The notes beneath the pieces are model-generated. The model did not search any database. It was not told where the DNA came from and worked only from the letters and a program-made list of their open reading frames with translations. DNA of 30,074 nucleotides, taken from an uncultured archaeon. GTDB lineage: Archaea; Iainarchaeota; Iainarchaeia; Iainarchaeales; DATDZZ01. Shown in pieces: positions 1 through 30,074 of the stretch. Numbering within the stretch: position 1 is the first letter of the stretch; the number at the start of each line of letters is the position of its first letter. Location of the stretch: positions 69,913 to 99,986 of the forward strand of contig CAYJVY010000005.1 in the NCBI GenBank assembly GCA_964373795.1. Direction: 5' to 3'. The translations under genes and the position numbers were made by a program.

Positions 1-19
1 CGCCGGCTGAACGGCGCGC
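1..19 (-). repeat. Edge-truncated copy of the GC-rich hairpin element family. Its terminal hairpin (CGCCG-GCTGAA-CGGCG) abuts the 5' end of tRNA-Met.
   Basis: nt 1-16 (cgccggctgaacggcg) are identical to 19093-19108. They match the reverse complement of 6643-6658 at 15/16 positions. The copy continues beyond the left window edge. Strand is given relative to copy A. Confidence 0.6.
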
Positions 20-91
20 GTCAGTGTAGTTTAGTGGCAGAACCCGTGACTCATAATCACGTGATCGGGAGTTCGAATCTCCCCACTGACA
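20..91 (+). tRNA. tRNA-Met (anticodon CAT). Elongator-like; could also be tRNA-Ile2 with a modified CAU.
   Basis: Hand-folded cloverleaf of 72 nt. Acceptor gtcagtg/cactgac, D stem gttt/gaac, anticodon stem cgtga/tcacg with loop ctCATaa, T arm gggag-ttcgaat-ctccc, discriminator A. No encoded CCA. G1-C72 and the lack of a GGG/CCC anticodon stem argue against an initiator. Confidence 0.9.
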
Positions 92-113
92 TTCATTTTT
101 TAAAGGCGAGAAA

Positions 114-602
114 TTGAATTTAGAAATCAAGGCAAGGATAAATGATTTGAAAAAAATTGAAGAAAACTTGAAAAAACTGAATGCAGTATTTGTGAAAGAA
201 ATTCAGGAAACAGATGTCTACTTTAATGCTAGAAGTTCAACTGTGAAATTAAGTTCTTCAATTGAAGGAGACTTTTTATACATTTTTCAACACAAACCTG
301 AATTAAAGGAATTTAATTTTTCAAAAGAAGAAGTGAAAGATTATGAATTATTAAAAGAAACTTTGGAAAGAAATTTAGGAATAAAATTAGAAGTCAAAAA
401 AACTAGAAAAGAATTTCAAGTAAATGGAAAAACTGTTTTAATTAATTTAATTCCAAGGCTAGGAAATTACTTGATTTTATGGGGAGAAAAAGAAGACAAG
501 GAAGAGTTAATGGATTTGCTGAAAAAACTGGGTTTAAGTGAAACAGATCTTGAATCAAAGCCTTTTGATGAATTAATTTTGTTGAAAAGAAAATCAAACT
601 AA
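114..602 (+). CDS. CYTH-domain protein (class IV adenylyl cyclase / triphosphatase-like)
   Basis: N-terminal LEIKARI (ExExK-like), ETDVYF, VKKTRKEF..V and LGNYLIL match the CyaB/CYTH layout as I remember it. TTG start. Several acidic catalytic positions look substituted. Confidence 0.65.
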   Translation: MNLEIKARINDLKKIEENLKKLNAVFVKEIQETDVYFNARSSTVKLSSSIEGDFLYIFQHKPELKEFNFSKEEVKDYELLKETLERNLGIKLEVKKTRKEFQVNGKTVLINLIPRLGNYLILWGEKEDKEELMDLLKKLGLSETDLESKPFDELILLKRKSN

Positions 603-721
603 TAAAATTATTTTAAGGAAATTTCCTTTGAAAATCAAATAAAACAGTTTAAAAAAATAAGAATTTAAAACTAGCCTAATTTTGAGGGCAAGCTTTTTAT
701 TTATTGCCCTGAAATACTTTT

Positions 722-1489
722 TTGAGTGCAATGAAAAAACAAATTCAAAAACAAATTCAATTAAAGAAAAACTTGAAAGGAACTGAATTAGTTGAAATAG
801 AGTCTTCTTTAATTGAACAAAAAAATTTTGTGTCACAAATTTTTGAGGAAAAAGTAATTGAATTACTTAAAGCAATAACAATTACTAGATTAAAAAATGA
901 ATTAAAAGGTTTAAGTATTTTTTTAGGATTTTTAGGATTAGCTGTAGGAGGAAGAGTTGCATTGCAATATGTTCCGTCAGTAGAACCAATAATTCCTTTA
1001 GCAGTATTAGTTGGATTAAGATTTGGAGTAAAAGAAGGATTTACTCTTGGTGGAAGTGCTTACATTATTTCAAACTTCTTTGTATGGGGAATGCAAGGGC
1101 CTTGGACTGTTTTTCAAGCACTTGGAGCAGGAATTCCAGGAGCACTTGCAGGTTTAATTGGAAAAATCAAAAAACCAGGAAAATTTGATTTAATTTTTTT
1201 AACAATAATTGGAACAATTTTATTTGAAGTTTCAGTTAATATCGGAGGATATTTTTTTGGATTAGGAACTTATGGAGGGCCTTTAGGATTGCTAATGTAT
1301 TTCATTACTTCTATTCCATTTAGTTTAACTCACATTACTTCAAACATTGTGTTTGCTGCAGTATTACAGTTTTTACTTAATTCAGGAGGAAAACAAAATG
1401 AAGACAAAAAAGTTATTGATGTTTTTAACAAGTCTTTTAATTTTAATAACTTTAGCGGCTTGCATTCAATCTTTAAAAACAAAAAGTGA
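722..1489 (+). CDS. Polytopic membrane protein, possibly an ECF-transporter S-component-like substrate binder
   Basis: Gly/Ala-rich TM helices (LGFLGLAVGG, ALGAGIPGALAGLIGK). It lies directly upstream of, and overlaps, a DUF4430 gene, a pairing typical of ECF-type vitamin uptake modules. An ATG at 731 is the likelier start than the TTG at 722. Function is tentative. Confidence 0.5.
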   Translation: MSAMKKQIQKQIQLKKNLKGTELVEIESSLIEQKNFVSQIFEEKVIELLKAITITRLKNELKGLSIFLGFLGLAVGGRVALQYVPSVEPIIPLAVLVGLRFGVKEGFTLGGSAYIISNFFVWGMQGPWTVFQALGAGIPGALAGLIGKIKKPGKFDLIFLTIIGTILFEVSVNIGGYFFGLGTYGGPLGLLMYFITSIPFSLTHITSNIVFAAVLQFLLNSGGKQNEDKKVIDVFNKSFNFNNFSGLHSIFKNKK

Positions 1490-1826
1490 TTCAAATAATT
1501 TTGATACTGAAAAAGAATTAGTTGAAGTAGTTATTCAAGTATTTGATAAAGATGGATTAAAAATAGTTGATAAAAGCGTTTCAGTTGAAGAAGGCTCAAA
1601 TGCATTTGATGCTTTAACAAAAGCAACAGCAGTTGATGCTTCAATTCATCCAACCTTCGGAGCATTTGTAAAAGGATTTAATGGCAAACCAGTTTCTCCA
1701 GGATATTATTGGGCGTTAACAATTAATGGAAAATATGCAGATCAAGGAATCTCTTTTTATAAAATAACTCCTGGAATGCAAATTCTTTGGAAAGAAGAAA
1801 AAATAGAAGAATTTCCATTAAAGTAA
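1398..1826 (+). CDS. Secreted DUF4430 (transcobalamin-like fold) lipoprotein
   Basis: AGGAGG at 1384-1389 sits 8 nt before the ATG at 1398. Signal peptide with a lipobox-like LAAC. DUF4430-type motifs NAFDAL, FGAFVKGFNG, YWALTINGK and GMQILW. I moved the start from the track ORF start (1347) to 1398. Confidence 0.8.
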   Translation: MKTKKLLMFLTSLLILITLAACIQSLKTKSDSNNFDTEKELVEVVIQVFDKDGLKIVDKSVSVEEGSNAFDALTKATAVDASIHPTFGAFVKGFNGKPVSPGYYWALTINGKYADQGISFYKITPGMQILWKEEKIEEFPLK

Positions 1827-1891
1827 AAATTATATGCGATTGTGGCACAGGCAAGAAGTCAAAAAAACAAACAGCAATAAATTATCCTTTT

Positions 1892-1911
1892 TCAGAAAAT
1901 ACTTTTTCTGA
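1892..1911 (+). terminator. Hairpin tcagaaaa-tact-ttttctga downstream of the DUF4430 gene
   Basis: Perfect 8-bp inverted repeat with a T-rich 3' arm, read directly from the sequence. Function not demonstrated. Confidence 0.3.
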
Positions 1912-1962
1912 TAGATAATAATTAACTAAGCCTAGCACAAGCACAAAATTATCATTTGGCAG

Positions 1963-1978
1963 AAGTATTTAAATACTT
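1963..1978. promoter_or_regulatory. 16-nt perfect palindrome AAGTATTTAAATACTT overlapping a TATA-like box. Candidate promoter/operator of the wHTH-NTase gene.
   Basis: Perfect dyad 11 nt upstream of the ATG at 1989. The TATTTAAATA core resembles an archaeal TATA box, and the spacing would fit a leaderless start at the ATGs 1998/2001. Confidence 0.35.
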
Positions 1979-1988
1979 TTTCATCTAA

Positions 1989-3665
1989 ATGATAATTATG
2001 ATGGCAAGTTCATTAGTTGTTTTGAAACTTTTAAGTAAGGAAAACTACACACTAAGTGGATTAGCAACCAAGAGTGATCTAGCTTTATCCACACTCTCCG
2101 GAGCGGTTAAAGAGCTTGAAGAAAAAGGGTTTATCCAAAAAGCTGGAAGAAAAATAATGTTAAATAACTCCCCTCTCACACATCAGTTAAAGACATTATT
2201 AGACACACACAATATTGAAAAGATACTAAGAGAAAGAAAAGAAGAAATAATTATTGCATTAACAGAACCACTAACAATGAAAGAATTAGCAGAACAAACA
2301 AAGATGTCACAAATACAGATTTATAGGCATATCAAAGAAATGAAAGAAATTGGAGCAGTATCAAGAGAGTATGGCAAATACTTTTTAGCAGAAAAAATAA
2401 GGGCGTTTGCAGAAGAATTTAAAAAAAACCTTGAAGTAAGAAAGTTGGAAAAAAATGCAATTCTTGTTTTCTCTAATAAATTCAAGCTAAAAAAATTGCC
2501 TCTAAACAGCAAAGCAAATGGCTCATTAACTGCTTTTTCCTTATTTGCAAAGTATGGAATAGAATATGCTATTGTGAATGACTTTTATGTCGAACCCACA
2601 CACGAATTAGAAATTGAAGAGGTTTTTATTCATTCATTAGTTTTTAGTGAATCAAAAAAAGATATTGCAATGTGCCTTGTTTTTTACGAAAAAAATAAAG
2701 CTAAACTAGAGTTAAGAAAACTTGTAGAATACTCTAGAAAGTTTAAAGTGCTTGGGCTTTTGTTTGACTGTATTGCTTATCTAGAAAAAAGAGAGGTAAA
2801 GAAGAAAGAAAGATTTCTACCATGGAATGAATTCCAGGCAATTGCTTCCAATTATAAAGTAACCCAAAAAATCCAAAACAAATTCTCTGCAAAAGAGTTA
2901 GAAATAATATTTAGCGAAATCCAAAACTTCCTTGAAAAACCTCTAACCGTTTTCTTAATTGGAGGCTGTAACATGGCTTTGCATGGAATAAAAGCAGCAA
3001 CAAAAGATATTGATTTGATTGTAAAAAACAAGCAAGACTTTAAAGCACTTGATCAAGCATTAAAAGGCGTTGGATTTAGTCAAGCTACAACCATTGAAAA
3101 CGCTTACAAAAAAATGAATCCTAGCAGAATCTTTGAAAAAAAAAGAAAACCAAGAATTGATGTGTTTACAGGAATTGTTTGTAATGCTCTTTCTTTAAGC
3201 AACCGAATTATTGACAGGTCAATACAAAAAAATTATGGAAAACTCACAGTAAATTTTGTTAGATTGGAAGACATTGTTTTGTTTAAAGCAATTACTGAAA
3301 GACAAGGAGATTTGGAAGATATTGCCACAATAATTCGTACACAAAATATTGATTGGAACTTTTTCCTTGAAGAACTAAACAAGCAACACGAAAACAATGA
3401 AAGACTTTTCTGTTTAGATATTCTAGACACAATATGGCTATTGGAAGAAAAAGAAAAAATTGTTACACCAATAAAACGCAAACTTGTAGATTTATGCACA
3501 GAAAAAGCTATTCTTTTTTTAGCCAGAAAACCTGTGACTGTTTTAGAAGTTAGGAAAAAAATTGATTTTGCTGAAACAACTATTAGGAACAAAATACAAA
3601 GCCTTGTAAAGCAAGGCAAGCTAAAAAAAATCAAGAGCAAGCCTTTCAAAGTAGTGGTAACATGA
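1989..3665 (+). CDS. Multi-wHTH protein fused to a minimal nucleotidyltransferase-fold domain (AbiEi/AbiEii-like architecture)
   Basis: Two N-terminal MarR/ArsR-like winged helices (LSGLATKSDLALSTLSGAVKELEEKGFI; MKELAEQTKMSQIQIYRHIKEMKEIGAV). NTase signature LIGGCNMALHGIKAATKDIDLIV plus a downstream RIDVF. Third wHTH at the C-terminus (VTVLEVRKKIDFAETTIRNKIQSLVKQGKL). Confidence 0.6.
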   Translation: MIIMMASSLVVLKLLSKENYTLSGLATKSDLALSTLSGAVKELEEKGFIQKAGRKIMLNNSPLTHQLKTLLDTHNIEKILRERKEEIIIALTEPLTMKELAEQTKMSQIQIYRHIKEMKEIGAVSREYGKYFLAEKIRAFAEEFKKNLEVRKLEKNAILVFSNKFKLKKLPLNSKANGSLTAFSLFAKYGIEYAIVNDFYVEPTHELEIEEVFIHSLVFSESKKDIAMCLVFYEKNKAKLELRKLVEYSRKFKVLGLLFDCIAYLEKREVKKKERFLPWNEFQAIASNYKVTQKIQNKFSAKELEIIFSEIQNFLEKPLTVFLIGGCNMALHGIKAATKDIDLIVKNKQDFKALDQALKGVGFSQATTIENAYKKMNPSRIFEKKRKPRIDVFTGIVCNALSLSNRIIDRSIQKNYGKLTVNFVRLEDIVLFKAITERQGDLEDIATIIRTQNIDWNFFLEELNKQHENNERLFCLDILDTIWLLEEKEKIVTPIKRKLVDLCTEKAILFLARKPVTVLEVRKKIDFAETTIRNKIQSLVKQGKLKKIKSKPFKVVVT

Positions 3666-4393
3666 AATACGCAGTAATTTCAGATATTCATTCAAATTTT
3701 GAAGCATTAAAGGAAGTGCTAAAAGATGCCGAAGCTCAAGGCGCGGAAAGAATTGTTTGCTTGGGAGACCTTGTTGGATACGCAGCAGAACCAAATGAAG
3801 TGATTACTCTTTTGCGTGAAAAGAAAATTCCTTGCATTCAAGGCAATCATGACATGGCAGCATTTTATAATCCTGAAATAAATTTATTCAACGATGCAGC
3901 AAAGGAAGCAATGCGGCTTACTAGAAAAATTTTGACACAGGAATCAAAAAACTTCCTCAAAAACCTGCCGAAAAGTTTTTCAGAAAATGACTTGCTTTTT
4001 GTTCATGGGACTCCACCAAACTCAAATGTCTTGTATATTTCAGATTTCTTGCCAGAACAGTTAATAGAGTTATTCAAATTGTTTCTAGAAAAGGTTTGCT
4101 TTGTAGGGCATACACATTACTTGCACAGATATGAATTTGATTTAAAAAAAGAAAAAATTCTGCGAAAAGAATTACAGAAAGGAATAATTAAATTAAACAA
4201 AGAATGTAAGCACATAATTAATGTTGGATCTGTTGGCCAGCCAAGAGATGGAAACAACAAAGCAAAATATGTTTTATTCGATTTGGAAAAATTTGAATTA
4301 GAGACAAGGCTTGTGTCTTACAACATCAAAAAGACTGTAGACAAAATCCGCGAACTTGGATTCCCAATAGCAAATGCAAAAAGGCTTTGGTGA
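3662..4393 (+). CDS. Metallophosphoesterase (calcineurin-like, YfcE/MJ0936-type)
   Basis: Motifs SDIHSN, GDLVGY, GNHD, FVHG, GHTH and GSVGQPRDG. The ATG overlaps the upstream stop (ATGA at 3662-3665). Confidence 0.9.
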   Translation: MKYAVISDIHSNFEALKEVLKDAEAQGAERIVCLGDLVGYAAEPNEVITLLREKKIPCIQGNHDMAAFYNPEINLFNDAAKEAMRLTRKILTQESKNFLKNLPKSFSENDLLFVHGTPPNSNVLYISDFLPEQLIELFKLFLEKVCFVGHTHYLHRYEFDLKKEKILRKELQKGIIKLNKECKHIINVGSVGQPRDGNNKAKYVLFDLEKFELETRLVSYNIKKTVDKIRELGFPIANAKRLW

Positions 4394-4543
4394 AAAAATA
4401 TTATGAAAACATTCTATTTTGTGAATAATGGCATGCAAAGACGGAAAATTGTTTTGCACACGAAAAGGCTTTTTCTAAGATCTTTAAAGTCTGGGGATCA
4501 AAAGATTATTTTTCATGAAATAAATGAAGAGTTGAAGTATGAA

Positions 4544-4968
4544 TTAACGGTTTCTAGGTGGGCGAAATTTTCTCCAGTAAATATCGGTAAATATTACCCA
4601 TCCTCTAGGCCAATCATTTGGCCCTAATTCAAGCCAATATTCTCTGTCTCTTTCATAAGGAGTGTATCCAAGTTCTCTTAAAATATTTTGATGAGTTCTA
4701 AAAACATCTCTGGTCATTCCAATTTGTAAAATGTCTTTTCCTCTTTCTAATTCTTCAATTAAATGCGGTTGAGGATTAATTAGGCGCGCACCATAAGTAA
4801 AAAAAGCTTTCAATGAGTTGATTTTTCTTTCTCTTTCCTCTTTCCTTCTAAGTTCAACTTCTCTTTCCCTTGTCTCTTCTCGTTTCGCTTTTTTTTAGCT
4901 CTTCTCTGACTTGCTTCTACCCATTTACTTTTAACTGACTTAATAAATTCTCTAATTCTGCCAGCCAT
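4544..4968 (-). CDS. Hypothetical protein encoded in two frames that join at an A8 run (-1 frame relation)
   Basis: ATG at 4968 opens a 52-codon ORF (MAGRIREFIKSVKSKWVEASQRRAKKK...) that ends at 4810. The -1 frame is open from inside the A8 run (4889-4896) and continues as AKREETREREVELRRKEERERKINSLKAFFTYGARL... into track ORF 4544..4813. Confidence 0.5.
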
Positions 4969-5002
4969 ATTTAAATTGAAACTAAACTACTATAAAAAGT
5001 AA

Positions 5003-5124
5003 TGCCCCGACCGGGATTTGAACCCGGGTCTTCACCGAACTCCAACTCTTTGCTAATTTTTGCGAACTTTTTTATAAAAAGTTCTGAGAGGGTGACATCC
5101 TTGACCGGGCTAGACTATCGGGGC
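5003..5124 (-). tRNA. tRNA-Glu (anticodon CTC) with a 47-nt intron at 37/38
   Basis: Acceptor gccccga/tcggggc, anticodon stem tcacc/ggtga, loop ctCTCa|intron, T arm ccggg-ttcaaat-cccgg, discriminator A. Intron 5084..5038 contains a perfect 9-bp hairpin (gaacttttt-ata-aaaaagttc). Exact splice junctions were not verified by a BHB fold. Confidence 0.75.
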
Positions 5125-5198
5125 AAAAACCTGTAAATAAGTTTGTTAGCAAGCTTTAATAATTTTAGTTAAAAACGTTTTCCTTCAAAAATCCTTAA

Positions 5199-5816
5199 AT
5201 GAATAACAAAATTAAAATAATTACAATTGGTTTAATTTTTATAGCTCTTTCAATTGCATTCCTTAATTTAACTTTTTTTAATCCAGAAAAAATTCAAGAA
5301 AACAGGGAAAAAATTTTTTCAGAATTAGAAGAAAGAATTCCAAAACTAATTTATGAAAAATTAAATTCAGTTGCAGAAAAAAAAGCAGTAAATGAATTAG
5401 AGGAAAAAATAATTGAATCAAATAATGCTGATAAGCAATGGATTAAAGAAAGATTGCAAGAAAAGCCAACAGTTGAAAAATTATTGGCTTTATTTTCTTT
5501 AACTGAAAGCGTTATGGGAATAAATAATAAGTTGTTAGTGCAAGGATTTAATGCAGAAGATTTAATTGAAGAAGCAAATTCATTAAAAGAATTAAAAATT
5601 GAAAAAAAAATTAAATTTAATTTAGAAGAAAAAACATTGGATTTAAGTGGAATTAAACAAGAGGAATTAAACACAGAAGAAACAAATTTATTTAGGGAAT
5701 TTTTAAATCTAAGGAAAAAAAATTTTGAAAATGCTGAAAATGAATTAGAGAAAAGTATTGAAGCAAAAAAATTAATTGAATTAAATGCATTAATTCAAGT
5801 AAAGCAAGGCAGTTAA
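5199..5816 (+). CDS. Membrane-anchored coiled-coil protein, function unknown
   Basis: N-terminal TM helix (IKIITIGLIFIALSIAFLNLTFF) followed by a Glu/Lys-rich heptad-like sequence. Confidence 0.6.
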   Translation: MNNKIKIITIGLIFIALSIAFLNLTFFNPEKIQENREKIFSELEERIPKLIYEKLNSVAEKKAVNELEEKIIESNNADKQWIKERLQEKPTVEKLLALFSLTESVMGINNKLLVQGFNAEDLIEEANSLKELKIEKKIKFNLEEKTLDLSGIKQEELNTEETNLFREFLNLRKKNFENAENELEKSIEAKKLIELNALIQVKQGS

Positions 5817-5861
5817 AGAAAAGCTTTAAATTGTTGCTTACTAAAATTTGTTTAAAGAAAT

Positions 5862-5933
5862 GCCTCTATAGCTCAGCGGCAGAGCGACTGCCTTGTAAGC
5901 AGTAGGTCGCCGGTTCAATCCCGGCTGGAGGCT
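5862..5933 (+). tRNA. tRNA-Thr (anticodon TGT)
   Basis: 72-nt cloverleaf. Acceptor gcctcta/tggaggc, D arm gctc-agcggca-gagc, anticodon arm actgc-ctTGTaa-gcagt, T arm gccgg-ttcaatc-ccggc. Confidence 0.9.
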
Positions 5934-5954
5934 TCATTTAAGGAGGAAAAATAA

Positions 5955-6413
5955 ATGGAAGAAAAATTCATTCAATTTGTTGCAAAATACGATGACTGGA
6001 TAGCAGTAAGAAAACTAAAGATTGAGGAAAAAACAGATCCAATAGTTGTAGCAGAATTTTTAGCTGGATTAACCAATTCAGTTGATTCAAAAGTAGGAGA
6101 AAACCTAAAAAAAATACTTAATTTAAGTGAATTAGATAAAGTATTAGAATCCCTAGAATACGGTAAAAGCGAGCAAGAAATTTCTCAAGTACTTGCACAT
6201 ATAAATAGTGGAAAAATAAATAAATTAATTAATGCAGCAATAGATTTATTGCCTGAAGAAAAATTTCAAAAAAACCAGAAAAAAGAATTAACAGATTTTT
6301 GCAAGGTTTATGCAATGAAAACTGCATTAAAAAAATGTGGTTTAATGAGTGATTATTCAAGCATTGAAATTCCTGGAATGAAAAAATTGTCAAAAAAAGG
6401 AGGAAAAGAATAA
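5955..6413 (+). CDS. Hypothetical protein
   Basis: AAGGAGG lies 7 nt upstream of the ATG. The start is only 21 nt after tRNA-Thr. No family recognised. Confidence 0.6.
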   Translation: MEEKFIQFVAKYDDWIAVRKLKIEEKTDPIVVAEFLAGLTNSVDSKVGENLKKILNLSELDKVLESLEYGKSEQEISQVLAHINSGKINKLINAAIDLLPEEKFQKNQKKELTDFCKVYAMKTALKKCGLMSDYSSIEIPGMKKLSKKGGKE

Positions 6414-6566
6414 ACATGATTAAAGAAAAAATTTTCAGAGCCTGCATGAAGTGTGGTTCAACAAACTTGACGCTTCCTCAAACTGCTTGGAAAATTAGAG
6501 CAGGAGTTTTGAAGGAGGCAAAAAATTCATTAAAGAATTGAAAAACAAAAATCAGTAAAAATTTGA

Positions 6567-6640
6567 GGGGTTGTGGTGTAGCCTGGTTAGCATTCAAGCT
6601 TTGGGAGCTTGCGACCTCGGTTCAAATCCGGGCAACCTCA
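6567..6640 (+). tRNA. tRNA-Pro (anticodon TGG)
   Basis: 74-nt cloverleaf. Acceptor ggggttg/caacctc (one G-U), anticodon arm caagc-ttTGGga-gcttg, T arm ctcgg-ttcaaat-ccggg, discriminator A. Confidence 0.9.
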
Positions 6641-6779
6641 TTCGCCGTTCAGCCGGTGTGGCTGAAGCGATCAGCCGGCGAAGCTGAGTGCCCACGTGGG
6701 CATCGTGCTTGCCGCGCGAGACTACAGCTAAAGGCCGACATCGGCCTACGCGTTCGCGGGTGTGACCGCAAGGCAGAGA
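6641..6779 (+). repeat. GC-rich hairpin element, copy A. Candidate structured ncRNA or miniature mobile element.
   Basis: 90/139 G+C by hand count in an AT-rich context. It starts at the first nt after tRNA-Pro and ends 5 nt before the PAP2 ATG. Hairpins: 6648-6666 (ttcagcc-ggtgt-ggctgaa), palindrome TGCCCACGTGGGCA at 6689-6702, cgtgc-ttgcc-gcgcg, and aggccg-acat-cggcct. The 61-nt core 6679-6739 is 56/61 identical to the reverse complement of 19034-19094. Confidence 0.7.
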
Positions 6780-6784
6780 TTTAA

Positions 6785-7660
6785 ATGGTTTTCCAAGAAT
6801 TTTTTGCATTAATTCAGCCAACAGAGATTCAGTTAATTCTTTTTCTGCAAAGCTTTCAAAGCGATTTGCTTAATCTCTTATTTCAAGGAATTACTTTTCT
6901 GGGAAACCCTATTCCTTGGATGTTGTTAGCTGCATTTATTTATTGGAAAGGAGAAGAAAACGAATCGTTTTTTTTATCGAATTTAATTCTTTTAACTACT
7001 GCAATCACTGGAATGATTAAAGTTGGAATTGCAAGGCCCAGACCTTCAAGTGAATTAGTAAAAGTATTGGATGAAACTTATTTTAATTTAAGTTTTCCAA
7101 GCAATCATGCAGCAATAGCTAGTGGATTATTAGGATATTATAGTAAAGTAAAGCATCATTTTGTATGGACGTTACTTGTAATGGCTTTACTTGTAGGATT
7201 GTCTAGAATGTATTTAGGAGTGCATTATTTAAGTGATGTAATTGTTGGATTAATTTTAGGATTTTTTATTGGATTACTTAATTGGAATATTAGGGAAAGA
7301 TTTATTCAACACAAATTTAAGTTAACAAAATTAGTTGATGAAATAGCATTAGTATTAATAGTTCTGTTATTTTTAGTTTCAATTTTTTTTGTAAGCATTA
7401 TAGAATATAGTTCTTCCTTGCTTGGATTTTATTTCGGATTTTTTTTATTAAAGGAAATTGAATTCAATCAATCAAAACTAGAAAACAAAAATTCTTTAAT
7501 TAAAAAACAATTAATTGGATTTTTATTGTTGCTTGGAATAGTTGCACTAGGATTTTATTTAAAAGAGCCATTGATTAAATCATTTGTATTCTTTTTTTCA
7601 GGGCTATGGATTAGTGCAGTTTATCCTTTTTTGTTTGAAAAATTTTCAAACAAAAAATAA
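6785..7660 (+). CDS. PAP2-family phosphatase (phosphatidic acid / undecaprenyl-diphosphate phosphatase-like) with an extra C-terminal TM region
   Basis: The three PAP2 motifs are present: KVGIARPRP, PSNHA and SRMYLGVHYLSDV. Multiple TM helices. Confidence 0.85.
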   Translation: MVFQEFFALIQPTEIQLILFLQSFQSDLLNLLFQGITFLGNPIPWMLLAAFIYWKGEENESFFLSNLILLTTAITGMIKVGIARPRPSSELVKVLDETYFNLSFPSNHAAIASGLLGYYSKVKHHFVWTLLVMALLVGLSRMYLGVHYLSDVIVGLILGFFIGLLNWNIRERFIQHKFKLTKLVDEIALVLIVLLFLVSIFFVSIIEYSSSLLGFYFGFFLLKEIEFNQSKLENKNSLIKKQLIGFLLLLGIVALGFYLKEPLIKSFVFFFSGLWISAVYPFLFEKFSNKK

Positions 7661-8545
7661 TTAATGTGTTTTGAAAACTGATTCAATTTTTTTATCCAAA
7701 TCCGTGTTTACTTCAAAAATGTAGTCAGCTAATTTAAGCAATTGAGAAATTTTTTGCACAATTGAAGGCCCTTTATTTGTTTTAATTAAAATTGTTTTCA
7801 TTTTTTTAGCTAAATCGATGTCTCCATAAGAATCAGTTATTAGAAGAGAATTTTTTGGTGAAAAAATCCAATCCCTTTCTTGACATAAATCTTGAATTGC
7901 TTGAATTTTGGATTTCACTGGAATGCCTTGGATTTCAGTGTTTTGAGTTCCAATAATTGAATTCAAGCCAATTATTACTCCACTTGAATTAAACTTTAAT
8001 TCCGATCCAATTAATCCATCAAATTCGAATTCAAAATTTTTTTTCAAAAAATTGTTTAACATTAAAGCAAAATCAACAGAAGAAAGAGTTGCCAAAATTA
8101 TTTTCGCTTTATGAGTTTCTTTAATTTTTTTTAAAGCTTTAATTAATTTAGTTCTCAAACCAACTTTCACTACTTCTAAAACTTTTTTAAAGTCTTTTTT
8201 AGAGCAATTTCTTTGAGCTAATAAATTGTTTCCCTGAATAATTGCTTCTTCAACTGAAAAATTTCCATCAGCAATTCCTTTAATAATGGATTTATAGAAA
8301 TGCTCTCCCAAAGTTGTTCCGTTCTCAAGTTTTTCTGGATAGACAATTGATAAGGCTTCCATTCCTGCATCTGATTCAAAAACAGTTCCATCCATGTCAA
8401 CAATTACTGTTAAAATGTTGTCAGAGAAGAATCGTTTTTTGAAAGGCCTTCTTCTTCTAAGCTTGAATTCTAAAGAATTTTTCACTACTTGTCCAAGCAA
8501 TCTAGCTTTTGCAAGTCTTTTCCTTAAAGGAATCTTGGATTTCAT
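7661..8545 (-). CDS. HAD-superfamily hydrolase (subfamily IB-like) with a basic N-terminal extension
   Basis: Motif I VDMDGTVF and motif IV-like DSYGDIDLAKK. Its stop codon directly abuts the PAP2 stop (7660/7661). Confidence 0.7.
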   Translation of the reverse strand: MKSKIPLRKRLAKARLLGQVVKNSLEFKLRRRRPFKKRFFSDNILTVIVDMDGTVFESDAGMEALSIVYPEKLENGTTLGEHFYKSIIKGIADGNFSVEEAIIQGNNLLAQRNCSKKDFKKVLEVVKVGLRTKLIKALKKIKETHKAKIILATLSSVDFALMLNNFLKKNFEFEFDGLIGSELKFNSSGVIIGLNSIIGTQNTEIQGIPVKSKIQAIQDLCQERDWIFSPKNSLLITDSYGDIDLAKKMKTILIKTNKGPSIVQKISQLLKLADYIFEVNTDLDKKIESVFKTH

Positions 8546-8601
8546 TTTATATTAAAGCATGGAAATATTTAATAATAAAATTAGGCAAACTAGAAGGCAA
8601 A

Positions 8602-9306
8602 CTAAATTTTTTCCAATACAACAATTGTTCCATTCAGTGTTTCCTCGAATTTATCTATCACTCTAAATCCAAGTAATTCAATGTCTTCTTTTCTAATTAT
8701 GCGAGTTAACAAGGGCTCAACATAAGAATAAGCAAAAACTTTTCCTTTTGGTTTTAACACTCTTCTAAGTTCTTGTAACACTAAAGGAATGTCTCCTTTA
8801 TCTAATACTTCTCCTGGAACAAAAAAGTTATCAGCAATAACTGCATCCACTGATTCTGGCTTTAATGGAAGGATTCTTGCATCTCCTTTAATTGCAGGAA
8901 AATCTTTCAATCCTTTTCTTTTTCTAACTTGTTTTCCTATTCTCATTGCAACATCATCCAAACCTAAAGAAATTCCTTTCGATCCTCTGCGATTTTGCAA
9001 AAAAGACAAAAAAATTCCTTGAGTAGCTCCAATGTCTAAAATAGTTTTTCCCTTAAATCTTCTTAAATGCTTTTTCATAAACTTGTAAAGCATATTAAAA
9101 TAAATCAAAACTTTATGTCGCGTGTTTATTCGCCTACCGTGAACTCTTTCATATCTTTCTATTTCATCAAGTATTTCTCTGTCTTCATGTGTTTTATCAC
9201 GCCAATCTGCTAACTCCATTAATTCAGGTTTTTTTAACCACTTTCTCCAATACCTGAATTTAGTCTTTAAATCAGCAAAAGAAGGTAATCTCATTTTAAA
9301 ACCCAT
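8602..9306 (-). CDS. Class I SAM-dependent methyltransferase with a roughly 85-aa basic N-terminal extension
   Basis: ILDIGATQGIF (motif I-like), acidic loop, ADNFFVPGEV and LRRVLKPKGKVF (post-motif II/III pattern). Confidence 0.65.
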   Translation of the reverse strand: MGFKMRLPSFADLKTKFRYWRKWLKKPELMELADWRDKTHEDREILDEIERYERVHGRRINTRHKVLIYFNMLYKFMKKHLRRFKGKTILDIGATQGIFLSFLQNRRGSKGISLGLDDVAMRIGKQVRKRKGLKDFPAIKGDARILPLKPESVDAVIADNFFVPGEVLDKGDIPLVLQELRRVLKPKGKVFAYSYVEPLLTRIIRKEDIELLGFRVIDKFEETLNGTIVVLEKI

Positions 9307-9356
9307 TAACTTTAATAAATTTATACAACTTAAAATTAATAAGGTTTAAGGAATAT

Positions 9357-9524
9357 CCCTCCTTAGCTTAGTAGCCAAAGCGTCCGGCTGTAGTTTAAGC
9401 CTTTTCTTTTGAAAAGAAAGTTTACGGCTTTCAAGCCGAGAATGTCAAATGCATTTAAAGTATGTTGGCATGCCGATTTAAAGCGGCGACCGGAAGACCC
9501 CCGGTGCAACTCCGGGAGGGGGGA
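9357..9524 (+). tRNA. tRNA-Tyr (anticodon GTA) with a 95-nt intron at 37/38
   Basis: Exons 9357-9393 and 9489-9524. C1-G72 acceptor ccctcct/agggggg, D arm gctt-agtagcca-aagc, anticodon stem tccgg/ccgga with loop ctGTAg|intron|a, 5-nt variable arm, T arm cccgg-tgcaact-ccggg. The intron has several local hairpins (cttttc-tttt-gaaaag; cggct-ttca-agccg; ggcatgcc). Confidence 0.85.
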
Positions 9525-9680
9525 CATTTTCATTTTTTGGACAAAGAGGTTTTAATAAATGAGAAAATACATTCCTCATTTCATGAAAAAAAAAGAACCT
9601 AAAAGAGAAGTAAAAAAAGAAGAAATAAAATTTAAAACTAGTATGTAAACACTTAAAGAATATAAACTAAATAGAGCTTA

Positions 9681-10802
9681 TTGTATGGTATGAGTTTAAT
9701 TGTTAAACAAGGAAAAATTTTTCATTTCTCTATATATGATTTGGCTAATGAAATTAATTTACACAAAATCGAAAAACTATTAAAGCAAAGAATTGAAACT
9801 CAAGTAGAATTATATCGAAGGCTTACACCAAAATATCTTAAATACCAAGTTCCTCCTTTGCTTGTAAAACTTGTAAGCAAAAAAATTTCCATTGCTGCAA
9901 AAAAGGAATTCAATTTAATAATGAAAGCCAAGATCTATGATTTTGGAGTTGTAAGCATTGTTAATTCAATTGAATTCAATGGCTCTTTAAAAGAAATGCA
10001 TGAACTTTCAACAAAAAAAGAATTCATTGATTTAATTGAAAAAGAAACAAATCACTATTTGAAAAAATTAATTGAAAAAATTAAAGACTCATTTAATAAC
10101 CCTTCAAATAGCTTGGAATTCAATGAATTTTATTATATTTTTTACGTAAAAGAATTTGAAAAACCAATTGAAACTGAAACTCTTCTAAACTCGGAAAACA
10201 AAAAAGAGCTTGCAAGACTTGTAAGATTTGATGAAAACGAATTCAGTGAAGAAGAAATTGAAAATATTTTTGAAGACAAAGCAAGTTATTACTCTGATGA
10301 CTTGGTTTTAATTGATTTAGAGGCATGCTTTATTTACGACAAAATCGAGCCAATGGATTTACTAGATGTAATAGAGTATGCAAAAATTCAATTACTTGAA
10401 TTAAGGTATTACGATGAAGGATTAGACAAAGGAATTAACAAGGCATACGATGAAATGAAAATTCATACAGGATTATTTGCTAATTACAATAAAGCTTTAT
10501 ATGAATTAGGGCAATACAAGTTAACTATTACTGAAATAGTTGACAGAATTGACAATGCATTAAAACTAATTGGAGACAATTACTTGGCAAGAGTTTACTT
10601 GCTTGCAAACAATGAATTCTATTTAGAGGAATGGAAGAAAAGCGTGAACAAAAAATTAACAGTAATTGAAGACATTTACTCTAAATTAAACGATCAAGCA
10701 GAAGCCCAAAGACATAAAGTAAATGAAATAATAATGCTAATACTGGAATTCTTAATAGTGGTGTTTTTTGCATTCGAAATCTGGAAAAACTATTTTACTT
10801 AA
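9681..10802 (+). CDS. RMD1/DUF155-like protein with a C-terminal TM anchor (tentative)
   Basis: The length, the LIGDNYLARVY-type segment, the coiled region and the single C-terminal TM helix (IIMLILEFLIVVFFAFEIW) resemble DUF155 proteins from memory. An ATG at 9690 is an alternative to the TTG at 9681. Confidence 0.45.
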   Translation: MYGMSLIVKQGKIFHFSIYDLANEINLHKIEKLLKQRIETQVELYRRLTPKYLKYQVPPLLVKLVSKKISIAAKKEFNLIMKAKIYDFGVVSIVNSIEFNGSLKEMHELSTKKEFIDLIEKETNHYLKKLIEKIKDSFNNPSNSLEFNEFYYIFYVKEFEKPIETETLLNSENKKELARLVRFDENEFSEEEIENIFEDKASYYSDDLVLIDLEACFIYDKIEPMDLLDVIEYAKIQLLELRYYDEGLDKGINKAYDEMKIHTGLFANYNKALYELGQYKLTITEIVDRIDNALKLIGDNYLARVYLLANNEFYLEEWKKSVNKKLTVIEDIYSKLNDQAEAQRHKVNEIIMLILEFLIVVFFAFEIWKNYFT

Positions 10803-10858
10803 GCCAAGCAGTTCGTGAAAACCAAACTAATAAAAACATCCTCAAACACTAATTTTTT

Positions 10859-11512
10859 ATGGTTCAAAGAATTAAGTCAAGAATAAGCGAATTTACAAGA
10901 AGAGCTGCTAGAAGAGTTTTAGAATCAAGAGCCGTCATTGCAACAAGAAAAACTGCTAGATATGTTTCAGGAGGACTATTGCTTGACTCTGAAGAAACAG
11001 CAAAAGCTGTGAAATCTGTTTTAAATAAATTAAATGAACGACAAGGATATGGATCTAAAAAATTTGATGAATTAAAATATAAAACTGTTTGGAATAGATT
11101 TAGAAGAAGCTTTTATTGGCAAGGACGTTCGGTGGAGGCAAGAATTTTTGATTACTTAATGTTAAGCAAAAAATATAATGCAAGAGAAGTGCTTGAAATG
11201 GTTGACACTCATTTCAGAGAAAAAGATTTAAAGATAAGTGAGTTAAAGAAAAAAGTTTCAGAAATTTTTAAAAGCATTTCGGACAAGGTAACTCAAGCAA
11301 TGGAAATAGTTAGAACTGCTCAAAGAAAATTTTCAGAGACTCCTTTAACTGTAAAAGAAAACCAAGTATTTAATCCTCAAAATGAAGTTAGAAATAAAAC
11401 TCTTGGATTTGCAATAGGAGATATATGGGCAAACTCTCTTCAAAGAGTTTATGATGGAATTAGCGAAGTAAATGAACAACTAGAAGGAATAGAAGAAATT
11501 AATTTACTGTAA
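10859..11512 (+). CDS. Hypothetical basic protein
   Basis: Long ORF with coding-like composition and an Arg-rich N-terminus (MVQRIKSRISEFTRRAARR). No family recognised. Confidence 0.55.
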   Translation: MVQRIKSRISEFTRRAARRVLESRAVIATRKTARYVSGGLLLDSEETAKAVKSVLNKLNERQGYGSKKFDELKYKTVWNRFRRSFYWQGRSVEARIFDYLMLSKKYNAREVLEMVDTHFREKDLKISELKKKVSEIFKSISDKVTQAMEIVRTAQRKFSETPLTVKENQVFNPQNEVRNKTLGFAIGDIWANSLQRVYDGISEVNEQLEGIEEINLL

Positions 11513-11592
11513 TAAAGAAATTTCGCTCTATTGTTTGAATTGAACGCAAACCTTTTAATTTTTCTGCACTCAAATTGAATAGGTGATGTTAA

Positions 11593-12048
11593 ATGAAAAT
11601 GAATTCATTTGTTTCAAGTGTTTTAAGATTTGTTGACTTTGTTTCTCCTCCAGAAAATGTTTTCGCGCATTGCGATATCCCTTGCGGAATATATGAAACA
11701 GATTCAATAATGCATGCAGCTGAAACAGTTTACAAAATGGATGAAAAACTTTTAGCTTTAGAGCCTCCAAAAGATGATTCAAAAAGACTTGCATTTGTTC
11801 ACGATGTCTCTAGAATGGTGCATACAAAAGAAGAATTTGCTCACAAATGCAAAGAAGAATTATTAATTTTATGGACTGATTACTTTAAACCAGAGCATTT
11901 ACAAAAATTTCCAAACCTTCATGAAACTTTTTGGAAAGCAGCAAAACAATGTTCCACAGTTAAAAGACAAGTGAACTTACAAGAGGCTCAAAAACTTAAA
12001 GACATGGTTAAAGAAGTTTCAGAAATATTCAAAAAATCAAAACAATAA
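11593..12048 (+). CDS. sodN: Nickel superoxide dismutase precursor
   Basis: Ni-hook HCDIPCGIY (nt 11668-11694) follows a 25-aa leader. LWTDYFKPEHLQKFPNLH closely parallels the Streptomyces NiSOD LWSDYFKPPHFEKYPELH. GGTGA lies upstream of the ATG. Confidence 0.93.
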   Translation: MKMNSFVSSVLRFVDFVSPPENVFAHCDIPCGIYETDSIMHAAETVYKMDEKLLALEPPKDDSKRLAFVHDVSRMVHTKEEFAHKCKEELLILWTDYFKPEHLQKFPNLHETFWKAAKQCSTVKRQVNLQEAQKLKDMVKEVSEIFKKSKQ

Positions 12049-12060
12049 GAGGAAAACTAA

Positions 12061-12384
12061 ATGGATTTAATTAATTTAATTAATTTAATTCCAACATTTC
12101 TTTCACTTAAAAGATTTAAAGTAGAAGGAAACAGCATGAATCCCTTACTCTTGCAAGGAGATAGAGTACTAGTTTTCACTAAAAAAAATCAACAAATAAT
12201 AGAAGGAGATTTAGTTCTAGCAATAAATCCCTTAAATGGAAAAAAAATAGTAAAACAAGTAAAAAAAATTAATGGAAAAAAAATTTTTTTAATTGGGGTA
12301 AACGAAAAAGAATCAACTGACAGTAGAGAATTCGGAGAAATTGAAAGAGAAAACCTAATTGGAAAGGTGTGGAAAAAATATTAA
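12061..12384 (+). CDS. sodX: NiSOD maturation protease (S26 signal-peptidase-like), minimal 107-aa form
   Basis: GNSMNPLL (Ser nucleophile box), IVKQVKKI (Lys box) and GVNEKESTDSREFG (GDN..S.DSR..G box). It starts 12 nt after sodN. Confidence 0.8.
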   Translation: MDLINLINLIPTFLSLKRFKVEGNSMNPLLLQGDRVLVFTKKNQQIIEGDLVLAINPLNGKKIVKQVKKINGKKIFLIGVNEKESTDSREFGEIERENLIGKVWKKY

Positions 12385-12451
12385 ATTCTTTAAAGCAATT
12401 TCTTTTTGGCAAATTTTCGCCAACTGATTTGTCCACAATTCTATTTTTTAG

Positions 12452-12497
12452 TGTAATACAAATGTATATATATTAATTGTGTTACAATTGTATATAG
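12452..12497. promoter_or_regulatory. Two 20-nt direct repeats (period 26) with a TACAATTGTA dyad. Candidate operator/TATA region of the RHH-PIN operon.
   Basis: TGTAATACAAATGTATATAT (12452-12471) and TGTGTTACAATTGTATATAG (12478-12497) match at 16/20. Perfect 10-nt palindrome at 12483-12492. Located just upstream of the ATG at 12506. Confidence 0.45.
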
Positions 12498-12505
12498 GTG
12501 ATTTT

Positions 12506-12763
12506 ATGGCTTCAACTATTGCCCATGTAAGATTTAACGAACATGAAATTGAGTTTTTGAAAGGAGTTGTAAAAGAAGGGACTTACAATAGCATGAGTGA
12601 CGCAATTAAAACTGCGGTTAGACTAATGGAGTTTAGAAATTTGCAAATGCGCATTGCAACTAAATATAAAGACATGTTCAACTATGACAAGGTAATGAAA
12701 TCTCTTAAGAAAAGTAGAAAAACAGTTTATAGGAAATACTTTGGAAGTAAGAAAAATGATTAA
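12506..12763 (+). CDS. Ribbon-helix-helix (CopG-like) antitoxin
   Basis: MASTIAHVRFNEHEIEFLK... has a beta-strand then two-helix pattern typical of RHH. It overlaps the PIN gene by 8 nt. Start moved from 12479 to the ATG at 12506. Confidence 0.7.
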   Translation: MASTIAHVRFNEHEIEFLKGVVKEGTYNSMSDAIKTAVRLMEFRNLQMRIATKYKDMFNYDKVMKSLKKSRKTVYRKYFGSKKND

Positions 12764-13202
12764 GGCTTATCTTGACAGCAACGTATTTATATTCGGTTTA
12801 AAAGATAAAACTAATTCTTCCCAGGTTTTAGAACTTGCTTTAGACGGAAAAATCGAAGTAGTGATTTCAGATTACTTGATTGAAGAAGTAAGAGAAAATA
12901 TCATTAGAAGATTTGACAAGGACATTTATTCAAAACTATTAAAGACTATAACAAAAATTCCATTCAAGGTAAATATTTACAAAGCCGAGATAACAAACAC
13001 AATATTAGAGGTGGGAAACATTGTTAACAAAGATGACGCTCCACACATTTGTGCATACATACAAGATAAAGCAGATTACTTTGTTACAGCAAACAGAAAA
13101 CTCGCACAAGAAAAAATTGCACACAAAGTAAACTTTGTTACTCCTAAAAAATTTGTTGAATTAATTGGACTGCAAAGCTTTGATACAAAAAATGAAGAAT
13201 AA
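12756..13202 (+). CDS. PIN-domain toxin (VapC-like)
   Basis: MIKAYLDSNVFIF (first Asp), LIEEV (Glu), DDAPHICAY and FVTANRKL match the PIN acidic-residue spacing. Start taken at the internal ATG at 12756. Confidence 0.75.
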   Translation: MIKAYLDSNVFIFGLKDKTNSSQVLELALDGKIEVVISDYLIEEVRENIIRRFDKDIYSKLLKTITKIPFKVNIYKAEITNTILEVGNIVNKDDAPHICAYIQDKADYFVTANRKLAQEKIAHKVNFVTPKKFVELIGLQSFDTKNEE

Positions 13203-13256
13203 ATTTTGGCAAGGCAATTTCTTTTATTCGTTTTGCATCCCTATTTTTTGAACTTT

Positions 13257-14624
13257 ATGGCAAAAATTGAATCAATTAATCCTGCAACAGAAGAAGTAAT
13301 TGCAGAATATGATTTGCTGAACTGGAAGCAAGCATTACAAGAACTTGAAAAAACAAAAAAAGCGTTTCCTGAATGGCGAGAGATTGAAGTAAAAGAGCGC
13401 GCGAATTTTTTAGCAAAAGCTGCAAAGGTTTTACGAGAGAGAAAACAAAAATATTCAGAAATAATGACTAATGAAATGGGTAAACCAATTTCACAGAGTT
13501 TGGCTGAAGTGGAAAAATGTGCTTGGGCTTGCGAGTATTTTTCAGAAAATGCTGAAAAATTTTTGCAAGACGAATTAATTCAAACAGAAGCAAAAAAAAG
13601 CTTTGTTGCATTTCAACCTTTAGGAAATATTTTGGGAGTAATGCCTTGGAATTATCCTTTCTGGCAAGTGTTTAGATTTGCGTCTTCTACTTTAGCTGTT
13701 GGAAATACTGTTACAATAAAACATTCATCAAATGTTCCTGGATCTGCATTGGCTTGCAGAGAGGTATTCAGAGAAGCAGGATTGCCTGAAAATGTTTTCA
13801 AAGTATTATTAATTGATTCTAAAACAACTGAAAAAATTATTCCAACAAATTTTGTTCAAGGAATTTCCTTGACTGGAAGCACTGAAGCAGGAAGAAAAGT
13901 TGCAGAGATTTCAGGGCAGGCCTTGAAAAAAACAGTCCTCGAGTTAGGAGGCAGTGATCCTTTTGTTGTTTTGGATGATGTTGATGTTTCTTTGTGCGCG
14001 CAGCAAGCTGTACAGGGAAGAATAATTAATTCAGGGCAAAGCTGTATTGCTGCGAAAAGATTCATTGTTTTGAAATCTGTGGAAAAAGAATTCACACAAA
14101 AATATTTAGAGCACATGAAGGCTTTAAGGATTGGTAATCCTTTAGAGAAGGAAACCCAAATTGGACCAATGGCAAGAAAAGATTTAGTTAATGCTTTGGA
14201 TATGCAGGTGAAAAAATCCGTTAAACAGGGCGCGAAATTATTGCTTGGAGGAAAAAAAATTACAGGAAAAGGTTTTTTCTACGAGCCTACTTTGCTTGGC
14301 AGAGTAACAGAAAAAATGACTGCTTTTAATGAAGAAACTTTTGGCCCGGTTGCAGGAATAATTTCCGCAAATGATGAGGATGATGCAGTGCGTTTAGCAA
14401 ACAAAACAATTTATGGTTTAGGCGCAAGTGTTTGGAGCAAGAATTTGGAGCGTGCGGAAAAAATTGCTTTGAAAATTGAGGCTGGTCTGCTTTACGTAAA
14501 TGACATTGTTAAAACAGATCCAAGATTGCCCGCAGGTGGAGTAAAAGAATCCGGATACGGAAGAGAGTTAAGCCATTATTCTTTACTTGAATTTGCTAAT
14601 TTGAAAACAATTGTAGTAAAGTAA
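13257..14624 (+). CDS. NAD(P)+-dependent aldehyde dehydrogenase (succinate-semialdehyde dehydrogenase-like)
   Basis: ELGGSDP Glu box, NSGQSCIAAKRF catalytic Cys box, PWNYPFWQ and EETFGPV. Start set at MAKIESINPAT. Confidence 0.9.
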   Translation: MAKIESINPATEEVIAEYDLLNWKQALQELEKTKKAFPEWREIEVKERANFLAKAAKVLRERKQKYSEIMTNEMGKPISQSLAEVEKCAWACEYFSENAEKFLQDELIQTEAKKSFVAFQPLGNILGVMPWNYPFWQVFRFASSTLAVGNTVTIKHSSNVPGSALACREVFREAGLPENVFKVLLIDSKTTEKIIPTNFVQGISLTGSTEAGRKVAEISGQALKKTVLELGGSDPFVVLDDVDVSLCAQQAVQGRIINSGQSCIAAKRFIVLKSVEKEFTQKYLEHMKALRIGNPLEKETQIGPMARKDLVNALDMQVKKSVKQGAKLLLGGKKITGKGFFYEPTLLGRVTEKMTAFNEETFGPVAGIISANDEDDAVRLANKTIYGLGASVWSKNLERAEKIALKIEAGLLYVNDIVKTDPRLPAGGVKESGYGRELSHYSLLEFANLKTIVVK

Positions 14625-14631
14625 ACCACAA

Positions 14632-14649
14632 AAAAAGCAAAAGCTTTTT
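14632..14649 (+). terminator. Hairpin aaaaagc-aaaa-gcttttt 8 nt after the ALDH stop
   Basis: Perfect 7-bp inverted repeat whose 3' arm is a T-run, seen directly. Function not shown. Confidence 0.35.
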
Positions 14650-14674
14650 ATTTAGAATTAACTTAATTAAAAAC

Positions 14675-15373
14675 ATGAATTCAAAAATAGTTTTAATTGC
14701 TTTAATTGCGTTAACTGTTTTAATTGCTGGATGCATTGATAAAGATATTAATCCCCTCAAAACTAAAGATGACACAAAAGATCAAGGCATGCTAAAATAC
14801 TTTGTTTATGATAAAACAATAAAGCCTTGCGAAGCTCCAAAAACTTCTAAACCAGAAAACCTCAAGCCATATGAAGATCAACTTAAAGAAATTTCTTTTC
14901 AATATCCAACTACTTGGGAATACAAACCCGTATATGGAGGAGCAGTGTTTAGAGTTACAAAAAAAGATGAATCATTCTCTAGATTTGAGGCAAGCAATAT
15001 TGCTGATTCAGCATTATTTAAATCAAAAAATAAACTAACGGTAGAAACTAATTTGCAAACCGAAACTGCTTTTAGAATAAATAAAAGATTGAAAGAAGAT
15101 TCAGGAGTGGATGAAAAGGATTTAGAGGTTTGCTCTACAACTCTTGATGGAAATCCTGCAGTAAAATTAACATATAAAGGGTATATAGGAATTGATGCAG
15201 AAAAAGCAAATGAAATTGACTCTATTAAAAGAATGGATATTCTAACAGTTAAAAATGGTACAGCTTATTTAGCTTCATTTGAGTTAACAGAGAAAAAAGG
15301 AAAAAACTTGTTTGAAAAATACTTGCCTGAAGTGAACTATGTTATGAGTACTCTAAAAATTATTAAAGAATAA
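14675..15373 (+). CDS. Secreted/lipoprotein-like hypothetical protein
   Basis: Signal peptide with LIAGC lipobox-like Cys. No family recognised. Confidence 0.6.
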   Translation: MNSKIVLIALIALTVLIAGCIDKDINPLKTKDDTKDQGMLKYFVYDKTIKPCEAPKTSKPENLKPYEDQLKEISFQYPTTWEYKPVYGGAVFRVTKKDESFSRFEASNIADSALFKSKNKLTVETNLQTETAFRINKRLKEDSGVDEKDLEVCSTTLDGNPAVKLTYKGYIGIDAEKANEIDSIKRMDILTVKNGTAYLASFELTEKKGKNLFEKYLPEVNYVMSTLKIIKE

Positions 15374-15543
15374 TAGTTCAATAAATGATTGCTAGATTTT
15401 TAAACTCTTTTTCTCATGTCTTAGTTACATTATCAAAAAACTAGGATAGTATGTTGTTACAAGAAAATCTTTATATAGCAAAATGAAGATTTTTGTGAAA
15501 TTAAAAGCTTTGAATTGAGTGGAAAGAAAAAGTGAGGGATTAA

Positions 15544-17154
15544 ATGATTGCAGCAGAATTGTTTGTTAAATGCCTTGAAAACGAGGAAACAGAATACGTT
15601 TTTGGTTTGCCTGGAGAAGAAATTCAAGACTTAATGCTTTCCTTGAAACACTCGCAAATTAAATTTGTTTCAACTAGGCATGAACAAGGAGCTGCATTCA
15701 TGGCAGATGTTTTTGGAAGACTTACAGGAAAAGCAGGGGTTTGCTTGTCAACTTTAGGCCCTGGAGCAACTAATTTGCTAACAGGCATTGCAGATGCAAA
15801 CCTAGATCATTCACCAGTAGTAGCAATTACTGGACAAGGAAGCATTGAAAGACTGCATAAGCTTTCACACCAAGTAATTGATATAGTGCAATTATTTAAA
15901 CCAATAACTAAATGGAATTCAAGAGTTTCAAGTGCTGTAACAATTCCTGAAATAGTCAGAAAAGCATTTAAAGTAAGTGAAATGGAAAAACCTGGAGCAA
16001 CTCATATTGAAATATCTGAAGACATTGCAGCCAAAGAAGTGAAAGAAAAACATCCATTAAAAAAAATTCTTGTTCGAAGGCCTGCAATAGATCATAAAGC
16101 ATTACAACAAGCAATTGAATTAATTCAAAAATCTGAAAAGCCTTTGATTCTAGCTGGAAACGGAGCAATAAGAAAACTTGCTTCAAAGCAATTACGTGAA
16201 TTTGTGGCAAAAACAAGCATTCCAGTTGTTTCAACTTTTATGGGAAAAGGAGCTACTTCAGATGAATCAGAAAACTCTTTGTTTTCAGTTGGATTAGGAG
16301 CAAACAAAAAAATTTTTAATGTATTCAAAGAAGCAGATTTAATTATTGCAATTGGATACGATATAGCTGAATACGATCCAATTAAATGGAATCCAGAAAA
16401 AGATAAAAAAATAATTCACATTGATTTCACTACAGCAGAAGTTTATGAAAATTACATTCCTGAAATAGAATTAGTTGCAGACATTTCAGACTCTTTATGG
16501 AATTTAAATCAAAAAATTTCAAAAAAAATTCTTTTCCCAGAAGCACAAAATTTAAGAAAAGAACTCGAACTTGAATGGAAAAACCATTCTCAAGAAGATT
16601 CAAAACAAATTTCAACTAAAAGCGTTTTATATTGTTTGAGGAAATTAATGAAGCCAAAAGATATTTTGATTTCAGATGTAGGAATTCATAAAATGTGGAT
16701 TGGATCAAGGTTTCCAACCTTTGAACCAGGAACAACAATTATTTCAAACGGATTTGCTTCAATGGGAATAGCTGTTCCAGGAGCAATTGGAGCAAAACTT
16801 GCACGCCCAGAACAAAGAATTGTAGCAGTAACAGGGGATGGAGGATTTTTAATGAATTCCCAAGAACTTGAAACAGCTAAACGCTTGGGAGTGAATTTCA
16901 CTGTAATAATTTTAAATGACTCTAGTTATGCTTTAATTGAAGAAAAATTTGTTCACAATAAAGGAGAAAGCTTTGGAACAGATTTAACTAATCCAGATTT
17001 GAAAGAATATGCAAAAAGTTTTGGAATAAAAGCTGAAACAGTTGAACAAGAAAAAGAATTACAATCAGTTCTAGAAAATGCTTTAAGCTCTGAAAAAATT
17101 TTTGTAATAGATGCGAGAATTGATTCCTCTTACAATAAAGAATTATTTAAATAA
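15544..17154 (+). CDS. Thiamine-diphosphate-dependent enzyme, acetolactate synthase large-subunit-like
   Basis: N-terminal Pyr domain (YVFGLPGEE, TRHEQGAAFMADVFGR, GPGATNL) and TPP-binding motif GDGGFLMNSQELETA...ILNDSSY. Confidence 0.85.
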   Translation: MIAAELFVKCLENEETEYVFGLPGEEIQDLMLSLKHSQIKFVSTRHEQGAAFMADVFGRLTGKAGVCLSTLGPGATNLLTGIADANLDHSPVVAITGQGSIERLHKLSHQVIDIVQLFKPITKWNSRVSSAVTIPEIVRKAFKVSEMEKPGATHIEISEDIAAKEVKEKHPLKKILVRRPAIDHKALQQAIELIQKSEKPLILAGNGAIRKLASKQLREFVAKTSIPVVSTFMGKGATSDESENSLFSVGLGANKKIFNVFKEADLIIAIGYDIAEYDPIKWNPEKDKKIIHIDFTTAEVYENYIPEIELVADISDSLWNLNQKISKKILFPEAQNLRKELELEWKNHSQEDSKQISTKSVLYCLRKLMKPKDILISDVGIHKMWIGSRFPTFEPGTTIISNGFASMGIAVPGAIGAKLARPEQRIVAVTGDGGFLMNSQELETAKRLGVNFTVIILNDSSYALIEEKFVHNKGESFGTDLTNPDLKEYAKSFGIKAETVEQEKELQSVLENALSSEKIFVIDARIDSSYNKELFK

Positions 17155-17476
17155 TGATGTTAATGAAATGCCCAAAATGCAAATCAAATCTTAGAAAAGC
17201 AGAAGTAGAAATTGAGGGCGCGATTCAAAGGCGCTTAGTTACCAGTGTCAAAAATGTAACTTTATTGAATTTGAATCTGAACATTCAAGAAAGGTATTAA
17301 AAGAATTAAAACAAAAAGAATCAGCTCTTAAAATAAAACAAAAAATAATTAAGCTTTCAAAAGATAGACTTGGAATGTATTTCAATAAAAATATTGTAGA
17401 AAGCCTTGAATTAAAAGGCGGGGAAGAAATTAAAGTATCTATTCCAGACAAAAAACACATAGTATTAATATTATAA
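17154..17476 (+). pseudogene. Frameshifted zinc-ribbon / SpoVT-AbrB-like small protein
   Basis: The frame from ATG 17154 gives MMLMKCPKCKSNLRKAEVEIEGAIQ.. and then stops. The -1 frame continues ..KALSYQCQKCNFIEFESEHSRKVLKEL...LSKDRLGMYFNKNIVESLELKGGEEIKVSIPDKKHIVLIL to 17476. The two CxxC halves of one zinc ribbon therefore sit in different frames. Confidence 0.6.
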
Positions 17477-17543
17477 TCTAATTTTTAAGTACCGTTATTG
17501 AAAAGCCTTAAATATTTTGGCAAACATTAATTGTTTGATTGAA

Positions 17544-18668
17544 ATGCCTAGAATGGAAAGAATTAAAACTGCTTTAAGAAGGCTTGGAGAAAGGATTACT
17601 CCAGCAAGATTTAGAAAACCTGAAAATGCAAGAAGAGTAACAGATGTTTTAAGACAAACTGGTTTTAGGCCAAGAGGATGGTATAGTTTGTTTCAAAAAT
17701 TTGCTCAAACAGATTTTGCTAAAAGAATGGCTCAAGGAATTGGAGAAGTGCCACTTGGAGGAGCTCCATCTCTTTATGTATTAGATATTTTCTTAGTTGG
17801 AGGAAGCAAAAGACTGAGAAGAAAAGAGCTTTCAAAAGCCTTGAAAAAATTATTCATTGACAAGCCAGAGTTAAGAAAAAGACTTGTATTAGATGTATGC
17901 GAAGCATTATATGAAAACCATAAATTTTTAAAAGAAGGAAGTGAAGGAAGAGATTTTCCAATTTATGATAAAAGATTAAGGGAAACAGTTTATGCAACAT
18001 TTGATGAATTATATGACAAACTGCATGAAAAAGATGCAGACAGAAAAAGACATGAAGCAAGAGGAAAAGAATTTTTAAGAGAATTAGTAAGAGACATGCT
18101 TTCAGATCATGATTTTTTAATGAGAATTCCTTTAGGGGAAAGAGAGAAAAGAGTTAGAGCATTAGAACACGTATTAGGAGGACAAAGTGGAAGAATAAGA
18201 GACTATGATGTCAATCAAATTGATTTTGTTAGGGACTCTTTTGAAATATATTTGCCTTTACTAGAAAAATGTAAGAAATTTATTTCAGAAGCAGATAGAA
18301 TGACAAAAATCTTAGGAAACAGGACAAGAATTTATTATTCTTTAATGAAAATGCTTGCATTATCTGAAATAGTTTTACGTAATAATACTGATTTACTGGG
18401 ATTAAATTATCCTGCAAAAAATTTTGAAAAACTAGTGAAACCAGTTTTAGAAGCAAACGAAGAATCAATGGAATCAATTAGAAGGTTTCAAAAAATGTTA
18501 GTAGAAGGCCAAATTAGATTGCCTGAACCAGCTCCACAATTTAAATCCATGCATCCACAAGAGTTTACTGAAATGCAGTTCTTATCAGAACTAGTTAAAG
18601 ATCATTTAAATAAGATTAAAAGAAATGTTGCAGTAGAAGTATTACAAGGAATTGAGGTGAAAAAATGA
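17544..18668 (+). CDS. Hypothetical protein (about 375 aa), function unknown
   Basis: Long ORF. The TATA-like TTAAATATTTT at about 17507-17517 fits a leaderless ATG at 17544 (the track ORF starts at TTG 17517). Arg-rich N-terminus (MPRMERIKTALRRLGERI). Confidence 0.6.
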   Translation: MPRMERIKTALRRLGERITPARFRKPENARRVTDVLRQTGFRPRGWYSLFQKFAQTDFAKRMAQGIGEVPLGGAPSLYVLDIFLVGGSKRLRRKELSKALKKLFIDKPELRKRLVLDVCEALYENHKFLKEGSEGRDFPIYDKRLRETVYATFDELYDKLHEKDADRKRHEARGKEFLRELVRDMLSDHDFLMRIPLGEREKRVRALEHVLGGQSGRIRDYDVNQIDFVRDSFEIYLPLLEKCKKFISEADRMTKILGNRTRIYYSLMKMLALSEIVLRNNTDLLGLNYPAKNFEKLVKPVLEANEESMESIRRFQKMLVEGQIRLPEPAPQFKSMHPQEFTEMQFLSELVKDHLNKIKRNVAVEVLQGIEVKK

Positions 18669-18952
18669 AGAAACAAAAACTTCCTAGAAAAGAAAACAAG
18701 CCTTTAGGAGAAGAGGAAGAAGAAAAAGATATTTACAGTGAAAAAGGAGTTGAAGAAGAATTAGAAGACGATGAAATAACTGCAGAAGAAGCAGGATTCA
18801 TGGAAGGATACGATAACAAAGAATTAATTTGTAAAAACTGTGAAAACGAATTTGATTTAGAAAAAGCAATTGAACGCGACATTAAAGGCAAAGCATATTT
18901 GTTTTGTTCAAAGCATTGTGCCGAAATTTTTAGCAATAAAAACAAGAAATAA
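18665..18952 (+). CDS. Small acidic protein with a TRASH-like C-x2-C-x21-C-x3-C metal-binding domain
   Basis: CKNC ...21 aa... CSKHC matches the TRASH spacing. Poly-Glu N-terminal half. ATGA overlap with the upstream gene. Confidence 0.55.
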   Translation: MKKQKLPRKENKPLGEEEEEKDIYSEKGVEEELEDDEITAEEAGFMEGYDNKELICKNCENEFDLEKAIERDIKGKAYLFCSKHCAEIFSNKNKK

Positions 18953-18962
18953 AAAAAGAAAA

Positions 18963-19110
18963 TTCAGCCACGCTGGCTGAACTTGTCAGCTTCGCCGGTT
19001 GCAATGTCTTGTGCGTCGAGCACGAGGGTCAACGTCGTCCTTCAGCTGTAGTCTCGCGCGGCAAGCGCAATGCCCACGTGGGCACTCAGCCTCGCCGGCT
19101 GAACGGCGAA
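18963..19110 (-). repeat. GC-rich hairpin element, copy B (inverted relative to A)
   Basis: 19095-19110 is the exact reverse complement of 6641-6656. The core 19034-19094 is 56/61 identical to the reverse complement of 6679-6739. Palindrome TGCCCACGTGGGCA at 19071-19084. Hairpin ttcagcc-acgct-ggctgaa at 18963-18981. Lies between convergent genes. Confidence 0.7.
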
Positions 19111-19117
19111 AAGAGTT

Positions 19118-19828
19118 TTACTTTGAAACTCTTTTCTTTACTCCTTCAAATAATTGGTCGAATAATGCTTGGTTTTTAAGAGCTGCTTTAGAAATAGAGT
19201 CTTTCAAACCTAAACCCATTGCTAAACCAAATCCTAATCCAACTGCTACTACTATTGCTGCTACAAATAATTGAAGCAATTGAAGTAAACTGCTTACATT
19301 AATGTTTGGAAGAAACAAAGGTAAAGCAATTACTACAGCCAAATAAAATACTAACAAAGTAACTAGAACAGATAATTGTTTAACAAAAACAAAATGAGTT
19401 TGTTCTAATACTCTTTCAGCATACTTTGAGGCAACTGAAGCAAGTAATAACACAAGCAATCCTTGAACAAGTAAAGGAATATATCCAAGTACTTGTGATA
19501 CAATTACTACCAAATAGTTAACATTAACTAATTGCACTGCTGCTCCTAAGAATGCTAATACAATGTAAATATCAACTAAAATATGAATAACCCAGTTAAT
19601 GCTTACTCTACCAAAAGCTTCTTTTAATCCAACTGAATCAAAGAATTCATTTGCTTTGGATTTATTCAATAACCATGCTAAAACTTTATTCACTACAAAT
19701 GCTACAATTAATCCTAAAACAAAAAAAAGCAATAGGACTACAACTGCAGCAACTATTTGAACGCTTTGTCCAACAACAGCGTTCACAACACTTACCGGAT
19801 CTAATATATTAAAACCATGCGATGTCAA
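19118..19828 (-). CDS. Polytopic membrane protein (conserved-TM-helix / MscS-N-terminal-like, tentative)
   Basis: Repeated long hydrophobic helices. AGGAGG lies 9 nt upstream of the TTG start at 19828. Confidence 0.6.
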   Translation of the reverse strand: MTSHGFNILDPVSVVNAVVGQSVQIVAAVVVLLLFFVLGLIVAFVVNKVLAWLLNKSKANEFFDSVGLKEAFGRVSINWVIHILVDIYIVLAFLGAAVQLVNVNYLVVIVSQVLGYIPLLVQGLLVLLLASVASKYAERVLEQTHFVFVKQLSVLVTLLVFYLAVVIALPLFLPNINVSSLLQLLQLFVAAIVVAVGLGFGLAMGLGLKDSISKAALKNQALFDQLFEGVKKRVSK

Positions 19829-19954
19829 ATTACTAACCTCCTATTAAATTTAAATTTAGTAATTACAAGGGATAAAGGAATTAAATGTATAAATACATTT
19901 CTACCAAGAAAAGAAAATTTACTGTGATTGACGATAATTTAATGAGTTATTTGC

Positions 19955-20578
19955 TTGTTCGAAAGAAAATCAAGAAAATACTCTAAAGCAAAAGAATATA
20001 ATTTTCAAATCAAAGATAATTATATGGATCTATTTCCTGAAAAAACAGCAATAGCACAAAAATCCATAAAAGATTTATTGGCACTTATTCAAGAAGCAGT
20101 TAACAAATTAGGAACAGAATTCACTGAACACGATAATTTCTGAGGCTTAATTGTTAAAATAAATCAAAGAAAACCTGGAGAGAAATCAGTAAAATCAGAA
20201 AGTGAAAAATATGCTCAAAGAATTTTAAGTCTTGGCGAAACTGTTTGTAGAAAGATTAGACAAACTGGAATAATTCCACTCAATAGAGGACAAACAATAA
20301 ATCAGGCAATGGAAATAGTTAAGCAAGAAACTCGATGGAAAAAACTAGTACAAAAAGGAGTAATGAGGAAAAGTGATCAATTATTTAAATCGTGTAAGGC
20401 AAGAATTAGGTATTTTGAAGTTTATCTACAAATACCAGTTCCTACAGAATTAATTACAACTTTTGAAAAAATGCAACTCATTGAAGCACAAGAAAAAGCC
20501 AGGCGTTTTAAGAAAGCCATAAAACGAAGGAAAAAACCTCCTGGAACAGGACCAAAAAATAGATTCGGAAAAAGATGA
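19955..20578 (+). CDS. Hypothetical protein reading frame interrupted by one in-frame TGA (20141-20143)
   Basis: Track ORFs 19955..20143 and 20309..20578 are in the same frame. The 165 nt between them contain no stop and no ATG/GTG/TTG, and translate to protein-like sequence (GLIVKINQRKPGEKSVKSESEKYAQRILSLGETVCRKIRQTGIIPLNRGQTINQA). Confidence 0.5.
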
Positions 20579-20635
20579 TAATTCAGATTTTAGGCTCTAA
20601 ATAAATTTAAATCTTTGCTGTATTCAATTATGTAA

Positions 20636-20768
20636 TTTGCCGACACGTCCGGCGAGTATGCGCACAGTCTTTGACTGAGCATGCTCACTTCGTTCGCTTG
20701 AAGCCACGCGCGATGAGCGCGAACAACGAGTATGAACAGCAGACGTTAGTGACATGCACAAGTAAGAA
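20636..20768 (+). repeat. GC-rich hairpin element, diverged copy C
   Basis: Collinear blocks shared with A and revcomp(B): TTTGCCG / CCGGCGAG / CTGAG+palindrome (TGAGCATGCTCA at 20686-20697) / CGCTTG..GCGCGA / ACAGC..GACGTT / GCACAAG. Terminal hairpin gccg-acacgtc-cggc. Lies about 50 nt upstream of tRNA-Asp. Confidence 0.55.
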
Positions 20769-20792
20769 GTTGTTTTAAGAAATTCTTTTTGT

Positions 20793-20819
20793 CAACTTTT
20801 TCTTTGAAAGAAAAAGTTG
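20793..20819. promoter_or_regulatory. 27-nt perfect palindrome CAACTTTTTCTTT-G-AAAGAAAAAGTTG ending 2 nt before tRNA-Asp
   Basis: 13+13 nt perfect dyad checked base by base. Function unknown (processing signal, terminator of the upstream element, or protein-binding site). Confidence 0.4.
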
Positions 20820-20821
20820 CT

Positions 20822-20893
20822 GCCTACCTAGTCTATCGGTTAGGATGCGGCCCTGTCGAGGCTGCGAGCCGGGTCCGACTCCCGGGGTAGGCG
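20822..20893 (+). tRNA. tRNA-Asp (anticodon GTC)
   Basis: 72-nt cloverleaf. Acceptor gcctacc/ggtaggc, D arm gtct-atcggtta-ggat, anticodon arm cggcc-ctGTCga-ggctg, T arm ccggg-tccgact-cccgg, discriminator G. Confidence 0.85.
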
Positions 20894-20895
20894 TA

Positions 20896-21156
20896 ATGAA
20901 AATTGAAAAAAAGGTTTGGCCAGATTTTTTTAAAAAAATTGTTAACGGAGATAAAAACTTTGAATTACGTTTGGCGGATTTTAAATGCAAGCCTAGAGAT
21001 ATATTAATCTTAAAAGAATGGAATCCGAAAACAAAAAATTTCACTGGAAGAGTTATTGAAAAAAAAGTTACTTATGTTATGAAAACTAAAAACGTGAAAT
21101 TTTGGTCTGAAAAAGATATTCAAAAATATGGATTCCAAGTTATTGCATTAAAATAA
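20896..21156 (+). CDS. DUF3850 / ASCH-like (PUA-fold) small protein
   Basis: MKIEKKVWPDFFKKIVNGDKNFELRLADF...ILILKEWNP...TGRVIEKKVTYV follows the DUF3850 pattern. The track ORF start (20845) lies inside the tRNA, so I take the ATG at 20896. Confidence 0.75.
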   Translation: MKIEKKVWPDFFKKIVNGDKNFELRLADFKCKPRDILILKEWNPKTKNFTGRVIEKKVTYVMKTKNVKFWSEKDIQKYGFQVIALK

Positions 21157-21175
21157 TTTTTTCAGGCATTGTAAC

Positions 21176-21823
21176 TCATTTTTGCTCTGGAGGAATTTTT
21201 TTAAACTCAAACTGAATTTTTCCAGCTTTGCCTTCAAAATCACCTGTATAATAAAGCCATAAAAAACTCAAACTCTCTAAAGGACCATCAACAAAAGAAG
21301 TTGAATCAGTTTCCCAACCATTTAAAACAATTCTTCCAAATAAATTTTCTTTTCTAGTAATTTTTCCCATTGTTTGAGTAGAACTAATTTTTTCCCACCT
21401 GTTCCAATCACTTTCCTCTATTTCTTTTTCTTCCCAAGTTCCATTAAGAGCGGTTCCACTAGGATCTGCAAAACTCCAAGAGAAATCTTTACATAACTCT
21501 AAAACGCCATTGCCTGAAGGCAAAGTCTTCCAATCATCAAATGAAAAATAAATTGCTTTAGACCAAGGCCTCCATTTACCTACAAACAAGGTATTTGCAT
21601 TTCCATCAGTTAAACAAGGATTTTCTTTTGAAGGATTGTTGAAAACAATTGGTTTAACTGGTTCAAATTTTTTAACTTCAATTGGATCTATTTTTTTAAC
21701 TTCATCTTTACTAAGCTTAGTTAAAGGTTTAGAGTCTTTAATTTCATTGAATAAATCAGAAGAATTAATGCATCCAGACAATAAAATAATTAAAATAATG
21801 AAAACAAAAATTTCCTTGAACAT
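21176..21823 (-). CDS. Secreted/lipoprotein-like hypothetical protein
   Basis: Signal peptide ending LLSGC. Trp-rich mature part. No family recognised. Confidence 0.6.
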   Translation of the reverse strand: MFKEIFVFIILIILLSGCINSSDLFNEIKDSKPLTKLSKDEVKKIDPIEVKKFEPVKPIVFNNPSKENPCLTDGNANTLFVGKWRPWSKAIYFSFDDWKTLPSGNGVLELCKDFSWSFADPSGTALNGTWEEKEIEESDWNRWEKISSTQTMGKITRKENLFGRIVLNGWETDSTSFVDGPLESLSFLWLYYTGDFEGKAGKIQFEFKKIPPEQK

Positions 21824-21943
21824 TTAAAACACTATATTGAATAAAAGCAAAACTAATATTTAAAAGTTTTAAACACATGAAGAATACATTTGAATTAATG
21901 AAAAACACTTTAATTTGATTGGTTAAATATTTTGAGGGAAATT

Positions 21944-22534
21944 ATGGTTTTAACTGCTTCAAGCTATAAAGTTTTGCAAGGCGGTTCAAAAGCGCCTGAT
22001 TTTGGAAAATTAAAAGGAATTGATGGCAAACTCCATTCATTACAGGAATTTAAGGGAAAAAAAGCATTGCTAATTGTTTTCATGTGCAATCATTGTCCAT
22101 ATGTTCAACCAAAGATTGCAAAATTAATTGAATTACAATCCTTGTATGGAAAAAAAGGATTGCAATTAGTGGGAATTAATTGCAATAACATAGAAGAATA
22201 TGTAGATGACTCTTTTGAAAAAATGAAAGAATTTGTAAAAGAAAAAGGAATTAATTTTGTTTACTTAATTGATGAATCACAAGAAAGTGCGAAAAAATTT
22301 GGAGCAACTTGTACTCCAGATCCTTTTTTGTTTAACGAAAAAATGGAGTTAGTTTATCATGGAAGAATAGATGAAGCTCACGGCAAGCCACACGAAACTG
22401 CTAAAACAAATGAATTAGAACAAGCAATTCAGGAATTGCTTGAAAAAGGAAAAGTAAGTGTTGCTCCATTGCCTTCAATGGGTTGCAATATTAAATGGAA
22501 ACCAGGAAACGAGCCAAGTTATTGGAAGCATTAA
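21944..22534 (+). CDS. Thioredoxin-fold redoxin (AhpC/TSA-like family)
   Basis: KALLIVFMCNHCPYV active-site region, GLQLVGIN and TPDPFLF, typical of this thioredoxin-like family. ATG at 21944 preferred over TTG at 21932. Confidence 0.75.
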   Translation: MVLTASSYKVLQGGSKAPDFGKLKGIDGKLHSLQEFKGKKALLIVFMCNHCPYVQPKIAKLIELQSLYGKKGLQLVGINCNNIEEYVDDSFEKMKEFVKEKGINFVYLIDESQESAKKFGATCTPDPFLFNEKMELVYHGRIDEAHGKPHETAKTNELEQAIQELLEKGKVSVAPLPSMGCNIKWKPGNEPSYWKH

Positions 22535-22547
22535 AGTGAGTGAATTT

Positions 22548-23045
22548 ATGCCAAAAGAAAAAATTAATGAAGAAAGTTTTTCTTTCTTCAAGAAAGCAAA
22601 AATTTTTAGAAAAGAAATCTATTTAGAGCACGATCCATTTGAAGCAAGAATGATTGGCCCGGATAAAGTAATTTATTTTGCTAAAAAAGACAATAAAGAA
22701 ATTCCCTTAGAAAATCTTTATATTGTTCAAGAAAATGGTACAACTAAAACAAATGTTTCGCATTTGAATGAACTTATCTCAGATGAAAAACTGATTTTGA
22801 GTAAATCTGAAGCAAAAGAATTTGCTGAAATGATTTTAATACTTAGAGGTGGCTCAATCTATGAATCTGGAAAAATTCTGGAAGTGAAACAAGAAAAAGA
22901 TTTTTTTAAAGCAATTGCAAAGTTAAAGCACATTATTGGAATGGTTCCCTATCACTATGAATCTGATTTAGAGTTTTCCTTCAACAAAGATGGAACAATA
23001 AAAGAATTCAAACAATCTGAAAAGTGGATAGTTGAAGGATACTGA
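22548..23045 (+). CDS. Hypothetical protein
   Basis: Internal ATG (MPKEKINEES) 14 nt after the upstream stop. The upstream part of track ORF 22458 overlaps the redoxin gene. Confidence 0.5.
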   Translation: MPKEKINEESFSFFKKAKIFRKEIYLEHDPFEARMIGPDKVIYFAKKDNKEIPLENLYIVQENGTTKTNVSHLNELISDEKLILSKSEAKEFAEMILILRGGSIYESGKILEVKQEKDFFKAIAKLKHIIGMVPYHYESDLEFSFNKDGTIKEFKQSEKWIVEGY

Positions 23046-23121
23046 ATTAGTAGAGTTAGTAAAACTCCTGCGAGATATCTCTTCTGATAAATTAAAAATC
23101 CTTTTGAAGCAGAGTTAAAAC

Positions 23122-23862
23122 ATGTCAATCTTGTTTTACACAAAGCTTTCAAAGTATTATGACAAAATATATCATTATGTTTCATACAAACGGCAAGCAA
23201 AATTTTTTTCAAAATTGTATAACAAATATTGTGGTTCTGAAACTAAAAAAGTTTTAGATGTTGCATGTGGAACAGGAACTCATGATATGCTTTTGCAAAA
23301 GCTCGGATTCCAAGTCAGTGGTTTAGATAAAAGCAAGGAAATGATTTTGCAGGCGAGGAAAAAATCAAAGAGAATAAGATTTATTCAAGGAGATATGCGA
23401 AAATTTTCTTTGCCTGAAAAGTTTGACATGATTTTGTGTTACTTTAGTGCAATACTTTACAACAAAAACCAAAAAGAATTCATGCAAACCTTAAAGCAGT
23501 TCAAAAAGCACTTGAAACCCAAAGGATTGATTGTTTTTGACATTGTCACAAAACAAAACTTCATTAATGAAGAGAAATGGAAAAACATTTACAAAAGCAG
23601 AAAACTGAAAATAGTTTTTGAATCTCAAGCAAGATATAATTCTCTCACAAAATGTGGAGAATTTCGTAATACTTATACTTTTTTTACTGGGAAAAGAAAA
23701 AAAGTTCTCCGAGATGTACATGAAATGGGGGCATTCACTTTGCCGGAAATAAAACAATTTTTAAGGAAACTTGGCTTAAAATTTTACTGTTTTAATAAGG
23801 AGTATTCTGTGCCAAAAGAATTGACAGAAAAGGAAAGAGCAGTTTTTGTATGCAGAAAGTAA
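23122..23862 (+). CDS. Class I SAM-dependent methyltransferase
   Basis: VLDVACGTGTHDMLL (motif I), GLDKSKEMI, IQGDMRKF, DMILCYFSAI and LKPKGLIVFD. Confidence 0.85.
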   Translation: MSILFYTKLSKYYDKIYHYVSYKRQAKFFSKLYNKYCGSETKKVLDVACGTGTHDMLLQKLGFQVSGLDKSKEMILQARKKSKRIRFIQGDMRKFSLPEKFDMILCYFSAILYNKNQKEFMQTLKQFKKHLKPKGLIVFDIVTKQNFINEEKWKNIYKSRKLKIVFESQARYNSLTKCGEFRNTYTFFTGKRKKVLRDVHEMGAFTLPEIKQFLRKLGLKFYCFNKEYSVPKELTEKERAVFVCRK

Positions 23863-23909
23863 TTCTGTTTTGGCACAGCGTTTTTAAGGCGAATTGAGGC
23901 AATTTGTTT

Positions 23910-26297
23910 ATGGAAATAGAAAAACCCGAATTACTAGCTCCAGTAGGAAACAAAGAGCATTTATATGCAGCAATAAACAATGGAGCAGACGCTGTTTACT
24001 TAGGATTACAAGCATTTAATGCAAGAATTGGAGCAGATAATTTTTCAATGAAAGAATTAAAAGAAGCAGTAGATTTTGTTCACCTACAAAGAAAGAAAGT
24101 ATACATAACATTTAATACTTTGTTAAACGATTTAGAACTCCCACTTGTTTTGGATTTGGTTAAACAGGTTTACGAAATAGGAGTTGATGCATTAATTGTT
24201 CAAGACTTGGGATTAATTTTTGCTGTAAGAAAACTTTTGCCTGAAATGGAATTGCATGCTTCAACTCAAATGACTGCACATAATTCTTTAACTGTAAAGT
24301 TCTTGAAAGAATTAGGAATTAAAAGAATTATTTTAGCAAGGGAAAATTCATTGCAAGAAATTAAAGAAATCAAAAACAAAACACATGCTGACTTGGAATG
24401 CTTTGTTCACGGAGCAATCTGCATTGCTTATTCAGGGCAATGCACTGTTTCAAGTCTTTCATTTAAACGCTCTGGAAATAGAGGCAGATGTGCTCAAAAC
24501 TGTAGACTAAACTATAATTTGGTTGGCAATGGAAAAGCATTAAAGCATGGTTATTTAATTTCTGCAAAAGATTTAAATGCAGTTGAATTAATTCCTGAAC
24601 TAATTAAGGCAGGGGTAAACTCGCTTAAAATTGAAGGAAGAAAAAAATCAACTGAATACGTTGCAATTACAACAGCTGTTTACAGAAAAGCAATTGATTC
24701 ATATTTTGATTCAAACATTAAAGTAAGTGAAGAGGATTTAAAGGCATTAAAAGTAGCTCATGTAAGAGAATTCTCTTCAGGACATTTTAAAGGACAAAAC
24801 AATGAATTAGTTAAAGAAGATTTTCCTGGAAAACAAGGACTAGAAATTGGAAAAGTTTTATCACAAAAAGATGGAGTTACAAAAATCAAACTAGTAGAAG
24901 AATTGCTTGCTTGGGAAACGCTTGCCGTAAAACAAGGCGGAGAAAGAATGGAATTCAAGGCAAGAGAACTTTACAAAAACAATCAAGAAATTGACAAAGC
25001 TTTTGCTGGAAGCATTGTTGAATTACATATAAAAGACAAACTCTTGCCAGGGCAAATTGTTTTCAAAATCCAATCCAGAAAGCTAACCAATTTTGCTTAT
25101 GCCAGTATTACGCGAGTAAAAAAAATTCCAGTAAAATTTCTTGTAACAGCAAACAATAAAGAATTCAAGTTAAAAGTTTTCGACAAAGACACAGTTGTTG
25201 AAATTGTTTCAGATTTTGTGCCAAAAAAAGCAGTAAAAGGTTTGGATAAAAAAGTCTTGGAAGAAAAAATTTCCAAAACAGGAAACACATTACTTGAATT
25301 ACAAGAAATAGAAATAAAATTAGAAGAAGAATTACTGTTACCATTCAGCAAGGTAAATGATTTACGTAGAAAAGCAGTTAACGCATTTAAAGAAAAAAAA
25401 TTAGAAAAATTCAGAAAAAAAATTGATGAAGAAATTTTTGCCAAAGAAAAAGAAAAATTATTCAAAGAATCAGAAGACAAAAAATTCATTGAACTCATGG
25501 AAGGCATACCGGGAAAACAAAAATTTGAGATATGCATTGGAAGCAAAAACCAATTACAAAAAACACTTGAATTAAATCCGTTTAGCATTGTTTTGCCTTT
25601 GCATTGGAGCATTGAAGAACTTGTTTCAATTCAAGAATTACTGAATTCCAAAAAAATAACTCCAATTATTAGCACTAACGCAATACTGAAGGATTCAGAA
25701 TTAGATTCCACTTGTAAAAAACTTGAAGAATTGCGTTGCAATGGAAACATTTTTGTTGAATGCAATAATCTTGGCCTCTACAAGTATTTAGTTGACAATG
25801 GCTTTCCAATAATTGTTGGACAAAACATGAATTCATTCAACTCTGTTGCTGTAAACTTTTTTGCGGAAAACTCAATGGCTGTTACTCTTTCAAGAGAACT
25901 GAATTTTAAACAAATTGAGTTATTGAGAAAAAGAACTAATGCATATATAGAGCTTGCATTATTTGACTTGCCTGAAATAATGCTCATAGAGTCAAACATT
26001 TTAAAGCAATTCAATGTGCCCAAAAAAAAAGCAATTCTTATTGATAGAAAAAATTGGAAATATTTAATTAAAACAGATGAATTTAACAGAACACAGTTAT
26101 TCAACCCTGTTTACTTGAACATGATTCCTGAATTAGAGAAATTCCAAAACTTTGCTGACATCCTTAAAGTAAATGTTTCTGATTTATCTGACAATGAAGC
26201 CTTTAAAGTCTTAGACTCATTAAAAGAAAAGCTTTCAGGAAAAAAAGCATTCATTTCAACAGCATTTACTCGTGGATCTTATGAAAAAGGAGTTTAA
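23910..26297 (+). CDS. U32-family protein, long form (RlhA/YdcP-like architecture)
   Basis: PELLAPVGNKEHLYAAINNGADAVYLG N-terminus. U32 signature ECFVHGAICIAYSGQCTVS plus NRGRCAQNC Cys cluster. About 400-aa C-terminal extension. A TTG at 23904 is possible. Confidence 0.85.
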   Translation: MEIEKPELLAPVGNKEHLYAAINNGADAVYLGLQAFNARIGADNFSMKELKEAVDFVHLQRKKVYITFNTLLNDLELPLVLDLVKQVYEIGVDALIVQDLGLIFAVRKLLPEMELHASTQMTAHNSLTVKFLKELGIKRIILARENSLQEIKEIKNKTHADLECFVHGAICIAYSGQCTVSSLSFKRSGNRGRCAQNCRLNYNLVGNGKALKHGYLISAKDLNAVELIPELIKAGVNSLKIEGRKKSTEYVAITTAVYRKAIDSYFDSNIKVSEEDLKALKVAHVREFSSGHFKGQNNELVKEDFPGKQGLEIGKVLSQKDGVTKIKLVEELLAWETLAVKQGGERMEFKARELYKNNQEIDKAFAGSIVELHIKDKLLPGQIVFKIQSRKLTNFAYASITRVKKIPVKFLVTANNKEFKLKVFDKDTVVEIVSDFVPKKAVKGLDKKVLEEKISKTGNTLLELQEIEIKLEEELLLPFSKVNDLRRKAVNAFKEKKLEKFRKKIDEEIFAKEKEKLFKESEDKKFIELMEGIPGKQKFEICIGSKNQLQKTLELNPFSIVLPLHWSIEELVSIQELLNSKKITPIISTNAILKDSELDSTCKKLEELRCNGNIFVECNNLGLYKYLVDNGFPIIVGQNMNSFNSVAVNFFAENSMAVTLSRELNFKQIELLRKRTNAYIELALFDLPEIMLIESNILKQFNVPKKKAILIDRKNWKYLIKTDEFNRTQLFNPVYLNMIPELEKFQNFADILKVNVSDLSDNEAFKVLDSLKEKLSGKKAFISTAFTRGSYEKGV

Positions 26298-26387
26298 CTC
26301 TAGATTTGAAGAAAATATATATACTAGTTTTTTGCATATTTATCTCAACAAAACAATTTAATAAACTCCTGAAGAAGGATAGTTTTT

Positions 26388-26939
26388 ATGAATTTTCCAA
26401 AAATTAAATACCCAAAATTGATGTTGCTATTGTTAACATTTATACTTGCTTACATGCTGCTCACAGGAAAAGAGTATTTAGTGTTTAGAGAATTTTTAAT
26501 ATCTTTGGGGTATGTTGGCACATTTCTTTCAGGAGCAATGTTTGCTTATGGATTTACTGCTGCCTTTGGAACCAGTACTTTGTTGATCATAGCCAAAGAG
26601 CAAAACATTATTGTTGCGGGATTAGTTGCAGGAATAGGAGCTGCAATTGGAGATTTTTTGATATTCAAATTTTTGAGGAACTCTATGACAGATGAAATAA
26701 AATTGTTGTCAAAGGAAAAGATATTGCCAAAACTTAACGGAAAATTCTCTTCAAAAATCAAAAAATATTTATTCCCAATATTTGGCGGACTGATAATTGC
26801 ATCACCATTGCCAGATGAAATAGGCATTTTCTTGCTTGCAGCTTCATCAAATATATCTCCAAAAACATTCATTATAATTTCCTACAGCCTCAATACAATA
26901 GGAATTTTTTTGATTCTCTTGCTTGGAAAACTTTTCTAA
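26388..26939 (+). CDS. Small polytopic membrane protein, function unknown
   Basis: Five or six predicted TM helices with a Gly-rich GLVAGIGAAIGDFLIF segment. No confident family. Confidence 0.55.
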   Translation: MNFPKIKYPKLMLLLLTFILAYMLLTGKEYLVFREFLISLGYVGTFLSGAMFAYGFTAAFGTSTLLIIAKEQNIIVAGLVAGIGAAIGDFLIFKFLRNSMTDEIKLLSKEKILPKLNGKFSSKIKKYLFPIFGGLIIASPLPDEIGIFLLAASSNISPKTFIIISYSLNTIGIFLILLLGKLF

Positions 26940-27259
26940 TATTTAATTCAATCCAATTTTTTCAGCAATAATAATTTTTTTTGGAACCAATTCATAAAAA
27001 ATGTGAAGCTTTTTGCTTCCATTTAAACGAGATTCAATTTTCTTCTTTTTCTCAAAAAAATTTTGCTCAAGAATTTTTCCGCGCAAAACAATTTTCCCTG
27101 CATTAAATTTTTTTAATTCATTAATCAAATTCTTTTCTTCAGTTACTGATAATAATTTTAAATCACTCGACCAAAAATACCACTTAATCTCTAAACCACT
27201 TCAAACAATAGCAAACAAATTTAACTAGGAATAAAGTTAAATAAATTTTTTAATTCTAA

Positions 27260-28525
27260 CTACCAATCAATTTGAATTAATTGATGAGTGTTATTTTCAT
27301 GCAAAGGTTTTTCTATTACAAATAATTTGTCGTTCTCGCGAACGCGTTCATTTACTTTTAAAGCAATTAAAGCTCCTTTTTTTGCTGACTGAATTGCTTC
27401 ATTGCTTACTTGAATTGATTCAACTTTTTGCCTAAAAAACCCAGTAGTATCTCCAGTAATCATTACATCTTGATTTAATTCTAAGTTCCCTGCTTCTAAT
27501 AAAATTTCTGCAACAGAAATTTTTCTGTAAAACTTTTTCACTACTCCAATATAACGTTTTTGCTCTGTTGCTTTCGAACCATAAGTTGCACTCCAAGAAT
27601 CTAAAGGTTGCCCTAAAAAATGCCCTGAAGAAAAACCTCTATTATAAACTCTTTCCAAACGAGAATGCAATTCTTTTTTTAATTCAAAAGAATAACGATT
27701 TTCTTGAATTGCATTTAATGCTTCACGATAAGCATTCACTGTTTCAAACACATAGTCTGCGGAGCGAGCGCGGCCTTCAATTTTAAATACATCAATTCCT
27801 GCTTCAACTAATTTGTCAACAAAATCAATTGTTGAAAGATCTTCAGGAGACATAATGAAATGATTTTCAATCTTCAATTTATTTCCTTCATCATCTGTAA
27901 CAGTATAAGCTCTTCTACAGTTTTGCACGCACTCTCCTCTATTCGCAGATTTACCTGAAGTAAAATGACTCATAAAACATCTTCCAGAAACTGCAACACA
28001 TAATGCTCCGTGAACAAAGCATTCAATTTCAATTAATCTTCCATTAGGGCCTTTCACGTTTTCTGCAATAATTTTTTCTTTAATGTTTTTAATTTGCCCC
28101 AAGTTTAGCTCTCTTGCAAGAACAACTCTGTCAGTGAATTGAGAAAAAAACTTTAATGCTTCAAAATTTGCAATGTTTTGCTGAGTAGAAATATGCACTT
28201 CCAAGCCTAGCTCGCGAGCCTTGCGAATAACAGCTAAATCTGAAACAATTACTGCATCAACCTTTGCTTTTGCAGCTTTTTCTAAGATTTCATTCATTAA
28301 AGGAAGATCTGAATCAAAGATAACTGAATTCAATGCCAAATATGCTTTCACTTTGCTTGAATGACATTGTTTTACAACTTTAGGCATTTCTTCAAGTGAA
28401 AAGTTTTTTGCTCCTCCTGCACGCATGTTTAGAAAACCTATTCCAAAGTAAACTGCGTCCGCTTTAGCTTTAATTGCTGCACTTAAAGATTCAAACGATC
28501 CAGCTGGAGCCAATAATTCAATCAT
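27260..28525 (-). CDS. U32-family protein, short form (YegQ/TrhP-like architecture)
   Basis: MIELLAPAGSFESLSAAIKAKADAVYFG. Signature ECFVHGALCVAVSGRCFMS plus NRGECVQNC. 421 aa. Confidence 0.88.
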   Translation of the reverse strand: MIELLAPAGSFESLSAAIKAKADAVYFGIGFLNMRAGGAKNFSLEEMPKVVKQCHSSKVKAYLALNSVIFDSDLPLMNEILEKAAKAKVDAVIVSDLAVIRKARELGLEVHISTQQNIANFEALKFFSQFTDRVVLARELNLGQIKNIKEKIIAENVKGPNGRLIEIECFVHGALCVAVSGRCFMSHFTSGKSANRGECVQNCRRAYTVTDDEGNKLKIENHFIMSPEDLSTIDFVDKLVEAGIDVFKIEGRARSADYVFETVNAYREALNAIQENRYSFELKKELHSRLERVYNRGFSSGHFLGQPLDSWSATYGSKATEQKRYIGVVKKFYRKISVAEILLEAGNLELNQDVMITGDTTGFFRQKVESIQVSNEAIQSAKKGALIALKVNERVRENDKLFVIEKPLHENNTHQLIQIDW

Positions 28526-28579
28526 AAAAATATTTTTTCAGAGAAGGGAATAAAAAAGTATTCAAGGCAAGAATTCTTA

Positions 28580-28855
28580 ATGCCTGTAATAAAGTTTGTT
28601 TCAGAGAAGAAAAAATTTGAAGTAGAAAAAGGAAAAAGCTTGAGAGAAGTATGCGAAGAAAAAAATTTAAGCTTGCCTTTTGGATGCAAGGATGGAAGAT
28701 GCGGAACTTGCAGAGTAAAGATTTTAAAAGGCAAGAAAGATTTGAATGCTTTAACTCAAATTGAAAAAAATACTTTGCAAAGAATTGGAGAAATAAAAAA
28801 GTACAGGCTTGCATGTCAAGTAAAAGTTTTAGGCAATATAGAAATAGAATATTGA
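28580..28855 (+). CDS. 2Fe-2S ferredoxin (plant/adrenodoxin-type fold)
   Basis: CKDGRCGTC ... LACQ cysteine pattern (C-x4-C-x2-C...C). 91 aa. Divergent from the short U32 gene, with 54 nt between the start codons. Confidence 0.8.
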   Translation: MPVIKFVSEKKKFEVEKGKSLREVCEEKNLSLPFGCKDGRCGTCRVKILKGKKDLNALTQIEKNTLQRIGEIKKYRLACQVKVLGNIEIEY

Positions 28856-29014
28856 CAAACAACGAATTTTAATTAAATGCAAAATAAAAGGGAATTAATT
28901 ACGTTGGTGGAAATTTTTATGTTTTAACGTTTTTGAAGAACTAATGCACAAGGTAAAATATATTAATATTAAAGTAATAAGTATTACATTAAATTTTTGA
29001 TTAAGTGAAATAAA

Positions 29015-30074
29015 GTGTTAAAAAAAATAAGTTTTTTATTTTTTATACTAATTTTAAGTTCTTTTGCTAGTGCATTAACCCCTCCAACTATAAGCATTTC
29101 AACAGATGTAACTGAAGTGCAAGCAGGAGGAAAAATAACTGTAAGCGTTACAGGAAAAGACGATAAAGGAATTGGCTTGCTTTGGTGGCAGGGAAATGCA
29201 ACAGGAATTACAGAGCTTGACACAAAAAAAGAATCTCCTTGCAGTATAAATCCTTGTACACTTAAATGGCCTATAACAATTCCTTCAACAGCTAAAGCTG
29301 GAACATATGTATTGAAAGGATATGGATACGATAATGAAAAAATTCAAGGAATTGAAGCCTCAACAAAAATCACTATTACAGCTGCAAGCACTAGCACTAC
29401 TTCTACTACAACAACTGATGGCCCTCCAACTGTAACAATTTCAGTAGACAAAACAAGTGTATTAGTTGGAGAAATTTTTACAATAAATGTAACAGGAAAA
29501 GACGATGTTGGACTGAATATGATTTGGTGGTATGGAGATGCAACACCAGATGCAAACCTTAACAGAGCAACAACTACTTCTTGTAATAGTGCAACAACTT
29601 GCAGTTCTAAAACAACTATTTCAACTCAAATTCCTGGAACATTCAAATTCGGAGCAAACTCTAGAGACACATTATATGGAACAACTACAGGAATAGGAAA
29701 ACCACATCAAGCATCTGAAAATACAGGATTAGGAGGAGGATTGCAATTTGTTACTGTAACAGTAAACAAACCAACTTCAAGTTCCATTGTTGGAGCAAAT
29801 TGTTTAAACGGAGTAAAAGATTACGATGAAACAGGAATAGACTGCGGAGGAGCATACTGTAAAGCCTGTACTACAACAATTGATTCAAATAAAACTACTA
29901 CAACAGATTCAAATAGAACTACTACAACAACAATTGATTCAAATAAAACAACTTCAACTTCTCCTGGAGCAAATTGTTTAAACGGAGTAAAAGATTACGA
30001 TGAAACAGGAGTGGATTGTGGAGGAGCATACTGTAAAGCCTGTACTACAACAATTGATTCAAATAAAACTACTA
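29015..30074 (+). CDS. Large secreted surface protein (partial, continues past the window end): duplicated roughly 110-aa domain plus Thr-rich linkers and repeated Cys-rich modules
   Basis: Not in the ORF track because no stop is reached. GTG at 29015 follows an in-frame TGA at 29006-29008. Signal peptide VLKKISFLFFILILSSFASA. Two paralogous domains (PPTISISTD..ITVSVTGKDDKGIGLLWWQGNAT / PPTVTISVD..FTINVTGKDDVGLNMIWWYGDAT). Modules GANCLNGVKDYDETG[IV]DCGGAYCKAC. Confidence 0.75.
   Translation, partial: MLKKISFLFFILILSSFASALTPPTISISTDVTEVQAGGKITVSVTGKDDKGIGLLWWQGNATGITELDTKKESPCSINPCTLKWPITIPSTAKAGTYVLKGYGYDNEKIQGIEASTKITITAASTSTTSTTTTDGPPTVTISVDKTSVLVGEIFTINVTGKDDVGLNMIWWYGDATPDANLNRATTTSCNSATTCSSKTTISTQIPGTFKFGANSRDTLYGTTTGIGKPHQASENTGLGGGLQFVTVTVNKPTSSSIVGANCLNGVKDYDETGIDCGGAYCKACTTTIDSNKTTTTDSNRTTTTTIDSNKTTSTSPGANCLNGVKDYDETGVDCGGAYCKACTTTIDSNKTT
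29792..30074 (+). repeat. 174-nt (58-codon) tandem repeat inside the surface-protein gene
   Basis: 29792-29900 and 29966-30074 are near-identical (differences only in ata gac tgc versus gtg gat tgt). The shorter ACAACAATTGATTCAAATAAAAC linker motif recurs between them. Confidence 0.85.

Follow-up and report, generated by a model that had tools for sequence, protein, structure and literature searches.

A Family of GC-Rich Palindromic Repeats in a DPANN Archaeon, with Two Copies Bordering Intact tRNA Genes

The window considered here, the whole 30,074-nt stretch of archaeal DNA that was analysed, holds three copies, S, A, and B, of one repeat family. The repeat is ~135–150 nt long and ~60% GC, against ~30% for the genome. 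Its copies lie in both orientations, share the exact border CGCCG, and are absent from the public collections searched, and the two tRNAs that border S and A are intact. We propose, with a probability of roughly 0.6, that S, A, and B are a lineage-restricted family of GC-rich mosaic palindromic repeats of the MITE or REP/BIME type. Each copy would be a chain of hairpin-forming palindromes, a non-autonomous dispersed repeat that spread as mobile or recombining DNA and that occupies, and completely fills, short spacers of a streamlined DPANN (Diapherotrites/Iainarchaeota-like) genome. After insertion, S would have to be transcribed as part of pre-tRNA-Met, in which it forms a long 5′ leader, and A would serve as the tRNA-Pro trailer and the leader of a PAP2 gene, both presumably to be trimmed by RNase P/RNase Z.

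Copies of the Repeat

The features on which the argument turns are the following.

1–16, minus strand: terminus (16 nt) of copy S, which the contig start truncates; it corresponds to the 5′ terminus of copy A
17–19, no strand assigned: CGC, a 3-nt linker that joins copy S to tRNA-Met at its 5′ end
20–91, plus strand: tRNA-Met(CAT), complete, no encoded CCA; found by ARAGORN; Rfam tRNA score 69.3 bits
6567–6640, plus strand: tRNA-Pro(TGG), complete, discriminator A73 at 6640; found by ARAGORN; Rfam tRNA score 55.4 bits
6643–6778, plus strand: copy A, which follows tRNA-Pro and leaves 6 nt to the PAP2 start codon (ATG at 6785)
18962–19108, minus strand: copy B, between the convergent genes 18665–18952 (plus) and 19118–19828 (minus)
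19108–19136, minus strand: 11-bp perfect AT-rich host hairpin, which holds the stop codon of ORF 19118–19828 and abuts the CGCCG terminus of copy B
20636–20768, no strand assigned: GC-rich island C, 52 nt upstream of tRNA-Asp; not a family member

The preliminary description of this DNA had placed a 16-nt word at the left edge of the window, 3 nt ahead of tRNA-Met, and its reverse complement 2 nt after the tRNA-Pro discriminator. Both placements hold. The word CGCCGGCTGAACGGCG occupies positions 1–16 and is followed by CGC (17–19) and by tRNA-Met(CAT) at 20; its reverse complement, with one mismatch, lies at 6643–6658 and begins 2 nt past the discriminator at 6640. Thus the same terminus does face the 5′ end of tRNA-Met, in copy S, and the 3′ end of tRNA-Pro, in copy A. 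An exact copy of the 16-mer is also found at 19093–19108, within copy B, a full copy that the preliminary description overlooked. This copy is 1.7 kb from the nearest tRNA and lies 9 nt from each of the two stop codons that flank it. The 16-mer, which is a hairpin by itself (CGCCG-GCTGAA-CGGCG), has three matches in the window at up to two mismatches, against 0.00 expected from shuffles.

Since copy S is cut by the contig start, its reach to the left had to come from elsewhere, and the possibility had been raised that it would prove unrelated to the repeat beyond the 16 nt. This is not what was found. Logan contig L033 (ERR4904390) takes copy S 14 nt further left, with GATCGCTTCAGCCA upstream of window position 1, so that the contig reads GATCGCTTCAGCCA, CGCCGGCTGAACGGCG, CGC, and tRNA-Met in turn. 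All 30 known nucleotides of copy S can thus be compared, and 29 of the 30 are identical to the reverse complement of copy A at 6643–6672; copy S is therefore a genuine copy. The Logan contig of ERR3478686 begins at the same base as the window and brings no leftward gain. In the same run, unitigs L010 and L005 overlap by exactly 30 nt (k = 31), and the node that they share starts right after the single difference between A and S. It follows that copies S and A probably share at least 45 nt.

Anatomy, Folding, and Classification

Read in the orientation of copy A, all three copies open with CGCCG. This border is followed by hairpin units of the TTCAGCC-N5-GGCTGA type, 17–19 nt long, of which there are two in A and S and one in B; in copy A they lie at 6648–6665 and 6671–6687. 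Next come the palindrome TGCCCACGTGGGCA (perfect in copy A, at 6689–6702), a 6-bp stem, TCGYGC/GCGCGA, then GACTACAGCT, and one more hairpin. In copy A, the stem reads TCGTGC/GCGCGA and precedes the hairpin GGCCGA-CA-TCGGCC and a divergent 3′ part. Copy B has a divergent middle, after which two hairpin units stand at its far end. A and B are 93% identical over a 72-nt core, and 85% over a longer match of 89 nt; identity then falls, and the 3′ parts are unrelated. The repeat is, then, a mosaic of palindromic modules whose hairpin units differ in number and position.

Both strands of the repeat are predicted to fold about equally, with z-scores on the two strands of −2.98 and −2.81 for A and −1.43 and −2.11 for B, as DNA palindromes do. 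On the other hand, among the differences between A and B, four one-sided substitutions preserve base pairs (as G·U) on the A(+) strand alone, and there is one compensatory pair. These wobble-preserving changes, drawn from two sequences only, hint at a strand-specific constraint, acting on RNA or on single-stranded DNA.

The last observation bears on another explanation, namely that the repeat is a multi-copy structured small RNA, read in the sense of A(+) and B(−), co-transcribed behind a tRNA or behind the 3′ hairpin of an mRNA, and released by enzymes of the RNase Z type. The four wobble-preserving changes and the compensatory one do favor the A(+) strand, the MFE z-scores reach about −2 to −3, and GC-rich islands are conspicuous in a genome of 30% GC. 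Moreover, A stands directly behind tRNA-Pro with no T-tract between them, and B(−) stands directly behind an ORF and is then followed by T-runs. Several points speak against it. Copy S runs antisense to tRNA-Met and leaves no space for its own promoter; folding is no weaker on the opposite strand; and covariation drawn from two sequences carries very little weight. Conservation does not extend to the 3′ halves of A and B, and the variable parts are complementary to nothing in the window. No Rfam family matches, and there is no homologue in the relatives. Taken together, these points make a small RNA rather improbable. A guide-like role for the variable 3′ parts was considered separately and rejected, as nothing in the window, tRNAs included, is complementary to them.

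The palindromic-repeat reading is supported by the border word itself, present in three copies where chance would give none, and by the lack of any consistent orientation of the repeat relative to neighboring transcription units. Several dispersed, near-identical, non-coding copies are a hallmark of MITEs, and S, A, and B are such copies. Extragenic imperfect palindromes of ~20–40 nt arranged in mosaics are a hallmark of REP/BIME sequences, and here, too, all three copies are intergenic mosaics of such palindromes, with units of 17–19 nt. Against the palindromic-repeat reading, just three copies are visible, one of them incomplete, and the two A-like copies adjoin their tRNAs through one and the same terminus; in addition, no transposase is found among the window ORFs scanned, no clean empty site was seen, and the G·U changes are strand-biased.

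The resemblance to the REP/BIME sequences of bacteria extends to short GC-rich imperfect palindromes that are strictly extragenic, often past gene ends or between convergent genes, and to a modular build in which hairpin units vary in number and orientation. The present family differs in its archaeal (DPANN) host, in the unrelated sequence of its unit, in the absence of a RAYT/Y1 transposase from the window ORFs scanned, and in its 3, perhaps 4–5, known copies, so the kinship to REP/BIME is one of likeness in kind. Archaeal MITEs, such as the SM elements of Sulfolobus and the PATEs of haloarchaea, are non-coding, dispersed, and ~100–300 nt long. Like the present repeat, they occur in both orientations, and short-read assemblies break at them. 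It differs in that no terminal inverted repeat is common to all its copies, and neither a verifiable target duplication nor a parent IS was found. TTCAGCC-N5-GGCTGA stands near both ends in B, whereas A has it only at the CGCCG end, twice, and lacks the right-hand unit; A and B have no clear terminal inverted repeats in common. The flanks are A/T runs (GAAAA/AAAA at B and ATT/ATTT at A), in which a target-site duplication is indistinguishable from chance.

Complementarity of the tRNA Flanks

The plus-strand flanks of tRNA-Met and tRNA-Pro are complementary because one repeat, present as S and as A, adjoins them in opposite orientations. This complementarity covers at least 30 nt and probably spans the whole part that S and A have in common. 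The preliminary description had noted the complementarity between the tRNA-Met leader and the tRNA-Pro trailer. A duplex of at least 30 bp is indeed predicted, and yet it follows trivially from the inverted repeat. In the cofold model, it appears as a plain 30-bp helix with one G·U, joined through 3-nt linkers (AUU and CGC) to intact acceptor stems and cloverleaves.

It is tempting to read such a duplex as functional, that is, as pairing between the pre-tRNA-Met leader and the pre-tRNA-Pro trailer analogous to the joining of split tRNAs in Nanoarchaeum or to rRNA processing stems, and the first of these parallels had in fact been drawn. The modelled flanks can pair over at least 30 bp with a single G·U, and S is almost certainly transcribed as a leader if tRNA-Met is expressed. 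The split-tRNA system is, however, defined by tRNA halves whose annealed leaders give a bulge–helix–bulge motif (BHB) at the leader–exon boundary (PMC4033280), and no BHB appears in the cofold at either junction. The tRNAs concerned are whole, as the preliminary description had judged by appearance and as ARAGORN and Rfam bear out (69.3 and 55.4 bits), and they are unrelated, with different anticodons. In addition, strong same-strand hairpins within each flank compete with pairing in trans, and copy B has the same sequence without a tRNA. The Nanoarchaeum-type reading was therefore abandoned, and we regard a functional leader–trailer duplex of any kind as very improbable.

The likeness to the split-tRNA pairs of Nanoarchaeum equitans (PMC4033280) is limited to GC-rich complementary sequences directly beside tRNA DNA in a tiny, AT-rich archaeal genome. 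In the present case, by contrast, each tRNA is complete and the two differ in identity. Their junctions fall at the acceptor ends rather than in the anticodon loop, no BHB forms, and the sequence is a dispersed repeat found away from tRNAs too. The complementarity of the flanks is a by-product of the repeat, not a processing device.

Position Relative to tRNA Genes and Hairpins

The preliminary description had offered, as its alternative, a DNA-level element that targets the borders of tRNA genes. That a dispersed repeat is involved is supported by the copies themselves; that it targets tRNA genes is not established. Without their elements, the spacers would measure 6 nt (A) and 16 nt (B), against a median spacer of 47.5 nt in the window. 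Since the elements fill very short spacers, the ends of the repeat necessarily lie within a few nucleotides of gene borders. Of the 42 spacers, 11 border a tRNA, and these make up 19.5% of spacer length; the chance that at least two of three copies adjoin a tRNA is P ~0.10–0.17, or 0.05–0.085 if the same terminus must face the tRNA. At P ~0.10–0.17, an association with tRNAs is not established. Only two of the three true copies adjoin a tRNA, the GC-rich island near tRNA-Asp being unrelated (see below), and 10 of the 12 tRNA borders in the window have no element. Three copies are too few to show tRNA targeting; perhaps two of them merely happen to border tRNAs, or the repeat mildly prefers to do so.

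Adjacency to tRNA genes also invites the explanation that the copies are remnants of plasmids or viruses that once integrated with tRNA genes as their attachment sites. Two copies do adjoin tRNA genes and are foreign to the host in base composition. However, one of the two abuts a tRNA 5′ end, and B lies away from tRNAs altogether. No duplicated tRNA fragment (att repeat) is present at the flanks, and, matches within the family aside, the repeat has no 11-mer in common with a tRNA. No integrase or other foreign gene is nearby among the window ORFs scanned, and the IMG/VR, phage, and plasmid collections gave no match. We therefore consider this origin highly unlikely.

A different regularity is seen if the copies are placed in the orientation of A: S, A, and B all start 0–3 nt 3′ of a helix end. 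For A, this is the tRNA-Pro acceptor stem followed by ATT; for S, the acceptor stem of antisense tRNA-Met followed by GCG; for B, the 11-bp hairpin at 19108–19136. Accordingly, insertion directed by structure or by terminators stays as a minority hypothesis. Under it, in single-stranded DNA or RNA, the CGCCG end would be placed 0–3 nt 3′ of a stable helix, and tRNA acceptor stems, in either orientation, and terminator-like hairpins would be the preferred sites of a tiny non-autonomous element in a DPANN archaeon. The helix end precedes all three copies, perfect hairpins whose stem reaches 10 bp or more are rare (five loci only in the window), and A and B both lie in T-runs directly behind a gene end.

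Group IIC introns sit behind terminator hairpins, and elements of the IS1111-attC group also seek hairpins. The repeat resembles these structure-seeking elements in that each of its three copies has one terminus directly 3′ of a stem-loop; it differs in being ~140 nt long with no ribozyme or protein-coding capacity, and at n = 3, the analogy is one of placement only. Adjacency to tRNAs, moreover, is enough to produce two of the three cases, and that adjacency is not significant; the tRNA borders are empty in 10 of 12 cases. Both orientations occur within one stretch of uniformly rising GC skew, and the window contains no candidate for the enzyme. Gene-end hairpins also seem common here: a perfect AT-rich hairpin with a 12-bp stem (20793–20819) stops 1 nt short of the tRNA-Asp 5′ end, and another, with a 14-bp stem (7627–7657), lies at the junction of the convergent genes 6785–7660 and 7661–8545. 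These two hairpins may be terminator or processing signals. Structure-directed insertion is, on balance, unlikely, less so than the small-RNA explanation. If confirmed, it would be a rare archaeal case of structure-guided insertion and would show a compact genome channelling mobile DNA into safe sites.

The GC-Rich Island Upstream of tRNA-Asp

The preliminary description had counted the island at 20636–20768 as a third copy of the element, by tRNA-Asp. It is not alignable with the element: its local alignment score to A and B is 16–19, against 114 for A with B, it has no 10-mer in common with either, and an nhmmer profile of A and B finds no match there at E ≤ 10. The island was accordingly rejected as a copy, and the true third copy is the one at 18962–19108, which is not adjacent to a tRNA.

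Island C is ~55% GC and has several palindromes of its own, among them GAGCATGCTC and CGCGC-GATGA-GCGCG. It has no match in Rfam, and none of its 10-mers recurs elsewhere in the window. Because Logan contig L009 ends within it (20654–20683), island C may be a second repeat family or else an uncharacterized RNA gene.

Distribution of the Repeat

The window is AT-rich, ~30% GC, with a handful of GC-rich islands. It has the traits of archaeal DNA, with tRNA genes of 72–74 nt without encoded CCA, intron-containing tRNAs, and genes for DUF2666 and TRASH-domain proteins. The best named homologues of its DUF2666 protein belong to Candidatus Diapherotrites/Iainarchaeum MAGs and are only 49–60% identical. 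Thus, the host is a DPANN archaeon without a close sequenced relative in the collections. Our gene map of the window combines the ORF list, Logan gene calls, and tRNA scans, and it was from this map that the 42 spacers and their median were taken.

The repeat was absent from every collection searched. In the GTDB representative genomes, an exact 20-mer search found no copy, with two chance matches in bacterial sequence; in JGI metagenomes, a 20-mer gave nothing, and an 18-mer gave 13 chance matches in GC-rich contigs. Four patterns searched in IMG/VR returned chance matches only, with no extended nhmmer match, and blastn against plasmids and phages found no match to the repeat. Translated in one frame, and then in six concatenated frames, the repeat had no match among 5.8 billion proteins. 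With Rfam 15, at the gathering threshold and at E ≤ 10, only tRNAs pass, the best other matches having E values of 0.2–9. No transposase domain or RAYT (Y1 transposase) was found in the 20 window ORFs that were scanned.

The repeat is likewise absent from all loci examined in relatives, where homologues are 49–60% identical. In two of them, L014 and L015, spacers of 6 and 28 nt separate DUF2666 from PAP2 (L014 10441–10448; L015 10444–10473), with neither tRNA-Pro nor the element between the genes. In the window, these genes are split by a 41-codon CxxC ORF, tRNA-Pro, and copy A, which together occupy 6417–6778. Because DUF2666 and PAP2 are adjacent in the relatives, the block made of the small ORF, tRNA-Pro, and the element would be a lineage-specific insertion.

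Logan unitigs (k = 31) break exactly at the border of the repeat, the last 30-mer of L009 starting with CGCCG and the first 30-mer of L033 ending with CGGCG. These breaks define the border, and they suggest that further copies with other flanks exist. Three copies, one of them partial, are known, and the number may be 4–5. The Logan contigs of three metagenome runs contain whichever copies they cover, with no clean filled/empty polymorphism among them. At the left border of copy B (~18958–18962), contig L007 (ERR3478686; 9966–9972) ends in GAAAAAG where the window has GAAAATTCAGCC. The 2 nt concerned, AG, are too little to interpret; they could open an empty-site allele, or be no more than an error tip.

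Consequences for Neighboring Genes

If the palindromic-repeat reading is true, the window reveals an uncatalogued repeat family in a Diapherotrites-like DPANN genome, one that breaks short-read assemblies. The family mimics the signature of split tRNAs, and this should serve as a warning for scans that seek complementary tRNA flanks.

The insertions would also have consequences for expression. Upstream of the other tRNAs, the sequence is AT-rich, whereas for tRNA-Met no A/T-rich, promoter-like sequence occurs in the 33 nt known on that side; judging from this composition, transcription of tRNA-Met probably passes through S and yields a long precursor. Copy S would thereby displace the tRNA-Met promoter by the 33 nt known at least, and probably by the whole element, giving pre-tRNA-Met a long, structured leader. 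As for copy A, no T-tract lies between it and tRNA-Pro, and PAP2 starts 6 nt past its end, so that A is probably both the tRNA-Pro trailer and the PAP2 leader.

Other Features of the Window

Two tRNA genes of the window contain introns. The first, tRNA-Glu(CTC) on the minus strand at 5002–5125, has an intron of 47 nt and an Rfam score of 50.9 bits, and ARAGORN finds it only with introns allowed; Logan contigs L001 and L010 break within it. The second, on the plus strand at 9357–9525, has an intron of ~95–105 nt and is missed both by ARAGORN with default settings and by Rfam at the gathering threshold. With introns allowed, ARAGORN calls it Asp(GTC), and the anticodon loop read by eye, CTGTAG, suggests Tyr(GTA). 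Relative L014 has a homologue of this tRNA at 12451–12647, also with a long intron.

At the right edge, positions 29605–30074 hold tandem and direct repeats within an ORF that leaves the window, with 110-nt units that are 96% identical and Thr-codon-rich sub-repeats of 24–36 nt; the product is probably a repetitive surface protein. Finally, two peptidase U32 paralogues lie on opposite strands, at 23904–26297 (plus) and 27260–28525 (minus), and have a 48-nt stretch in common with 77% complementarity (24389–24436 and 27984–28031).

Follow-up and report, generated by a model that had tools for sequence, protein, structure and literature searches.

The window, by which we mean the whole 30,074-nt stretch of archaeal DNA analysed here, contains three copies of a GC-rich repeat: arrays A and B and the truncated copy 0 (Table 1). 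The 5′ edge of array A lies 2–3 nt past the tRNA-Pro gene, and its 3′ edge is located 5 nt ahead of the ATG (6785) of a PAP2 gene. Array B, read on the minus strand, begins approximately 8 nt past the stop codon of a co-oriented ORF (19118–19828), and a convergent ORF (18665–18952) stops 10 nt from the array. The CGCCG...CGGCG hairpin of copy 0 stops 3 nt short of the 5′ end of tRNA-Met, and no A+T-rich promoter-like sequence remains in the approximately 33 nt upstream of this tRNA. The Logan contig L002 lengthens copy 0 by 14 nt, to GCGCGCCGTTCAGCCGGCGTGGCTGAAGCGATC (reverse complement), which matches the 5′ end of A at 29 of 30 positions.

Table 1. GC-rich arrays, their hairpin modules and the adjoining tRNA genes in the window
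Feature	Positions	Strand	Description
Copy 0	1–19	-	5′ end of an A-type array, truncated by the contig/window edge
tRNA-Met(CAT)	20–91	+	Copy 0 abuts its 5′ side
tRNA-Pro(TGG)	6567–6640	+	Array A directly 3′
Array A	6641–6779	+	139 nt, 65% G+C, six tandem hairpins
A module copy 1	6648–6666	+	TTCAGCC-GGTGT-GGCTGAA; the alternative hairpin CGCCG-TTCAGC-CGGTG (6643–6658) overlaps
A module copy 2, degenerate	6670–6687	+	ATCAGCC-GGCGA-AGCTGA
A/B shared core	6689–6719	+	Perfect palindrome TGCCCACGTGGGCA, then hairpin TCGTGC-TTGCC-GCGCGA
A 3′ hairpins	6732–6771	+	AGGCCG-ACAT-CGGCCT and TCGCGG-GTGTGA-CCGCAA
Array B	18963–19110	-	148 nt, 62% G+C
B 3′ module	18963–18981	-	TTCAGCCA-GCG-TGGCTGAA, then TTTTCTTTTTTTA
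B 5′ module	19083–19105	-	CGTTCAGCC-GGCGA-GGCTGAGTG
Island C	20636–20768		53% G+C; approximately 52 nt upstream of tRNA-Asp

The initial annotation described four copies of an approximately 140-nt element. All its figures were reproduced: array A contains 90 G+C in 139 nt (array B has 92 in 148), A and the reverse complement of B have the same terminal 16 nt, TTCGCCGTTCAGCCGG, their 61-nt core has 56 identities, both arrays contain the 14-nt palindrome TGCCCACGTGGGCA and a CGTGC/TGCGC-TTGCC-GCGCG hairpin, and positions 1–19 represent a third, reverse-oriented copy. The islands 1–19, A and B form a genuine repeat family. The motif CGCCGTTCAGCCGG occurs three times in the window, against zero expected, and had no match in any of 100 dinucleotide-preserving shuffles; the repeat is real and non-random. 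The count of four copies did not hold. Island C, previously taken for a diverged copy, is richer in G+C, yet no similarity to A, B or arrays at other loci could be detected, and its folding is no better than that of shuffled sequence (z = -1.6 and -0.8). Moreover, the repeated unit is not a 140-nt element but a short hairpin module that is built into mosaics.

The ungapped similarity of A and B extends to 89 nt with 85% identity (6668–6756 versus 19017–19105). Near its 5′ end, array A carries an insert of 22 nt relative to B, which corresponds to a second, partly duplicated terminal hairpin module; the single 5′ module of B aligns with module copy 2 of A and not with copy 1. Of the two 3′ hairpins of A, the first has a degenerate counterpart in B and the second has none. 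On the minus strand, B closes with a module hairpin and a T-run behind it, which is flagged as terminator-like.

PAP2 has a conserved start codon (MVF...), and in relatives the gene is placed after DUF2666 as an operon, the two genes being adjacent in L023 and L026. Because the conserved start lies directly behind array A, leaving no room for a promoter, and because of the operon in relatives, we infer that array A must be transcribed on the plus strand. The possibility that copy 0 and A are inverted repeats bounding a 6.6-kb genomic island was rejected, since the DUF2666-PAP2 synteny crosses A in relatives.

Module mosaics in two genomes

The module CGCCG-TTCAGCC-GGCGA-GGCTGA recurs inside both A and B. 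The 5′ module of B is 100% identical over 23–28 nt to a module in arrays of the metagenome-assembled genome SMAG_U8205, a second AT-rich DPANN genome (34–35% G+C). The module occurs there five times, with quite dissimilar GC-rich hairpins following or preceding it; it heads an array, sits internally or is present twice in one array. Six SMAG_U8205 arrays have blocks of 20–107 nt in common, which are 92–100% identical, differ in order and are in a few cases inverted. In general, hairpin modules of 15–40 nt are joined head to tail into arrays of 140–400 nt; most modules within an array are co-oriented, and inverted ones are occasional. In the wider family, 46 distinct hairpins with stems of 5–10 bp were collected, all of them in intergenic spacers. 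Different arrays are different mosaics drawn from a common pool of modules. The three copies in 30 kb of the window compare with seven SMAG_U8205 arrays in approximately 42 kb of pattern-selected sequence, which is a biased sample, and one in 22.6 kb of unselected sequence. No genes in common were found between the window and the SMAG_U8205 loci, and the tRNA-Met genes of the two are of different types.

Searches for further copies returned little. The core pattern GTGCCCACGTGGGCAYNNNGCTTGCC had no match in GTDB genomes, four patterns run against viral contigs gave nothing relevant (one chance match in a contig of 63% G+C), and a metagenome scan yielded only two near-identical orthologues of the SMAG_U8205 loci and three chance matches in GC-rich contigs. 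A translated-array search through spurious ORFs produced no candidates, and none of seven array-overlapping ORFs was present in the protein collection by exact look-up.

Three arrays (copy 0, A and L014) are located 2–3 nt from a tRNA end, and two (B and L003) directly past a stop codon. The arrays at L007 and B are flanked by convergent genes, those at L012a and L014 are positioned at the 3′ ends of convergent tRNA genes, and the L012b array is in antisense orientation between two genes that run in the same direction. Five of six arrays have a co-oriented upstream neighbour, and four of six end with a T-run on the "sense" strand. tRNA ends make up three of the seven gene boundaries abutted by arrays, compared with approximately 17% expected (binomial P ~0.1); the association of arrays with tRNA genes is suggestive only.

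The arrays are absent at orthologous sites of more GC-rich relatives, and strains differ by whole modules. The tRNA-Pro gene of L024 has no array beside it, and relatives with a 67–68% identical TopoVI-A contain neither an array after that gene nor a module in 17–23 kb. In a comparison of two strains, a 56-nt indel deletes the last hairpin module together with the T-run that follows it. Two strains that are 99.5% identical have 3 of their 16 differences in a 170-nt array and none in the upstream ORF of approximately 1 kb. The evolution of the arrays is near-neutral, at about the synonymous rate.

Comparison with known RNAs and repeats

Rfam 15 at gathering thresholds recognized only tRNAs in the window. 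Gathering thresholds were applied to the window and seven loci, and E ≤ 10 to A, B, C and one SMAG_U8205 array; over all these sequences, only tRNAs, 5S rRNA and chance matches were obtained, and the related arrays themselves matched no family. The best match of A, B and C at E ≤ 10 was chrB-a with 14.5–21.2 bits, against a threshold of 43.9, and the remainder were chance matches to miRNAs and lncRNAs. The earlier failure to assign the elements to a known RNA family is thus borne out at gathering and permissive thresholds alike. A derivation from tRNAs, in the manner of SINE-like elements or pseudo-tRNAs, could be suspected since ARAGORN labels the start of three related SMAG_U8205 arrays "tRNA-Leu(taa)" and since arrays adjoin tRNA genes. 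However, the Rfam tRNA model RF00005 is silent on the ARAGORN-called arrays even at E ≤ 10, the consensus of the T-loop and D-loop is absent, and A and B are called tRNA by neither tool. In agreement with the initial annotation, tRNA-like elements are therefore highly improbable and effectively refuted by the Rfam model. For annotation, the arrays are a warning of false tRNA calls and of spurious ORFs over GC-rich islands.

The arrays do not have C/D boxes in a workable arrangement, as had been noted before: CUGA is present, UGAUGA is absent, and there was no snoRNA-type match in Rfam. An H/ACA sRNA was rejected because the sole ACA of A is buried in a predicted helix and Rfam was silent, and hammerhead or other small ribozymes because of the lack of an Rfam match and of a CUGAUGA...GAAA core by eye. 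The CGAG...CGAAGA hairpins of SMAG_U8205 do not form a K-turn, since the flanking TC/GA are Watson-Crick paired, leaving only a GA/GAA internal loop (by eye).

Integron attC sites consist of inverted R″(RYYYAAC)...R′(GTTRRRY) motifs that bracket a 55–140-nt imperfect hairpin between cassettes. Three SMAG_U8205 arrays carry GTTAGGC, which is absent from the window, at both ends; attC was rejected because this repeat is direct rather than inverted and is accompanied by neither a gene cassette nor an integrase. Three SMAG_U8205 arrays have TTAGGCACCAGG at both ends, in direct and not inverted orientation. The arrays are not CRISPR arrays, as they have no periodicity and their hairpins are unlike one another and directly abutting. 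Like MITEs, they are small, non-coding, multi-copy, intergenic and hairpin-capable. They differ in being modular rather than unitary, in lacking terminal inverted repeats that bracket the unit, and in that no related IS element was seen. Array A has neither terminal inverted repeats nor a target-site duplication, whereas B has only the palindromic module at both ends and the TTTTC that flanks it on both sides, which is weak evidence for a target-site duplication in an AT-rich genome. Across arrays, no consistent target-site duplication or terminal inverted repeat was found.

The arrays share several properties with the REP/BIME elements of Enterobacteria and Pseudomonas, which number tens to hundreds per genome and are associated with RAYT (HUH Y1) transposases whose genes are flanked by REPs. 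Both consist of short (20–40 nt in REP/BIME), GC-rich, imperfect and extragenic palindromes that frequently occupy gene 3′ ends or the spacers of convergent genes and cluster as mosaics in which several palindrome types are combined with linker motifs. Both are devoid of terminal inverted repeats and target-site duplications, vary between strains and are, presumably also in the arrays, transcribed within neighbouring mRNAs. The differences are that the host here is archaeal (DPANN), that the arrays are longer, with 6–15 hairpins, that their modules are mostly direct whereas successive REPs alternate in BIMEs, that arrays are located directly against tRNA genes, that no RAYT was seen in the sequence covered, and that the contrast in G+C is extreme (55–65% versus 31–35% for the genome). 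GTAG/CGTC tags mark two large REP superfamilies (PMC3733652). By eye, no such tag is present at the ends of the module palindromes; A has one CTAC (6723–6726) in a linker. In the literature searched, REP/BIME-type palindromes are treated as bacterial, and no description of an archaeal or DPANN counterpart was found.

Other interspersed repeats are known from AT-rich genomes. The GC clusters of yeast mitochondria are short, palindromic and mobile, are scattered between the genes of a very AT-rich genome, and are strain-polymorphic with several sequence classes. The arrays resemble them in all these respects except that mobility is only proposed here, and differ from them in that the yeast elements are organellar, single clusters of 30–60 bp and unrelated in sequence, compared with long mosaics here. 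The BOX elements of Streptococcus pneumoniae have a modular boxA-boxB(n)-boxC structure in fixed order, and Rickettsia palindromic elements insert in frame into genes. Both are modular or palindromic interspersed repeats of AT-rich genomes that form stable RNA structures when transcribed; neither a fixed module order nor in-frame insertion into genes was seen here.

Origin of the arrays and rival explanations

We consider with moderate confidence that A, B and copy 0 are members of a REP/BIME-like family, not described before, of GC-rich palindromic repeats that are non-coding and scattered through the genomes of AT-rich DPANN archaea. The family resembles bacterial REP/BIME more closely than an RNA gene with a fixed length of 140 nt. 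Modules, singly or in blocks, would be copied as DNA into intergenic spacers, probably by way of hairpin-forming single strands and a trans-acting enzyme, as for REP and RAYT transposases, and/or by recombination between arrays. A single-stranded DNA intermediate, one of two options raised initially, is a reasonable guess by analogy to REP only. The module CGCCG-TTCAGCC-GGCGA-GGCTGA, whose sequence is conserved between the two genomes, is the most likely candidate for the recognition site of the copying machinery, and this 23–28-nt motif may serve as a handle for finding the copying enzyme. In approximately 30 kb of this genome and 60 kb of SMAG_U8205, we saw no gene for a transposase, RAYT or IS200/IS605-type protein, and there was no transposase domain among 20 scanned ORFs of the window. 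Insertions would persist where they are harmless, outside mature tRNA ends and just past stop codons. RNase P and RNase Z would trim arrays off tRNA precursors, and arrays in either orientation would be passively included in transcripts as leader, trailer or UTR sequence. The stable hairpins may secondarily block exonucleases or aid the ending of transcripts, as REP/BIME do. If confirmed genome-wide, the family would mean that hairpin repeats of a selfish or semi-domesticated kind are still present, and still being shuffled, in ultrasmall and streamlined archaeal genomes of high A+T content.

It is possible, though doubtful, that the arrays are instead structured small RNAs encoded on the A(+)/B(-) strand; they would be cut out of co-transcripts with tRNAs or mRNAs, RNase Z acting behind tRNA-Pro being one example, and might function as a protein scaffold or sponge of repeated hairpins. 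GC-richness against an AT-rich genomic background is a classic mark of structured RNA, array A begins 2–3 nt past the discriminator base of tRNA-Pro, and B is in a sense 3′ UTR and ends with a hairpin and a T-run. The "sense" loops and internal loops are purine-rich (GCAA, UGAAA and a GA/GAA internal loop whose flanking stems vary between copies; by eye). There is a precedent in the dicistronic tRNA-sRNA precursors of Nanoarchaeum equitans (PMC3491384), also a DPANN archaeon, in which a GC-rich structured sequence directly follows a tRNA gene; as there, an RNase Z cut would make the 5′ end of A. Unlike in those sRNAs, no C/D boxes, C′/D′ boxes or K-turn could be placed, and the element is repeated and mosaic; its other copies precede tRNAs or converge on them. 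In one hairpin type, the apical GRA-TCYN-TYC is kept while the stem covaries strongly (five of eight pairs changed on both sides; covariation score 0.51 versus 0.19 in shuffles), which suits a hairpin recognized by a protein and counts in favour of the REP/BIME-like reading as well. The mostly uniform orientation of modules, the co-oriented neighbours, the T-runs and the sense fold, slightly the more stable one in 8 of 10 arrays, speak against the REP/BIME-like reading and could equally reflect RNA-level selection.

The strand-specific argument of the initial annotation, which read the C/U changes in stems as a sign of a transcribed structured RNA or a single-stranded DNA intermediate, is not supported. 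Within the A/B pair, four of four one-sided changes give G-U on the A(+)/B(-) strand, for which the chance is only approximately 1 in 8. The signal disappears in the wider family, in which the 46 hairpins have 11 G-U and 10 A-C and modules are also inverted. For A and B, RNAalifold gave an antisense fold of nearly equal energy (-24.5 versus -27.4 kcal/mol), with G-U-compatible changes of its own, and no compensatory pair between A and B on either strand. Fold energies of the arrays are similar on both strands, and the fold z-scores of A and B are modest (-1.9 to -2.6). The absence of an Rfam match, the mosaic content that varies by locus and strain, and the near-neutral rate also speak against structured RNAs. 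Furthermore, copy 0 is antisense to the tRNA-Met leader, the only plausible transcript to cover it, and the L012b array is antisense too. A GC-rich island in an AT-rich genome need not be a structured RNA gene, which tempers that heuristic.

It is rather unlikely that the arrays are products of a new archaeal mobile-element system that copies hairpin cassettes and places them at the edges of tRNA genes, or that they are multivalent protein-binding RNA scaffolds. Such a system could insert precisely, 2–3 nt from the mature 5′ or 3′ tRNA end as in three cases; the 23–28-nt module CGCCGTTCAGCCGGCGAGGCTGA would be its recognition site, and the hairpin-rich introns of tRNA genes in related genomes could derive from it too. 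The scaffolds could be modular hairpin RNAs freed by tRNA-processing enzymes. It is rather unlikely that the arrays are cis-acting hairpin clusters selected in place, which end or insulate transcripts or stabilize RNA ends beside tRNAs and convergent genes. The positions of B, L007, L012a and L014 and the terminator-like final hairpin of B agree with this function, and every tRNA of the window is directly followed by a T-run except tRNA-Pro, which has array A in its place. Hairpin clusters have been proposed as bacterial terminators (PMC8355165). However, A cannot be an efficient terminator, since PAP2 depends on read-through. In archaea, transcription termination relies on oligo-T and does not need hairpins. 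The recurrence of near-identical blocks at loci that are unrelated, and the lack of arrays in relatives, indicate copying rather than independent local evolution.

A further proposal, that a dimeric regulator or a site-specific recombinase binds the palindrome TTCAGCC-N5-GGCTGAA as duplex DNA and that the surrounding hairpins are incidental, is very unlikely. The sequence of the module itself, beyond its structure, is conserved between genomes without covariation in the stem, and the putative site has the 7-5-7 geometry typical of dimer sites. However, it is always inside long GC-rich hairpin arrays, located after genes or beside tRNAs and not at promoters, and the overlapping second palindrome (CGCCG/CGGCG) is more typical of folded single strands.

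Since the window opens inside a copy and short-read contigs stop in arrays, an assembly artefact or contamination with foreign GC-rich DNA has to be considered, which is barely credible. The junctions of arrays with their AT-rich flanking genes were reproduced in independent Logan assemblies of three runs, and the module is present in four independent assemblies of SMAG_U8205. The organism of the window is contained in samples ERR3478686 and ERR4904390/1. Exact look-up of the window proteins gave only short Logan contigs that end inside arrays, as expected of repeats or palindromes, and the family accounts for the breaking of assemblies of such genomes beside tRNA genes.

Hairpin modules in mosaic arrays

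Recomputation bore out all the figures given for A and B in the initial annotation, including the 16-nt terminus common to A and the reverse complement of B and the 56/61 identity of their cores, from which ungapped similarity extends to 89 nt at 85%. The window has three occurrences of CGCCGTTCAGCCGG, and 0/100 shuffles had any match to it. Positions 1–19 hold a third copy, as proposed, which is in reverse orientation (copy 0), and a Logan contig of another run extends it by 14 nt that match an A-type 5' end. The repeated unit is not the ~140-nt element of the initial annotation. A and B are runs, or arrays, of 4–6 short GC-rich hairpins, and their common terminus is itself a hairpin module, TTCAGCC-N5-GGCTGA(A/G), with an overlapping second palindrome CGCCG...CGGCG. 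Two copies of the module are present in A, one at each end of B, and it recurs in copy 0; the 22-nt excess of A over B is a partial duplication of the module. A and B reach 62–65% G+C against a window background of 31%.

Island C, previously described as a diverged copy, has no sequence in common with A, B or related loci, folds no better than shuffled sequence, and should be dropped from the A/B family. It contains the short palindromes GAGCATGCTC and CGCGC-GATGA-GCGCG, lies ~52 nt upstream of tRNA-Asp, and had no similarity to any fetched sequence and no Rfam match. The Logan contig L022 terminates within it.

When 185,579 species-representative genomes were scanned for GCCGTTCAGCCGGYGNGGCTGA, 12 matches resulted, seven of them single chance matches in GC-rich bacteria. 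The other five came from a single AT-rich MAG, "archaeon SMAG_U8205". The closest named relatives of its TopoVI-A are in Micrarchaeota and Diapherotrites, and SMAG_U8205 therefore belongs to DPANN. Near-identical orthologues of two of its module-bearing loci are present on two JGI metagenome contigs. Its module is 100% identical to B across 23–28 nt and is followed, sometimes also preceded, by wholly different GC-rich hairpins in arrays of 170–400 nt. All-against-all comparison showed blocks of 20–107 nt that six of these arrays have in common at 92–100% identity and that vary in order and combination; a few are inverted. The sequence covered was 30 kb of the window genome and ~60 kb of SMAG_U8205. 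Window and SMAG_U8205 arrays have no common module besides the conserved one, and the window's arrays were not found in the searched genome collection. Therefore, the two are different genomes, though not demonstrably distant. In one hairpin type, the apical GRA-TCYN-TYC is kept and the stem beneath covaries, with 5/8 pairs changed on both sides; its covariation score of 0.51 versus 0.19 in shuffles (0/500 reached 0.51) is overstated because the copies had been selected for pairing.

In SMAG_U8205, copies of the direct repeat (G)TTAGGCACCAGG, one of them with a single mismatch, flank three arrays on both sides; TTAGGCACCAGG is missing from the window. The repeat may belong to the element, serve as a specific target site or represent a terminal redundancy. 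Its GTTAGGC conforms to the integron core-site consensus GTTRRRY; the integron reading was rejected, since the repeat is direct and there are no cassettes.

Position, transcription, gain and loss

In three arrays, the distance to a mature tRNA end is 2–3 nt: copy 0 (5' of tRNA-Met), A (3' of tRNA-Pro) and the array of contig L014 (3' of tRNA-Ala). Another array is ~30 nt away from a tRNA, and two start at or ≤10 nt from a stop codon. The enrichment at tRNA borders is suggestive and not significant (P about 0.1 by rough count). An insertion at such sites does no harm, since RNase P, RNase Z or a terminator removes or tolerates it. In relatives, removable parts of tRNA precursors hold other hairpin-rich sequences, such as the roughly 190-nt tRNA-Tyr intron of L025 and a ~110-nt trailer in L023, in which a TGCCTTTTT/AAAAAGGCA stem encloses three hairpins. 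Neither has sequence in common with A or B.

The PAP2 gene starts 5 nt after A, and its N-terminus MVF is conserved. No A+T-rich promoter fits between A and PAP2, and in relatives PAP2 comes second in an operon. It is therefore very probable that transcription on the + strand includes A, as trailer of tRNA-Pro and leader of PAP2. Among the window tRNAs, only tRNA-Pro lacks a T-run directly behind it. B lies ~8 nt behind a stop codon and has a hairpin and T-run at its end. Copy 0, which is antisense to tRNA-Met, takes the place of the promoter-proximal region of that gene. It would be read in the opposite sense, as a leader that RNase P cuts off. Given the mixed orientations and the transcription proposed for A, B and copy 0, the orientation of array transcription seems to be set by the neighbours.

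The gene order DUF2666–tRNA-Pro–A–PAP2 of the window differs among relatives: DUF2666 and PAP2 adjoin in L023 and L026, and in L024 DUF2666 is followed by tRNA-Pro without an array 3' of it. The trailer start ...CTCATTC is common to L024 and the window, where conserved A sequence follows directly after TTC. Relatives of SMAG_U8205 with 67–68% identical TopoVI-A (38–45% G+C) had no array after TopoVI-A and no module copy within 17–23 kb. Between two 98% identical strains, a 56-nt indel removes the final hairpin module and the T-run behind it. Two 99.5% identical strains have three differences within a 170-nt array versus none in the upstream ~1-kb ORF; the other 13 are in another ORF, several of them 3 nt apart. 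Therefore, the arrays are lineage-specific, gained or lost by module, and without strong sequence constraint.

Nature of the arrays

Because their anatomy matches the REP/BIME kind, A, B and copy 0 are, in our reading, part of a new family of archaeal repeats, which are interspersed, mosaic and palindromic. Several types of short GC-rich palindrome are joined into mosaics, blocks are common to different loci, and modules are gained or lost between strains. The arrays are non-coding, extragenic and at gene ends, and their stem wobble pairs have no strand bias. Unlike REP/BIME, they occur in Archaea, differ in length, have mostly direct module orientation, lack GTAG/CGTC tags and adjoin tRNAs. 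The closest analogue in genome ecology is the GC clusters of yeast mitochondrial DNA. By analogy with REP elements, the arrays may be copied at the DNA level, with the conserved module as the best candidate recognition site of the copying mechanism. Their transcription would be passive, and any role in protecting RNA ends or terminating transcripts would be secondary.

The main rival, which we consider rather unlikely, is that the arrays are genuine structured RNAs, set free during tRNA processing as described for N. equitans (PMC3491384). It is favoured by T-runs on the sense strand, loops rich in purines, co-orientation with the upstream neighbour (5/6 arrays) and sense folds that are slightly better in 8/10 arrays; the L012b array is antisense, between two co-directional genes. 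A and B fold moderately better than shuffles on both strands. RNAalifold found no compensatory pair between them, and its consensus energies are similar, at −27.4 kcal/mol for sense versus −24.5 kcal/mol for antisense, which has G-U-compatible changes of its own. The one-sided stem changes noted initially do all give G-U pairs on A(+)/B(−) (4/4); as a strand signal, such an outcome has a chance of ~1 in 8 with the strand picked afterwards. Across 46 distinct hairpins from ten arrays, the strand-specific wobble signal disappears (11 G-U versus 10 A-C). At gathering thresholds, Rfam 15 reported only tRNAs in the window, and no known family explains A or B, as had been supposed. At E≤10, their best match was chrB-a (14.5–21.2 bits versus a threshold of 43.9); the remainder were chance miRNA and lncRNA matches.

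ARAGORN calls tRNA-Leu(taa) in the first 72–80 nt of several hairpin arrays, where the Rfam tRNA model gives no match even at E≤10. These calls are a systematic false positive and could inflate tRNA counts in such genomes.

Genomic setting and other features

The window is archaeal, as indicated by its intron-bearing tRNAs and by several ORFs with archaeal-type domains (TrmB, HVO_2833_C, DUF2666). ARAGORN did not call the intron-bearing tRNA-Glu; tRNA-Tyr was missed by both ARAGORN and Rfam and was detected through similarity to the exons of its homologue in relatives.

Coordinates of features in the window and in fetched contigs (L-numbers)
Feature	Sequence	Position	Strand	Remarks
Copy 0	window	1-19	-	
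Array A	window	6641-6779	+	G+C 90/139; fold z -2.6 sense, -2.9 antisense
Array B	window	18963-19110	-	fold z -1.9 sense, -1.4 antisense
Island C	window	20636-20768		53% G+C
tRNA, apparently tRNA-Glu(CTC) by comparison with L023, L024	window	5003-5124	-	AT-rich intron ~48 nt; Rfam 50.9 bits
tRNA-Tyr(GTA), unannotated	window	9356-9526	+	intron ~96 nt (roughly 9394-9489), canonical 37/38 position
Homologous tRNA-Tyr	L025; L024	1377-1634; 10891-11078		introns roughly 120-190 nt, many GC hairpins
Intron-containing tRNA and trailer	L023 (JGI Ga0366824_1000596)	76-300		
TTAGGCACCAGG direct repeats	L007	971-982, 1189-1200		
TTAGGCACCAGG direct repeats	L012	6574-6585, 6782-6793, 7704-7715		
ARAGORN tRNA-Leu(taa) calls	L003; L014; L018; L031	5731-5810; 3677-3748; 1040-1119; 12575-12654		
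CAACTTTTT-N(3-7)-AAAAAGTTG	window	20790-20816	+	ends 2-4 nt before tRNA-Asp
CAACTTTTT-N(3-7)-AAAAAGTTG	L003; L008; L031	149-167; 6809-6827, 6904-6922; 18105-18237		
Peptidase U32 paralogues	window	23904-26297; 27260-28525	+; -	
Direct repeat	window	29791-30074		to window end
TopoVI B and A	L031 (SMAG_U8205)	6746-12577		1084 aa and 858 aa

The AT-rich palindrome CAACTTTTT/AAAAAGTTG also lies directly before tRNA-Cys in SMAG_U8205 and is repeated there before short GC-rich stretches close to the 5S rRNA gene. It looks like a common palindromic, TATA-like promoter element, whose placement would give the tRNA little or no leader. Both topoisomerase VI subunits of SMAG_U8205 carry LAGLIDADG-domain inteins, as does the MCM gene of the same contig. 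The two oppositely oriented peptidase U32 paralogues of the window include a 48-nt stretch of 77% complementarity (24389-24436 versus 27984-28031). At the window end, a 110-nt direct repeat (96% identity, 174-nt spacing) with shorter ACT/ACA-rich repeats probably encodes a Thr-rich repetitive protein.
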